A stretch of DNA of 63,999 nt, counting the filler, from Limisphaerales bacterium (lineage in GTDB: Bacteria > Verrucomicrobiota > Verrucomicrobiia > Limisphaerales > SIBE01): assembly GCA_044225505.1 (NCBI GenBank). It is 4 parts of 4 records of this genome, joined end to end, with 100 filler letters (N's around TTAATTAATTAA, not from the genome) between each part and the next. Parts side by side here need not be neighbours in the genome. Positions count along the whole stretch, not along the records: positions 35,592 to 52,986 come from JBGAIN010000170.1; 3 more parts are not named here. One strand, written 5' to 3'. Positions 1 through 63,999 of this stretch are shown here, one piece after another (within the stretch, counting starts at the first letter, position 1; each line of letters opens with the position of its first letter). The notes under the pieces are model-generated. The model was not told the DNA's origin. It did no database searches and was given only the letters and a program-made list of their open reading frames with translations. A program made the translations under genes and the position numbers.

Positions 1-1171
1 CCCGCCAATCGCCTCCGGAAACCAGATAGTGCCCGATGATGGGAGGGGTCGTCCACGGGACGTTCACAAACGGTTGACGTATCCAGTGCAGCTCCATGAG
101 GAGGTAGCTGCAGGTTGTTAACAACAAAGCGTTTACAATGTAAGGAACCATGAAAATCGGATTGAGAACGATCGGGAAGCCGAAAAAGATCGGCTCGTTA
201 ATCTGGAAGATCTGAGTCGGCAGTGAGATCCGACTGACTTTGCGGAAAGCTGGATCTTTGGAATTCAGCATAACGAGCGCCAGACCGATCGTTGCTCCGG
301 TCCCTCCTACGTTCACGAACGTGGTAAAGAATCCGTAGGCCGTCACGTAAGGCATGGCTTGGCCATGCGTCACCGCTTCGACGTTCGCCGCCAGATACTG
401 GAGAAAGATTGGGGCCACGACAGCGTCCATGGTATTATCGCCGTTGATGCCCACGGACCACAGCATGGTGACCAGGAAGGCGTAAACGAGGATCCCTGGC
501 AAAGTGTTGAGCGCAAAGACTAACGGCTTGAAAAGCGTTTGCACGAGGTGGTCGATATCGATTCCGCACACGAACCGGATACACCAGAATACCGTCACCA
601 GGAAGAAGAGTGGGCTCAGCGAAAGGAACGACTCGTAAACAATGGGCGGGACGGAATCCGGCAATTTGATGACTAAATTCTTATCTGTGAAGAACTTCTG
701 AACTCGCACACAAACTAGGGCGACGAGGATGGCGGTGAAGAGACCTTTCGAGCCCAGGCCGTCCATGGAAAGCGTGAGGTCTTTCAGCTGAAGTTCGATC
801 ATCAGGAAGACCAGAGTCGACATAGCCGCGCTGACGATTGCTTCCTGTTTCAAACGCGTTCCTAAGTCATAGCCGATGGCAAAGCAGGCAAAAACGGCCA
901 ACAACCCAAACGTGGCTGTGACTGGAACCTGGAGTAATTGAAGATAGGGAGCGACAGCCTTTTCCCAGCCTGGAATTGGGAGAAAGGAGACGATCATGAA
1001 GACGCCGCCAATGATGGTGAGAGGAACCACCGAGACCATTCCAGCGCGAATGGCGGACATATAGGCGTTTTCGCTGACGATCGTCAGAGCGGGGATCAGG
1101 TGACGAGCCAGGAATCCCTTTGCGGGAGGAGCGTGAGGGTCTGGTGGGGCGGTCGAGCCGGCGGTGGTCAA
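1..1171 (-). CDS. PTS sugar transporter subunit IIC, lactose/cellobiose (CelB/ChbC-like) family; 3' end runs off the window
   Basis: Not in the ORF track; manual minus-strand translation from TTG at 1171 gives YMSAIRAGMVSVVPLTIIGGVF, GLGSKGLFTAIL and QIFQINEPIFFGFPIVLNP, hallmark Lac-family EIIC motifs, with many hydrophobic segments. Confidence 0.9.
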   Translation of the reverse strand, partial: MTTAGSTAPPDPHAPPAKGFLARHLIPALTIVSENAYMSAIRAGMVSVVPLTIIGGVFMIVSFLPIPGWEKAVAPYLQLLQVPVTATFGLLAVFACFAIGYDLGTRLKQEAIVSAAMSTLVFLMIELQLKDLTLSMDGLGSKGLFTAILVALVCVRVQKFFTDKNLVIKLPDSVPPIVYESFLSLSPLFFLVTVFWCIRFVCGIDIDHLVQTLFKPLVFALNTLPGILVYAFLVTMLWSVGINGDNTMDAVVAPIFLQYLAANVEAVTHGQAMPYVTAYGFFTTFVNVGGTGATIGLALVMLNSKDPAFRKVSRISLPTQIFQINEPIFFGFPIVLNPIFMVPYIVNALLLTTCSYLLMELHWIRQPFVNVPWTTPPIIGHYLVSGGDWR

Positions 1172-1203
1172 AGTGTTTTGTGAAATGGTGTTTCGCCAGA
1201 ATG

Positions 1204-2493
1204 CTAGGAGCTGCGCCCGGCGAGTGTGGACTCCGACTGCCTCTCGTGCTTATTCCAATATTCTATTAGAGCCGCTTGGTGGGAGGACACTTTGTCAAAA
1301 GCTCGAACGATATCGTCGATATCTTCGGGAGAGCTGAGGAAGATGCTTTGTTCCAGCCAGACACATTGATCGCGGCAGATCAACTCGCTGTTCGGGCAAT
1401 GAACCGATGAATAATCAAGTGCTTCCTTGAAGTTTGCCAAGTACGGACCGAACGCTCTCTGCTGGAAGATCGGTTGCCGATACAGGGGATAGCCATAACC
1501 AGCGGAGCAAGGAATCCCTTCCGCCTGCAACGCGCGCAACAACATTGAGCGGGGCACGCCAAAGGCAGAGCCATCTAACCGCATCATGAAAAGATGGTAA
1601 CTGTGACGCGTGCAATGTTCCGGCCGTTTCTGAGGATAGATGCCTGGCCACTGAGCTAGCTTCTCCGATAGGTAACGCCCATTCGCATCTCTCGTGAGAG
1701 TCTGATCTTCCAGGCGATCCAGTTGGGCGTTCAGAACGGCGCCTTGGAACTCGCCCAGGCGGTAGTTCCCGGAAATGACGTGGTGTTCATACCAGACGCC
1801 AGAAGGAATGCGTCCACAATTGTGAATCGAACGGCACGCTTCGCTCAAGGCATCGTCGTTGGACGTGATCATGCCACCTTCACCCGAAGTCATGTTCTTG
1901 CTCGACTGAAATGAAAAAGAGGCAACGTGCCCAAGCGAGCCGGCTGGGCGTCCGCGCCAAGCGGCACCGTGAGCGTGGGCGGCGTCCTCAATGACGATGA
2001 GACTCTTTGCCCGCGCGATTGCCATGATCGCGTCCATGTCCGCGGGCTGGCCGGCGAAATGCACGGGAATGATCGCGCGTGTGCGTGGCGTAATGGCCGC
2101 CCGCACTGCGGCTGGATCCAGATTGAAGGTGTCCAAGTCGATGTCAGCAAACACGGGAACGGCATTGGCTTCAATCACGGCTGACGCCGTCGAAAAGAAG
2201 GTGTAAGGCGGGACAATGACTTCGTCACCGGCTTGGATGCCAGCGGCCAGAAGCGCAATTCGCAGCGACACGGTGCCATTCACGACCGCGATCCCGTGCT
2301 TGCATCCGTGCGCCTTGGCGAAGCGCCTTTCAAACTCGTCAACCTCCGATCCGTTCAGGCGCCCCCATTTTCCGCTCGTGAGGGTGCGGAGGAGCCGGTC
2401 TTCCTCGGTCTGGCCAAAGACAGGCCAGGTGGCAAACGGCTTCGTACGAACTGGAGGTCCGCCAAGGAGAGCGAGAGTTTGAGCCATAGACAT
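1204..2493 (-). CDS. DegT/DnrJ/EryC1/StrS PLP-dependent sugar aminotransferase (RifK/AHBA-synthase-like)
   Basis: Motifs GDEVIVPPYTF, IIPVHFAG, IEDAAHAHG and FSFQSSKNMTSGEGG (PLP lysine). Confidence 0.92.
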   Translation of the reverse strand: MSMAQTLALLGGPPVRTKPFATWPVFGQTEEDRLLRTLTSGKWGRLNGSEVDEFERRFAKAHGCKHGIAVVNGTVSLRIALLAAGIQAGDEVIVPPYTFFSTASAVIEANAVPVFADIDLDTFNLDPAAVRAAITPRTRAIIPVHFAGQPADMDAIMAIARAKSLIVIEDAAHAHGAAWRGRPAGSLGHVASFSFQSSKNMTSGEGGMITSNDDALSEACRSIHNCGRIPSGVWYEHHVISGNYRLGEFQGAVLNAQLDRLEDQTLTRDANGRYLSEKLAQWPGIYPQKRPEHCTRHSYHLFMMRLDGSAFGVPRSMLLRALQAEGIPCSAGYGYPLYRQPIFQQRAFGPYLANFKEALDYSSVHCPNSELICRDQCVWLEQSIFLSSPEDIDDIVRAFDKVSSHQAALIEYWNKHERQSESTLAGRSS

Positions 2494-2510
2494 ACGGCAG
2501 CTAAAATGCG

Positions 2511-3143
2511 TTAAGACGCGACGAGCGATTTGCCCATGTAAATACAGCCGTCGGAACCGCTCCCGACACGCACCAGCTCTTTGAAACCGAGTTTGCGGTA
2601 AAAGCCCTGTGCGGGTTCGTTGAGAAGACTGACGCCCAAATGCGCACCGGGCGATCCACGCTTACGGAGCATCATCATGACTTGCTCCATCATTCGGCGG
2701 CCATACCCCTGCCCTTGCGCTCGAGGGAGCAAGTCAATGTGCAAATGCGACGGATACTCCTGGTATGGCTCTGGACAGTAGTAGTCTGGGTGGTGATACC
2801 AATGATAGACCGTTTCCACTCGACTCCAGCGGCCCGGGTCACCGCTCGGCTCGGGAAAGCGCGCACAGATTCGCGGTCTCCAATCTCGATCGTATCGAGC
2901 ATAGAACGTCTTCGAATCGAGCGCCCCGAGAGCGTAGCCACAGATTCCCTCGTCATCCTCCAAGATTAGGCTCAGCTCCGGCTCTATCTCCAAATACGGG
3001 CCGACGAAGATTCGGCCAAGCGCATCTGGATCGTCTTGGTAAAACGGTTCGCCGTCTTTGCCAAAGTCACCGGTCTTTAGACAGACGTAGTAGGCTCCCG
3101 ACCTGTCACTCGGCTGAGCCGGACGGATAGTAAAGTCGCTCAT
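2511..3143 (-). CDS. GNAT acetyltransferase resembling the C-terminal (pseudo-)HAT domain of O-GlcNAcase
   Basis: YPSHLHIDLLPRAQGQGYG acetyl-CoA loop and NEPAQGFYRKLGF; start overlaps the GH84 stop (ATGA). Confidence 0.85.
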   Translation of the reverse strand: MSDFTIRPAQPSDRSGAYYVCLKTGDFGKDGEPFYQDDPDALGRIFVGPYLEIEPELSLILEDDEGICGYALGALDSKTFYARYDRDWRPRICARFPEPSGDPGRWSRVETVYHWYHHPDYYCPEPYQEYPSHLHIDLLPRAQGQGYGRRMMEQVMMMLRKRGSPGAHLGVSLLNEPAQGFYRKLGFKELVRVGSGSDGCIYMGKSLVAS

Positions 3144-4546
3144 GCTGGAGAACTCCTTGAAACCGAAGCCTGATCTCTCTGGGTTTCGCTGCTGGGTGGT
3201 GCAGGCGAAAATACGCCCGTGGCATCCAGCACCAATAATCGTTGCAGACGCGCGACGAGTCCGCCTCGATAAGTGCCTGGCAAATGAAAGTCGGATCGGA
3301 TCGCATCGTTGCGTCGCTGCGGATCGGCTTTGCCCGCCACGTACCTCTCAAGCAAGTCGAGTTCCTCCCGCAGCTCCCAGACACGTCGGCTCATCGCGTA
3401 GAACAACGCGCGATCCTTCAAGTCCGCCATCCTCGCACAGAACTCTCGCAACCGAGCGGAGAGTTTTAGAAACTCCGCGGCTTCGTCCCCCCATTGTCCA
3501 GGGTCGCTCGATAAAAGGCGTCGAGCCATTTGCAGCAAACGCTCGGCGTGTTCACCCTCGCGATGCGGAAGATAATAACTGTCGCCCAACAGGAGGAAGT
3601 CTTCCTCTCGCACCGCAGGCTCGAGCGTGGCAAAATGGTTGAACCATTCCTTCATGGCGGCGACATAAGCTCGACGGGGCTCCCACGACCCTTGCGCTTG
3701 GATAAACTGGCCCAAGGTGCGAACGGGTACATAGTTCAAGAGAAACTCGCAATTCGGGTTGCTTAATAGACCAGCCACCTCGTTGCGTAACTCCACTGGT
3801 CTCCCCGCGTAAGGTCCGCAAAAGAACCGGCGTCCGTCGTAGTCGTTCGCGTGAAGATTATCCCAAATGGTCGGCTTGCGCCGCAGCAATCCTGCCAACT
3901 CACGGGCATGGGCCACAGTAATCTCGCGCGACACAATATCCGGGCCGGTCCAGAAAATGTCGATTTCCGGCAGAAGCTCGCGCCCCAAGCTGGCCAAATA
4001 TCCTTCGCCGCCGAGTTTGGCGGCCGCCATTCGCCCGCAATAGGGAGTTGGGCAGAAGAGAAATCGTACCGCGGCAGCTTGCTGTTGCGCCCAACGAAAG
4101 AGCGTATTCGCGACATGGCATTGAGCGGGAGCAAGTGCACCCCAGCGCCGAAGATCATCCTCGGCCATCTTATCGGGAATATCGTCGAAGAGCAGAGCGA
4201 AGTGCTGGCAACCTGCGTCCAGCATTTGCTTCAACCGTCGCTGCAGGATCTCCAGGTCGCTGGCTTGGCCATAGCGCAGATCCAGCCCCGGGCTAAGCGC
4301 GTAGATGAAATGCAAATGCTTTTCCTGACATGCGCGGATCGATTGGCGCAAAGGTTCGATTTCCTGCGGCGAGTAGAGCTCACGCCACAACGCGCGCTGT
4401 TTGAAATCGTCCTTGGGACCATACATGTAAGTGTTCAAGCCCCAAGCAGCCATCTGGCCGAACAACTGCAGACGTTCCGCTTGAGACCAAGGCTGCCCAT
4501 AGAAGCCTTCGATGACGCCCGCCAGAAAGTCGGTCTTGTCTCGCAT
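3140..4546 (-). CDS. GH84 beta-N-acetylglucosaminidase (O-GlcNAcase-like)
   Basis: GVIEGFYGQPW, YMYGPKDD, catalytic FALLFDDI, FCPTPYC, IWDNLHANDYD; stalk-like RGGLVARLQRLL. Confidence 0.93.
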   Translation of the reverse strand: MRDKTDFLAGVIEGFYGQPWSQAERLQLFGQMAAWGLNTYMYGPKDDFKQRALWRELYSPQEIEPLRQSIRACQEKHLHFIYALSPGLDLRYGQASDLEILQRRLKQMLDAGCQHFALLFDDIPDKMAEDDLRRWGALAPAQCHVANTLFRWAQQQAAAVRFLFCPTPYCGRMAAAKLGGEGYLASLGRELLPEIDIFWTGPDIVSREITVAHARELAGLLRRKPTIWDNLHANDYDGRRFFCGPYAGRPVELRNEVAGLLSNPNCEFLLNYVPVRTLGQFIQAQGSWEPRRAYVAAMKEWFNHFATLEPAVREEDFLLLGDSYYLPHREGEHAERLLQMARRLLSSDPGQWGDEAAEFLKLSARLREFCARMADLKDRALFYAMSRRVWELREELDLLERYVAGKADPQRRNDAIRSDFHLPGTYRGGLVARLQRLLVLDATGVFSPAPPSSETQRDQASVSRSSPA

Positions 4547-4753
4547 CGCAATACCGTAAGAATGAGTTGATCCTTACACTAGCGCCGCCGTCCAGGGCAA
4601 CCCAATATTGAGGGCGAATGTTCAAGAACCCCGAAGGTGGCTCGACGATGATCTGAAATTGCAGAGTCGTCTGGGAATGAACGAAGCTAACCCTGAGGAG
4701 GCGATGCCAATCGCAACTTTGAGAAGTGATTCCCAGGATGGCCCTGCGTCGCG

Positions 4754-5120
4754 TTAAGCAGGAAGTTCAACGACTAAAGCCCGGCCGCTCTTGAAGTCCG
4801 CTGGCGCGACCAAAATGTCACCGCCACGCGCTCGCACGATCGGCCGAACGATGGCCAAGCCTAAACCGGTCGACTTCTCACCACCCGTCGTCGCGTTGCC
4901 TACGTTTGGAAAGGTTCGAAGAGGCGCCCCCGCTTCTTGGGAGCAATCCCGAGCTCCTGGTCGCGCACTGTCAGGCGCACGGTGCCTTTCCGTGTCGAAT
5001 CGAAAGGGTGCCTGCTGGGGCAATTGCCAACCGACGAGCTGCGTTGAGCAACCGATGGTTGGTCGCCAATATTCAACTCGCCTAGAAAAACGGTGTTGAA
5101 TTCGCGAATCGAGCACAACC
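4754..5120 (-). pseudogene. Decayed histidine-kinase HATPase fragment
   Basis: One frame gives VRLTVRDQELGIAPKKRGRLFEPFQT* (degenerate G1/F boxes); another continues GEKSTGLGLAIVRPIVRARGGDI (G2 box); no HisKA region recognisable. Confidence 0.6.
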
Positions 5121-5204
5121 TCTTCGGAAAGCGTGCCGCTCTAGATCTGACAGACTGGGTGGCGTTGGCACCGTAGGACATGAGCTTAGCAAAGGACGAC
5201 GGAA

Positions 5205-7901
5205 GTGTCCTGTGGCTGTATGAGACAGACAGTTTATCTCCGAAGAACGAAGAGCTTTGCCGAGCACGCGTCGGGTGGGGCATGGGCTTCTTATTTGGAG
5301 ATCTGGAGCCTGTGGATTGCCCTCTCACTCTTTCCCGCGTGCGCTCAGGCGGAAAACAAATTCCCATCCCTTTCTCGCGATTATCTTCTGCATCGCTGGC
5401 AAACCGAACAGGGCCTGCCCCAAAACTCGGTCACGTCGATTCTCCAGACTCGAGACGGTTTCATGTGGCTGGGCACGTTCAATGGGCTCGTTCGTTTTGA
5501 TGGCCTGAAATTCATTGCCTACACCGTTGGAAATTCCCCGAATTTAAGATCTGATGGCGTTGCGTCCCTCTTCGAAGACCGTTCGGGTTGCCTCTGGATC
5601 GGAACCGACTCCGGGGGGCTTCAGGCATTGTATCAAGGAGTGTTTCAGCATATTCAGCTTCCCGAGACCGGCCCAGCCGTCGTTGTCTCCAGCTTCTGCG
5701 AAGATTCCGATGGGACTCTGTGGATTGGATCAGACAGTGGGTTGTTTCGCCGCACGCCAACAACGATTCAGCGTGTTTCTTCAGCTGATCCGAAGCATCC
5801 TCTCGGAGCGATTGACAAAGTCGTTTGCGACAGGGAGGGCACTCTTTGGATCTCTTCAGGCGCCCAACTCTGGATAAAGAAGCGGGATCAACTGACTCAG
5901 GAACGTGATTATGGGCGTATCTCGTGCTTGACGCTCGCACCGGATGGGACCGTTTGGTTCGCTAGTGAATTCCGCGGCCTTGTGAACTCCCATGGAGGCG
6001 CTCGGCCGGTCTTGGCTCCCTGGGGCGCTGGGATGCCCGAATACCTCTGTGTGTGTCGGAACGGCACGTTGTGGTTCGTGGTTCACTCCACCATCACTCA
6101 TCTGCTCCCGAATGATCGACGCGATTACGAGCTTCCCGACGAACTCAGTGGGGGAGTTCTAACTTTGTTTGAGGATGCCGAGAAAAGCATTTGGATTGGC
6201 AGCAACGGAGGGGGATTGGTTCGAGCGCGGGAACGGTTGGTAATCAACTATACAACGCGCGATGGTTTACCGGGGAATGACATTGTCGTCCTTTCGGAGG
6301 ACCTGGTGGGTCGCGTTTGGATTGGGGGATTCGCCGCTGGTGTCGGAGTCTGGAACAGCCACGCTTACCAACACCTGGCTGGGTTGCCGAAGGCCCCAAC
6401 CGACGTCATCTCGCTTTGTCGTGGAAAGGACGATTGCATGTGGCTCGGCACTCGAGACAGACAAGTCTTCCTGTGGCAAGCTAACGGAGAGGCGGTCTGC
6501 GTCGAGACACTCGACGATGAGCCGAGAATCCTATTTGAAGACAGAGATGCCAGAGTATGGGTGGGAGGCCGACGCACGGGCGTCGAACTTCGAAATGGGG
6601 CGCAACGCAAACGCTATTCGCAGCTCGAGGGACTCAGCGATCCCTTTGTGACAGCTATCTGCCAGACGGACGACGGCGCCATCTGGATCGGAACGAAGCA
6701 TGGGCTGAACCGGCTGCTTGACGGAAAGATCACTCAATACCACCAGCAGGATGGACTCGGCGCGGATTGTGTACAGACACTCTACGTGGATACGAGCGGC
6801 CTTCTGTGGGTGGGAACGGCTGGGGGCGGACTTTCTTGTCTACGAGGTCAACGCTTTGCCACTATTTCTGCGGACAATGGTTTGCCGAACGAGGTTATTG
6901 CGCAGATCATCGAGGACGGGATCGATTCGATTTGGCTTGGGTCAAACGCCGGGATATTCAGAGCAAATCGGCAGGATCTGCTTCATTGTGCTGACCAGTC
7001 CCTTCACACCGTTCATTTCCAAGTGATCGATCGTCAGGATGGTATGATCAATCCGGAATGCGCCGGTAGCTTTCAACCGTCGTGTCTGCGAGCGCGCGAC
7101 GGACGGCTGTGGTTTGCGACGGTGGGGGGCGTTGCCATGGTTGACCCGCGACGCGTTAATCGCGAATCGCTGCCTCCCGCCGTGCAGGTCAGCTCCGTGC
7201 GAGCGGACGGACAAGTCTGCACCGGGAAGAGTGCAGAAGACCAGGCCACCATTCGAATACCTCCAGGGCGCTCGCGGGTGCGCATTGACTATACGGGACT
7301 CAGTTTCGAAGCCCCGGAAAAGGTTACTTTTCGAGTTTGCCTTCAGGGCCTCGATAGAACCTGGCTTGACGTTGGGACGCTTCGTACTGTCTTTTATGAT
7401 CGACTCGCGCCCGGCGCATATACATTCGCTGTCAATGCCTGCAATGCGGAGGGCCGTTGGAATGGCGTCGGAAGTCAGGTGAAGATCGTGGTGGAGCCGT
7501 TTTGGTGGCAAACGATTTGGTGCAAAGCGATAACGGGGCTACTCGCGATCGCTCTCATGACCTGCCTGGCTTGGGTATTGCATCACCGACGACTCGGCCG
7601 GGCTCTCGAAATCACCCGGCAGCGAGCCACAGAGGAACGGGCAGCGGAACTCTCGATATTGAACCAACTGCTTCACACCCGCACGAATGAACTGGAAGCC
7701 GCATTGGGGAGTGTCAAGACTCTGCGCGGTCTGATCCCGATCTGCGCACACTGCAAGAAGATTCGAACGGACGATGGCTTTTGGCATCAAGTCGAAACCT
7801 ATGTTCAGAGGCACTCAGAAGCTAAGTTCTCTCACGGGTTTTGTCCCCAGTGTTTGCCCGTTTACTTTCCCGAAAGTGAAACCGTCGACAAACCTGGCTA
7901 A
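5205..7901 (+). CDS. Membrane sensor: two-component-regulator beta-propellers + Y_Y_Y domain + TM + short Cys-rich cytoplasmic tail (no kinase domain)
   Basis: GLPQNSV...DGFMWLGT repeats, LAPGAYTF (Y_Y_Y), PFWWQT before the TM helix, C-terminal PICAHCKKIR...FSHGFCPQC; start uncertain. Confidence 0.85.
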   Translation: MSCGCMRQTVYLRRTKSFAEHASGGAWASYLEIWSLWIALSLFPACAQAENKFPSLSRDYLLHRWQTEQGLPQNSVTSILQTRDGFMWLGTFNGLVRFDGLKFIAYTVGNSPNLRSDGVASLFEDRSGCLWIGTDSGGLQALYQGVFQHIQLPETGPAVVVSSFCEDSDGTLWIGSDSGLFRRTPTTIQRVSSADPKHPLGAIDKVVCDREGTLWISSGAQLWIKKRDQLTQERDYGRISCLTLAPDGTVWFASEFRGLVNSHGGARPVLAPWGAGMPEYLCVCRNGTLWFVVHSTITHLLPNDRRDYELPDELSGGVLTLFEDAEKSIWIGSNGGGLVRARERLVINYTTRDGLPGNDIVVLSEDLVGRVWIGGFAAGVGVWNSHAYQHLAGLPKAPTDVISLCRGKDDCMWLGTRDRQVFLWQANGEAVCVETLDDEPRILFEDRDARVWVGGRRTGVELRNGAQRKRYSQLEGLSDPFVTAICQTDDGAIWIGTKHGLNRLLDGKITQYHQQDGLGADCVQTLYVDTSGLLWVGTAGGGLSCLRGQRFATISADNGLPNEVIAQIIEDGIDSIWLGSNAGIFRANRQDLLHCADQSLHTVHFQVIDRQDGMINPECAGSFQPSCLRARDGRLWFATVGGVAMVDPRRVNRESLPPAVQVSSVRADGQVCTGKSAEDQATIRIPPGRSRVRIDYTGLSFEAPEKVTFRVCLQGLDRTWLDVGTLRTVFYDRLAPGAYTFAVNACNAEGRWNGVGSQVKIVVEPFWWQTIWCKAITGLLAIALMTCLAWVLHHRRLGRALEITRQRATEERAAELSILNQLLHTRTNELEAALGSVKTLRGLIPICAHCKKIRTDDGFWHQVETYVQRHSEAKFSHGFCPQCLPVYFPESETVDKPG

Positions 7902-7961
7902 GAAACTTGAGTGAGAGATCCAACGTTTTCCACCGACGATTACGACAGCATCGCAATACCG

Positions 7962-9259
7962 CAGGGCAGACGCATCTAAAATATTTCAGGGCAGACGCAT
8001 CTAAAATATTTCAGGAGAGTGCTGACAGCCGCTAAGGCACTAGGCAAATTTTGCCTTGTACACCAAGGACTTATGTATAAATAGAAGAGGATGCAAAAGC
8101 ATCCTACTCTAAGTTTGGTGGAACAATTCAAAGAGATGCCCGATCCGCGCGTCGATCGCACCAAGGATCATTCGCTGGTCGATATTCTGGTGATCGCCGT
8201 CTGCACGTTGCTCTGCGCGGGAGAAACCTTCAATGACATGGAGGATTTCGGAAAAGCCAAAGAGGACTGGTTCAGAACGTTTCTGACGCTGGCCAACGGC
8301 ATCCCTTCTCACGATACGTTCAACCGCGTCTTTGCGGCACTGAATCCCAAAGAGTTTCTGGAGTGTTTCCTGCGCTGGACGCAGAGCCTACGGCAGGCCG
8401 TGCATCAAGAGATTGTCGCCTTGGACGGCAAAGCCTTGCGGCGGGCGATGAATAAAAAGGAGAATCTCAAGTATGTGGTCAGCGCCTGGGCTGAAAGCAA
8501 TAACCTGGTGCTAGGGCAATTGAAGGTGGTCGATAAGAGCAATGAAATCACGGCGGTGCCTGAATTGCTGCGCGTGCTCGAACTCAGCGGCTGTATCGTC
8601 ACCCTTGATGCGATGGGCTGCCAAAAGAAAATCGCCAAGGAAATCATCGAAGCCGACGCCGATTACGTGCTGGCCCTCAAAGGCAACCAGGAAACGGTGC
8701 ATGAGGAAGTCAAAAGCTTTCTGGATGCGACGATCCTGGAGGCGCAAGCCCCGCGGCCAACCGCCGCTCCTGTGCCCAAAGCCGCCGCCACTTTAGCCCA
8801 CGTTCAAACGGTAGAGAAAGATCATGGCCGCATTGAAATCCGAGACTATTACCAAAGTGATCAGTTGGCTTGGTTTGCCGATCTGGACAAGTGGGAGGGA
8901 CTCAAGTCGGTCGGCGTGGTCGAGTCCACCCGCGAAATGGATGGAGTCAAAACGGTGGAGCGCCGCTACTACTTGGCCAGTTTATCTCTGAATGTGGAAT
9001 TGTTCGCGCGAGCCGTGCGCGGCCACTGGGGCGTGGAAAACAAACTTCATTGGGTGATGGACGTCTGTTTTCACGAAGACCAAAGCCGTGCACGCACCGG
9101 TCACGCCGCCGAAAATCTTGCCACAATGCGGCGACTTGCACTGAACATGCTCAAAAAGGAGACCACCAAAAAGCGAGGCATCAAAGGAAAACAGCTCAAC
9201 GCCAGCTGGGACCATGCCTATTTGCTCCGACTATTGGGCGTTTAGATGCGTTTCCCCTG
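7962..9259 (+). mobile_element. ISAs1-family insertion sequence
   Basis: Left IR CAGGGCAGACGCATCTAAA (7962-7980, repeated at 7987-8005) and right IR TTTAGATGCGTTTCCCCTG (9241-9259), 17/19 complementary, flanking a transposase. Confidence 0.9.
8091..9245 (+). CDS. ISAs1-family DDE transposase
   Basis: DPRVDRTKDH, GIPSHDTF, ALDGK, KSNEITAVP, TLDAMGCQ, LKGNQ, HWGVENKLHW motifs. Confidence 0.95.
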   Translation: MQKHPTLSLVEQFKEMPDPRVDRTKDHSLVDILVIAVCTLLCAGETFNDMEDFGKAKEDWFRTFLTLANGIPSHDTFNRVFAALNPKEFLECFLRWTQSLRQAVHQEIVALDGKALRRAMNKKENLKYVVSAWAESNNLVLGQLKVVDKSNEITAVPELLRVLELSGCIVTLDAMGCQKKIAKEIIEADADYVLALKGNQETVHEEVKSFLDATILEAQAPRPTAAPVPKAAATLAHVQTVEKDHGRIEIRDYYQSDQLAWFADLDKWEGLKSVGVVESTREMDGVKTVERRYYLASLSLNVELFARAVRGHWGVENKLHWVMDVCFHEDQSRARTGHAAENLATMRRLALNMLKKETTKKRGIKGKQLNASWDHAYLLRLLGV

Positions 9260-9351
9260 TGCGTCGGCCCTAGGGGACTTGACAAAACTGCCACTCAGGC
9301 CTGAAGTTAGCCTCGCGTTTCAGTATACGGTACTGAGATCTCTGCTGAAAT

Positions 9352-9696
9352 ATGAATGCTCCATCGGACGCTGTTGCACTCCTGCGACAGATTTTCTTCC
9401 AACAAGATCGCGAAGCGGCGCGAATTGACACAGCCGTTTCGTGGCTTGGTTGGTTAGGTCGTGAGCTGACCACGGGAGTTGGGATCGCAGCGCTGGTTTG
9501 TTTCGCGGTACTGGTGGTAGCCTTGATTATCTATCGTCCGCGACTTCGCCGTGGATCGTTGTGGGTTCCAGCGTTTGGCTTTTTTGGAGGAGCACCCACC
9601 TTGTACTTACACACGCGACCGGCTAGCTTTTGCGGCTGGTTTCAGCATTCGCGTCGCCTTCGCCAGAAGTCTAACGGGCACAGTCGCGGGATGTAA
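9352..9696 (+). CDS. Putative small membrane protein
   Basis: One strong hydrophobic segment; TTGACA at 9279-9284 upstream; no family recognised. Confidence 0.4.
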   Translation: MNAPSDAVALLRQIFFQQDREAARIDTAVSWLGWLGRELTTGVGIAALVCFAVLVVALIIYRPRLRRGSLWVPAFGFFGGAPTLYLHTRPASFCGWFQHSRRLRQKSNGHSRGM

Positions 9697-9921
9697 ACAA
9701 ACGTCGCTCACCGTGGCGACTTGTCCCGATTCAGGCCCGGCAATCGCGCGATAAAATCGTGATCTATCTGACGGTTGCTCCGGATCGACGAAATCAAATA
9801 CGTCAATGAGGTCCAGTTCGTTGCGCTCAAGAACGGGTCCTAGCAATGTGCCCTGGTGCGCGTCCAGCGGCAGCGCGAGGCTCAGGCACTCGCAGGAGCG
9901 AGCTACCCACATCCGTTCGCT

Positions 9922-11649
9922 TTACTTTCGCACCAACCGCAGTGCGTCCTTGTCAAACCAGACTTCTCCTTTCGCCGCCCGAAGTTCGCAGAGAAGTTCG
10001 ACATCGGGTGTTTCCTCTTGGATGGGTGCTAAGAAACCAAAGTCGGTTGGTCCCTCTCCCATTTCGAATTCAAACACCATTTCCTTCCAGTCGTTGTCGC
10101 CTGTCAGCTTCTGGTTGAACCGGCGCCCAGTGTTTCGTAATCCGGCCCCTCCTTTACGATCGCCAGGATCCGTCACCACACCTCGGCTTCGAACCCGGCC
10201 AATGAGCTGGTATTTTCCAGGCTCCAACCGAACTCGAGTCGACCAAACTCCGACGCAGCTACCGCTCGGCGCACTAATATGCAAGAGGGTGTGCCCGCCT
10301 TCTGTCACCTCGTCCATCGCAGGTTTCCCGTGATCTGCTCGCGAACGCCATTCCGTTAAGAAGGCAATGCCGTTTGTATTGAAACGAAGATTCTTGTCTG
10401 GAGCCGTGAGCTGTTCTTGGATGCTCTTGGCGCGTTCTTGAATGCGTTGGCAAAAATCCGCGACTTCTCGTTCGTGCCATCGCACCGCGTCGGCGCCGCT
10501 GTTCTTCAGCGCGGAGCGGAGTTGACCGTCTCGCTCCCAAACCCGATTGGTGAGAGCGGTGACGTTGAAGACTTGGTCCTTGAGTTGGATGATTCGTTCG
10601 CGGTAAAGCTTCCGGCCTTGCGGGGTCTGCATAATGCCACGGGCGACCATTCCGTTCATGCGGGGGAAGAGAGGCATGTCCGTGCGGACGCGCATGACGC
10701 CGAACATCTGGTCTAACCCATGAGGCATAAAGACCAATTTGTTAGAAGTCGGATCGTGATAGATTCGATAATTGTTCCGGTTGATGCCGTAACCATCCCA
10801 ATCACACATCATAATATCCAAGGCGAGGTACGTAATGAATCGATCCACGTCCAGGAACTGACTGATGCGGGCGAATCGATTCGTCAGATTTCCCTCGTTA
10901 ACAGCGTCGGCCAGACGCAACAAATCCGACCGATCATTCGGATTCTTGCCTGATGATTTTTTCAGATCATCCGAGATGTCTTTGAGAAACCCGCCATCGT
11001 AGAGATTGCCGCCCGGATCTTTGAAATGACGTGCCAGGAACTGTTTATTGAAAGCTTCTGTGACGACATAAAGGCCTAAGTCTCGACCATTCAGCTCGAT
11101 CGTGGCGTGAGTGGCTCGTGGGACAGGCACCCCCGCTGCTGCGAACATCTCGCGGCAGATCTGCTCGTTGAGAAGGGATCGATCCTGAACGGAGTTGTTC
11201 AGAGACAATCGTTCGATTCCGTGAAAGGTCTGGCCTTTCACGTGTTTGTCAAAATTGAGGGTGAGCGCCGGATCGTCGTCGATCTCGCGAAAACTCCCGG
11301 CGGCGCCTTTCAAATGAATGGCGACATCCTTGTAGACCTTGCCGCCCTCGCGGACAATCGCTTTGACGGTCGGACGCTCCTGAGGACCACCAAAGGCACC
11401 CCGAGGAGACTGCCGCAGCGTCTCGATTCCCGCTGGGGGAATCTCGATTTGGATACGAACGATCTGCGTGCTGGTGAAAAGGTCATCCGGGACCACGGTG
11501 CGTGGCGCCTTTTCGGGTTTGCCCTCCGCGGCGAGCGACGAAGCGGCGGGGCCGCAGACCAGGGCCAGAAGGAGTGTGAGGCCAACGTGCGATCGGCGCC
11601 GTGCGAAATCAAGAGAGACCATACGAGTGTTATCCCTACATTCAGACAC
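9922..11649 (-). CDS. Exported CotH-kinase-family protein
   Basis: Signal peptide; HLKGAAGSFR, LSLNNSVQD, LGLYVVTE, DWDGY...NNYRIY, FMPHGLDQMFG. Confidence 0.85.
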   Translation of the reverse strand: MSECRDNTRMVSLDFARRRSHVGLTLLLALVCGPAASSLAAEGKPEKAPRTVVPDDLFTSTQIVRIQIEIPPAGIETLRQSPRGAFGGPQERPTVKAIVREGGKVYKDVAIHLKGAAGSFREIDDDPALTLNFDKHVKGQTFHGIERLSLNNSVQDRSLLNEQICREMFAAAGVPVPRATHATIELNGRDLGLYVVTEAFNKQFLARHFKDPGGNLYDGGFLKDISDDLKKSSGKNPNDRSDLLRLADAVNEGNLTNRFARISQFLDVDRFITYLALDIMMCDWDGYGINRNNYRIYHDPTSNKLVFMPHGLDQMFGVMRVRTDMPLFPRMNGMVARGIMQTPQGRKLYRERIIQLKDQVFNVTALTNRVWERDGQLRSALKNSGADAVRWHEREVADFCQRIQERAKSIQEQLTAPDKNLRFNTNGIAFLTEWRSRADHGKPAMDEVTEGGHTLLHISAPSGSCVGVWSTRVRLEPGKYQLIGRVRSRGVVTDPGDRKGGAGLRNTGRRFNQKLTGDNDWKEMVFEFEMGEGPTDFGFLAPIQEETPDVELLCELRAAKGEVWFDKDALRLVRK

Positions 11650-11825
11650 TCTCGCACGGGAGGATCAACTCAATTTATGCTATCGCACTGTTCCAGGCAA
11701 AGTTTTGCGTGGAACTCAGTTAGCGGGCAAGGGCTCTTGCGGAGCGAGTTCGGCGACGAACCTCGGTGCACCCCGCAAGCCCGGCGACGATCCTGACCGC
11801 TGCCGCCGTCTTAGTTCTGACGCCA

Positions 11826-12116
11826 TCATTGACTGGAGGCCGATTCGTTCCGGTGCGACACGAACGGCCTGTGTTCCGTCGCCGTAAACAGGTCGTAACT
11901 GCGAGCCCACTGGATCAATTCCCAGTAAAGCTCCGCTTGTTGCGGCTCACGCAGCAGGACGTTTTCGGCGGTTTTTTCCCATACCAGTCCGAACCCTTCC
12001 GCGGCGGAGCCATTCCTGGCCAAGTACTCGCGAAGGCGCTGCTGGAACTGCAGTCGGAATCTTTCTTTGCAGCTGGATGCACTTTCGTCAGCCGGTCCAC
12101 TCATTGCGTCCGACAA
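11826..12116 (-). CDS. Hypothetical protein
   Basis: 96-aa ORF filling the gap between same-strand genes; no motif recognised. Confidence 0.45.
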   Translation of the reverse strand: MSDAMSGPADESASSCKERFRLQFQQRLREYLARNGSAAEGFGLVWEKTAENVLLREPQQAELYWELIQWARSYDLFTATEHRPFVSHRNESASSQ

Positions 12117-12263
12117 TGGGGCGCACCCGGATTTCGCTCAAGAGAAGGTTATGAAATCTTGTCCACTGGCAATTCACACGAGATGCGGATCTTTTTCACA
12201 CGCTGTTCTCCGGAAATCGCACCTTTTGATGCGATCGCACCTCCGTGGAGCCAAACCGGTATA

Positions 12264-13124
12264 CTACTTGTCGGCCGGTCCGTAACCGACAGCTGGCTTG
12301 CCATCTTCCGAAAGGTGGCCTGTGGCCCAAAGGAGGCCTCGCGTGACGAGATCTAGGTAGCGCGGATCTGCAACCGTCTCGTTGTTATGCCCGATCGTGG
12401 TGCTAAATACCCGGGTCTTCTGCGGTCCGTACTGATTCATCCAGGCAACGACGAAATCGTTGGTCTTGGTATTGCCGTTGCGCTGTGAGATCACCTGTTC
12501 GCCCCGGGCCAAGGTTTGAGCGGATTCAAACACATGCACGTTGTTGTAGTGCTCTTCTTTGATTGTTTTCCAATCGGACAGGGCGCGGGCAATGGGATGC
12601 TCCTTTTGCGTAAAATGAATCGCAATCGGCTCTTGAGGACCGTGCCCGCTGGATTGCAGGCCCAAATATTCGAACCAAAGGCCGTGCGGAGTTCCCAGCG
12701 TCACGGGATCGTTTGGATTACCAACACGATACGAGTGCATCGCGCAATGCAGGTTAACGCCCGGCAACCCATCGCGGTGGGGCTTGAGAACTTGTTCGAC
12801 AATTGTCGGGTCTGAAATATCAGCGGCACATTCGTCGTGAATCACAACGTCGTAGCCACTTGCGTAATCGGGATTCTTGAGAATCGGCAAAGGTGGCCGA
12901 GTGGACCCGTCGCCGGTGTGCACTTGCTCGACCACGACGTTCGCCCGCGCTTCCAACCCCTTCTTCAGGATCTCTTTTTGATTGGCGTAATCGTGGCAGC
13001 AGCCGCCCGTGATCAGCAAGACGCGCAAGGGTTTCGGAGTTGCAGCATTTAACGCCGATGCGGCGGCGAGCAGCCCGACAAATGTAAACGTCAGTGTTTG
13101 GGGCCAAAATTCACGGTTGATCAT
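12264..13124 (-). CDS. Exported ThuA-like (class I glutamine amidotransferase-like) domain protein
   Basis: Signal peptide; VLLITGGCCHDY, NLHCAMHSYR, RVFSTTIGHNN, RGLLWA. Confidence 0.85.
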   Translation of the reverse strand: MINREFWPQTLTFTFVGLLAAASALNAATPKPLRVLLITGGCCHDYANQKEILKKGLEARANVVVEQVHTGDGSTRPPLPILKNPDYASGYDVVIHDECAADISDPTIVEQVLKPHRDGLPGVNLHCAMHSYRVGNPNDPVTLGTPHGLWFEYLGLQSSGHGPQEPIAIHFTQKEHPIARALSDWKTIKEEHYNNVHVFESAQTLARGEQVISQRNGNTKTNDFVVAWMNQYGPQKTRVFSTTIGHNNETVADPRYLDLVTRGLLWATGHLSEDGKPAVGYGPADK

Positions 13125-13249
13125 AATTCACTTTGTCATCCAGGACTCCCTGGATGTCTAGCGAATTCGACGGCCTCGGGCAGCGGTGACCCGCGCCCTT
13201 CACTCGCAACTTGGATTGTGTCGCTGCTCAGGTCTGGAAAGGCTGAGCT

Positions 13250-13927
13250 CTACTTTGCGGGCGATGCTCGCAACTCTTTGATCGCTTCCGGCTCCTTGTA
13301 ATGACGCTTCAGTCCCACTTCGTTCAGCATTCCAGCCGGCACACGCGAAATGAACTCCGGAAAGGAGCGTTCCACACGGTCGCGGATGAGTTTTTGCCCA
13401 GTCTTCGATGCCCAAAAGTCTTCTTGCACCTTGGCCAGAACAATTCCGGCTTCTTCATTCGTCATGTTTTCGCGCTTGGCGAGAAACCAGACCAGTTCCG
13501 CATCTCCCGGCAGCGTGACGGGAAAGGCGACAAATTTCAGGGTCATTTCCGGAGTTTCTTCCTCGGTCGAACCGACCGGGCGCACCCGGATTTCGCTGCT
13601 CCATTGGGACCCGTCTTTCAACGCCACTTCTACCGCCAAACTCTGCTCCTTTTTGTTTGGCTTGATCGCGATATCCGCGTCGCCGAACGATTGCGCGAAT
13701 TGGTTTTTCACGTCCGCCACGGTCTTCGGTTCTAAGTCTGGAAGTTCGACTTTGGAGCAAAACTTCTCAAAGGCGGTCGCCTTGGCCTTGGCTTTGAGTT
13801 CTTGCTCGATTGCGCTGTAAATCTGTCCGGCGAGTTTTGGGTCGTGCGTCGCACGAGGAAGGACTTTCTTTAAAAGCCCTAACAACTGTGCTTCGACGTT
13901 CACTTTGGCGTTCGTGGTTTTGGTCAT
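13250..13927 (-). CDS. Hypothetical cytoplasmic protein (probable start MTKTTNAK at 13927)
   Basis: Long ORF with natural composition; the ORF-track extension to 14113 overlaps cysE and is unlikely. Confidence 0.7.
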   Translation of the reverse strand: MTKTTNAKVNVEAQLLGLLKKVLPRATHDPKLAGQIYSAIEQELKAKAKATAFEKFCSKVELPDLEPKTVADVKNQFAQSFGDADIAIKPNKKEQSLAVEVALKDGSQWSSEIRVRPVGSTEEETPEMTLKFVAFPVTLPGDAELVWFLAKRENMTNEEAGIVLAKVQEDFWASKTGQKLIRDRVERSFPEFISRVPAGMLNEVGLKRHYKEPEAIKELRASPAK

Positions 13928-14048
13928 AATCGAAAATGCGCATTCTTGTGCCCTAACAAAAGAGAAAGTGCAATAGAATTGCCATCGGTTGAAGTTCTCG
14001 GGGCTGTTCCGTGGCGTCGAGAGGGCTCCGCTCGAGTTCGTCGGAACG

Positions 14049-14969
14049 TCAAATTTGAAAATCCGATTTGCTCCGTTCGCGATCTTTCTTCGGAAGGACC
14101 TTGACGTGAACATCCTCCGCCAGGACGAGCGAGTTTGGCGGCACGCTGTGCATTAAAAACACACTCGCTCCGATCGTGCTGCCTTCGCCGATGACCGTTT
14201 CGCCACCCACAATCGTGGCATTTGCATAGATCGTCACGCCGTCTTCAATGGTGGGATGGCGCTTTTGGCCTTTTAACGATTGCCCTCCGGCCAATGAGCG
14301 CGCCACGAGTCCAACGCCCTGGTATAGTTTAACGTGACTGCCGATCACCGCTGTCTCCCCAATCACCGTTCCCGTGCAGTGATCCACAAAGAAATGCGAT
14401 CCAATTTGCGCGCCCGGGTGCAAATCCATTCCCGTCCGGCTGTGCGCCCATTCCGTCATGATGCGAGGAATTAAAGCGATCTTTTCCAGATACATCTCAT
14501 GCGCCATCCGCTGGACCGCGATGGCTTCAATAAATGGATAAGCAAGAATGACTTCCTCCTTGCTCAAGGCAGCTGGGTCGCCCGTGAACGCGGCTTCTGC
14601 GTCCGTCTGCAGCAGTTGCCGAATGCGCGGCAGGCGACTGAGAAAGTCGTTCGTCAGGTCCCGCGCCGTCACTCGCAAATCATCCTTCCGTAAAACGGTC
14701 GCCGCCTTGTACTCCAAGCTCTTGTAAATCTCGTCTTCCAACCGTCCTTGGACCGAATCCATGAGGACTGCCGTTTCCATTTTGATTTCAGACGAATGAA
14801 TCGACTTATCATCGAGGAACCCGGGAAAAAGCAGTCGCAATAGGTCGACTGTGATCTGCGCAATGGCGCTCTTCGATGGGAGATTGACTCCGTCCAGATG
14901 ATTAATCCCGCCAAATTTGGCGTACGACGCGATCAGTTGGTCGGTTAGCTGTGTAACCGTTTTCTTCAC
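14049..14969 (-). CDS. cysE: Serine O-acetyltransferase
   Basis: GDPAA...EVILAYP, DLHPGAQIG, FFVDHCTGTVIGET, KRHPTIED hexapeptide region. Confidence 0.88.
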   Translation of the reverse strand: MKKTVTQLTDQLIASYAKFGGINHLDGVNLPSKSAIAQITVDLLRLLFPGFLDDKSIHSSEIKMETAVLMDSVQGRLEDEIYKSLEYKAATVLRKDDLRVTARDLTNDFLSRLPRIRQLLQTDAEAAFTGDPAALSKEEVILAYPFIEAIAVQRMAHEMYLEKIALIPRIMTEWAHSRTGMDLHPGAQIGSHFFVDHCTGTVIGETAVIGSHVKLYQGVGLVARSLAGGQSLKGQKRHPTIEDGVTIYANATIVGGETVIGEGSTIGASVFLMHSVPPNSLVLAEDVHVKVLPKKDRERSKSDFQI

Positions 14970-15374
14970 GCCGTCAGTATTCCCAACCCCAGCCCCCCTG
15001 GCAAGACCTGCAACGTCGGAGGGGTTTCACGTCGATTGCATCGTTCGCCCGCGGCACAGGTCGTCCTATCTGATGTATAAACTGTTGATACGCAAAGAGC
15101 GCGTGGCCTGGTGACAAATGTCAGCAACCTGTGCGACATTTGCCGTCCCTGGCCATCCCGCATCTTCCGAGCGTACTGCCCAACGAGCAATTCGCTGCTG
15201 AACGCCGCCTCGTTGGAGGTTTCACCGACATTGGCAACAGGCCCCCGATCGGCAAACGTTTCCAGCCCGATTTTGGTTTGACGGCTTTGCCCACTTAGTT
15301 GATACCGAACTGTAGCCAGGGGACAAGTAGGCTGTTCTCTACGGGTCCTGAGCGGACTGAGTCGTTTTGTAGCG

Positions 15375-17809
15375 GTGCGTTCACCAGTTCGAACGCATCA
15401 ACCCAGTCACAACGTGTTTAACACCACACACATCCTTTATGCCCTCTGTTTCTTGGGCACTTACGGTTGGATTATCGACTCGATTCTCGCGCAACCTGCC
15501 TTGCAAGTGCGACCGTCCGGTCCGCAAACGGTTGAGACAAAGTGGTTTGGTAGCGCAACTCAATGGAGCTGCAGGTCAGTCGTTCTCTTGGAGTTGGGGC
15601 AGTTTGGATTCCGCGGATCAATCCCAACCCTGGTCGGTGATGAGTATTCAGTCACGATCGCCGCAGGAGGAGTGACGCTTTTACCGGCTGGGAGTCCAGG
15701 GACTGAGCACGCTGGCCGGCAGCAGCCCCGAAGACAACGAAATCGACGTTGCCGTGACGCGCGAGACGGTTTTCCGACTGACCGCGCCCCTGTCGGTCGA
15801 TGCGACGCTTTCTCCCACCAACTTCTACGCCACGGCCGCAGGGAGACGGCTATTGACCCGTGCTGAGCTCTCGTCCGATCGCCGAACGGCGACTCTATTC
15901 TACCTCGAGCCGCTTCCGGGCAGTGCGCGCGTTGAGGCTGTGTTGGAAGGCGCGGGCCTCAAAGACAGCTTTGGTCGCGCTTTAGATCTGGACGCCGACG
16001 GGAGCGCGGGTGGAAATGCCACGGTCGGTTTCCAGACGCTCAATTTGGCGCCACTAGCGGGCACGGCTGTGATCGGCCGGGTTTTTGCCTCCGAGACGGT
16101 TCCGAGTGCGGCGGCGGGCGCAACCGCGGTGAACCGACCTTTGCAGGGAGTGACGATTAGCGTGGATGGCCGGGAAGAGTCGCTGCGAACGCAAACGGAT
16201 GCGCAGGGAAATTTTAAACTGGAACCGGTGCCGCCGGGACGGTTTTTCGTCCACATCGACGGTCGTACTGCGATCGGTAGCCGCTGGCCGGATGGCGATT
16301 ACTATCCGACCGTCGGAAAGCAGTGGGAAGCCGCCCCTCTGCGCACCGATAACCGCGCCGGCGAAACGGGAGAGATCTTCTTGCCTCTCGTGAAGCAAGG
16401 GTCGCTGCAACCGGTCAGTCAAACCGCCGATACAACGATCACGTTTGTGGCGGACGTGATTCAGCAAAGTCCCGCTCTGGCCGGAGTGAAAATCACCGTC
16501 CCGGCGAACGGTCTTTTCAGCGAGAGCGGGACGCGAGGGGGCAGGGTGGGCATTGCTCCCGTGCCGCCCGATCGGCTCCCTAGTCGTTTGCCGCCCGGGC
16601 TGGAAATGCCGATCGTCATCACTGTGCAAACGGATGGGCCGCTCAACTTCGATAAGCCAGCTCCCGTTTGTTTTCCAAACTTACCGGACCCGATCACGAA
16701 ACAACCGTTACCTCCAGGCAGCCGACAAGCGCTCATCTCCTTCAATCATGACAAAGGGAAATGGGAAGCGGTGGGATCAATGACCGTAAGCGCTGATGGC
16801 AAACTCGTTTGCACGGACCCAGGCTCGGGCGTGTTACAACCTGGTTGGCATGGTGTTGGACCGCCGCCTGGAGGTCCACCGCCGCCGCCTTGTCCCGATG
16901 GCGGTCCGGACGGGGGCGGGCCCGAACCAGAGGCACTTCCGCGTCGAGGCGCTCGCGCAGCGCTCGCGGCCACGTCCGATCTCTCGCTCCAACACGGCGG
17001 CGTTGGGGTGGCGCCGGCCAAGACCGAGGCGCAGTGTATTGCAGACTGTGAAAAGGCAGGCGCGGCATGTCGCGCGGGGGTTGAACGACTTGCGGCGCAG
17101 CGGCTGCAGGCATGCTTCAATCTCCAGGCACAGTCTGGAGTCACCTGTAATGCCCAAGCGATCAATGATGTGCTAAGCCTCGATCTCAAAGAGTGCGCGG
17201 AAGCCGAGAAAGCGTGTAAGGAGAAGTGCAAGAAACCACCACCGAAGAAACCCAAGCGCCGACCACCGGCCTGCCGGCCAAGTCCAAACTCTCCGGAGGA
17301 AGCGAGCGTTTCCTTGGCGCGAACGTCGCTTGCTGTTGGCGCCTCGAGTGCCGAAGCCGTTGTCGAACAGATTCATGAGCTGTTCCAGCAAATGCTCGCC
17401 ACGACCGCTCCCTTTCAAGGCCAGCCCGGACCGCTGCCCAATGAGGTTAAGACCCAGGTGGATGAGCTTTGGGCGGCGTTGAACTTTCTTGGGGGGGGCG
17501 ACGTGGCGGCGTATTTGGAGAATCACGCCTTGCAAGCGGAGCTCAGGGCCGTGGCCACGGACACACTGGAAGAGCCCGAAGGCGATGCTCCGGATTATCC
17601 CGTGCTCTACATGGCGACCATCCTCCGTCCAGGGGGTGAGATGATCCTCCGGGGTCAAACCGACCCTTGGGGGCAGTATCAGCTCTTCGTTCCTCGAGAC
17701 GGTAAAATTGCGTCGGTCCGGTTTTACGATCCGCAAACCAAATCGGTCGGCCTGGTATTTCCTCGGCTCCGCGCCGATCCACCCTGGCGATTGCCTAGCT
17801 TTACGCTCT
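15375..17809 (+). CDS. Large exported protein (Ig/carboxypeptidase-regulatory-like domains, Pro- and Cys-rich segments); 5' part frameshifted, 3' end cut by the contig end
   Basis: Signal-peptide-like N-terminus in frame 15375; the main frame opens after TGA at 15673-15675 (RFYRLGVQG...VTRETVF); PLQGVTISVDG...TDAQGNFKL. Confidence 0.65.
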
Positions 17810-17909
17810 NNNNNNNNNNNNNNNNNNNNNNNNNNNNNNNNNNNNNNNNNNNNTTAATTAATTAANNNNNNNNNNNNNNNNNNNNNNNNNNNNNNNNNNN
17901 NNNNNNNNN
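17810..17909. other. Artificial contig linker
   Basis: N-run + TTAATTAATTAA (stops in six frames) + N-run, 100 nt. Confidence 0.98.
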
Positions 17910-20065
17910 CCAAGCCATGAATCGCTGCAGGAATAGATCAACCTTGGTCCACCCACCAGCCGCTGTTTTCTGTAACTCAGGATGTTCCAAAGCGGCACGC
18001 AATTTCGGGGTTGAGGCACCTCGGGAGATGGCCTTCCCCCCACGGTGCGATCCGGATTCACCAGTGGAGGTCACGTGGAAGGACCGGTGAAACTGGCGAA
18101 GCGCCGTCCAAAAGCGTCCGGACGACGCCAAACGGACCAAGGCCAACTCGTCCATCGTCAATCCTACCAGTGGCGATCGTAAGACAGCGAGTAACGGGAT
18201 ATCCTGCAGCGGATTGTCGAGCAGGCTCAGAAGACTGAGCAAGTCGGTCACCTCAGGATGATCAAAGAAACCGCCGCGCGCCGCTACCAAAGGGATCTTC
18301 AATCGCGTGAATTCCTTGGCGTAGGTCTCGGCCTTTCGTTGCGGTGATCGCAACAGAACGACCATATCTCGCCATTCGATCCTCCGATACGCTTGCGACT
18401 GCTCATCCCAAAGTTGGCGCCCTTGAGCATGCAGCGCCGCCAAACGCGAGCCCACCCATCGAGCTTCGAGCTCGCCCTGCGTCAAATCGACCAGGCCGCC
18501 GTCGCTTGACTCGCTCTCATCACCAGCCAGATCGTCACCTGCCCAGCCGCCGCCGCGGAGTAAGTTCAGCTCTATGTCTGGAACTCGAAAGCTCTCGTCT
18601 TCTGTCGCGGAAGACTGCTTGTCTGCGGGCGTTGGGTGTTTTGCACGGCGCAGATGTTCCCGGCCTGGAGCATCGCCAAATTGCAGGTGCGCGGCTTTGT
18701 CGTAGGACACTCCTCCAGTCTCTTTGCGCATCAACAAGGAAAACAGGCCATTGACGAATTCCAGAATCGCTTCGCGGCTCCGGAAATTCTCTGCCAGCGG
18801 AATCACGTGGCAGACCGGGGCGCGATCGGCCCATTGCTCCGTATAAACCCGAAAAATGCGCGGATCGGCCAACCGGAACCGATAGATGCTCTGCTTGGGG
18901 TCGCCCAAAAGATCATCTGCAGGCGTTCCCGCCAGATCATGGCTAACGGAGTCGGCTGATCCGTCGTCCCGTTCCAGAGCAAACGCAAACTGAACTGCTC
19001 GAGGTCGTGGAAATCGACCCCACCCAACTCCTTCTTGGCCTGGCTGAGCCGTTCTCCAAACTCCGCGGTTAGATCGAGTAAGACCGTCATCTGGGGCGCA
19101 ACCCAACTCCAGTCTTGCTCCAAGGGCGTCCCGGGCAGCTGCGGAGCCGAGGAATCCTCTGGCTTCTGCCCCGCCGGTTGGGTCAACCCACGGAGAAACT
19201 CTGCCTCATCGAAAAACGGCTGGATCACATCGCGCACTTTCCCGACCGAGCCGCGCGGCCAAACCTGGCGGTACGCTTCACCGACGTCGGATAAGACCGT
19301 GAACGCCTGGTCCGTCGTGGGGTTCGTGGGTAAGCGTTGGAGCGCATTCAAGCAATCGCTGACATTCTTAACTCCGGCAAATGGCTGCAGCACAGGTGTC
19401 CATTGCTCTCGCCATTCCAGCACAGCCGCATGCAACCAGCCTCGCCATTCGACCGGACTTGAATGGCAGAACGCCGCACGTTGCGATTGTAGCCACCCTA
19501 CCGGATCGGGCAGAGTCTGCGCGTATTCGTGCAGGCGCAAGATCAAGCGTTTGACTGGCACATCCCAGCCACGAGCTTGAGCGTGAATCAACTTCTGCAC
19601 TTCTTCCGAGGCCCTAGTTTCTCCTGCAAAATGCCGTTCCAGCATGTCGCGAAGAGTTTCATCCGCAAGCAACCGGCTTTCTTCCTCGGGAAGCACCGTG
19701 ACTTGAGGGTCGATCTCCAGCTCGTAGAAATGCTGCCGCAACAGACGAAAACAAAAACTGTGCAAGGTGCTGATGAAGGCGGAATCCAGCAAGGCGGCCT
19801 GTTCGAGCAAATGGATATTGGTCGGCTCCACAGCCAAGCGGGCGGTCAACTCGGCGCGGATGCGCTGGCGCAACTCCGCGGCGGCGGCGTCAGTGAATGT
19901 GACCACCAGGACCTGATCCAGCGAATGCTTGCGCGGATCTTCCAACAGCCATTCGACACATCGATGAACCAACGTGCGGGTCTTTCCTGTGCCCGCTCCA
20001 GCCACCACCACGACGTTGCCCCGCGCTTCGATCGCTTGCCGCTGTTGTTTGGTGAATTTTCCCAC
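17910..20065 (-). pseudogene. addA: AddA-type UvrD helicase/nuclease with an internal deletion/frameshift near 18905; 3' end cut by the contig edge
   Basis: Walker A AGAGTGKT, VTFTDAAAAEL, ISTLHSFC, DFHDLE in one frame; GDPKQSIYRFRLADP, LAENFRS, DNPLQDIPLLAVLRSP in the next; Walker B absent. Confidence 0.8.
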
Positions 20066-20076
20066 AGCGCCTCTCC

Positions 20077-21183
20077 TTACCAGACTTCGACCGGTCCTTT
20101 GGGAAGCGGGATCTCTTGCCGAGCGGCCACGGCAGGATCTCTCATGAAAGAGGCCACGAGCGGAGCAGGTTGGTAATTGGCGCGAAGCTCACCATTGTCA
20201 TCCAGAAACTGGCGCCGCCATTGGCGGTAGTCTGCCAGGATTTGATAGAACTCGTCCCGCGTCGTCAGCCTCACGATGCGCCGGTTGAATTCGTTGGCTG
20301 GACCGAACCGCTTGGCGTACCACGGGGCCACCTTGCGGAACAAACGGCAGCCGTGCGCCTCGCCAAAGACCTGAATCATCGCCTCGCAATGCTGCGCCAA
20401 TACCCGGAGGCGCTCCTCAAATCCGGGTTCCGGAAGGAGCTCTCCCGTTTGCAGGTAATGAAGCGTGTGGGAAAAGATCCACGGGTTATAGAAAGCGCCC
20501 CGACCGATACTGACACCGTGGCAGCCCGTTTTCTCGAACATTGCCTTTGCCGCTTGGGGAGTCGTAACGTCTCCATTTCCAATGACGGGGACCTGTCGGA
20601 CGGCACGCACGACCTCGGCGATTCCGGCCAGTTTAACGATACCGTCAAAGCCTTGCTCGCGCGTTCGCCCATGGACCGCAATTGCCGCCACGCCCACATC
20701 CTCAAGAGCTCGAGCCAAATCGGGCGCTGTCCAGTTTTGGTCGTCCCAACCGAGGCGCATTTTTGCCGTCACTGGAATCTTGACCGCCTCGACCATCCCC
20801 TTCACCAAACGCGCCGTCCGATCCAACTCAATCATCATCGAGGACCCTCCGCCAATCCGGCAGACTTTACGGACCGGGCAACCCATGTTGATGTCCACAG
20901 ATTGAATGCCCAGAGATTCCAGATAGACCGCGGCGTCCCGCATCTCTTCGGGTACAGAACCGAACAACTGAACGGACAAAGGTTGATCCGCCGGACAAGT
21001 CTCGATCAGCTTTAATCCCTTGGGCTGGCGTTCGAGCAAGGAACGGGCGTTCACGAGATCCGTCGTCGCCAGGCCTAAGCCGCCCAGGGCCCGCAGTGTC
21101 AGTCGAAAGGGCAGATTGGTATAGCCTGCCAGCGGCGAGAGCAAGAGATTCGAACTCAGTTCCAGGGAGCCAAAACGCAACAT
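20077..21183 (-). CDS. dusB: tRNA-dihydrouridine synthase B
   Basis: LSPLAGYTN, VQLFGS, DINMGCPV, VTAKMRLGWD, VHGRTREQ, IGNGDV; start set at MLRFG. Confidence 0.9.
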   Translation of the reverse strand: MLRFGSLELSSNLLLSPLAGYTNLPFRLTLRALGGLGLATTDLVNARSLLERQPKGLKLIETCPADQPLSVQLFGSVPEEMRDAAVYLESLGIQSVDINMGCPVRKVCRIGGGSSMMIELDRTARLVKGMVEAVKIPVTAKMRLGWDDQNWTAPDLARALEDVGVAAIAVHGRTREQGFDGIVKLAGIAEVVRAVRQVPVIGNGDVTTPQAAKAMFEKTGCHGVSIGRGAFYNPWIFSHTLHYLQTGELLPEPGFEERLRVLAQHCEAMIQVFGEAHGCRLFRKVAPWYAKRFGPANEFNRRIVRLTTRDEFYQILADYRQWRRQFLDDNGELRANYQPAPLVASFMRDPAVAARQEIPLPKGPVEVW

Positions 21184-21404
21184 TCCCCTCAGAATAACGC
21201 TATTCCCCCCTCCCCGACAATGCATTCATTCCCAGCACTCGCAACCCGCGGGTCATTCGCGATTACCGGTCCGAACCAGAGTGCCCCTCAACCAGCGACA
21301 AGGTTTTCACCTACGGGGCTTTCCGGCACCGCCCGATTGGCGGCCAACACTTGTGCCATTATGTTTTCAAGGACCAAAGTGACGACCTCGAACGAAAGCC
21401 CGCT

Positions 21405-21866
21405 ATGATCGACGATGCAACCATTCTCGTTGCAGATGACAGCTCCGACGATTCTGAACTCCTCAAACGGGCTCTCCGCAAAGCGGGCTTTACCAATCCA
21501 GTTCGTTCTTTCCGCGACGGCCTCGACCTGATCTCCTACTTGAACGGAATGTTGCTTTCGGAGAATCCGGAAGAACCGTTTCCTCTTCTCCTGTTTCTCG
21601 ATCTTGGAATGCCTCGCTGCGATGGGTTCCGAACCTTGGAATGGCTGCATGAACACGCGCCGCTACGGAGCTTGCCCACAATCATCTTCAGCAACTCGGA
21701 CGAGGCCGTTGACATTCAACGCTCGTTCCGTTCCGGCGCGAATGGGTATTGGATCAAGCCCTCCCGCTTTGAAGACCTTGTGACGATGGTCCGGCAACTT
21801 CGGGAGGTCCTGAGTGTCGTGACGACCAAAGTCGAGCTCGAGTTCCCGATGCTCGTTGCGGCGTAA
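21405..21866 (+). CDS. Single-domain response regulator (CheY-like)
   Basis: ILVADDS, LFLDLGMP (phospho-Asp), GANGYWIKP. Confidence 0.88.
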   Translation: MIDDATILVADDSSDDSELLKRALRKAGFTNPVRSFRDGLDLISYLNGMLLSENPEEPFPLLLFLDLGMPRCDGFRTLEWLHEHAPLRSLPTIIFSNSDEAVDIQRSFRSGANGYWIKPSRFEDLVTMVRQLREVLSVVTTKVELEFPMLVAA

Positions 21867-21948
21867 GCTGGGCTCAATTCCCTTCGTTCTTAGCGCGTCG
21901 GGCACACTGTGGGTTGCCTGTCGCCCAGGCTCTCGGTAACGTCGCTCC

Positions 21949-22560
21949 ATGTCCGAACCATCCTTAAAGGTCATGGCCGTCGTGGCGAGTTTGAAGAAAA
22001 ACAACTCTGTCACAAGGACGGTGACCCGTCATGTCGCGGCCGAACTGACCGCCCGAGGTTGTACGGTCGATTTGCTTGATCTTCTGGAGGAACCGCTCGC
22101 GCTCTACAACCCAGAGCTTGCTTATCAAGCTCATTCCTTTCCCGAGCTCAAAGCGCGTGTGGAAAAGGCCGACGTCTACGTTTTGGGCACACCGGATTAC
22201 CACGGCAGCATCAGCAGCACATTAAAGAACTTTCTCGACCATTTCTGGCACGAATTCGCCGGCAAACTCTTTGCCAGCATTGTCGCCTCCCACGAGAAAG
22301 GACTGACCGTCACGGACCAACTTCGGACTGTCGCCCGTCAGTGTTACGCGTGGTCATTGCCCTACGGTGTGGCATGCGTCGATCGCGAAGAGGTCAAGGA
22401 CGGTGAGGTGATCAGCAGCGCTGTTCGGCATCGGCTGGAGATGTTCGTGCGCGATGTCGCCGTTTACGGGCGATTGCTCGCACAGCAACGCCACGCCGAC
22501 CTCGCAGGAACCGACCCGGGCCTTATGGCGCGCCATCGCAAACGAACCTCAGGGCACTAA
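21949..22560 (+). CDS. NADPH-dependent FMN reductase
   Basis: LGTPDYHGSISSTLKNFLD flavodoxin-like motif. Confidence 0.88.
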   Translation: MSEPSLKVMAVVASLKKNNSVTRTVTRHVAAELTARGCTVDLLDLLEEPLALYNPELAYQAHSFPELKARVEKADVYVLGTPDYHGSISSTLKNFLDHFWHEFAGKLFASIVASHEKGLTVTDQLRTVARQCYAWSLPYGVACVDREEVKDGEVISSAVRHRLEMFVRDVAVYGRLLAQQRHADLAGTDPGLMARHRKRTSGH

Positions 22561-23667
22561 CGTCCCGTCTTCTGTAACTCGAATCATTCGGTGGCTAGCG
22601 CCGTCGGTAATTGAAGCTTCGTAGACTGTCTTTCCGTTTAGCGTGCCGCGCGTCACGGTATCGATGGATCCCGACTTCGCCTGAGCACGCAAGGCAGTTT
22701 GAGCCGCCAACGGAACTTGCCGGAATCCGAGCTTTTGCGGGTTTAGGAGCTCACTGAGCGACGAGCGGCTCGCGGTCAAACCTTGCCAACTGGGAGCTTG
22801 TCCCACGGCCACGGCATTGGTGCTGGCCGGCGGGGTGAACCGAGCCAGGAAACTCGCGTTCGGCTGATCTTTGAGGAGAGAACCGTCTTCCGCCACCCTC
22901 AATTCAATATTCTCGCCATTGTGCTTGAATGCTGCTTCGTAAACAGTCCGCCCTTGTACCGTCCCTTTATCAATATCTTCGATCTCCGCGCCCCGAGCCA
23001 TGGTTCGGAGCCTGTTTTGCACCGCCGCGGGCGTCTGGGCAAAAGTCACCTTGGTCGCTGCCGCCAGAGGAACACGCGCCGAGGTCGATGCGACCGCTTG
23101 GGTGCCATTGATAACTTGACCTTGAGCGTCGACCAGAAGTTCCACCGGCTTCCCATCCCGCTTGAAGGCCACTTCATAGGTCGTCCGCCCATTCTTAGTC
23201 ACGGCATCGATGTCCTCGATCGCCGCATTCCCAGCTTGGCCACGCACACTGTTTTGCACCGCCGTCGGCAAGTCGGCAAACGTGAGCTTCCTCGCTCCAT
23301 CCGGAGTGGACGGTGTGGACTGCGCGGACGGAGCGGTCCCAGTGGTCAGAATGGTTCGGGCAGACTGTGCCGCAACCATGCTCTCAGGCTTTATCCATGA
23401 GCCAGCTTCCGAAATGTAAATCGGCTCGCGCTTCGCGTTCTTGGATCGGATCTCGTAAACAGGGATTCCGTTGCGCGTCACCTTTTGGATAAGCGCAATA
23501 CTATTGGCACCCATTTGTGCCGACGCGGCCCGCTGCACCGCTGGAGGCAGTTGCCCGAATTCCACTTGCTGCGCCTGGGTAAGCCAGAGCGTACCAGTCA
23601 ACAGGCCAAAGCATGCCGTTCGAATGAGAGAATGAAACTGCATAAAGTCGAAGCTCCTTCTCTTCAT
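22549..23667 (-). CDS. Exported protein with four PepSY-like repeats
   Basis: Signal peptide; four LP.AVQ...I..I.K.T.NG..VYE...V..DG units. Confidence 0.8.
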   Translation of the reverse strand: MKRRSFDFMQFHSLIRTACFGLLTGTLWLTQAQQVEFGQLPPAVQRAASAQMGANSIALIQKVTRNGIPVYEIRSKNAKREPIYISEAGSWIKPESMVAAQSARTILTTGTAPSAQSTPSTPDGARKLTFADLPTAVQNSVRGQAGNAAIEDIDAVTKNGRTTYEVAFKRDGKPVELLVDAQGQVINGTQAVASTSARVPLAAATKVTFAQTPAAVQNRLRTMARGAEIEDIDKGTVQGRTVYEAAFKHNGENIELRVAEDGSLLKDQPNASFLARFTPPASTNAVAVGQAPSWQGLTASRSSLSELLNPQKLGFRQVPLAAQTALRAQAKSGSIDTVTRGTLNGKTVYEASITDGASHRMIRVTEDGTLVP

Positions 23668-23809
23668 TCAACACTCAATGGGGAGTTTTCCAACGGGGCG
23701 GAGGCCTGATTGTGCGTTCAGGCCATGGACGACCCGTGCCGCTGGATTCCTTGAACGCTGCCGCGATCAAGGCAGAAGACGGTCCGCCCTGACTGAAGTG
23801 GAACGAGGC

Positions 23810-24961
23810 TTATCGAGCCCCGACTCTGAGCGCTTGGCTTTGCAGCGCTGCGTATAAGATTCCGCCATAGACCGCCGCGTTTTCGCCGCAAGCTCCAGGG
23901 TAAATCAACACCTTCGGATCGTCCGAATCACGAAACGCGCGATTCGCTTCAAACCCCTCGCGGATCGCCTCCAGGCAACGGTCGAGAATCCCTGCACGGG
24001 TCGTATACGCGCCAGGGCAACAGTAAACGGGCGATTTATACGTGCGGTGGAACTCCGCCAGGATCATTCCCACGATCATCATCTGCACTCGAATGACCTT
24101 CCACGCTTTGGCATCACCGCGCTCCGCGCGATCCAACAAACTCAACGCCAGCTTGCGCGCGTCCGACTCACCCGGCCATTGCCCAGCATCCATTTGGCTC
24201 TTCACTAATGCCACCAACCCGTCGACGCACGCCGGGGTCTTCTCCAAGCAAATACCTGGGTTACCACAGCCACATTTGGGAAAGTCCACCACGGTATCGA
24301 CGCCAGCGAGGCGGCAAAGCGCGGCCGGATCGCAGCTCCGATGCCCTTCTTCAGCTCCTTCCCCTTGCTCTCCTTTCCAGGCCATGCCTCCGAGCATCGC
24401 ACCGAAAGCCAATCCCGTCCCAGGGCAGACCGTTATAAAGGTCGAAGAAGGCGCCACAAGCTCCGCCATGACCGCTGAGGCCCACTCGCCCAGGTTGAAA
24501 AACATTCCGTCATTGCCGACCACCACCACGGGATTAGATACGCCCCGTCGGGTCAGCACATCGATGATATCCTGGCGAAAACAGCGGCGCCTCCACAATT
24601 CGCTCCCACGATTGGTGATCCGGAGGACTGTGCCAGTCATCGAGTTGGTCGGCCCGCACATCGCCGCCGAAAAGAAACGGTAGTCTCGGAGCGTCCGCCC
24701 GGATTTTGCCGCCAGGGCGACCCATTGGTCCGCGATGGTTTCGGCGAACTTCTTCGGGCCATCCGCCCACGGAGACGGTTGCTGCAATGTATCTTTCGTC
24801 AGCAGTGTAAACCCCTGTGTTTCGCCGATCTTGAACGTTGTCCCGCCCAGGTCGGCTCCCAACCCGCCCAACTGTAAAAATTGTTCGTCGCAAAACAGAC
24901 CCGGTTTAATTTCTTTCATCGATGACATGGATTCGGACGCTAGTTGTTGACAGAGGGTCAT
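23810..24961 (-). CDS. ROK family sugar kinase-like protein (divergent)
   Basis: DLGGT, GND, PGTGLAFG, EEGH and the CGCGNPGICLE Zn motif. Confidence 0.75.
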   Translation of the reverse strand: MTLCQQLASESMSSMKEIKPGLFCDEQFLQLGGLGADLGGTTFKIGETQGFTLLTKDTLQQPSPWADGPKKFAETIADQWVALAAKSGRTLRDYRFFSAAMCGPTNSMTGTVLRITNRGSELWRRRCFRQDIIDVLTRRGVSNPVVVVGNDGMFFNLGEWASAVMAELVAPSSTFITVCPGTGLAFGAMLGGMAWKGEQGEGAEEGHRSCDPAALCRLAGVDTVVDFPKCGCGNPGICLEKTPACVDGLVALVKSQMDAGQWPGESDARKLALSLLDRAERGDAKAWKVIRVQMMIVGMILAEFHRTYKSPVYCCPGAYTTRAGILDRCLEAIREGFEANRAFRDSDDPKVLIYPGACGENAAVYGGILYAALQSQALRVGAR

Positions 24962-25377
24962 TTCCGACCTCGGCCACGATGGCAGAGTGTGGTTTCGACA
25001 CCGAAGCTGTCAAGCCGGGACCCGAGGAGCAGATCGCGGAGGGCATGAATTAAAGTGGGTGAGGTCAGCCGCAATATATTCCACGGGGCGCGGCTATGGC
25101 GAGTCCGACGAACCTAGCCGCAGCAGCGCCGCATCCGCGAAAACACCTCGTGTGGTTCGAGGAGCTCTTGAAAAGGCGGAAATTCTGCGGCTGGTCTGAC
25201 GACACAGCCGCGGTCCTTAATCTCACCCAATTTTAATCACACCCGATCGCGGAATGATGAGGCTTAGAGCTTAGATTTGGTATGGACCGAAACGCGTCAT
25301 TCGATCCACCGGAAGCCTCGATCGGCGGAGTGCGCCTGGAATCATCCGTCTCGTCCTCCCAACTAGTGTGGTGGCCG

Positions 25378-25983
25378 CTAAGTCCTTGCACTTTCGCGGC
25401 GAGGGATTTTGCGACCCTTCCCGGGCGCCTCTGGCATGTTTAAGGTCAGCTTCACGGCCAGTTTTCGCATTGTGGTCACGTTGCGCATTGTCATGGTCGG
25501 CAATCGAAGGTTTTTCATTTCCGGCAAGGCCCAGACGATCGAGTCGGAAGAGCGCCCGCGACAGAGCCAGTAAAACTCGCTCCCGAACACCCGAAACTCG
25601 TCGGCCGCTGTCTTAATCGCCGCCAGACGCTTCGCCAGGTCCGCTGGCAAGGCCTGCGGCAGCATCCCAACATGGATCGTGACGCCTGTCCCCTCCGACT
25701 CCGGAAAAACCTTCCGATTCGCAATCTCCACAACTTGCGCGGTCGTTCGGACAAATGTATCCACGGGATACCCAAGCGCCTCTTCGAGATGGTCGGCGAT
25801 ATGGGTCTCCAACGTCCTCGGCGTCCGAACACTGGTTGTGAAGATCACATTGCCGCTCGCGATAAACGTCGTGACCGATTCGAACTCGAGTTCCTCAAAC
25901 AAGGCCCTAAGCCGCGCCATTTCCAACCGGCGTTTGCCCAGGTTGATTCCGCGGAGAAAAGCCACATAGCGATGGGCCGTCAT
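25378..25983 (-). CDS. DUF1697 family protein
   Basis: YVAFLRGINLG, TFIASGNVIF, TMRNVTTMRKL; start set at MTAHRY. Confidence 0.85.
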   Translation of the reverse strand: MTAHRYVAFLRGINLGKRRLEMARLRALFEELEFESVTTFIASGNVIFTTSVRTPRTLETHIADHLEEALGYPVDTFVRTTAQVVEIANRKVFPESEGTGVTIHVGMLPQALPADLAKRLAAIKTAADEFRVFGSEFYWLCRGRSSDSIVWALPEMKNLRLPTMTMRNVTTMRKLAVKLTLNMPEAPGKGRKIPRRESART

Positions 25984-26129
25984 GGGGTGCAATCTGACAA
26001 AGAATCGTTGCGCTCGCAATGCCAGGTGCCAAATGTCACCCAACCGATTAGGTGAGCTTCGGTATTAATCTCGTCGAATTCGGCAACTCACTCATGGGCA
26101 GAGACTTGTTCCCGGCCGGACCGGACTGG

Positions 26130-27527
26130 TCACGGTTTCCGCAGCCGAAAGTATTGTTGGACGCCGTTGGTGAGCGCGAGGTGGACCTGGAACAGGCCGT
26201 TCGTTGTCTCAGGGCGATTTACGATCGGTTGCCAGTCCGACTGGCCCAGGCGGGTGGACGACTCGAGCACATATCCCACAGCATTTCCCTTCCAACCTAC
26301 CGTCAGGCCGTCCAGGCCGCGGCGCCAAGAACTCAATTGAAGCGGAGGCGTGCACGCATTCAGCAGAATCGAAACGGTCCCTGGGTTGTTAACGGTGGCG
26401 AAATCCATCCCGCCGTCACCGTTCAGGTCCCCAATGGTCAACTCGATCGCGCCTGCCCCCACGGCGAACGCCGCTGCTTCCATGAACGTGCCATCGCCAA
26501 CTCCTCGGCGGACCGTAATGGCCGGTGGTCCTTGAGTTTGGCCGATAAGGTCCGCCTTCCCGTCATGATCCAAGTCCAAGGCCTCCAACTGCCCCTGGGA
26601 CCGATCAAGCTCCATTACCAGTGGCGCCTGCAATGATCCGTCGCCGTTTCCCGCGAGAATGCAAATGCGCGGCAGCTTGCCGCTGATTGCGATATCAATC
26701 TTGCCATCGCCGTTGAAGTCTGCCGCTGCGATCGACATGTCCCCAACGGCCAGCGGAGGGAGCGAGGTCGCCGCGCGATACTTTACGCCCTCGGCAAAAG
26801 CCCCTGTGCCGTTTCCTAAGAATCCCCAAACCTCGTCGGTATTGATGACAGCCACCGCCAGGTCCTCCTTGCCATCGCCGTTCAGGTCGCACACCACTGC
26901 GGACCACGGAGCGGAATCGACAGGATAGGTGTACGGTTGATCAAATGTGCCGTCCCCGAAACCGACCAAGGAGGCCACGTTGGAGTTGTCATAGACGAAA
27001 ACACCGTTCACTAACCGTCCGTTCCCGAGATTCAAGACAGCCATATCGGGTATCTGGTCATGATTGAAATCGCCAATCCTGATTGTAAGGGGCGAGATGC
27101 CACCTGTGTCCACCGATATGGGCGGTTGAAACGTAGCGTCGCCATTCCCGAGATAGACCGAGACGATGAAGCCCGTGGAACAAGCAAAGTCCATCTTCCC
27201 GTCTCGATTAAAATCGGCGGTGACGAGCCTTGTTGGGTAAAACGCCTCGAATTGATCCCGGAACTGAAAGGAACCGTCGCCGCTTCCCAGGTAGACCCAA
27301 AGGCTATCGAGTGCACCCACCACCAAATCCGGCCACCCATCGCTATTGAAATCGGCCTGTCCGATCGTTATCGCACTAACAAAATTTTCGCGCTCTAGCT
27401 TCAGGGCGGGCACGGAGACAAAATCGACGGTCGAACAGCCGTTCCAGGGTTCCGCTTGCACGTCGGCCTGCAATTGGCTGAGCATAACTATGAAAGTCGT
27501 CGCAATCGGAAGAATTCTGGGATTCAT
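26130..27527 (-). CDS. Exported FG-GAP/VCBS-repeat beta-propeller protein
   Basis: About seven DFNxDGxxD...LGNGDGxF repeats; signal peptide from MNPRIL; C-terminal W...YVLESST.L...W...QYFRL tail. Confidence 0.88.
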   Translation of the reverse strand: MNPRILPIATTFIVMLSQLQADVQAEPWNGCSTVDFVSVPALKLERENFVSAITIGQADFNSDGWPDLVVGALDSLWVYLGSGDGSFQFRDQFEAFYPTRLVTADFNRDGKMDFACSTGFIVSVYLGNGDATFQPPISVDTGGISPLTIRIGDFNHDQIPDMAVLNLGNGRLVNGVFVYDNSNVASLVGFGDGTFDQPYTYPVDSAPWSAVVCDLNGDGKEDLAVAVINTDEVWGFLGNGTGAFAEGVKYRAATSLPPLAVGDMSIAAADFNGDGKIDIAISGKLPRICILAGNGDGSLQAPLVMELDRSQGQLEALDLDHDGKADLIGQTQGPPAITVRRGVGDGTFMEAAAFAVGAGAIELTIGDLNGDGGMDFATVNNPGTVSILLNACTPPLQLSSWRRGLDGLTVGWKGNAVGYVLESSTRLGQSDWQPIVNRPETTNGLFQVHLALTNGVQQYFRLRKP

Positions 27528-27835
27528 AAACTGTTTCAGACGATGATTTGGGCCAAGAGTGATGCAGCCGCGCGACTGCGTGGTGACCGCGCTTCTGGAT
27601 GTCTGAGAATGCCGCTCACGAGTTCGCACGGATCGTTCTCTCCATCGCGTAACCACTTGGAAACACGCATTCGTTGCACGATTAAGCTTATTCTTCACGG
27701 GAGATTGGGACTGGTGTCTTGACTGTTAAAGCCCGCGCCGTGCCATCATAGAATCCGTGATTCCCCGCGATGCACTCTCTGATCGCGTCGGAACCGAGCA
27801 TAACGCAAAAGTCGGCAGCTCTGAACATCACCAAC

Positions 27836-28159
27836 TTACAGCACATGTCTTTGAAGCGGGGCCAGAATGCTTTTGCGAACTGAGGCGACTTTGCTCACGC
27901 GGGCCAGGTCCCCGTACTCAAAGATCTCCTGCCCCCGAAAAGAGAGTTGGAGGGCGGTCGTCTGTTGCGTCTTCAACCAGGCGCGGAGCACATCCAGATT
28001 ATCCTTGGAGAATCCTGCCGCCTCAGGTTTGACCTTCTCCCACTGCCCAGTCGGGAACGTTAGTGCCAGGTCTGCGGCTCCTGCCGCGCGGATTCCGCCT
28101 ACGCAGAGTGCGGTAGCGAGCGCGAAAAGCAGTTGCGTGGACATAGTGGATGAAGTCAT
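27836..28159 (-). pseudogene. Truncated serine hydrolase (beta-lactamase family) N-terminal fragment
   Basis: Signal peptide, WEKVKPEAAGF, GQEIFEYGD and SxxK (ASVRKS), then a stop after about 107 aa. Confidence 0.6.
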
Positions 28160-28292
28160 ACCGTCAGGGTTGATTGGCGTGTCGAGTCTATTCTGCTTCC
28201 CGTGGTGATAGCGATTGTGGTGCAAAACCGATTCTGAATGCCTGTTCCTTTGACCTGCAGCAGAGTCTCCAGTTAAATGGAGCGCAACACGC

Positions 28293-29495
28293 GTGGACAC
28301 GCTTGAGCACATACCTGAGCCGTTGCGCTACCATGTCGAGTTGAGGGATTACCTCAAGTCGCAGGAGCGCGACCTGTGGGACTGGTTTGCTTCGGCGCGC
28401 GCGCAGGCGGATTACACGGAGAACCTGCGCGTGGATTTGCTCAAATCCACGTATCGGCTCGACGCCGAGAGCCACCCCGAACTTTATCAAAGTGTCGAGG
28501 AGGCGAAGGCCCGATTGCAGCTGGACATTCCAGTCACCGTCTATCAGGCCCAGAATAGCCCGCAGCTGAATGCGGCGCTTTACTTCATCCCGGGCGAGGG
28601 TCACGTGGTATTTTCCGGACCGGTGCTTAGCCTTTTGAACCAGGCGGAAATCAAATCCGTCCTCGGTCACGAACTGGCCCACTATCATCTGTGGCAATGG
28701 GAGAATGGTGATCTGCACATTGCAGACCGACTAATTCACGCCGCGGCCAGTGACCCACGCGCGGCCGGGAGTCACGAACAAACCGCCCGGCGCTTTCGGC
28801 TCTACACAGAAATCTTTGCGGATCGTGGTTCGCTTTGCGTGACACGGGACGTGAATCCCGTGGTGGCCGGACTGGTCAAAATCCAGACGGGGCTGGCCCA
28901 AGTGAGCGCGCCTGGCTATTTGAAACAGGCTGAGGAAATCTTCGCCAAAGACGGGGCGGCTTCCAAGGAGCTGTCACATCCCGAAGCCTTTATCCGCGCG
29001 CGCGCCTTGTCGCTTTGGCAGAACCAAGGGCCCGACACGCCCACGCAAATTGCCAGAATGATCGAGGGAACGGAGGCGCTCGACGAACTCGATTTGATTG
29101 GCCAAGCGCGCCAGGTGAGGAACACGCGCCGTCTGTTGGAGTGTTTTCTGGCGCCGAAATGGTTTCAGACACCAGCGATAATGGGCCACGCCAGACTCTT
29201 CTTCGACGATTTCCAGCCCGCGACCGCTAAGGACGCTTCGATTGTCGATATCACCAAATTCTGCGACGCCAAGCTGCGGGAATATTGGTGCTATCTGTTA
29301 CTGGATTTCGTGACTGCCGACCCGGAGCTGGATGATATGCCGCTGGCGGCTGCGCTGGTTTTCAGCAGACAACTAGGCCTCGATGCCCAATTTGAGAAGA
29401 TGGCGGCCGAGGAACTGAAACTCAAGGCTCGCGACCTACGCAAGCTCAAGGAGCAGGCTGCCGAGATGCTGGCGCAAGCGGAGGTATCGGGATGA
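28293..29495 (+). CDS. M48-family zinc metallopeptidase (no signal peptide)
   Basis: LGHELAH (HExxH), EIFADR, SHP...R motifs. Confidence 0.85.
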   Translation: MDTLEHIPEPLRYHVELRDYLKSQERDLWDWFASARAQADYTENLRVDLLKSTYRLDAESHPELYQSVEEAKARLQLDIPVTVYQAQNSPQLNAALYFIPGEGHVVFSGPVLSLLNQAEIKSVLGHELAHYHLWQWENGDLHIADRLIHAAASDPRAAGSHEQTARRFRLYTEIFADRGSLCVTRDVNPVVAGLVKIQTGLAQVSAPGYLKQAEEIFAKDGAASKELSHPEAFIRARALSLWQNQGPDTPTQIARMIEGTEALDELDLIGQARQVRNTRRLLECFLAPKWFQTPAIMGHARLFFDDFQPATAKDASIVDITKFCDAKLREYWCYLLLDFVTADPELDDMPLAAALVFSRQLGLDAQFEKMAAEELKLKARDLRKLKEQAAEMLAQAEVSG

Positions 29496-32400
29496 GTGAG
29501 TTGAGCCAACCACCGTTCCTGACGTTTCTGGAAGCTGGCTCGGCCAAGGGTGGTTTCGAAACAGATGATGTTCTGAGCGCGGTTGTCCCGTTGATGAAGC
29601 AAGTGTTGGCCTTGCACGAGACTGGCCTGGTTGCGCCGCTGGATGGCGTTCAGGACTTGGTCGTCACGGAAGAAGGACAGTTAAGCCTTCTTCCGGCCAA
29701 GGTGAATTCTCCTGAAAAAAACTCCAGCACCGTCGAGACAATTCAGTCGAGGGTCAGTAGCGCGGTGGAAGTGGTCGCGGAAGTACGGCGCACAGCGGAC
29801 ATTGCTGAAGGTTCGCTGACCGTTTCAGATCTCGGGGTTGCCGCAGCGGGAAGCCATGTCACCAAACCGGTCTTCCTGCCGAACTATCGTTCCTGGGAAC
29901 ACCTCGTCGGGCATCACGATGAACTTACGGATATCTTCTCGCTAGGCCTTTTGCTCGCCAGCGTCGCGTGTGGACTGGATTTCAGAGACGCCAGCGAACT
30001 GGAGCTGTTCACCGCCAACCGCGCGAACCTGTTTGCCATCAGTCCGCGGCTGAATCCAGTGCTGGCTTCGACCATCGTCGCCATGACGGAGTTGAACCGC
30101 CACAAGCGGGCTCAGGATCTCGGCCAGATGATCTCGCGTTTGGAAAATTATCGCGAGCAAACAGTGGATTTCGACACGAAGGTTTTCACCCAAAAGGAAT
30201 TCCAAGAGTCGCCCATCACCGACAAGCGACGGCTGATTCAGTCGCACCTGCGCGACCGGCTCTTTGAGATTTCGCGCCGCAATCGCCTCATCTATTTCAA
30301 ACCGACGCTCCAAACGCTAAATCTCACGATTGCCTCCGTTCCAGTGTTGCTGGACTACCGCAACATCAAACTGGAAAGTCTCTTTGTCTGGCATCAAGAA
30401 CTCGCCGCCACTGTAACCGAAGGCGCACCCATGTCGCTGGGCAAATATCTGCGCTTCGAAGACGCGCCGTACATTCCCGGGGTGCTGGACAAGATTATCA
30501 GCGAAGCCCGCCGTGACCGCGCCGAGTATGGCTTCGCGCAACTGCGGCTCGTGCTGTGTTTCCTGCGCTGGCACAATCTCAAAGAAGAGAAGCACGAACG
30601 CATCCATTCGCCGCTCTTGTTGTTGCCATGCGAACTCACGAAGAAAAAGGGTGTGCGCGACAACTATCTCCTCGACCCGACCACTACTGAAGCGGAAGTA
30701 AATCCCGCGCTCCGGCATCATCTCAAGGAGCTCTACAATCTTAGCCTGCCTGAGATCGTAGATTTGAAGGAAACTTCGCTGGATCAATTCTATGAGAGGC
30801 TCAAGGCGCAGATTCAGGCCAGCGAGCCGGGAGTGACCCTGAGCAAGATCGATCGGCCACAAATTGAACTCATCCACGAGAAGGCGCGGCAACGCGTGGA
30901 TCAGTACCGGCGGCGCTTGACGCTGCAAGCGCGCAAAGCTCGCATAATGACAAAACCGGACTACAGCTACGACCGGAAGAACCTAAAGCCACTTGGGCTG
31001 CAAATTTTCCTGGAGAAAGTTCGGCCCACCCCAATGCCGCTGCGTGATGTCGCCGGTGCTCCGCCGCAACCTCGCTTGCCGCACGCCGTTGACTCAAGCG
31101 CTCCCGCTGATAACGGAAAGGTGCTGGAAATCGAGCGCCAGATGTTCGCGTTCCGCGACGGCGGCAATCAGAACCCGTATTCGTGGGACTTCGACCTCTG
31201 CAGCTTGACGCTCGGCAACTTCAACTATCGCAAGATGACGCTGGTGCGCGATTACGCCAAGCTCATCGAGACGGATATGGCCAGCGGCGCGTTCGACCGC
31301 GTGTTCTCCCTCAGCCCGAAGCCGCCCGAGGGGACACAAGTTCCGGCCCTTGAACTGGGCGATCAGCATCTGGTGATTTCCTGCGATGCGACGCAAGCCT
31401 CAGCCATCGCGCAGGCTCGCACCGGAGCCAGTTACATCATCCAAGGCCCTCCCGGCACAGGCAAATCCCAGACCATCACCAATCTCATTGCCGATTACGT
31501 CGCGCGCGGAAAGCGGGTCTTGTTCGTCTGCGAGAAGCGCGCGGCTATCGACGTCGTGTGTTCCACCGCCTGCGCCCGCAAACGCTGGATGAGCTCTGTT
31601 GGTCTCATTCACGATTCTCAGACGGACAAGAAGGCTTTCATACAAAATCTTAAGGAGACCTACGAACGGTTCGTGAGCCAGGCCGACCTTGATCCGGATG
31701 CCGAGAGAGTTCGCAGCACAACCCTGAAGGCGATGGAACAGGATCTCGCACACCTGCGTCATTTCTCGGACACGATGCGCAAGGTCCACGCGCACTCGGG
31801 AGTCGCGGTCCGCTCGTTGTTGCACCGGCTGGTCGAATTGCGCGGGCGGACGGACGAACTCGCGCCAGAGATTGAAGATCTCCTTCCGGAATATCCGCTC
31901 TGGTTGCTCCATGGGGACGTCGTTGGCCGTTTGCAATCAGCGCTCGCCGATCTGGGTGACGAACTTTGTTTCGCGAAACATCCGTTCCGCTGGCTCGGCA
32001 AAGCCGTGTTGCAAGCCGATCGTCCGCTGGAGGCCTTGTCAAAACGACTGGATGAAGCCGAGGACTTGCTGGATACCATTGAGAGCGCGTTGGAATTGTC
32101 CGGCCTGCCCGGCGAATTGTGGGACACGTTTGAGGAGATTCAGACGATCTTGGAATTTTCCGTGCGCGTCCGTCCATTAGCCGCGCGCAACCTGGTTGGG
32201 GTGCTCACCCATGGCCCGGCCGAGGCCGCTTTTGCCACGCTCGCCACAGAACTCGACAAAAAGGCCAAGGCCCTGCAAAAGGCGCACCAGAAAACTGCCG
32301 CTTGGCGCGACCCGCTTTCGCCGGAGGATACGGAAAGTGCCCTGGCTCAGGCGCAGTCCTGCGAGAAATCCATCTTCCGCTTCTTCCAACCGGCATTCTG

Positions 32401-35041
32401 GCGGCTCAAGAAAACCCTGCAGGCGCGCTACGACTTTGCTCAACACGCGGTCGCGCCAGGCTGGAGCAAGGTTCTCGGAGATTTAGCGCTACGCCATAAA
32501 TCTGAAGCAGAGTGGGAAGCGGTCCGGCAGAAAGCGTCTGCCGAGTGGCGCGTGGAAGACGTCGATGCATTTCGCTCCCAGGTGTTGACGTTGCAGAACG
32601 ATCAGAGCCTGTCGCATCCTTCAGTCCAGGCGTTGCTCAAGACGCTCGGTGAATCCGCTGAAGCGGGCGCGCTCATCGAGAATCTGGCTGGTATTAGCGA
32701 CCGCTTTTCAGCACTGGATTCCACCCTGAGCGCTGCGTTGTCGGGATACGAGCAGCTCGAGTTTCCAGAACTGTCTGAACTGCTAGCCAAGCTGCGCGAT
32801 CGAACCGGGACGCTGGCCGAATTGGCCCCCGTCCTGGCGGAAGTCGCTGAACTCCCCGATTCCTTTACGCACGCTCTGCGGCATGCACCCGTGCCCTTGA
32901 ACGAATTCGAAGAGGCGGTCGGCCGCAAGAGCATCCATTGTGTTTACCGGACGGATCGCGCGGCGAGTCGCATTGATGGGCGCACTCTACTCCGCAAGAT
33001 GGAGCTGTTAGAGAAGCGTTACCGTGAGTGGCTCAGCTTGAATGCGAGGTGCATCCGAATGTCGGTCCGGCAGAGATTTCTCGACCACGTGAACCTTTCG
33101 TCACTACCCGCCGCCCAATTGAATCAGGAGCAGAAGGCGTTCAAGAAATCCTATGCGGCAGGTCGGCGCGATCTCGAACACGAATTTGGGAAGTCGATGC
33201 GCTACCGATCCATTCGCGACCTCGCCGCGGACGACACCGGGCAGGTCATCCAGGATTTGAAACCTATCTGGCTCATGAGTCCCCTAAGCGTTTCGGACAC
33301 GCTGCCGCTGGATCCTGATCTGTTCGACGTGGTGATCTTTGACGAAGCTAGTCAGATTCCTGTGGAAGAAGCGATCCCGGCTATCTACCGCTCCCACCAG
33401 GCTATTGTCGTCGGCGACGAGATGCAATTGCCGCCCACCACGTTCTTCGCGAGCGCCCGCACGGAGGATGATAGCGTGATCCTGGGGGAGGAGGGAGAAC
33501 GCATCGAAGTGGATTTGGATTCTGACAGCTTCCTCACGCAGTCCGCGCAGAATCTGCCGTCCATGCTGCTAGCCTGGCATTATCGCAGCCGGTATGAATC
33601 GCTTATTAGTTTTTCCAATGCGGCATTCTACAGCGGCAATCTCTACACCATTCCTGACCGCCAGCGGGCCGTCGCTGATCGGCCAGAGCTGATCGTCACC
33701 GCCAGCGGACAGGGCAGCGCGAACGTAGGCGCCTTGCTGGCGCGCAGCATCAGCTTTCACTTCATGGAAAACGGCCTCTATGAGGATCGCCGCAATCCCA
33801 ATGAAGCCGCTTACATCGCGGAACTGGTGCGTGGCATCCTTCAACGCGATACGAAACTGAGCATTGGCTTAGTGGCTTTCTCCGAAGCCCAGCAAAGCGA
33901 ACTGGAAAACGCGTTGAGCCAGTTGGCGGATAAAGACGCCGCCTTCGCCGCGCAGTTGGAAACCGAGTATGTCCGCGAAGAGAACGACGTGTTCTGCGGC
34001 CTGTTCGTGAAGAATCTGGAGAACGTGCAGGGCGACGAGCGGGACATCATTATCATGAGCGTCTGTTATGGCCACGACGCCAATGGTCGGATGTTGATGA
34101 ACTTCGGTCCCATCAACCAGCGCGGCGGCGAGAAGCGGCTAAACGTCATCTTCTCCCGCGCCAAGCATCACATGGCGATTGTCAGTTCCATCCGCCATCA
34201 CGACATTACCAATGACTACAACGACGGCGCGAACAGCTTGAAGAATTTCCTGCACTACGCCGAAGCAGTATCGAAGGGCGATGATGCGGCCGCGCGCCGG
34301 GTGTTGGAGAATCTGAATCCGCTCAGCCGGAAAGCGCTCGCACCCTTGAGCAAAAGCGATGCGGTGGTGGAGCAACTGGCGCGGGCTCTTCGCGAACGCG
34401 GTCATGCCGTGGACCTGAATGTCGGCCAGTCGAAATTCCGCTGCGACCTCGCCGTGCGTGGCCGTGCCGACAGCCTTTATCAACTTGGCATTCTCGTGGA
34501 TACGGATGGGCATTACGCCAATCCGAATCTGCTGGATCGTTACTTGATGCAGCCGTCCATTCTGCGGGCTTTTGGGTGGCGTTGCGCTTTGGTGCTAACG
34601 AAAGACTGGTATCACAACCCGGATGATGTGCTGGCGAGAATCGAGAAACTCCTGCGAGGACAGGTATCGGATGAAGCAGCGACGCCAGACAGCGATGCCC
34701 TGGAGGATGCTCCAGTGCCAGTTGACTCCGAACCGCTCGCTCCGGTCGTTCAGCCGCCTGCGTCGCCCAGCACGCCGGCTTCCCCGCCTGTAGTCAAAGC
34801 CGCGCCGACCATCAACCCGGGGGCCAGTCCGGTTCGCCGATTCGAGTTTGTGAGCGGATCATCGAAGAAATTCTGGGAGATCTCGGTGTCCGGCAGTTCG
34901 TTCACGGTCCAGTTTGGCCGGATTGGGACCATGGGCCAGTCGCAGACCAAGACATTCGCTGATAAAGCGAAGGCCGAGCGCGAGGCGGAAAACTTGATCG
35001 CAGAGAAAGTGAAGAAGGGCTACGTCGAAGTCCAAAGATGA
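29492..35041 (+). CDS. Multidomain SF1 (DNA2/NAM7-like) helicase: kinase-like N-terminus, DUF4011-like, split helicase, PD-(D/E)xK-like nuclease, C-terminal WGR
   Basis: TDIFSLGLLL; RLFEISRRNRLIYF; QGPPGTGKSQT; FDEASQ; VGDEMQLPPT; ENVQGDERD; RLNVIFSRAK; FRCDLAV; KFWEI...FGRIGTMGQ...KVKKGY. Confidence 0.85.
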   Translation: MSELSQPPFLTFLEAGSAKGGFETDDVLSAVVPLMKQVLALHETGLVAPLDGVQDLVVTEEGQLSLLPAKVNSPEKNSSTVETIQSRVSSAVEVVAEVRRTADIAEGSLTVSDLGVAAAGSHVTKPVFLPNYRSWEHLVGHHDELTDIFSLGLLLASVACGLDFRDASELELFTANRANLFAISPRLNPVLASTIVAMTELNRHKRAQDLGQMISRLENYREQTVDFDTKVFTQKEFQESPITDKRRLIQSHLRDRLFEISRRNRLIYFKPTLQTLNLTIASVPVLLDYRNIKLESLFVWHQELAATVTEGAPMSLGKYLRFEDAPYIPGVLDKIISEARRDRAEYGFAQLRLVLCFLRWHNLKEEKHERIHSPLLLLPCELTKKKGVRDNYLLDPTTTEAEVNPALRHHLKELYNLSLPEIVDLKETSLDQFYERLKAQIQASEPGVTLSKIDRPQIELIHEKARQRVDQYRRRLTLQARKARIMTKPDYSYDRKNLKPLGLQIFLEKVRPTPMPLRDVAGAPPQPRLPHAVDSSAPADNGKVLEIERQMFAFRDGGNQNPYSWDFDLCSLTLGNFNYRKMTLVRDYAKLIETDMASGAFDRVFSLSPKPPEGTQVPALELGDQHLVISCDATQASAIAQARTGASYIIQGPPGTGKSQTITNLIADYVARGKRVLFVCEKRAAIDVVCSTACARKRWMSSVGLIHDSQTDKKAFIQNLKETYERFVSQADLDPDAERVRSTTLKAMEQDLAHLRHFSDTMRKVHAHSGVAVRSLLHRLVELRGRTDELAPEIEDLLPEYPLWLLHGDVVGRLQSALADLGDELCFAKHPFRWLGKAVLQADRPLEALSKRLDEAEDLLDTIESALELSGLPGELWDTFEEIQTILEFSVRVRPLAARNLVGVLTHGPAEAAFATLATELDKKAKALQKAHQKTAAWRDPLSPEDTESALAQAQSCEKSIFRFFQPAFWRLKKTLQARYDFAQHAVAPGWSKVLGDLALRHKSEAEWEAVRQKASAEWRVEDVDAFRSQVLTLQNDQSLSHPSVQALLKTLGESAEAGALIENLAGISDRFSALDSTLSAALSGYEQLEFPELSELLAKLRDRTGTLAELAPVLAEVAELPDSFTHALRHAPVPLNEFEEAVGRKSIHCVYRTDRAASRIDGRTLLRKMELLEKRYREWLSLNARCIRMSVRQRFLDHVNLSSLPAAQLNQEQKAFKKSYAAGRRDLEHEFGKSMRYRSIRDLAADDTGQVIQDLKPIWLMSPLSVSDTLPLDPDLFDVVIFDEASQIPVEEAIPAIYRSHQAIVVGDEMQLPPTTFFASARTEDDSVILGEEGERIEVDLDSDSFLTQSAQNLPSMLLAWHYRSRYESLISFSNAAFYSGNLYTIPDRQRAVADRPELIVTASGQGSANVGALLARSISFHFMENGLYEDRRNPNEAAYIAELVRGILQRDTKLSIGLVAFSEAQQSELENALSQLADKDAAFAAQLETEYVREENDVFCGLFVKNLENVQGDERDIIIMSVCYGHDANGRMLMNFGPINQRGGEKRLNVIFSRAKHHMAIVSSIRHHDITNDYNDGANSLKNFLHYAEAVSKGDDAAARRVLENLNPLSRKALAPLSKSDAVVEQLARALRERGHAVDLNVGQSKFRCDLAVRGRADSLYQLGILVDTDGHYANPNLLDRYLMQPSILRAFGWRCALVLTKDWYHNPDDVLARIEKLLRGQVSDEAATPDSDALEDAPVPVDSEPLAPVVQPPASPSTPASPPVVKAAPTINPGASPVRRFEFVSGSSKKFWEISVSGSSFTVQFGRIGTMGQSQTKTFADKAKAEREAENLIAEKVKKGYVEVQR

Positions 35042-35240
35042 GCAAGCCGCGTCCCGACGAACGCAAATTAAACGAGGCCTGCCTGGTCTTTATCCATCCT
35101 GCTCACGAGAAATCACCCGTTGATCGCGAAAGACAGGTCCGCCGAGCCTTCATCTCCAGGCATTTAACGGACCTTTACCAACTCCCGCTCGTCCCTTTAC
35201 GTGACTGAACGGTGCGTAAACTGCGACGCGCCAAGCGGCC

Positions 35241-35293
35241 TTTGGGAACGGTCCGTTCCCAAATTTCTGGGTCGTCGGTGACAAAATGTCACC
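35241..35293. repeat. Palindrome pair shared with 63132-63180
   Basis: TTTGGGAACGGTCCGTTCCCAAA (35241-35263) then GGTGACAAAATGTCACC (35277-35293). Confidence 0.85.
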
Positions 35294-35375
35294 AGACTGC
35301 GCTCCCCACCCCTCCGCGGCTTATACTCCAAACGGTTGCGCATGGAAGGATTTGGTTACGCGCTTCTGCCGTCGC

Positions 35376-35418
35376 TGACCCACTGGTAACCCACTGACAG
35401 TGGGTTACCAGTGGGTCA
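35376..35418. repeat. Perfect 21-bp inverted repeat built from 11-bp-period units
   Basis: TGACCCACTGGTAACCCACTG-A-CAGTGGGTTACCAGTGGGTCA. Confidence 0.9.
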
Positions 35419-35491
35419 CCAGCGAATCAACAGCGGATGCAGAGCGGACGGGTAGCGGTGCTGAAAGCAACCCCGAACGATGCCGCAATAA

Positions 35492-35591
35492 NNNNNNNNN
35501 NNNNNNNNNNNNNNNNNNNNNNNNNNNNNNNNNNNTTAATTAATTAANNNNNNNNNNNNNNNNNNNNNNNNNNNNNNNNNNNNNNNNNNNN
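35492..35591. other. Artificial contig linker
   Basis: N-run + TTAATTAATTAA + N-run. Confidence 0.98.
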
Positions 35592-35763
35592 CGTTTTCGC
35601 TTGAGATCGCTCCAAAATGGGCTTCACCCCGGCCCCAAGTCCCGATCAATGCGATGTTCAACTTGCTTCCAGGCGCATTCGCTCCAAACAGCGAAGTGTT
35701 CGGTAGGATCAGCGTGGCGCCCGCGGTCCATGCTGCGGACTTGAGGAATTGACGTCGTTTCAT
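35592..35763 (-). CDS. 5' end of a Tat-exported Gfo/Idh/MocA oxidoreductase (cut by the contig edge)
   Basis: MKRRQFLK Tat motif, then KLNIALIGTWGRG Rossmann start. Confidence 0.75.
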
Positions 35764-36193
35764 AGACGGAATTGAATCAGACAAGGTCTTAGATAAGAAG
35801 AGTTCAAGCGCCAACCGCGGCGCATGCGATCTACCGAGACCGCATCTCGAAGGCTAGCGCTGCTCTTCCTGTCGTCAAGACATCGTTCTGGCAACGGCAC
35901 TTCCAGGCAGAGGCGCTTTGCACCACGGGCTCCGCGAAAAGCCCTAGCGATGGAAACCTCGTTCGAAAGGCTTTCGCTCAAGCCGCTTTCTTCTCAATGC
36001 ATCACCGATCGATCCGATGCGAATTGCGGCATGGCACTCGGCTGGATTCTTTTAGGCCACGATAAGTTTTACGGATTCTTGCGCCTCGGCAGATGCTGCA
36101 GTTTACTTGACAACACGGCATTCCTGTGAGAAAAAATCATCGCCAAATGGCTTCCCTCCGTCCTCACGGGCGGAGACTCCTGCGAAGCCGAGT

Positions 36194-36223
36194 AGGGGGC
36201 CTGGAGGCCCCCTTCCGTTTTTT
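36194..36223 (+). terminator. Intrinsic terminator-like hairpin, + orientation
   Basis: AGGGGGCC-TGGA-GGCCCCCT followed by TCCGTTTTTT. Confidence 0.6.
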
Positions 36224-36270
36224 ATGAGGGATCTGCAGTCGCCGGCTGCGTGGAGTCCTGTCCCTCGGTT

Positions 36271-38607
36271 TTATGCGGAAGGCCCTTTCGGCAGAATCAA
36301 CTTGGCTTCGGAAACAAGATCCGCGAGGCGCTGAATCGCTTTGGCCGCCACTTCGATTTGCTCATTCACCGCCTCCCATTGGCGTTGCTCGATGGCTTCC
36401 CGGATGCCTGGCAGAGTTTTGACGCCGTACCCCGTATAGTATCCAGGGGCATAAACTAAATGTTTATACCAAGGGCGCCTGGGCAACCCGTCCGCGCTGG
36501 TCAAGGTCCGCTCCGCTCGCCGAAAAATGCTGTCGAGTTGTTGTCCCTGTTCCTTCGACAATCCTGACCCCTGCACCCTGGCGCGGCGAAACTGTTCCTG
36601 AAAGCTGTTTACTTCTGTCTGAAGCTTGTCCAAGGCATTGCGCAACGGAGCGAAGCTGAAATGGGGTACAGGCGGTTTTTCTGGCGGAATTGACGTTTTG
36701 ATCGCGCTGTCCGCTGCGAACTTGAGGGTCTTATCTCGGATGAGCTTGTTGTTTTGGGCAGTTTCCTCACGAAGATCGTCCGCGAGCTTGATGACCTCGT
36801 TGAGATAACGCGTCACCGTCTCGCTGAGATCCTGGAAATCAAACGGCAGCACGTCGGCATTCGCCAGGCGCAGGACAGCTCGGCCGGAGGTTTGTGCCAG
36901 CGCAATCCCATAGGAGAAGTCTGGATCTCCAAAACGGGTATAATAGTCAAACGAGTCGTAAATCGAATGGTACGATCCGCCGTCTCCTTCGCCGCCGTAG
37001 CGTATGTCCAAGCATGCGATCCCAAGGTGTTGCAGAAACGGGCTGTAATCCGACCCCGATCCCAGGGCACGGATCTTTAGAGCTTCGTCGCGAAGGGCTC
37101 GGCGTGCTTCGGGCGCAGCGGCCGCCAAGGCTTGGGCGCGAGCTCGGTCCGCCACGCTAATCCCGTGTTGGGGATCCATGACATCTCGAGCAATCTCTCC
37201 GACGAACGCTTCCAAGCTATGCGACCCGCCCACTCGCAGAAAACCGCGCTGATTGTCATCCCCATTAATGTAAGCCACGGCGTGCTCGCGGAGTTCATCC
37301 GCGTGAGTCTCGACCCATTCGGTCGAACCGAGCAATCCGGGTTCTTCCGCGTCCCATGCCGCGAAGATCAAGGTGCGTTTCGGCTTCCAACCGGCGCGAG
37401 CCAGGTCTCCAATCACGCGGGCTTCTTCCAGCAGCGCGACCAAACCGCTCACCGGATCGTCTGCACCGCAGACCCAGGCGTCATGGTGATTGCCGCGGAT
37501 AATCCACTGTTCTGGCCTTTCAGCCCCTGGCAGCCGAGCGATCACGTCCCGGGCGGTGACGGTTCGCCAATCAAACTCAACTTTTAAGTGGACCACCGCT
37601 GGGCCTGGCCCCATGTGGTAAGTCAATGGCAACGCTCCTCGCCACGATTCTGGGCAGGTTGGCCCTCCCAGAGCGCGGAGGAGTGGCAGGGCATCCCCAT
37701 AGGAAATAGGAAGGACCGGAATCTGCGTCAACGTGGTCACCTCGTTCAAAGGCAAGCGCTTGGCATCCTTCGTCGCGCCGATTCCCGGGGTCGCCGGGTC
37801 GCCAGGGCTGACCGGCAAGTCCGCGACTGACCCGCGCTCCACGCCATGCTCGTTTCTCCAAGCGCCTTTGGGATAAACGTCTCCTTCGTGATAGCCATCT
37901 TCCCGCGGGTCGGAGTAGATAATGCAGCCGATGGCTCCATGCTCAGCGGCCAGTTTCGGTTTGATCCCGCGCCAGGAACCCCCATACCGCGCAATAACGA
38001 TCTTTCCGCGCACGTCGATTCCGCGTTCCGACAGAATCTCGTAATCTCGCGGCAGCCCATAATTTACGTAGACCAATGCGCCGGTCACATCGCCGTCGAT
38101 CGAATAGGCATTGTAGCTCGGCAACTGTTCGTTGGTCAGTGCTGACGTGGCGTCTTCCGCCAACGGCGGTTCGACCAATCCAGCCGTGAACTTCTCGGGC
38201 GAAATCATTTCCAGAATTCGAACTTTTGGCGTCGGGAACAAAACTTCAAATTCCTCGATCTCCGTCTGGAAACCCCAAGTCTTGAATTGATCTGCAATGA
38301 ACTCCGCCACCTCTTTCCCGAACGGAGATCCAACATGGTGCGGATGTGCGGTAATTCGCTTCATCCAGGTTCGCAAGTTTTCCCGTTGAAGCAGTGCGTC
38401 GAAGCGCTTTTCCAACGCGAACTGGGCCGCCGCCGCGTCCGGACTGAAACCCTTCAGCGGTTTCTGGGGTGTGGGGGTGGATTGCGCGCTTAAATTCTGG
38501 ACGAAAAGGGGTGAGGAAATTGTGACCGCCAGCAAGTGGCCGAGGATCATTGCCGTCCAGCGGTGTCGTGTGCGGTTCATCGTCGTGGCGAGTTCATCGT
38601 TTGACAT
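36271..38607 (-). CDS. M28 glutamate carboxypeptidase II-like peptidase (PA + TfR dimerisation domains)
   Basis: YVNYG, GNHHDAW, GADDPVSG, WDAEEPGLLGSTEW, GSGSDY, YHSIYD, RPWYKHLVYAPG. Confidence 0.92.
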   Translation of the reverse strand: MSNDELATTMNRTRHRWTAMILGHLLAVTISSPLFVQNLSAQSTPTPQKPLKGFSPDAAAAQFALEKRFDALLQRENLRTWMKRITAHPHHVGSPFGKEVAEFIADQFKTWGFQTEIEEFEVLFPTPKVRILEMISPEKFTAGLVEPPLAEDATSALTNEQLPSYNAYSIDGDVTGALVYVNYGLPRDYEILSERGIDVRGKIVIARYGGSWRGIKPKLAAEHGAIGCIIYSDPREDGYHEGDVYPKGAWRNEHGVERGSVADLPVSPGDPATPGIGATKDAKRLPLNEVTTLTQIPVLPISYGDALPLLRALGGPTCPESWRGALPLTYHMGPGPAVVHLKVEFDWRTVTARDVIARLPGAERPEQWIIRGNHHDAWVCGADDPVSGLVALLEEARVIGDLARAGWKPKRTLIFAAWDAEEPGLLGSTEWVETHADELREHAVAYINGDDNQRGFLRVGGSHSLEAFVGEIARDVMDPQHGISVADRARAQALAAAAPEARRALRDEALKIRALGSGSDYSPFLQHLGIACLDIRYGGEGDGGSYHSIYDSFDYYTRFGDPDFSYGIALAQTSGRAVLRLANADVLPFDFQDLSETVTRYLNEVIKLADDLREETAQNNKLIRDKTLKFAADSAIKTSIPPEKPPVPHFSFAPLRNALDKLQTEVNSFQEQFRRARVQGSGLSKEQGQQLDSIFRRAERTLTSADGLPRRPWYKHLVYAPGYYTGYGVKTLPGIREAIEQRQWEAVNEQIEVAAKAIQRLADLVSEAKLILPKGPSA

Positions 38608-38690
38608 TCAGTTCGTCGCGGTTCTTAGATCCTGGCTGCAGCGCAGGATCGATCACATCGGCGCACGGTGGTTCCTTGGCTGGTTCCGCG

Positions 38691-39149
38691 TTATCGCCCT
38701 TGAGTGCCCTCGAGCCGTTCCATGAGCCACGCGGGCGGGCGGATAGGCTTCCCGGTTCCATCCGTAAACACGTGCACGGTATAACCCCGCACAACGGGCT
38801 TGCGGCTTTGGGCATGACAGACCTCCACCGAGCACCGCAATCGGATACGCCGTTCAAACGTGAGCACCGTCGTCATTTCCAAAAGGTCGTCGTAACGCGC
38901 GCGGCCTAAGTACTCGAGGTGCGATTCGATCAAGGGCAGAAACACCCCTTTCGCTTCCAGTTCAGCGTAAGGCACTCCAAAGCTCCGCAACATTTCGGTG
39001 CGTCCGCATTCGAACCAATCGAGCGGGCGGGAGTTGTAGACCGTGCCCATCTGATCGGTTTCGCCATAACGAACCCGCAAAGAAATGGTGTGAGCGACGG
39101 GACGCCATTCCTTGGAGCGCGCGCGGTCTTGATTGTCCAGGTCAGCCAT
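38691..39149 (-). CDS. Acyl-CoA thioesterase (YbgC/4HBT family)
   Basis: RVRYGETDQMGTVYN...WFECGRTE. Confidence 0.88.
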   Translation of the reverse strand: MADLDNQDRARSKEWRPVAHTISLRVRYGETDQMGTVYNSRPLDWFECGRTEMLRSFGVPYAELEAKGVFLPLIESHLEYLGRARYDDLLEMTTVLTFERRIRLRCSVEVCHAQSRKPVVRGYTVHVFTDGTGKPIRPPAWLMERLEGTQGR

Positions 39150-39286
39150 AAGCCTGGGCTCAGCATGTCTTGGATATCGTCTCTCCGCAACTGCGGGTTA
39201 CAGCTCGGCTGAGCGAAGGCGCTGCGGCCAGTCAGCATACTCGTGCGGCGTTGCACTACGGGTGACACCCTGTTTCACTGAAGACA

Positions 39287-39787
39287 ATGAGTTTGCCCTA
39301 CAAAATCTCCACGTTGCTCTACTGTTTTGACCAACACGAGCAAGTGTTGCTTATGGAACGCCACCAGGAGCCGAATCTCGGCTGCTGGAGCCCCTGCGGC
39401 GGAAAGCTGGATACGCACCTTGGGGAATCGCCCTATGCCTGCGCGTGCCGTGAAGCCAAAGAAGAAATAGGGCTGATGATCCAACCTCAGGACTGTCACC
39501 TTGCCGGCATCGTCAGCGAACATGGCTATCTTGGCCAAGCCCATTGGTTAATGTTCCTCTTTGAGATCCGACCTCGGCTGGACTCACTGCCACCACCGCA
39601 TCGCGAAGGGCGATTCGCTTTTTTTAATGCGTCTCAATTGCCTGGATTACGTGTTCCCCAGACGGATGCCGAAATGATCTGGCCGCTTTTCTGGAAGCAT
39701 CGGGGCGGCTTCTTTGCCGCGCATTGTCACACCTTTGCGGATGGCCAGAGTGAATGGACGGTGGAACAATCTTCGCCCGTCCTGTAA
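39287..39787 (+). CDS. NUDIX hydrolase
   Basis: Nudix box GGKLD...GESPYACACREAKEEIGL. Confidence 0.88.
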   Translation: MSLPYKISTLLYCFDQHEQVLLMERHQEPNLGCWSPCGGKLDTHLGESPYACACREAKEEIGLMIQPQDCHLAGIVSEHGYLGQAHWLMFLFEIRPRLDSLPPPHREGRFAFFNASQLPGLRVPQTDAEMIWPLFWKHRGGFFAAHCHTFADGQSEWTVEQSSPVL

Positions 39788-39912
39788 AACATTCGCGCCG
39801 GACGTATGGTCCAAGAGTCTGGGGACCCGCGCCACCGCTCCAGGACGGTTTTTGGAACGTAACCTCGCAATTGTGTTTCAGTTCAGCCGAGCTTCGTCCC
39901 ATACTGATCGCT

Positions 39913-40542
39913 ATGGTTGACTCGAACCCATTGGCCTTACCCGACCGAGTCCAAGCTGCGTGGCGACGTTTCGACGAGGAAAATGCTCGCGACCCGAATT
40001 CTCAGCTCGTGGCGGGGCAGCGAGTGCCCAAAGAGCTGGCTTACGCCCGTTGGTTGACCGATTGGGTGATCCAGCTCTGTCCGACCGCTTCCGAGGAACT
40101 TCTCTTGGCAGCCCGATGCCAGCATCTCTGCCGCTGGAGTATTCCGCGCGAGTCGTTTCCACAGACTCGCCCTGGTTATTTACGGTGGCGCGAGGAACTC
40201 AAGAAATTCCACGCCGCGAAAGCGGGTGAAATTCTGCGCGCGCTGGGCTTTGCGGAGGCGGAAATCGGCCGGGTCCAGGCATTCAACTTAAAGAAGGACT
40301 TTCCGCATGATCCCGAGGGCCGAGTGTTGGAAGACGCTCTTTGCCTGGTGTTTCTACAACATCAGTTTAGCGATCTTGCTAACAAAAAGCCGTGGGAGAA
40401 GATGATCGAGATCGTGCGCAAAACCTGGGGCAAAATGACACCCGCGGGCCAACAACGGGCCCTCGAGCTAAAGTTCACGGCCGAAGAGAAGGCGTTGCTC
40501 GAGAGGGCTTTAGCTCCGAATGAGGGCCATCCCTCCCCGTGA
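39913..40542 (+). CDS. DUF4202 family protein
   Basis: FDEENARDP, LAARCQHLCRW, GYLRWR, LEDALCLVFL, KTWGKM; start set at MVDSNP. Confidence 0.85.
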   Translation: MVDSNPLALPDRVQAAWRRFDEENARDPNSQLVAGQRVPKELAYARWLTDWVIQLCPTASEELLLAARCQHLCRWSIPRESFPQTRPGYLRWREELKKFHAAKAGEILRALGFAEAEIGRVQAFNLKKDFPHDPEGRVLEDALCLVFLQHQFSDLANKKPWEKMIEIVRKTWGKMTPAGQQRALELKFTAEEKALLERALAPNEGHPSP

Positions 40543-40697
40543 TGACATCGCAATTCGCTGGCAGCCTGTTGAAAAATCAGCACCCAGGCTGGTTCTTCAA
40601 CAGGCTCCTGGAGATGGCAGTCGTGCGCACTGCCCGGTTTGGAACGTCAAATATCCTGTTAAGTCTCGGCGAAATTCGCTAGTCTCTCGTCGTCGCG

Positions 40698-41456
40698 ATG
40701 ACGTGCCCAAGCGCTGACGAGAATTTGCCCAAGGCCTCCTCCGGTCTGAGGCCGGATTTTCCTACCACGCACTGGACTTTGGTGACACGAGTCCGTCAGG
40801 GCGGTGAGATACGCCGAGCGGCGTTGCAGGACCTATGCGGCCTTTACTGGTACCCAATCTACGCTTTCCTGCGGCGGCGTGGCTACTCGCAGCATGACGC
40901 CGAGGATTGCACCCAAGGCTTCTTTGTTAAGCTTCTCAACGACAACAGTCTTTCGGCCGCAGAGGAGAGCAAGGGGCGCTTGCGGACTTACCTGCTGCAA
41001 CACCTTAAGCGACACCTCGCCGATCAAAAGCGTTTCGATGGCGCACTCAAGCGTGGGGCTGGTCTGAAGGCAATTTCGTTCGAGGAAATGGGCGCCGAGG
41101 AGCGCTACGCTTGCGAGCCGCTGGAATTGCGTGATCCTGAACGGCTCTTCAGCAAGGCGTGGGCCAACGAATTGATTGCTGGTGTGCGTGAAAAATTGCG
41201 GGCCGATTTCGCAGACCCGAAGCGGCCGCACGCCTTTGAGATCCTGCTTCCCTTCTTGTTGCTCGATAACGACCCGCCGACCTATCGAGAAGTGGCTAAC
41301 AAGTTGCGCGCCACAGAAATCTCGGTGCGGCTGATGGTGCATCGCCTGCGCGCGAAATTCCGTGACCTGTTGCGGGATGAAGTGACCCGCACGATCGAAT
41401 CCCCCGGCGAAGTTGACGCCGAGATCGACTGGCTGAAGTCTGTCCTGTGCCAGTAG
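40698..41456 (+). CDS. ECF sigma-70 factor of the FPTTHW type (usually Ser/Thr-kinase-associated in PVC bacteria)
   Basis: FPTTHWTLV, YWYPIYAFLRRRG, DAEDCTQGFF, region 4 YREVA...VHRLR. Confidence 0.88.
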   Translation: MTCPSADENLPKASSGLRPDFPTTHWTLVTRVRQGGEIRRAALQDLCGLYWYPIYAFLRRRGYSQHDAEDCTQGFFVKLLNDNSLSAAEESKGRLRTYLLQHLKRHLADQKRFDGALKRGAGLKAISFEEMGAEERYACEPLELRDPERLFSKAWANELIAGVREKLRADFADPKRPHAFEILLPFLLLDNDPPTYREVANKLRATEISVRLMVHRLRAKFRDLLRDEVTRTIESPGEVDAEIDWLKSVLCQ

Positions 41457-41593
41457 TGAGGTCTTTGGCGCTCGCTCGTCGCAGCAATCCAGCATTGTTT
41501 TGAGGTGAACTTCCGACGCCGGGTTGCGCCGCTTCAAATTATTATCACTTTTTCTGAAACATTCGTTCCCGCTTTCCGAAAGGACGACGAGGA

Positions 41594-43489
41594 ATGACAA
41601 TCCTCTGCGCTTACTCAAAGTCGAGACCGAACCGACGGTCTTGGTGGTCGTATCTCCAGATCCTATTCGTGGCCGTTTGTTCCGTGCTTGCGGTGTCTGC
41701 GGCGGAGAACTCCCCCTCTGGATCAGCGAGCACTTCTTCTTCTTCTTCGAGCACCGCCGCCAGCTCCAATGGCCCTGCCGTCTCGCGACAGTCAGATGCG
41801 GTGCCAAGTCCTGGTTCAGGGGCAAGCGTTGGAGCGAGAGTTCCGCTTACTCGAAAGGATCGGGTGGCGAATCTCAACACGAACAGCGCAGCCCTTAAAG
41901 CGCTTCTAGAGTCACAAATTAGTTACGGGGAGGGGCTTCAGAAACGGGGTGCTACGATCCTGAAGGTAGTTCGTGATGCGAGGGAAAAGGAAAGCCGTGA
42001 ATCAGCGGCGGCTGCAGCCCCGCTGTACAAGATAGCGGCGGACGTGTTGGAGCCGATTATTGCGCAATATCCTGCGAACAGTTGGCGAATCGTGGCCGCC
42101 GAGTGTTACCGGAAAGCCAATAATCCAAACAAATTGGATGAGGCTCGCAAGCACCTGTTAGCGGTTCTCCAGGATCCATTTGTCGAGCCAAACGATGTCG
42201 CTGCCGCTGCGGCGGAATTGCGAAATCTGGCGCTGGTGCCCAACTACAAACTCGAGATTACAGCGCAGGATATTGCCGGGGTCGAGCGGGAAGTCGCCAA
42301 AATTTTTGCAGACCTCACCTCGGGCGGGACCCTCGATTTGAGCTCCCCGCAGCCCCTCCTTCGGGCGGGCGAGTTGTTCCTGAGTAATGGTGACACCGTC
42401 TGGGCGGCGCAGATGTTTCGTCGTTGTCTGACGATTAAGGCTAAACGTGGGGACCCGACCTTCAAGGAAGCAACAGCAAAACTGAAGGCTTTAAATCTGA
42501 ACCCGCTGGCACCACCGCTACGATACACCCGCAAAGTCGCTGAGGATTACCTCGTTGACCCACTCAGTACGAATGTGTCGACGTCCTACCTCGAGGAGGT
42601 GGCTCCAAAGATATCCGTTTGGGACAGAATCGAGAAGCGGATCCGAAGCACTCATTTTGCTGACACGAACAAGGTCTCGCGCGTGCAACCAGACGATATC
42701 GAGAAGTTCGAGAATGCCATGAGGCCGGTACTTGGGGCCGATTTTCAATGGTTCAAACATCTGTTTTTGGAGGGTTTCTGCTACATTCTAAAAAAGAACA
42801 CAGGGATCACCTATTCGAGTGCCAGGGATTTTTGCATCCAAAAATCGTTCACACCTCTCAATCTCGACCCGAACGATTTCCCGCCGCTGGTTAATGCCGC
42901 AACCCCCGGCGAGGCCGGCCTAGGTTTTGTTGGGTTCTATCAGCACCGAATGAGCGTCGAATATCTCAAGAGCGATGAAGCGCGGAAGCCGTATAAGCTT
43001 TCCGTCAATGGTCAAGGCTTACTTCTGCAAAACGGCGCCCTGTTCGACACCACCAACATGTCGACGGTCTTCTCTGGGAAAGGTTGGGCCATCTATGTCG
43101 TCACGCCGGACGGTGATATTTATGCCGCCACACACAAGTTGTCGGCTTTTCACCATTCCTCACTCCTGGCAGCCGCCGATGTCGCTGGTGCTGGCGAGTT
43201 GCAGGTCACGAAAGGCAAAATCGTCTCGATCAGCAACAAGAGCGGCCATTACTTGCCTGGCATGATACATCTCGTTCAGACCTTGGATGCGCTTAAGACG
43301 ATGAAAGTGGATACAACCGGGCTGACCAACGTCTTGCTCTTTGGTGAAGGACCGCGCAGTTCGGTGAAGTGGAATGGGGACGCAGCTTCATTTCGGAGTG
43401 CTTGGAACGATCTAGTTCAGTTCAAATCGACATTCAGCACGATGGGCTTCGTGAACGACCCGACGCCGGATGCATCCGATTATGATTGA
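41594..43489 (+). CDS. Exported protein: Ser-rich linker, TPR-like helices, C-terminal HHSS...SGHY putative enzymatic/toxin domain
   Basis: Signal peptide ending AVSA; C-terminal WAIYVV...FHHSSLLA...AGAGELQV..GKIVSISNKSGHYLP. Confidence 0.7.
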   Translation: MTILCAYSKSRPNRRSWWSYLQILFVAVCSVLAVSAAENSPSGSASTSSSSSSTAASSNGPAVSRQSDAVPSPGSGASVGARVPLTRKDRVANLNTNSAALKALLESQISYGEGLQKRGATILKVVRDAREKESRESAAAAAPLYKIAADVLEPIIAQYPANSWRIVAAECYRKANNPNKLDEARKHLLAVLQDPFVEPNDVAAAAAELRNLALVPNYKLEITAQDIAGVEREVAKIFADLTSGGTLDLSSPQPLLRAGELFLSNGDTVWAAQMFRRCLTIKAKRGDPTFKEATAKLKALNLNPLAPPLRYTRKVAEDYLVDPLSTNVSTSYLEEVAPKISVWDRIEKRIRSTHFADTNKVSRVQPDDIEKFENAMRPVLGADFQWFKHLFLEGFCYILKKNTGITYSSARDFCIQKSFTPLNLDPNDFPPLVNAATPGEAGLGFVGFYQHRMSVEYLKSDEARKPYKLSVNGQGLLLQNGALFDTTNMSTVFSGKGWAIYVVTPDGDIYAATHKLSAFHHSSLLAAADVAGAGELQVTKGKIVSISNKSGHYLPGMIHLVQTLDALKTMKVDTTGLTNVLLFGEGPRSSVKWNGDAASFRSAWNDLVQFKSTFSTMGFVNDPTPDASDYD

Positions 43490-43541
43490 GCACTGGTAAT
43501 TAATGCCACTCCGACCTCTTACCTTTCAATCCAATTATTAA

Positions 43542-45725
43542 GTGACCCCGTATCCTAGAATGAAACCAAACCGCAAAACCATGAAGACCCAAGCTCTCTC
43601 TGCTTGGATGGCGGCCCTGACCGTCCTGGTAGGCTTCGGCTCCATGCCCCAATCAGAAGCCACAGACGCATTGATTGAAGAGAAAACCCAGGCGGTCGAT
43701 TTGGCCAACAAGGCATTTCGGGACGCTGGACTGGAAACCATCTTCCAGTCCTTGGGCAGCCCCAATCAGTTCTACTATTTGCCTTCCACCATACGCTTTG
43801 CGAAGGATCAAAGGGGCGAACCGATGTGGTCTGTCATCAAATTCAATCTCGCTTACTCGGGCGACAATATCTACGACGAGAAAGGCCGCCTGGCTGTGGA
43901 CCCGGACGGTCGAGTTCTGCAAGGGGGCGTGTTCCAGGCGACTTTTGACATGGGCTTGGCTCCCGGACAACTGGACGCGATCAGGAAAAATGCCCTCAAG
44001 CCAGGCCAAAAGTTGGGGAGACTCCCTTTGGCGAGCGCCAATCTCTTTATTCAATATATCGATCCGGAAGATCCCAAGAAATCCGTGAATCTCGGCCCCG
44101 TCGCGGCGCCGCTGACGGGCGATCTCATTTCCGTAACCATTCCCTTAACCCGTTCGGCGCTCGATATTCTCAAACCCATCGCCGAGAACCCGAAGGGAAC
44201 TTCATCAGCTCCGTTTACGGTTTACATTGCGTTTAGCTACAAGGGCTACGATGACGAATACGCCGTAGAGGTCAAAGGATCTTCGTCGTCGATTATGGAT
44301 ACACAGCACGTCAAGACCGGCGTCGAAGGACAATACTGGTTTTTCAAAGGGAGCGCAGACTACGAGAATTTCAAGCAGAGCCTCATTCAGAGCAACGCCA
44401 TAACCGTGAAAGTTCTCGGCGACGCAGGCAATAACAAGGAAAAGATCGATGCCATTACCAGCAAGGTGGTGGACAAGGTCCTCGCCAATTTTATGGACTT
44501 TTCCACGGTCACGCCGGATCCAGGCCTCGCCGAAGGGAAGGGCGAGCCAAAAATGGAAGTCGTGAATCTTAATGAGGGGAAGAAGGTCAAGGATGCGCAA
44601 GGGCAAGATACAGAAAAAGACGCGACCGCACGCAATGCCGGTCTGGCCTTTTCCTTCTCCATGAAGCAGTCCAATAAATCCGAACGGAAGGACTTCACCT
44701 TCAACTGGAACACCCGGACGATGCTGACCAAGCTCGACTCCCGTTATGCCAATCTGGATTTTAGTTATCCGGAGAAGAGCAAGGGTCGCCACTATATCGA
44801 AGCCACCGCGAGCGACTGGAGCGTGGCCAGGCCAACCATCTCGGTCGCCCCGGATATCTTGCCATGGTTCAACATTTCGTCGGTGGAATGCAGCTATGCG
44901 GGCAAGCTTTTCCAAGCCACGCTGGTGGATCCAGGCGATCCGACCAAGGGTAAACTAGCCACTATGCCCGATTGGAAACAGGCTCCCGTGCAAGGCGGAA
45001 CGTTCAAGTACGGTCCGGTCAATATTCCTGCGATCACAGATCCCAGCGGCGCGCTGCTTCCCAGCGCCAAGACGGTGAATCGCAATACGGAGTTCACGAT
45101 CAAGTTTGCGCTCGCGGACAAGCCCCAACTCGAGGCGGGCGGGGTCGGAGGCCTCGACTCCAAGGATGTCCAAGTATCGCTGGACGCGGCGAGAACGCTC
45201 TTCAACAACTGGTACGGCAGCGGCCACAAGATCCTGCTCGATGCTTCCAAGATTAACGGAACGGCCGCTCTCATTTCCAGTGCCACGATGCCTCCGTTGC
45301 CGAAACGAGCGAGCTTTATGTTTCGCGTCACCGACTCCACCGGCACGGTCGACTGGTCGAAGAACGTCGCGGTCATTCCCAAGATATCGCAAAAGGTCAA
45401 TGCGTGGGTTCGCCAAGCGGTGAAGGCTAAGACCGATGCTCGAGATGGCGCGGAGAAATTCCTGGAACAGTTTGTCCCCGACACTTCCCGACCTCCCAAG
45501 GACTATACCGTCAGCCTGGCCAACTTGAAACCTGATCAAAACGACTTCTTTAAGGCCACGGACGACATTTTCGTGTTCCTCAATCCGGACGGTAGCGACA
45601 CGAAGTTTAACATCGACGTGACCGTGAACGCCGGGGCCAAGGTTGCCAAAGTAACCAAGCAAAACGCACTTCCCGGCGAGTTGGTGGTCATCGACGTCGG
45701 AGCGGCCCTGGCCAGCGCTAAATAA
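43542..45725 (+). CDS. Exported uncharacterised protein, 'FYYLP...QGG' paralogue 1 (start may be MKTQ at 43581)
   Basis: Signal peptide; NQFYYLPSTIRFAKD.RGEP...LQGGVFQATF; alternating beta-type segments. Confidence 0.75.
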   Translation: MTPYPRMKPNRKTMKTQALSAWMAALTVLVGFGSMPQSEATDALIEEKTQAVDLANKAFRDAGLETIFQSLGSPNQFYYLPSTIRFAKDQRGEPMWSVIKFNLAYSGDNIYDEKGRLAVDPDGRVLQGGVFQATFDMGLAPGQLDAIRKNALKPGQKLGRLPLASANLFIQYIDPEDPKKSVNLGPVAAPLTGDLISVTIPLTRSALDILKPIAENPKGTSSAPFTVYIAFSYKGYDDEYAVEVKGSSSSIMDTQHVKTGVEGQYWFFKGSADYENFKQSLIQSNAITVKVLGDAGNNKEKIDAITSKVVDKVLANFMDFSTVTPDPGLAEGKGEPKMEVVNLNEGKKVKDAQGQDTEKDATARNAGLAFSFSMKQSNKSERKDFTFNWNTRTMLTKLDSRYANLDFSYPEKSKGRHYIEATASDWSVARPTISVAPDILPWFNISSVECSYAGKLFQATLVDPGDPTKGKLATMPDWKQAPVQGGTFKYGPVNIPAITDPSGALLPSAKTVNRNTEFTIKFALADKPQLEAGGVGGLDSKDVQVSLDAARTLFNNWYGSGHKILLDASKINGTAALISSATMPPLPKRASFMFRVTDSTGTVDWSKNVAVIPKISQKVNAWVRQAVKAKTDARDGAEKFLEQFVPDTSRPPKDYTVSLANLKPDQNDFFKATDDIFVFLNPDGSDTKFNIDVTVNAGAKVAKVTKQNALPGELVVIDVGAALASAK

Positions 45726-45739
45726 CCCTCTGCCGCGCC

Positions 45740-47177
45740 GTGAGCATTGCGGCTACGTTGGGCCTGTTGGTCGTGGCATTGGGCGCTTCTGTTCCCGTGG
45801 CGCTGGCAGAAGGCGTCGAAGCGACGCTTTCCCCTGCCGCAGCCCTGTTCCGGGGCATTGACGGGACGGAGCAGTTTTACTTGCCCCAGCGCTTTCGGGT
45901 GCCTGGAGGCCCCACTCACGGCGTGGAATTGGGAGTCTATAGTTTGATTCACGAAAGAGATTTGGGAACGCAAGGTCTGGAGGAAGGATTGGTCCGCCAG
46001 GGTGGGTTTCTGGCCTTTCTCATCACGGCCTGCAAAGACGAGCCGCAAGCCCCGCAGAAGCCGGTGGCCATACGATGGAAAGCAGTGGATTGGTCCCTGG
46101 GATCCGCTGCCGGCGTCGTTCCCCAACGAGGCGACGATGCCTTTCCGGATTCGGTGGTGAACATCCCTTTACGGCGACAGGACGTCGATCTCTTGCGCGC
46201 ACAGGGCAAGCTCGATTCCGCTAGTCGCACGTTCCGCGTTAGAACCCATTTTGTTGTGCCTGATCATGAGCGCTTGGCTGATTCCCGGAGCAGCATCGCG
46301 ATCCAGGCGCATCCCCGGAAAGTGCGGGAGTCGTTGCGCGAATGGACCCGCAATAATCCTGCAATGCCATGCAAGGTCTACGATGTGACCGGGAGCCTGC
46401 GGCCAACGATGAAATCCCGGCAGTTCTGCTGAGCGACTCCAGCAAGTTCGTCCAGTTTTGTGTGGAACGTGAAGCGGTTACCATCGATCCAAACTTTCCA
46501 AAGCCCCTTTCCCCGCCACTAGCCGCGGGCATTTTTGCCGTCCTGCGCAACGCTTGGCTGGAACAATGCTCGGGCAAGTGGCGGACCAACTCGATGCCGT
46601 TCCTGTGGCGATCTGGCGGGCTGGACGAGCGTTGAACGAGGAGACGTTTTAGAGGGACATCTCGCGGGCTGGGTGGAGGTGGAACGTTATGCCTGGCGGG
46701 GATGTGAGCTTCCAAGAGGCGGCTTGGATAGAGCGAATCATCGCCGTGGATGGCTTTCAGAGAGAAACGAAACAGTGCCTCCACTTCACTTTCATCGGTG
46801 ATTGGGATGAGACCGGACTGGACCGCCTCGCTCTCGAGGCGCAACTCATCGATCCAATCTCGGAATATCAGGTCAAGAAGACCTTTAGCATCCCCCGGAT
46901 CGCTCCGCTCTCCTCGATGACCTTTGAAATGAAAGGCCGCTATTCCGATCAACTCCGCGTGCGATGGCGGGTCGCCCTGGGAATGTTCAAGACCGGCAAG
47001 GCCATTTCATCACCGAATCCGGAGGCTTGGAATGAGAGCCGGATTCCGAATTTTGACGCTTTCTTCCAACTTGGTCCTGCCGATGTTGCGGCGCTGCTTT
47101 CGTCGCAGACCGACCTGGACCGGAAAAAGCCGGCCGGAGCGCAGTCAAACTCCCTGGCGACGGAGGTGGCCCCATGA
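45740..47177 (+). pseudogene. Exported uncharacterised protein, paralogue 2; probably one gene broken by about three frameshifts in 46400-46700 (real or sequencing error)
   Basis: Signal peptide; EQFYLPQRFRV...RQGGFLAFLI; plausible coding passes through ORFs 45740, 46369, 46535 and 46689; stop overlaps the next ATG. Confidence 0.55.
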
Positions 47178-49149
47178 GAATCGCGCGCTGCCTCTTCCTG
47201 CTAGCGCAAGTGTCGCTCCTGGCCGTTGGGTGGAATTCTACCTCGGCTGCCGGCGTCCAGGCGCCCGTGTTGATCTTCCCCAACCCGCGGGATTTCTACA
47301 AAATCATCACGCCGGGCATGGACGTTTCGCCCAGTGGGCGTGCGTCTGCCCAAATCCGGCAACCGACGCAGCTGAGGGCCGTCGTCTTAGGCGGACAACG
47401 GGCGCTGCTTTGGCTCGAAACGTCGGTGTTCAAACCAGGGAATAGTGAACAAATGGGCTACCGGATGGCGGAACTCAGCTTCGTCAAACCCGAATGCGCG
47501 GCGCGGGAAGTGAGCTCCATGGCTGGGAACGGATTGCAGATCAAGCGCACCATCACCCCAAAGGCAGGCTTTCTCTCGTTCGCCTTGCTAGCCCCGGAGA
47601 AAACCGTCCGGGCAGGATTTGTGGAGCAAGACTCCAAATTCGTCGAGCTCACGAAAGATCCGCCATCGCCCCTCGCGGACGAGCCGAGAGTTCGCGAGGG
47701 GCCAAAGGACCGGCGGATTCAGCTCCTCCCGATCGCGGCCTCCGGCGATGCGGGACGGAAGGGACCGGAATTGTTTCAGCAGACAATCTCCCTGCGCAGC
47801 ACTTCGGACGGGCAGGGAATCGATTTTGTGGGCGAGTTCACGCTGGCGTTGGGCCAATATGAGATGAAGCTGGAAAAGAGTGTCGCTCTCTCCGAATTGG
47901 GAACCACTGCGGATGGCGGATCGTTGGCCGCCCGAATTAGCAAGTGGCTTGACGCGGCCGCGGCCACCTGGCTTGAAGATCCGCGGTCCTCGACAATGGG
48001 GAAGCGGTGAAGATCCGACGGTCCTCGACAATGGGAAGGTGTGCGCGCTCCTGGATCGCATTTGGCGGTCGACTTCGCTCCAAATTGTTGGCTGGCCGAT
48101 CGACAGAGTATGATTTCGGGTCGCGCGACTTTCTTGCGGCCTCCCGCATCCTTGGGCATTTGATGCTGGCCGAAAGGATCGCTGATCAGCTGGGAAAGAA
48201 TGGCGGTGAGTTGGGGATTGCCGAGAAAGAAGGCTTAGTGACCGCTATTAGGAACGCGCGCGCGCGACTCGAAGAGCTCGTCTTCCGCCTTCCCGTGAAG
48301 GTGGGTGATGACGACTGGATCGTCTTTTACAAGCCTGACAAAAGGAAGGCGCGCCTCTTCCCGGACGCGGTGCGCTGGACGTCCGCGGCCGCAACGGATG
48401 GGAGCGATCTCAGCGCTGGTAAAGCGCTGCAATTCAAAGTGCCGAATCGTGACCTCGTCTTTCTCATGACGGTCCAGGCGACGCCCTCTTTCACGCTTGG
48501 GGTCGAAAAGATTCCTGGTTTGCAGAAAGAGCTGGCGGACAGGTACCAGGATGAAGGACTCAGGACAGTGCGGCTGGAGACGGGCATTCCCGATGAGTTT
48601 ACGGCGACCCTGGCGCTCGGCGCCGAGGATAGGCAAGGGCTCTCCTCACTCGCGGTGAGTCTCTGCAAACGAGATGCACGAAACCGGCTCCTCCTAAAAC
48701 TGACTTCGAGGGAGTCCGAGGCCCTTTCCTTGCTGTCGCTTTTCCTGGGGGCCAAGGGCAAGGGACTGCCGCTTGACCTCAATGTTGATCAGTTCTTCAT
48801 CGGCCGATCTCATGAAACAGCGGGTGCGATCATTCAGGGGAAGGTCGCAGTGCAGGACTTTCAAATCGTCGAAGCCCGGGATCAAAGGATTCCCGTCACG
48901 GTTTGGGTCGATGCTCCGGTGTTTGTTGGGGCAAAATCGGCGCGAGTCACCGTCCCTTTTCGTTATCCCGGCGAGACGGCCACTTATTCCACGACGATCG
49001 ACCAGAGTGCCGGCTCCGGCCTGGTCGAACTTCCCTTGAAAACCGTCAACGGCGAAACGGTCTTGGACATCGAATATCAATCGCCGGTGAATCAAGCTTG
49101 GATCCTTCGCGAGCGGGGTGTGGAGGGGCTGGTCCTGGTCGATAAATGA
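47174..49149 (+). CDS. Exported uncharacterised protein; ORFs 47174-48010 and 48007-49149 are probably one gene split by a 34-bp tandem duplication
   Basis: Signal peptide only on the first ORF; both ORFs encode RSSTMG from the duplicated DNA at 47974-48038. Confidence 0.6.
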
Positions 49150-49203
49150 CATTCTCCCTTCTCTCCCAATCCCGTCTAGCTGTGCACTTAATCTCATAAT
49201 CCT

Positions 49204-51114
49204 ATGAACGAACCATCCCTTGCAATCGTGCGTTGGACTCGAGTTCCAGCGCTGGCCCTATGCTGCCTGCTGCTGATGCTCGCAGTTGGCGCCCATGCGG
49301 AACCGATTCCGGCGCCAAACGAAGTGTGCCACCGCGAATTGAGTTACCTCAAAACCCATGCCTCCCTGCTACTGCAAGAAGCCGAACAACTGGATCAGAC
49401 AGCCAAGGATATCCAGAAAGCTAACGCTGCGGCGGACAGCGCCAAGGCGCTGGTTGCCGCCACCGACAAATTGGTTGGTAATGTGAAGCTGGAGGCGAAC
49501 ACTCTGGTTCGGCAAGTGACCGATCTCGAACGGAGCCTCGTCGCGGCGGAACCTAAGGAGGCGGCGGTGTTGAAGAAAGAAACAGACAAAACGACGGCCG
49601 AGATTCCGAGCCTTCTAATGAAGCTGAAGAAGCTCAGGACCAAAATCAACGACGAGAGGCCGACGATCCAAAGCTTGGTCAAAGCAGCCCTCAATAGCAG
49701 ATCGCCTGTCAAGCCGAGCGCCATTGTTTCAGAAGACATGGCCGCAACGACCAAACTCTTGAATCAATCCGCGGCTCTTGGCCTGCTCCTGGTTACGAAT
49801 AGGCTGGGAGGGGGTTCCTTTGGAACGGTTTATCGGGTGGTGTTCGCGAAAGAAACGGATCCGCCGGGCAAGCCTTTTGCCTTCAAGACGTTCAAAAACT
49901 CAGCAGAATTGGAGACAGAATTGGGGATCTACCAACGCATCGGGCCGCACAAGAATATTGCCGCTTCTTACGGAAAGCTGACTTTACCGGTGCCTTCGGC
50001 AGCGCAGTCTCAGAAAACTGATGGACTCGCGATGGAACTCTTCGGTCGTGGGGATGTGGAGACGTTGGCCAAGAAGATGGCAGATCAAGTTTCTGCTGGA
50101 GTGATTACAGTCGACGAAAAGTTGGATGCGATTCGCTTTATTTTTCTCGATATCCTGCAGGGTCTCGACGCCGTCCACAAAGCCGGGTTGATCGCCTGCG
50201 ACCTAAAAGAGTTGAACGCTATGATGGATGACAATTACGTCGTCAAGCTCATCGATATGGGGGCCGCCGTGGAACGCGGTCAGAAAGTAGTGAGTCAGAC
50301 TGCCCAATACGCGGATGCGATCAATCAGGCGAATGCGAACCCGGCGATAGACATGTGGAGTGCGGGTCAAATGCTCTACCGGATGGTTCAAGGCGACTTT
50401 TTCTACCTCGATACCACCAACAAGACTTGGGCCGCTGGACCCTATTTCGAAGCGCGATGGATCATTAGACAAAAGGATTGGGTAGAAAAGGCCAAGGTCG
50501 ATAAGGAGATTCGGGCTCTCAAAAAGTTATCTCCGCAAGATGTTGACGATATCAACGCCGCTTTGAATAAGATCGAACTAGCCGTTCCTTCGCCCGTTAA
50601 GGACGCTCCGGATCGGCAAAAAGCGATTGCGGATGCACTCACGGAGCGCGGCAATAAGATCCGAGAGTTGCTGGCGGCTTACCGAGGCAAGTATCCGGAC
50701 GACTTTGTTCTGGCTTATTTTGATTTCCAGAACGGTCTGTTGCATCCGGTCCAAGCGGAACGGTTGACTCCGTTCGAGGCGCTGCACCATCCCTTCTTAG
50801 TCGACTTTGCCGCTGCCCAACAAGATCCGGATGGCAGCTATAGGAAGATGCTCTTCCAAAAGATATTCGATGATGCGCCGGCGAAGGCCCTGGTTAACGA
50901 CCCGGCGCCTGCTCGCGACGCCTCGGCCAATAGGCCCGAATTGCGACGTGCCCCGGGACAGAAGAATCTCAGGCCTGAACCCGCCCCAGATGGTGCGCCG
51001 GCGAAGGCCCTGGTTAAGGACCCGGCGCCTGCTCGCGACGCCTCGACCAATAGGCCCGAATTGCGACGTGCCCCGGGACAGAAGATTCTCAAGCCCGAAC
51101 CCGCTCCAAAGTGA
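49204..51114 (+). CDS. Exported eukaryote-like Ser/Thr protein kinase with N-terminal coiled coil and C-terminal 40-aa repeats
   Basis: Signal peptide ending AHA; LGGGSFGTVY, AFKTF, HKNI, ACDLKELN, KLIDMG, DMWSAG, RLTPFEALHHPFL. Confidence 0.85.
   Translation: MNEPSLAIVRWTRVPALALCCLLLMLAVGAHAEPIPAPNEVCHRELSYLKTHASLLLQEAEQLDQTAKDIQKANAAADSAKALVAATDKLVGNVKLEANTLVRQVTDLERSLVAAEPKEAAVLKKETDKTTAEIPSLLMKLKKLRTKINDERPTIQSLVKAALNSRSPVKPSAIVSEDMAATTKLLNQSAALGLLLVTNRLGGGSFGTVYRVVFAKETDPPGKPFAFKTFKNSAELETELGIYQRIGPHKNIAASYGKLTLPVPSAAQSQKTDGLAMELFGRGDVETLAKKMADQVSAGVITVDEKLDAIRFIFLDILQGLDAVHKAGLIACDLKELNAMMDDNYVVKLIDMGAAVERGQKVVSQTAQYADAINQANANPAIDMWSAGQMLYRMVQGDFFYLDTTNKTWAAGPYFEARWIIRQKDWVEKAKVDKEIRALKKLSPQDVDDINAALNKIELAVPSPVKDAPDRQKAIADALTERGNKIRELLAAYRGKYPDDFVLAYFDFQNGLLHPVQAERLTPFEALHHPFLVDFAAAQQDPDGSYRKMLFQKIFDDAPAKALVNDPAPARDASANRPELRRAPGQKNLRPEPAPDGAPAKALVKDPAPARDASTNRPELRRAPGQKILKPEPAPK
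50869..51108 (+). repeat. Two near-identical 120-bp tandem repeats (in-frame, 40 aa)
   Basis: Units start at 50869 and 50989, encoding D.APAKALV.DPAPARDAS.NRPELRRAPGQK.L.PEPAP. Confidence 0.92.
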
Positions 51115-51160
51115 GGTAGAGTTCCGCGCTTCCTCATCTACAGCTCCGCCGATCAAAAAC

Positions 51161-52986
51161 ATGAAACTCTCCAGCTACTTTTCTCCCGACCCAGCACGAA
51201 TGGCTGCGGCCGCCATTGTCATTTTATCGGCACCTGGGCTCATGGCCCAGGACCTCAGCGAGGACTTGCTCGTCCAGACGCCGAAGTGGACCTTGCAACC
51301 GGCCCCGTTTTCCATGGCGGCTTCGGCCAGTGATTTTACCGCGGAAGAGCTCGACAATTCTCTCCATGCGGCGTCCCAAAGCCAGAGCTCGTTCTTCGAC
51401 ATCATGAACTTCAACTCGGCGTTGGCCAGCCTGGGCAAGGTGCTGGATGCGTCCCAGGTCAATCTGCGATGGGAGGGGGTTGCGCCCGATTATCTTCTCA
51501 TCAATCCGACGCTCTCCTTCGAGCCGGGGCCGCCTCGAAAGATCAAGTTGTCCGGGGAGATCTACAGCCGCGAACCGTTTTTTAAACTGACCAGCGTCAG
51601 CGCCTCCGGACCGCAAACAAAGGGACTGGACGCCGTCATGAAGGAGTTCTGGAAACAGATTGATCGACCCATGCGCGCCCTGCGACCGAAAGCCGGCGGC
51701 GGCATGATCCTGGACCAGGAAAACATTGTGTCGGACACCGTGGCGGAGGTGGCCGGGGCGATGGTCCTGGATGGCGATGGCAATATCCACCCCCTCTCTT
51801 TGAACTCCATCCGCAGCACCGTGCCGAAAGGGTCCTCCAGCCAGAACCGTCTGATCGCGCCTTACAACAGCGCTTCCCTCATGACCGCGCGATGGGGGCG
51901 CGGCGGCGTTTCCGTCGATGTGCTCAGCCTGGCGAACGATCCGCGAAATGGCAGTTCTAACACAACTTCCAACCAGCCTGGCGTTTACTCGGTCAAGCAA
52001 CAGCTCGGGATTCCCCGGACTCTGTTTGGCGAAGGCTTTAACAGTGACTTTGCCGCCCTGCAGGATGTGAGCTTTGTGGTGGCCGACGGCTACGAGAGCT
52101 ATCTGACCGCGTGTTACTTTTACCGTGGCGGAGATTCCGCTTCGGAGCGCAATGTCGTTTTCGTGAATTACAATCCGAGCGACGGCAAGATCACGGCCAA
52201 TAGTGCGGAGACGCGCCCGATTCTGCAGAGCTACGGCAGCACCGTCATTAAGGACAACAAGCTGTTGACGGATCCCGTGCGATTGGCGGACCGCCCCACC
52301 ACGCGGCTGGATCCGACGGGCAAATATTGGACCTTTTATAGCCCTGCGGCCGGGGGCCTGCTTGTTTTCAAGAATGCGTCCAGTCAACCGGGCAGTTTTT
52401 CCGCCGAACAACCGCGGAGCGAGAATGCCGGGTCTCCGGTCGCTTTCGCGCCGCTGTGCCAGTATCGACCTGAGGCTGGAGTCCGGATCGTCGAGCACGC
52501 GTTCACTCCGAACGGCCGCGCTCTGGTGTTAATTCTGGCGAAAACCTCGTCGACCGAGCAGGGCGGGGAGAGCCGCAAGGCAGTCCTGTGGGATTTTCGT
52601 GGAGACCATGGCGTTGTCGTGGGCGATCGGCAGACGGACGCCAGTCAGTTGTTCAACGGCGGCTATCCGACCACGCCGCGTTGTTTGGAACCCGTCAGCG
52701 AGAGTTCCGGGAACCGATCTTTCAAGAGCATTCGGTTCGGAGTGAGTGCTGCCAATGCCCCCGGGGGCATCTTGATCCTGGGCTGCAACAACGCGGAGTA
52801 TGAAGTCTGGAAGTTCGCGATCGCGGACGCCCCGCCGGCCAACCGCGACCAGAGCTCGATCCTCGTCCGGCGATATTTCGATGGCCGTTTCCCCGATGCC
52901 TACGCAGGCAAGGATGCCTGCCCCCTGCAAATTGAGCCCAGAGACAACCGGGTGAGAATCGGAGGGTTCAAGGCTGTCGAGACGCG
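51161..52986 (+). CDS. Large exported beta-rich protein, cut by the contig end
   Basis: ATG at 51161 after an A-rich leader; signal-like AAAAIVILSAPGLMA-QD; propeller-like motifs (DPTGKY, AFTPNGRAL, AVLWD). Confidence 0.65.
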
Positions 52987-53086
52987 NNNNNNNNNNNNNN
53001 NNNNNNNNNNNNNNNNNNNNNNNNNNNNNNTTAATTAATTAANNNNNNNNNNNNNNNNNNNNNNNNNNNNNNNNNNNNNNNNNNNN
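52987..53086. other. Artificial contig linker
   Basis: N-run + TTAATTAATTAA + N-run. Confidence 0.98.
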
Positions 53087-56000
53087 CAATTTTGGCCAGG
53101 GCGAAGTCCCCTCGAGCGTCGATCAATTTGTGGTCCTCCAGGCATTTGAACCAAAGGCTGGCAGAACGTCGCTCACCAATCGGCCGGACATCGCCAGTAT
53201 GGGAATCCTTCATAAGCGCGGTCGAAGCACCGGAGGATTGCCCAAAGCCAGTTTCTCACTGGAGACCCAAGACGAGTTTGGAGACGACCGCGACGTGGCG
53301 CTTGGGGGATTGCCCAGCGAGTCCGACTGGGTGCTATACGCGCCGAATTCATTTGACCCGGTGCTAATCCACAACCCCGTTGCTCATGCCCTCATGCGGC
53401 AAATGGGCCAGTACTCCCCGCGCACCCGGTTCGTCGAGGTTTATCTGCAAGACTCGGCCAATGGCCCTGGGACGATCAGCGCGGCCGAGTATAATGGTGT
53501 TTACGTGCTGGAAGAGAAGATCAAGATCAGCCCCAATCGCATCGCAATCGACAAGCTGCAACCGGAACATATCAAAGAGCCCCAGAGTACGGGCGGCTAC
53601 TTGATGAGCATCGATAGCGCCCCCTCTGGCACCCGGCCTTTCTTTGGCGCGGGCGCCAGCATCAATTATCTCGATCCAGACTACTCCGAGATCACGACGC
53701 CGCAGCGCGATCCGCAAGAGAAATATATCACCGGCTTTTTTGATGCATTTGGCCAAGCGCTCAACGGTCCCGACTGGACCGATCCCGCCAAAGGCTACGC
53801 GGCTTACCTGGATGTGCCCGCGGCGATCAATCATCACTTGCAAGGAGTTCTCACCTTTAACGTCGATGCTCTTCGCCTCAGCGGTTACTTTTACAAACCG
53901 CGCCAAGCCAAACTCGTAATGGGACCAGTCTGGGATTTCGACCGTACCCAAGGATCCTCCGACGGTCGCGACTTCAACCCTCGGGTCTGGCGTTCGACCG
54001 TTCCCGATTATGGCACAGACATGTTCAACTCCGACCCGATCTTCGACAATCCTTGGTACAGCAAATTATTTCGTGACCCAAATTTCTGGCAGAATTGGAT
54101 CGATCGCTATCAGGAACTCCGTCGCGACGTTCTCAGCCTCACCAACGTCTTCACCGTTATCGACACCTTTGCCGGCGAAGTCCGCCAGGCCCAACCCCGC
54201 GATGTGGCGCGCTGGCGCGGCTCAAGCGGGTCCGACACGTCGCCGCGCAGCGGCCGGCGCAGCTCGGGTCCGTTCGCTTACACGTTTCCCGGCACTTATC
54301 AGGGCGAAGTCGATTTCATGAAGATCTGGTATTCGAACCGACTGGACTTCCTCGACCATCAATTCGTGTTCCCGCCCCAACTGGATCGCGCGGGAGGTAA
54401 GTTCAGTGCCGGGACGCTCGTTTCGCTCACTGCCAACGAAGGCTCGACCATTTATTACACGTTGGACGGAACGGATCCCCGGCTGCCCAGCGGCGCGGTT
54501 TCTCCCGGCGCGCTTGCTTACGCCGGTCCCATTCGCATCGACGCCAATGCGCGGATTGTCGCGCGCGCACAAGATCTGGCGCATAGCAATCTGACCGGGG
54601 CCAACAAACCGCCCTTGTCCAGCACCTGGTCCGGACGCGCGGCCGCCACGTATGTGGTCCAAACGCCGCCTTTGGTCATCACGAAGATCATGTACGATCC
54701 TCCCGCTTCTTCTCCCACGGCCGCCGATGGCGGCCATTTCGAATACGTCGAGCTGAGGAATGTTGGCAGCACGCCCCTGAACCTCGCCGGTTTCCGGTTT
54801 ACGCACGGCATTGACTTCCAATTCCCGTCGCTCGCTCTGGCCGCGGGCGAGCGGGTCGTGGTCGTTGCTGACGCCGCCTCGTTTCGAAACCGTTACGGAA
54901 CCAACGCCTTGATCGCCGGCACCTATTCGGGACAACTCGAGAACGCCGGCGAGCGCCTCGCGCTGGAAGGCCCGCTCCAAGAACCGATCCTGGACTTTTC
55001 GTACGAGGACGACTGGGTTCCCGTCACACGAGGGCTCGGCTTTGCCTTGGTCATCGTCAATGACCAGGCACCGTTGAGTGCCTGGAGCAAGAAGAGTAGC
55101 TGGCGAGCCAGTAGCACTCCCCTTGGCTCGCCGGGGGCCGCTGATCCGCCCCCTCCGTCGTCTCCTAGGATTTTAGTCAATGAAATCACCAGCTTTACCT
55201 CCGCGCCCGGCGTTGATGCCATCGAACTGTTCAATGCCGACTCGGTCGAGGCCGATATCAGCGGCTGGTACCTGACAGACGACTTTAATACCCCATTTAA
55301 ATTCCGCGTGCCCCCTCGCACCATCCTCCCACCTGGCGCCTTCCGGGTCTTCACGGATACGGACTTCGCGTCGGGCGCGACCGGATTCCGTCTGAGCTCG
55401 GATGGCGACGAAGCCTACCTATTTGCCGCGAATGCCGCGACGAACCTCATCGGCTACGTTCACGGGCACAAGTTTGGAGCCGCAGATCTCGATGTCTCTT
55501 TCGGCCGTTACGTGACCAGCACGGGCGACGAGGATTTTGTTGCTCAAAAATCGACCACCCTCAGCGGCACCAACGCCGGTCCGCGCGTCGGGCCAATCGT
55601 CATTAACGAAATCATGTCGGCGCCCCTGGGCTTGGCCGGGTCCGTCGGCAACGCGCGCGGGGAGTTCATCGAATTGCTCAATATCACCGACCAGCCCGTC
55701 ATGCTAGGTGCCTCAACCACGACCGACGCCAGCTGGATCCTGCGAGGCGCCGTCCAGTTTTCGTTCCCACCCGCGTTCATCCTGCCCGCCAGCGGCTACG
55801 CCGTGGTCGTCGGTTTCGATCCGGTCGCCACGCCGTCCGAGTTGACCGCGTTCCGGGAGCAATACCAGATCGGGGCGGATGTCGTGATCCTGGGCCCTTG
55901 GTCCGGCCAATTGCAGAACTCCGGCGAAGCCATCCGGCTCTCCAAGTGGCACTCGGCGCAGGATCAGACCCTGGCGGGCCAAGAGGCGGAGATCCTGGTC

Positions 56001-56561
56001 GATCACGTCAAATATTCTGACGACGCTCCCTGGCCCACCGGCGCCAAAGCCACCGGACTGTCGTTGCAACGCCTCGTTAATAGCAGTTACGGCAATGATC
56101 CCATCAATTGGTGGGCCGCCGCTCCCACCCCCGGCCGCACCAATGCCGCACCCGAACCCGACAGCGATCACGACGGACTGCCCGATAGCTGGGAAACCAG
56201 CGCCGGTTTGGACCCGCAAGACGCGACGGGCGTGAATGGCGCGGATGGAGATCCAGACGGCGACGGGTTCACCAACCTCGAGGAATACGTGAGCGGCACG
56301 GACCCTCGCGCGGCGGGCAGCCATCTCACCATCGAGGCGATAACCTATTCGGGTCCCGAGCTCAAATTGCGCTTCTCCGCCGCCGCAGGCCGATCCTACT
56401 CCGTCCTCGCGCGCGCTTCCATGGGCACAGGCGCATGGACCAAGAAGCTTACGATTCCAGCCGGAGGGTCCGCGCGGGAAGTCGAGATCAGCCTGGGCGT
56501 TCCAGACACGGAGGACTTCCCGCAGCAGTTCTACCAGGTGGTCACACCGGCGCAACCGTAG
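53087..56561 (+). CDS. CotH kinase + Fn3-associated + three lamin-tail domains + Asp-rich repeat surface protein (5' truncated)
   Basis: ESDWVL, YNGVYVLEEKIK, MGPVWDFD; IYYTLDGTDP; ITKIMY/VNEI/INEIM LTD starts; DSDHDGLPD.WE; C-terminal QQFYQV. Confidence 0.88.
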
Positions 56562-56624
56562 TCCCAAAACAAGCTCCCGCACCTGCTCAGCGGAAAAACT
56601 CTTCCGTGCACACGTGTTTACGAA

Positions 56625-57572
56625 CTAGCGCGCTGCCTGATCCATGGCCCGCTTGGCCTTGCGACAGGCGTCGTACGGATCTGGAACTTCCCATTCGTCG
56701 ACCATGATCCACCCGCGAAATCCGCCGTCCCGCATGATGCGGAGGCTCTCCGCCACTTGCGCATGTCCATCACCCACGGCCACGTGTTTGGACGTCCCGC
56801 CGTCCCGAAGCGTTCCATCCGTATCCGTGAGCTGAACGTAGCCGAGATTCTTGACTCCGAGACTCTGCAGCAATTCATGCGGACGCCCTTGCGAGGCGTG
56901 AAACAGATCGAAGTGACTGGGATCGTAAATGAATTTCATGCCCGACCCCGTTTGGATGCGGCGCAAGTGCTCAGCGGTATTGAAGGCAAGCGGCGGTTCA
57001 ATCTCAAACGCCGGAACGATGGAAACTTCACCCGCCACGCGCACGGCGTCGCGAAACGATTCGCACAGCCGGTCAATAGCCGCATCGATCGTCTGACCGC
57101 GCAGGCCACCTCCCGGCCAGAGGCCGACGTGAGCACAACCCAGTTGCGCCGCAAAACGCACACGGTCATTGAACTCCTCCAGCCAACGCCGCCGCGCCGC
57201 CGTGTCCGGCGCGAAAGCGCCCTCGGCCGAGAGCTGAATGGAAAACACCGTCAGCCCATAGCGTTCATACAGTCGGCGCAACGCTCCAATTCGTTCCTTT
57301 TCCCCTGCTCCCGGGTAGCCGCCTTGCGGCCAATTCCCAACGAGTTCCACCCCGTCAAAGCCTTCTGCATTCGCGAATTCGAGGACTTCCCAGATCGGAT
57401 ACCGCTTCTGGTATTTGCGTTCACCGGACTCAAAGCCGTTGAGTCCCACCGCCAGTTTCCAGAGCGGGTTATGGCGGCTCGAATTCGAGGGCGCCAGCGC
57501 CGAGAAAACGGGCGGCGCCGCCGCCAACGCCGCCGCACCACCAACTATTTGGCAAAAATCACGTCGGTTCAT
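56625..57572 (-). CDS. Tat-exported sugar phosphate isomerase/epimerase (xylose isomerase-like TIM barrel)
   Basis: MNRRDF Tat motif; GFDGVEL, FEIEP, YDPSH, QLTDTDG, GFRGWIMVD. Confidence 0.85.
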   Translation of the reverse strand: MNRRDFCQIVGGAAALAAAPPVFSALAPSNSSRHNPLWKLAVGLNGFESGERKYQKRYPIWEVLEFANAEGFDGVELVGNWPQGGYPGAGEKERIGALRRLYERYGLTVFSIQLSAEGAFAPDTAARRRWLEEFNDRVRFAAQLGCAHVGLWPGGGLRGQTIDAAIDRLCESFRDAVRVAGEVSIVPAFEIEPPLAFNTAEHLRRIQTGSGMKFIYDPSHFDLFHASQGRPHELLQSLGVKNLGYVQLTDTDGTLRDGGTSKHVAVGDGHAQVAESLRIMRDGGFRGWIMVDEWEVPDPYDACRKAKRAMDQAAR

Positions 57573-57585
57573 ACCACCGTGGCCG

Positions 57586-58566
57586 CTAATGGTTCTGCTC
57601 CGCCAACGCGAGGACCTCGCTCAATTTTACGGGCGTACCGCCGCGCCGCTTACTCTCATCAGCGGCTTCCATGAAAGCGTAGATCGCGATCGTCTCTTCC
57701 GGCGACACCGGTGCGATCCCAGTCTCAAAAAACTTGATGATCTCTGCCACTAACGGCACGTAATCGCCGCTGCCTTTCTGCGTCGCCACACCACGATTGC
57801 CAAAGACGAGGACTTGGTGGGGAGTCGGCCCCACGCGCAAGGCGTGTAAGACGCCCAGTCGCCCGCCCGTCCAGACGCCCGTGATGACATCGGTATCTGG
57901 GGTCGTCACCCGCGAGACGGACTCACAATTCCCACCTAGAACAGTGAAAAGCGCTTCGGTTGGATGAATCCCATACCAGAACAGATCGGGATGGTGGGGT
58001 TCCAGATGCGCCGGCCCAGACGAGATGACACTGCGAATGTCTCCCACATTCGTTTGTTTAGTCTCCACCAAGCTTCGGTAGAAGCGGTAGGAAGACGAAC
58101 TAAAGATCGGCACTTTGTTTTCCTTGGCCAGTCGATAAATCTCGAGGACGTCGCGCAGGCTGCCTGCGACTGGTTTGTCCACAAACACCGGTTTGTGGGC
58201 CTCTAAGACTGGCCGAACTTGTGCCAGGTGCGGGCGGCCATCCACGCTTTCCAGAAACACGGCGTCGACCTGCGAACAGAGCTCGGGAATCGAGTCCACG
58301 ATTTTCACCCCAAATTCGTCTCGGAGCTGCCGAGTATATCCTTCAACTCGTGACGCGCTCGACTCAATATCGGCACTCCCCCCTTTGAAGGCTGCAACAA
58401 CCCTCCCGCCAGGGATGTGTTGCGCACCGTTCGTGTCGTTCAGAAGTTTCGTGAAAGCGACCACGTGGGAGGTGTCCAACCCGATCATCCCTAGACGTAG
58501 TTCAGCGGCCGTGCTGCGGAATAAGCTCAACGCCAAAACGACAATCGACAAAGCTCGGCAGTGCAT
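57586..58566 (-). CDS. Gfo/Idh/MocA-family oxidoreductase with signal peptide
   Basis: LGMIGLDTSH, SVDGRPH, FVDKPVA, WYGIH. Confidence 0.88.
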   Translation of the reverse strand: MHCRALSIVVLALSLFRSTAAELRLGMIGLDTSHVVAFTKLLNDTNGAQHIPGGRVVAAFKGGSADIESSASRVEGYTRQLRDEFGVKIVDSIPELCSQVDAVFLESVDGRPHLAQVRPVLEAHKPVFVDKPVAGSLRDVLEIYRLAKENKVPIFSSSSYRFYRSLVETKQTNVGDIRSVISSGPAHLEPHHPDLFWYGIHPTEALFTVLGGNCESVSRVTTPDTDVITGVWTGGRLGVLHALRVGPTPHQVLVFGNRGVATQKGSGDYVPLVAEIIKFFETGIAPVSPEETIAIYAFMEAADESKRRGGTPVKLSEVLALAEQNH

Positions 58567-58846
58567 AGGACTGCACGCTAGAACCTCCGTCCGTCAAAAT
58601 CAAACTCCAAGCACGGAAGAATACTCCGACAGCGCCGATTGAATCCGTCGGGCAGCGGCTGCTTAGCGAACGTAATTCTTCCATGTCTCATTCGGGCGGT
58701 AAACTCTTCGTCAAAGACTGGAGTCACCTCTTCCGGGCAGGACTTGGGCAATCGCCTGATCCAAGACCCCGCACCGTGTCTGCGGTCGTGTGGACCGATG
58801 CGCCCACGGCCTGGCAGTTCCTCGGCGACAGACTAAAAAGCACCGC

Positions 58847-60355
58847 CTAGTCCGCTGACTTCAACCCCGTCTCCGCCGGCCCGGACAACACCTCACCCGT
58901 GGCTTTAAACCGAGACCCGTGGCATGGGCAATCCCAAGTCTGATCGGCGCCGTTCCAACGGACGATACAGCCGAGGTGCGTGCACGCTGCCGAGAGCAAT
59001 TTGAGTTTGCCAGCTTCATCCCGATACGCCGCAACTTTTTTCCCATCCACCTTGGCGATGGCGCCTTCTCCAAATCGAATGTTATCCGTCGATGAAACGT
59101 CCGCCTTTGCGAACCGATCTCGAAGCAGATAGTACGGATAATCGAGATTCTCCTTCACGTAGCGCCAGGTCCCACCCCAGAACTTTCGGCGGTTTACCTC
59201 GAACAATTCCATCCAAGGGTTGGAACGTCCCAAGAAACGATCTCGGGCCATCATCGCCGCGAGCGTTCCCAGCGTGAATCCGTTTCCACAAAAGCCCGTG
59301 GCGATAAATTGCTTCTCTGAACTTTCGCCGATAAAGGGCAAGCCATCGTTCGTTTCCACCACCTGTCCGAGCCAGCGATTCTGCACCGTCGCGTTCGGCA
59401 AGACCTTTTTGAGGCGAGCCTCGAGCGTTTGAAAGACTTCCGCCGCATCTTTTTCCTGTCCGGTTTTACAGTCCTCGCCACCGAAGATGGCATAATCATG
59501 GTCCGCATGACGGTCTACTCGTAGATAGTAGTACGGCTCGCTCGTATCCCAAAAGAGCGCTTCCGGCAGCGATTGATGCGGTAGACGCGCCCCCAGAACA
59601 TAGCTGGTATAAAGCGAGAGCCTCGTCTGAAACAAGGTCGCGCTCACTAAACTCGTCTTGCCCATGATCGGGCAGTGGGTCGCAATGACGATGTAACGAC
59701 AGTTTATCTTGTGTTTCTCCGTGTGGACCACCAAGGGGTCACTCTCCACTTTCGTGACTTCGGAATTCTCAAACACGAAAGATCCCCCACCCTCAATCTT
59801 CGCCAGCAATCCAGCCAGGTACTTGCGCGGATGAAACTTCGCTTGGTGGGCAAAACGGACTCCCGGCCGATGCGCATAGGGAACGTCCTCGATAAAGTCC
59901 GCTTGAAACCCAAGTTCCTTGGCAAGCGCAGCGTCTTTTTCCAGCGACTCTCGGTCTTTCTCACTCGATGCTTCCAGCGCGCCGTGCAAATACCCAGGGA
60001 CCCATTCGAACTCGCATTCGATCTCGCAACGCCGCACCAGCTCGCACATCTGATCGATGGCGGCGGCGCCAGCTTCCCAGAACGCTTGCGCTCCGTCGCG
60101 TCCGAACGTCTGGACGAGCTGGTGGAGCCTCGTATCGGTGACGTAGGTGAGGTGGGCCGTGGTGTGGCCCGTGTCAGCAGAAGCCCAACGCTGGCGATCA
60201 AGCAACGCGACGCTAGCCCCGGCCTCTTTCAATAGGTAAGCCGCCGTAATCCCTGTTAGTCCGGCTCCCACCACGACCACGTCAACGGTTAAATCCCGAT
60301 CAAGACTCGGGAATTTTTGTAAACTGACTTTTTCCCAATACGGTTTTGTATCCAA
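58847..60355 (-). CDS. FAD-dependent oxidoreductase with C-terminal Rieske [2Fe-2S] domain (YhfW-like)
   Basis: VVGAGLTG, TGHTTAHLT, CTHLGC...WDCPCHGSRF; TTG start at 60355 behind a GGAGGAGG RBS. Confidence 0.9.
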   Translation of the reverse strand: MDTKPYWEKVSLQKFPSLDRDLTVDVVVVGAGLTGITAAYLLKEAGASVALLDRQRWASADTGHTTAHLTYVTDTRLHQLVQTFGRDGAQAFWEAGAAAIDQMCELVRRCEIECEFEWVPGYLHGALEASSEKDRESLEKDAALAKELGFQADFIEDVPYAHRPGVRFAHQAKFHPRKYLAGLLAKIEGGGSFVFENSEVTKVESDPLVVHTEKHKINCRYIVIATHCPIMGKTSLVSATLFQTRLSLYTSYVLGARLPHQSLPEALFWDTSEPYYYLRVDRHADHDYAIFGGEDCKTGQEKDAAEVFQTLEARLKKVLPNATVQNRWLGQVVETNDGLPFIGESSEKQFIATGFCGNGFTLGTLAAMMARDRFLGRSNPWMELFEVNRRKFWGGTWRYVKENLDYPYYLLRDRFAKADVSSTDNIRFGEGAIAKVDGKKVAAYRDEAGKLKLLSAACTHLGCIVRWNGADQTWDCPCHGSRFKATGEVLSGPAETGLKSAD

Positions 60356-60716
60356 GCGCCCTCCTCCTACGAGAAGTAATAGCGCACGGGAGGCGCATGC
60401 GCTATCAGGGCGAAACCGGACTTTCAGGTCACCGTTGCACCGCAACTGAGTGACCACGACGGTGCACGAGATGGCTCGGTCCGACAGCAGCGCACGAGGG
60501 CGCTGTCAGCTGTCATAAGTCTGGGATCCTGGGACCATCGCGGACGCAAGCTCGGAGTCGACGCGGGGGAGGGCCAAACCCATTACCCTGCTACCGTTTA
60601 TCCCGCCTCGTGACCTTTTAAGATACATAAACCCCTAACTGCGCATAAGTCCTTACGGTGCTGTATCTTTGAACCAGCATGCGCCCAGCGTTTGAAAAGC
60701 TCGGCGGCTACGATTG

Positions 60717-62927
60717 TTACTTCGCGCCAACCTTGAGCACACTCCCCATGGCCGGATCGCGTTCGGCAACCTTATCGACGAAGGCCTGGCCAACAGCCGG
60801 GTCGAGCGCGCTCACCTTTTTGACAAACGAGACGGCTTCTTCTTTCGTCCACCAGGTGCTGAAAGCACGACGTTCCATGATCAGCTTGGTCAACGGATCC
60901 TCGTAATCGTTGCCCCGGGCGCCCAGCATCACTTCGGCGTTAATCACGGCATTCATCACGGTCTGAGAATCAACGCGCTCGATCTTCGCTTGCGGATCAA
61001 TCTTGTAGATCGATTCGACGATTTTCTCGCGGGCATCTTCGTCCTTCCCTTCCAGGCTCTGGCGAAGCACGGGCAAACTTCGACTGGCGGCAGAGCCCAT
61101 GTCGCCCAGTTGTGCGGCGGCCAGCGTCGCGTATTGAGGCAATTGGGCCGCTGCCAGCAGTTCATCCAGGGACGCTGTCCCCCGCGTCAGCTTTATTCCC
61201 AAATCCTTGGCTCTCGCATCCTCCGATACCAGTTGGCCAACTTCCGGAATGGAGCTGGCTGCGGCGGGTTGGATCGCGTTTACAGATCGGTAGGCCTCAT
61301 CGCGCAGCCATTTATTCCCGGTTTCCTTGGCCAGCTCGAGCAGTGCGGGGACATACCCAGCCGCTTTAGGACCCGCCTTTTCCAATGCCTGGACCGCCAG
61401 ACTGGCGATGGACGGTTCACGGTTCGTCAGCAGCGGAGCCAATGTCGCCCCGATCCTGGGATCTGCATCCAATCGCGTCGAGGCGAGCGCCGACGCGGCG
61501 CTCCAACGCACGGAGTCGACCGGATTTTCCAAGAGCGTTTCCAAGGCGCGAATGGCACTGGTGGACACCGCCTCGCGATCGTGGCTTAGGACATCCGCGA
61601 TGGCTTGCGGCACGTAGAGACGAAAAGCCGGGGATTGGCTGAATTTAGGGAGCTGATCGCTCAACGCGGTTATGTCGTCCGGTTTGAACCCGCCTGATTT
61701 TAGCACCGTGAAAGCCGACAGCGCCGTCGACACGTTGTCTGTCTTGTACAACTCCCACAGATACGGTCTCACCTCGGGCACATCCGCCAGCAGCCCTTGC
61801 AACGCATGAATGGCCCGGCCACGAACCAAATCCGCGGGATCGCCAACGCCCAGGTTGCCGGTGAACAACGCTTCGGGGTTGTCGATGGCCGCTTTCAGGG
61901 CGCTGAATGCTGCGCGTTTATCCGCGAAGCCCGCCACGGACTGGATGACTTCCTCGCTTGGCCACGAGATGCCGCTTTTGGGAATGGGCATGACCAAGGC
62001 CGCATGGAGACGCTGGATGGCAACCGCGGCCGGGTCCAAAGCCCGGGCGCGATCGATCGCGTGGAAAGGGTCCGCCTTCGCCGCACGGCCGCCGCTCACC
62101 GACCCGCCGTTGGTCGTTTCCGTGTTGATGATGCCTGCGCGGGCTGCGTCTGTTTCACGAGCAGACTTGAAATGTTGCCGCAGCGCCAAGAGCAACGCAG
62201 CACAGGCGATGATTCCGACAAGGATCGTTGTTTTTGTTTGAGAAAGAATAAGTGGTTTTAATCCAGAGAACTGTAGGCCGGTAAAACCCGATTGACCAAT
62301 CCGACTGGAGAACTCGAACCGCGATCCCTGCCGGAGCGACACCACCGCCTTGTTGGAAAGCACAACTCCCAAGGTCGCGGATGTGCAAGCAATCCCTCGC
62401 CTGACGAAAAACTGCCGTAACCGTTCGATCGCCCGGCCGACGCGCATCTTGGCCGCGGCTTCGCTCACGCCCAAGGCCGACCCCACATCGCGCATGGGCT
62501 GTTTCAGGAGGTAACGGATGACGACAGCCATCCGATCGGATTCGCTCAGAGATTGCAGTGCTTCATCGAGCATCGGCAGAAGCTGATCAGCTTCCTTTTC
62601 TCCGTCGTCAGGCGCATTCAATCGCATTGCCTCCAGTTCCCGGGCTCGGCGCCGTTCCTCCGTACGCCGGGCTCGGTCAGCCAAGTGACAGCTCGTTCGG
62701 TAGATCCATCCGCCCAAGGCCGGATGCCGGGAAAGCAATAATGCCCGTTGAGCGACCAACAGGAACACGGATTGGACAACCTCTTCCGCGATTCGGGCAT
62801 CACCACCCAACCTTCGCACCGCGGTCGAGAATGCCAGGTCGACATACCGTCGCACTAGCTCCTGGAACGCAGGTTCGCTGGCGGACTCGGCGTAAGCCCT
62901 TAATAGCTCGGCATCTTGCATTTCCAA
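60717..62927 (-). CDS. ECF sigma factor fused to a TM helix and an extracytoplasmic HEAT-repeat-like domain
   Basis: DAELLRAYA...AFQELVRRY, AEEVVQSVF, region 4 VGSALGVSEAAAKMRV.RA; TM ILVGIIACAALLLAL; VRWSAASAL-type repeats. Confidence 0.85.
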   Translation of the reverse strand: MEMQDAELLRAYAESASEPAFQELVRRYVDLAFSTAVRRLGGDARIAEEVVQSVFLLVAQRALLLSRHPALGGWIYRTSCHLADRARRTEERRRARELEAMRLNAPDDGEKEADQLLPMLDEALQSLSESDRMAVVIRYLLKQPMRDVGSALGVSEAAAKMRVGRAIERLRQFFVRRGIACTSATLGVVLSNKAVVSLRQGSRFEFSSRIGQSGFTGLQFSGLKPLILSQTKTTILVGIIACAALLLALRQHFKSARETDAARAGIINTETTNGGSVSGGRAAKADPFHAIDRARALDPAAVAIQRLHAALVMPIPKSGISWPSEEVIQSVAGFADKRAAFSALKAAIDNPEALFTGNLGVGDPADLVRGRAIHALQGLLADVPEVRPYLWELYKTDNVSTALSAFTVLKSGGFKPDDITALSDQLPKFSQSPAFRLYVPQAIADVLSHDREAVSTSAIRALETLLENPVDSVRWSAASALASTRLDADPRIGATLAPLLTNREPSIASLAVQALEKAGPKAAGYVPALLELAKETGNKWLRDEAYRSVNAIQPAAASSIPEVGQLVSEDARAKDLGIKLTRGTASLDELLAAAQLPQYATLAAAQLGDMGSAASRSLPVLRQSLEGKDEDAREKIVESIYKIDPQAKIERVDSQTVMNAVINAEVMLGARGNDYEDPLTKLIMERRAFSTWWTKEEAVSFVKKVSALDPAVGQAFVDKVAERDPAMGSVLKVGAK

Positions 62928-63131
62928 TTAGGATATCTCCGGAGCCTCCCAAAAGTAACAGCCTCCGCGCGAGGAAGCATCCATTGCGATCGTACGATCG
63001 ATCCTGGCCCATTCTTGTAGCCGTCGAGGGCACGAGGCGGAATAGAAAATCATGCCCTGAAAAGGAACCTTTCCGCTGCGTCCGCAATTTGTGAACGGAG
63101 TGTGCGACAAGTCTCGGACAGCTCAGTCGTT

Positions 63132-63180
63132 TTTGGGAACGGACCGTTCCCAAAATCGTCAGCCCTGGTGACAATTTGTC
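63132..63180. repeat. Palindrome pair shared with 35241-35293
   Basis: TTTGGGAACGGACCGTTCCCAAA (63132-63154) then GGTGACAATTTGTC (63167-63180). Confidence 0.85.
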
Positions 63181-63326
63181 TACAAGGAGAGGTTTATAAG
63201 TGCGAAACCAATGCCGATGAATGAGTTACAAATGGTTTAAATCTCCGGCTGGTGTTTGGCCCAGCGCCGCGGTCCGTGAAACGAGATTTGCCGGCCGGAG
63301 CGGACGTTCGCGAGTCATCGCGGTGG

Positions 63327-63472
63327 AATCCCAGTCTAACCCCATTTATAGCCCCTTCACGAGTGGGGTATGACTGGGATTTGAACGGGGTTCCAGTGGG
63401 ATTGAGCCGCTCTAAACCCAATGAGAACCCTATGAGACCCCTATGAGACCCCTATCGCGATAGGGGTCTCAT
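63327..63472. repeat. 11-bp-periodic CCC/GGG array ending in a perfect 30-bp palindrome
   Basis: AACCCAATGAG AACCCTATGAG ACCCCTATGAG ACCCCTATCG; palindrome ATGAGACCCCTATCGCGATAGGGGTCTCAT at 63443-63472. Confidence 0.9.
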
Positions 63473-63804
63473 GCTGTTTACATTGTGTTCTGACTGAGCT
63501 TGGATCGAACCATGGGCGAGCCGTGCAGCGGCTGATCGTTTATCCGTTCTGGCAATAAGCCGCGGCAATCGGTGGTTTCTTCAACTTCGGAGAGACGGCG
63601 CGGAATCACGGCTCCGACTCTCCGCCGTCGGGATGTAAAGCCGTTCCGGCTGAAAACCCGGCAAATGTCGCACACTCTGTCGACAAATTGTTAACATAGT
63701 GTGAGACATTTGCGGAGGGTCGGGCGTCCCGGCGGACTAAAGTCCGCGTTCCTTTCCAATTTGGCACGCGGGACTTATCCTAATGCCATTCGGTAATTCT
63801 ATTC

Positions 63805-63992
63805 AGTCCCGGAAGGGACAGAATGAGAGAAGCCCGGTCGCTTTAGCGCCGGGTGCTCAAGTGAGAAGGCCCAAGCCCCGGAGGGGCGGCTGAGTGCGGC
63901 GAGAAAGGGCGTTTGGGTTCTACGACCTTGTGATCCGCTTAATCTCCGGTTCTTCCGTTCAATGCCACGTCCTCGGCCGTCCCGTCGGGACT
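63805..63992. repeat. REP/REPIN-like hairpin cluster
   Basis: GTCCCGGAAGGGAC (63806-63819), CCCGGTCGCTTTAGCGCCGGG, GCCCCGGAGGGGC (63875-63887) and an inverted GTCCCGTCGGGAC (63979-63991). Confidence 0.6.
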
Positions 63993-63999
63993 TGGAATC

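Follow-up and report, generated by a model that had tools for sequence, protein, structure and literature searches.

A cluster of predicted exported proteins with toxin-type enzyme domains behind an orphan sigma factor gene in a Limisphaerales bacterium

What do six predicted exported proteins, encoded one behind the other downstream of a sigma factor gene and including two with enzyme domains suited to a cytosol, do for the bacterium that makes them? The question is raised by a locus of a Limisphaerales bacterium (GCA_044225505.1) that occurs in sludge and bioreactor samples. The original prediction was a multi-component AB-type toxin. The window, the whole stretch of DNA analysed here (63,999 nucleotides), consists of four contigs joined by linkers, and the cluster sits at the 3' end of a 17.4-kb contig. 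Position 52986 is a true contig end and closes the cluster; the joint that follows (52987..53086, no strand, N runs around ttaattaattaa) is artificial.

The cluster is real. Behind an ECF-like sigma gene stand six open reading frames on the same strand, starting at 41594, 43542, 45740, 47174, 49204 and 51161 (genes 1 to 6). The gaps, in order from the sigma gene to gene 6, are 137, 52, 14, -4, 54 and 46 bp. No intergenic terminator-like site stands out within the cluster, and no promoter was found at it. Each of the six proteins begins with a short, mostly basic head and continues into a hydrophobic stretch (maximum 12-residue Kyte-Doolittle mean 2.06-3.12, compared with 1.03 for the sigma factor). 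By this measure each N-terminus is signal-peptide-like, as had been claimed, and with these predicted Sec-type signal peptides the six products would be expected to leave the cytoplasm. Pfam recognized no T3SS, T6SS, eCIS, Tc or Rhs component in the cluster, and no cluster protein matched a known toxin, pore-former or secretion component in Pfam, NCBIfam or PADLOC. The gaps behind gene 1 and gene 5 (52 and 46 bp) leave no space for a small immunity gene. In gene arrangement, signal peptides, lack of recognizable delivery components and lack of immunity genes the locus agrees with its first description. The expected continuation past the contig end was not borne out: gene 6 (51161..52986, + strand), which encodes an orphan with a signal-peptide-like N-terminus (608 aa), is cut short by only about 19 residues, and therefore there is no sign that the cluster continues.

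The sigma gene (40698..41456, + strand) encodes an ECF-like sigma-70 factor of 252 aa, with matches below threshold to Sigma70_r2 (21.6 bits; cut-off 24) and TIGR02937 (29.7 bits; cut-off 42.9). It belongs to a family of 38, the other 37 being paralogues in the same genome at E<=1e-27. A kinase gene lies within 1.5 kb downstream in 29 of these 37, and a partner Ser/Thr kinase gene is absent from this distance in the cluster. The cluster's copy is an orphan of a family normally paired with a Ser/Thr kinase gene. In this pairing the family resembles ECF groups 43, 59-62, 217, 267 and 283, which are kinase-associated (PMC7826278). However, the cluster's sigma factor has no adjacent cytoplasmic kinase, and the sole kinase nearby is a predicted exported one of another type. 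Judged from position only, the operon is most likely under the control of this sigma factor.

Gene 1 (41594..43489, + strand; 631 aa) encodes a signal peptide (hydrophobicity 3.08 by the above measure), a Ser-rich linker, a helical TPR-like region and a C-terminal HHSS...AGAGE...SGHYxP domain. Neither the protein nor this domain matched any Pfam, NCBIfam or PADLOC model. Residues 330-631 matched 64 proteins at E<=1e-3, and the HHSS...SGHY motifs do not vary across these aligned homologues. The conserved domain, of a toxin-cargo type, spans about residues 455-590 (42956..43363, + strand). Three SpvB+TcdB_midN+FG-GAP+RHS proteins (1743, 2455 and 2349 aa) end in it; in these TcB-TcC-like fusions it is located 110-135 residues past the RHS DPxG[LM] motif, the exact cargo position of the TcC hypervariable region in Tc (ABC) toxins. 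Two further proteins join it to eCIS_core (PF13699; 115.8 and 65.3 bits), and in two actinobacterial proteins it stands behind a WXG100-like leader (WXG100_2, 20.4 and 23.9 bits, sub-threshold at a cut-off of 27). One stand-alone copy adjoins a gene with an Anthrax_toxA domain. These architectures support the view that the domain is a cargo which other bacteria exchange among delivery scaffolds of the Tc, eCIS and WXG100 types. In TcC it is the C-terminal part that host cells receive by injection as the toxic domain, and cargo of the PKc_like kinase type, comparable to gene 5, is known for TcC too (PMC7861908). Unlike Tc toxins, the cluster has no SpvB, TcdB, RHS or TcA parts, and each of its enzymes has a signal peptide of its own where Tc cargo is enclosed in a cocoon.

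Gene 5 (49204..51114, + strand; 636 aa) encodes a signal peptide, a coiled-coil-like region, a Hanks-type kinase domain (49795-50799) and two 40-aa Pro-rich repeats (tandem repeat at 50869-51108). The signal peptide is of the cleavable type, with a positive head and an AHA-E site. The Pfam Pkinase model matched residues 198-532 with 85.3 bits, and the translation shows intact G-loop, AxK, D-L-K-x-x-N, DMG and DxWSxG motifs. The kinase differs from the 60-odd others of its genome, with 85.7 bits compared with about 145-188 for those adjacent to sigma genes. The closest solved relatives are eukaryotic STE20-group kinases (E 1e-9). Read in this way, gene 5 is a complete, predicted exported Hanks kinase of a eukaryote-like (STE20-like) Ser/Thr type. 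Such a kinase would hardly be active in the periplasm because it needs ATP. In BLASTP it matched only one kinase of its own genome, and weakly; a query with a sigma-paired kinase did not retrieve it at E<=1e-8, and none of 400 other genomes of the order has a relative at E<=1e-15 (1 of 401 when its own is included). Gene 5 resembles the eukaryote-like effector kinases of pathogens, such as the XopAU family (NF041408): it has the Hanks fold, its best matches are STE20-like, and the XopAU model matches it in part. However, its score (49 bits) is far under the family cut-off of 450, its leader is a Sec signal peptide and not a T3SS or T4SS signal, and its organism is environmental, with no known host. 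Together, the Tc, eCIS and WXG100-like fusions of the gene 1 domain and the complete Hanks kinase behind a signal peptide bear out the claim that genes 1 and 5 carry domains suited to a foreign cytosol.

Gene 2 (43542..45725, + strand) encodes a predicted exported, beta-rich protein of 727 aa, the sole member in this genome of a rare unnamed family. It was not found in 12 members of the bacterium's taxonomic family or, one weak match aside, in 400 genomes of the order. Elsewhere, 3-4 paralogous relatives stand in tandem next to enzymes that vary from array to array: an S8 subtilase, a C14 caspase-like protease, an HExxH-motif protein. This is the outcome of the proposed neighbourhood survey that favours the original prediction. 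Some relatives are without signal peptides and would be cytoplasmic. The structural model of gene 2 is like the Ig/FN3 sandwiches of adhesins, pilins and S-layer proteins, its language-model neighbours are all CDC/MACPF clusters at a weak score of 0.83, and no pore or translocon fold was recognized in the cluster proteins. The proteases beside the cytoplasmic relatives match the PADLOC 'subtilase' and 'caspase' models, which we take to belong to gasdermin systems. Adjacency to S8 and C14 proteases is a likeness to gasdermin-protease cell-death systems and a lead for the gene 2 family only. In contrast to those systems, the family's proteins are 600-900 aa long and predicted to be exported in this cluster, and no gasdermin match was found for them in Pfam or PADLOC.

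The proposal that the genes between the two enzymes share an N-terminal domain and form a paralogous core did not hold. All-against-all BLASTP of the cluster proteins gave nothing below E 0.2, and gene 2 stands alone in its detectable family. Gene 3 shows a weak likeness to it (family HMM, E 0.024 among 9 sequences; hhalign, probability 20%, P 0.0011, 66 columns at equivalent N-terminal positions), and genes 4 and 6 show none. Genes 4 and 6 had no family match in Pfam, NCBIfam or PADLOC. Gene 3 (45740..47177, + strand) is split into 45740-46432 (230 aa, with the signal peptide) and 46689-47177 (162 aa), and gene 4 (47174..49149, + strand) into 47174-48010 (278 aa, with the signal peptide) and 48007-49149 (380 aa). 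Both were compared with contigs of four runs from three studies. In gene 3, these contigs differ by four 1-base indels at 46398-46698 (the last in three of the four), and frame arithmetic with stop-free intermediate frames indicates that the gene is probably one reading frame of about 479 codons in those runs. In gene 4, a strain-variable segment (47968-48102) is replaced in the contigs of all four runs, with joints at 47967/8->48007 and 48049/50->48102 and other letters between. The net shift makes the first part read on into the second, and no stop lies in 48007-48050. By frame arithmetic across 95 unread replacement letters, gene 4 is probably also a single reading frame there. With both genes frame-broken in this assembly, this strain may carry a decaying locus.

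The operon is accessory, lineage-restricted and rare. The gene 1 domain is present in 8 of 401 genomes of the order sample, where no genome except this one also has the gene 2 family. Linkage of genes 1 and 2 recurs in another order, in Phragmitibacter flavus (TLD72589, TLD72590 ... TLD72593; 43% and 67% identity), which has two gene 1 homologues (FEM03_00495 and FEM03_00500) and in which no gene 6 homologue was found. Gene 6 has only three homologues (99%, 44% and 39% identity, the last in an Isosphaeraceae MAG), and the 44% homologue shares a 9,872-bp contig with a gene 1 homologue. Apart from these two linkages, the six-gene set was not seen elsewhere.

A full AB-type toxin, in which the products of genes 2, 3, 4 and 6 form an extracellular hetero-oligomer for binding or pore formation and thereby bring the gene 1 enzyme and the gene 5 kinase into a eukaryotic cell, appears unlikely. 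Cholera- and pertussis-type AB toxins are foreign-cytosol enzymes exported by Sec with non-enzymatic partners from one operon. The cluster is like them in its arrangement of predicted Sec-exported, toxin-type enzymes with non-enzymatic partners, but neither a B-subunit fold nor a pentamer-type protein was found in it, nor any likeness to them in sequence or fold. The tight, partly overlapping operon, the two linkages, the arrays of gene 2 relatives, the CDC/MACPF neighbours and the weak likeness of genes 2 and 3 favour a full AB-type toxin. However, genes 2, 3, 4 and 6 have no significant paralogy, certain gene 2 relatives would be cytoplasmic and the set is not kept as a unit. The exported toxin-type enzymes and the enzyme-flanked arrays of the original prediction stood; its paralogous core and a conserved six-gene set did not, and because these two are unsupported we treat the AB mechanism as a hypothesis. 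It is also improbable that the locus is an ordinary accessory island in partial decay, whose exported or surface proteins (beta-sandwiches of adhesin or S-layer type, and stray enzyme domains) are unrelated and came together by chance or shared regulation without joint function. The broken frames of genes 3 and 4, the Ig/FN3-like model of gene 2 and the separate, sparse distribution of each gene would fit such an island. On the other hand, contigs of four other runs apparently carry intact frames, the genes are spaced as in an operon and overlap once by 4 bp, the linkage of genes 1 and 2 recurs in another order, and chance is unlikely to place two toxin-type domains in one six-gene operon.

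Quite unlikely is a regulatory or envelope module without a toxin, with gene 5 as a partner kinase that has moved away from the sigma gene, gene 1 as a phosphohistidine-phosphatase-like counter-enzyme and the others as envelope proteins under their control. The kinase genes behind 29 of the 37 sigma paralogues, the kinase-associated ECF groups (PMC7826278) and PHPT1, the sole fold lead for the gene 1 domain, speak for it. Nevertheless, the cleavable-type signal peptide would place the kinase outside the cytoplasm, 7.7 kb separate gene 5 from the sigma gene upstream, against about 300 bp in the usual pairing, its sequence is remote from the sigma-paired kinases, and occurrence as Tc and eCIS cargo is unexpected of a housekeeping phosphatase. 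We consider it very improbable that the enzymes are weapons against neighbouring bacteria, reaching them in vesicles, for instance, or by being taken up. Signal-peptide-only ('T2SS') leaders do define a recognized class of polymorphic toxins (Zhang et al. 2012, PMC3482391), which gene 1 resembles in its Sec leader, its non-catalytic middle and a C-terminal domain shuffled across unrelated delivery scaffolds, and the WXG100-like leaders in actinobacteria are consistent with an antibacterial role. Gene 1 differs from that class in having no immunity gene behind it, a C-terminal domain outside the named Pfam toxin families and an operon with five further predicted exported proteins; the HHSS and SGHY motifs were not found in the first 300,000 of the 357,715 characters of that text. 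Gene 5 likewise has no immunity gene, its kinase is of a eukaryotic STE20-like type, and Tc cargo is typically directed at eukaryotic cells (PMC7861908).

The reading that we prefer, at about even odds, is that the locus encodes an accessory set of toxin-type enzymes, exported by Sec under control of the sigma factor, together with four orphan partners. In response to a signal from the envelope or the environment, the sigma factor would turn the operon on. The products would be exported by Sec and then released, for example by a secretin-dependent route, of which the genome's six secretin-domain matches would be a part. The beta-rich orphans encoded by genes 2, 3, 4 and 6 would be co-exported and may bind, protect or deliver the enzymes. 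The enzymes of genes 1 and 5 would act within another cell, most likely a eukaryotic grazer because an immunity gene is absent, although the eukaryotic target is our guess.

The locus is real and unusual. Six genes with predicted export signals stand in an operon-like row, among them one with a putative toxin-cargo-type domain, and no immunity-sized gene is present. The source genome (9.04 Mb, 342 contigs, 95% complete) contributes four contigs to the window, C275, C276, C277 and C342, and the three artificial joints (17810-17909, 35492-35591 and 52987-53086) are runs of N around ttaattaattaa, across which adjacency is not genomic. The cluster sits on C277 (window 35592-52986) and reaches the 3' end of that contig, where gene 6 is short of only about 19 residues; neither its missing end nor an overlap with the end of C277 was found on any other contig of the genome. 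A CotH-LTD gene at 53130 was considered as a member of the cluster and ruled out, as it is on another contig. This 1143-aa ORF (53130-56561, + strand), with CotH kinase, chitobiase C-terminal/Fn3-associated and three lamin-tail domains, begins near the first bases of C342 and encodes a second secreted-kinase-type protein with no link to the cluster. Upstream of the cluster, C277 carries ordinary genes for an M28/transferrin-receptor-like peptidase, a thioesterase, a NUDIX hydrolase and a DUF4202 protein. The peptidase (36271-38607, opposite strand) is a 778-aa protein with PA, Peptidase_M28 and transferrin-receptor-like dimerisation domains.

The row opens with a sigma-70/ECF-like ORF of 252 aa (40698-41456, + strand), after which come, in the same orientation, genes 1 to 6, starting at 41594, 43542, 45740, 47174, 49204 and 51161. 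From the sigma gene to gene 6 the intergenic gaps are 137, 52, 14, -4, 54 and 46 bp. At the N-terminus of each of the six products, a short head that is mostly basic precedes a hydrophobic segment (hydropathy over 12 residues at most 2.06-3.12), and Ala-x-Ala-type sites can be read from the translation in several of them. A scan for sigma-70-type promoters gave no promoter-like site in the cluster. Terminator-like sites were near the shuffled expectation in number and all within genes, none being prominent in the intergenic gaps. Rfam had no match on C277, and the cluster could not be distinguished by base composition. Long antisense ORFs (e.g. 40833-41825 and 51224-52498) were put down to the G+C richness of the coding strand.

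The predicted layout of six exported genes behind an ECF sigma gene is thus real, although genes 3 and 4 are split in the assembly of the window. Gene 3 is in two pieces of 230 and 162 codons in different frames, and gene 4 is in pieces of 278 and 380 codons with a 4-bp overlap. We compared both with Logan contigs from four runs of three studies, which are bioreactor and activated-sludge metagenomes with one run unlabelled. In gene 3, four one-base indels distinguish these contigs from the window between 46398 and 46698; three are present in all four runs, and the fourth in three, the contig of the remaining run ending there. Since the intermediate frames of genes 3 and 4 in the window contain no stop codons, gene 3 would be a single ORF (45740-47177) in the Logan contigs. 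In gene 4, segments within 47968-48102 are replaced in the contigs of all four runs (4-5 bases stand in place of 38-39 and, in two runs, 95 in place of 51), and by arithmetic the frame of the first piece passes into that of the second after 48102, the 95 replacement letters themselves being unseen. The apparent read-through in the contigs of other runs indicates that the six-gene model holds for the population. The window copy of the two genes reflects either decay of this allele or a mistake in assembly, and annotators should note that these frame breaks appear to be peculiar to the window's assembly. Within the exported gene 4 protein, 47968-48102 is a strain-variable stretch.

Decisive for gene 1 is the context of its C-terminal domain (42956-43363), named here by its HHSS and SGHY motifs. 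Gene 1 has no match in Pfam, NCBIfam or PADLOC, and its last 300 residues recovered 64 proteins at E<=1e-3 among 5.8 billion. Common to them is a domain of about 130 residues in which the HH-S, G-E and G-H-Y positions are invariant. Its AlphaFold model, although confident (pLDDT 85.7), had no PDB match at E<=1e-3 in Foldseek, and in the protein atlas the domain falls in unnamed clusters only. Cry6Aa, which appeared at E 0.076 in a profile search of PDB sequences, was rejected as a chance match of the coiled-coil type confined to variable N-terminal columns. The domain is present in 8 of the 401 genomes of the order sample. In three of these it forms the C-terminal tip of TcB-TcC-like fusions, SpvB/TcdB_toxin_midN/FG-GAP/RHS proteins of 1743, 2455 and 2349 aa (loci L024, 4917-10148, - strand; L025, 2851-10218, + strand; L026, 6237-13286, - strand), where it begins 110-135 residues past DPxG[LM], the motif that ends the RHS shell. 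In Tc toxins, the cargo that is injected occupies this C-terminal position behind the RHS shell (PMC7861908). The domain also follows eCIS_core in two proteins (115.8 and 65.3 bits) and a WXG100-like leader in two more (20.4 and 23.9 bits, below the cut-off of 27), and it is found behind TPR repeats. In gene 1 itself, a Sec leader and a TPR-like helical region precede it. Because it recurs behind unrelated scaffolds (Tc, eCIS_core, WXG100-like, Sec), the domain appears to behave as a polymorphic-toxin cargo module, and the prediction that gene 1 is effector-like gains from both the Tc cargo position and the eCIS_core and WXG100-like fusions. At a further locus (L027, G312:C134, 5331-8294, - strand), a stand-alone copy of this domain, in a 453-aa protein, is encoded directly 3' of a 508-aa Anthrax_toxA (PF03497) protein.

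Gene 5 was predicted to be an exported Hanks-type kinase, and its sequence bears this out. The Pkinase domain (PF00069, residues 198-532) scores 85.3 bits against a cut-off of 31.7, and the translation contains the glycine loop GGGSFGTV, the AxK lysine in FAFK, the D-L-K-x-x-N motif in CDLKELN, DMG with the Asp of DFG, and DMWSAG of the DxWSxG type. In the catalytic loop CDLKELN, Asp, Lys and Asn are kept and His-Arg is replaced by Ala-Cys. By sequence the kinase is catalytically complete. The signal peptide is followed by a coiled-coil-like stretch, the kinase domain and two 40-residue Pro-rich repeats, the latter encoded by a 120-bp tandem duplication (50869-51108, 2.0 copies, 94% matches). 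Its best solved relatives are eukaryotic kinases of the STE20 group (E ~1e-9). The XopAU effector kinases (NF041408) are the best curated family, at 49 bits against a cut-off of 450 and over residues 284-396 only, and PADLOC returned generic kinase models only. Gene 5 is dissimilar to the other kinases of its own genome. When three candidates were scored in each of 400 further genomes of the order, none matched it at E<=1e-15.

Gene 2 represents a second family. The original prediction held that the genes between the two enzymes share an N-terminal domain, as a paralogous core. BLASTP of gene 2 against the other cluster genes returned nothing, gene 2 is the sole match to its family HMM in the source genome, and genes 4 and 6 do not match the family. 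Gene 3 scored insignificantly against this HMM, while hhalign aligned genes 2 and 3 over 66 columns at equivalent N-terminal positions (probability 20%, P 0.0011). The shared-domain claim therefore shrinks to a weak likeness between genes 2 and 3. Two close homologues of gene 2 (68% and 67% identity) were found, one of them FEM03_00515 of Phragmitibacter flavus. A profile seeded by gene 2 and covering its N-terminal 300-440 residues found 26 proteins at E<=1e-3 among 1.84 billion representatives; independent family members scored from 4e-71 to 3e-4 against it, and proteins of two Limisphaerales genomes (G052 and G282) outside the alignment from 3.7e-43 to 1e-16.

The family occurs in 4 of the 401 genomes of the order, the source genome included, and, as anticipated, its relatives elsewhere stand in tandem arrays beside variable enzymes. 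In G286 (L003, G286:C3, 2399-18282), a different ECF sigma gene is followed about 6 kb on by four tandem paralogues with signal peptides (9239-16848), flanked by exported proteins of 722 and 414 aa and a subsequent 468-aa exported protein with an HExxH motif (HEHLH). In G052 (L013, G052:C23, 1792-19983, - strand), the three tandem paralogues lack signal peptides (9665-17389). Beside them lie a fourth copy with a broken frame (1792-4286) and an S8 subtilase of 1169 aa (4330-7842), for which PADLOC gives a 'subtilase' match. In G282 (L014, G282:C104, 973-8480), a single 838-aa relative without a signal peptide precedes a 1066-aa unknown protein and a 557-aa Peptidase_C14 with a PADLOC 'caspase' match. 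PADLOC assigned no defence family to genes 1, 2, 4 and 6 or to the gene 2 relatives. Language-model neighbours of gene 2 lie weakly (score 0.83) in CDC/MACPF clusters. This lead was unsupported by Pfam, which gave no Thiol_cytolysin or MACPF match, and by three fold searches; since the model of the 727 residues reaches just pLDDT 69, these searches do not prove a new fold. A predicted complex between residues 40-727 of gene 2 and the helical part of gene 1 (90-335) scored 0.00 and gave no answer.

The distribution of the locus is sparse and accessory. None of the 12 family members examined, two of the same genus, has gene 2, and the gene 1 domain and gene 5 are likewise absent from the nearest relatives searched. 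The whole six-gene set was seen only in the window. Phragmitibacter flavus is a cultured species. In this member of the Verrucomicrobiales, two gene 1 homologues (TLD72589 and TLD72590) and one of gene 2 (TLD72593) lie within five consecutive genes, as judged from accession and locus-tag order only, and one 9,872-bp contig carries homologues of gene 1 (42%) and gene 6 (44%). A further gene 6 homologue is in an Isosphaeraceae MAG. These linkages of gene 1 with genes 2 and 6 suggest that parts of the set travel together.

The closest kin of the locus are polymorphic toxins with signal-peptide leaders and Tc cargo, and what is new is the operon context and the four orphan exported partners. Like polymorphic toxins, gene 1 has a C-terminal domain common to unrelated N-terminal trafficking scaffolds. 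Unlike them, and as originally noted, neither gene 1 nor gene 5 is directly followed by a small immunity gene; the gap from gene 1 to the 727-aa exported protein of gene 2 is just 52 bp, and that after gene 5 just 46 bp. The cluster also differs from the Tc (ABC) complex, as its nine ORFs contain no TcA, SpvB, TcdB_midN or RHS domain (Pfam, E<=0.01). It was proposed that the locus is a multi-component AB-type toxin with a translocon and enzyme cargo. No translocon, whether recognisable as such or made of paralogues, was found, which would have been the main evidence for this reading, and we consider it unlikely. A regulatory explanation, in which gene 5 is the kinase of the sigma factor and gene 1 the phosphatase, draws on the habits of the sigma family. 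The sigma protein scores below cut-off with Sigma70_r2 (21.6 bits against 24) and TIGR02937 (29.7 against 42.9, residues 42-223), and Pfam gives no region 4 match; its family has 38 members in the genome. Of its 37 paralogues, 29 have a Ser/Thr kinase gene within 1.5 kb downstream on the same strand (kinases of about 1000-1300 aa, as in the pairs C260:154001-155831 and C222:197846-196909), two lie at the end of a contig and six lack such a gene, a count with which the 73 Pkinase matches in the genome agree. Such an adjoining kinase gene is characteristic of kinase-associated ECF groups (ECF43, 59-62 and others; PMC7826278). The cluster sigma gene differs in that an exported-protein operon, rather than a kinase gene, occupies the 1.5 kb downstream; gene 5 is 7.7 kb away. 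The signal peptide of gene 5 and the Tc and eCIS contexts of the gene 1 domain are at odds with a regulatory role, which makes this explanation quite improbable.

On the reading we favour, the upstream sigma factor would control the operon, and the products of genes 1-6 would be released from the cell; the genome has six secretin-domain genes. The enzymes would act within another, probably eukaryotic, cell, and genes 2, 3, 4 and 6 may contribute to binding or delivery. An undescribed Sec-dependent, injector-free toxin system with a truly new mode of delivery would be a long shot. In such a system, the operon would be switched on by the sigma factor as an orphan member of a kinase-gated family. 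The beta-sandwich proteins of the gene 2 family, which elsewhere stand in tandem arrays beside gasdermin-type proteases, might act on membranes as a novel type of carrier, and gene 2 with genes 3, 4 and 6 might carry the two enzymes into eukaryotic grazers. One enzyme would be the new cargo domain, which may be a PHPT1-like phosphohistidine/phospholysine phosphatase, and the other a STE20-like kinase, so that such a toxin would alter phospho-signalling of the host in both directions.

An injector-free operon with a putatively Sec-exported Hanks kinase prompts one to ask by which route such enzymes get to a target. The gene 2 family is a second unknown family, with exported forms and cytoplasmic forms linked to proteases, and its structure would be worthwhile. 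The HHSS and SGHY motifs do not appear in the portion of the polymorphic-toxin survey (PMC3482391) available to us, and no phosphohistidine-phosphatase-type toxin was among the literature matches listed. The HHSS/SGHY domain is probably a new family of toxin cargo, traded in several phyla among scaffolds of the Tc, eCIS, WXG100 and Sec types. Its activity, once found, would add a toxin mechanism, and if the PHPT1 lead is true, it would be the first toxin of the phosphohistidine-phosphatase type.
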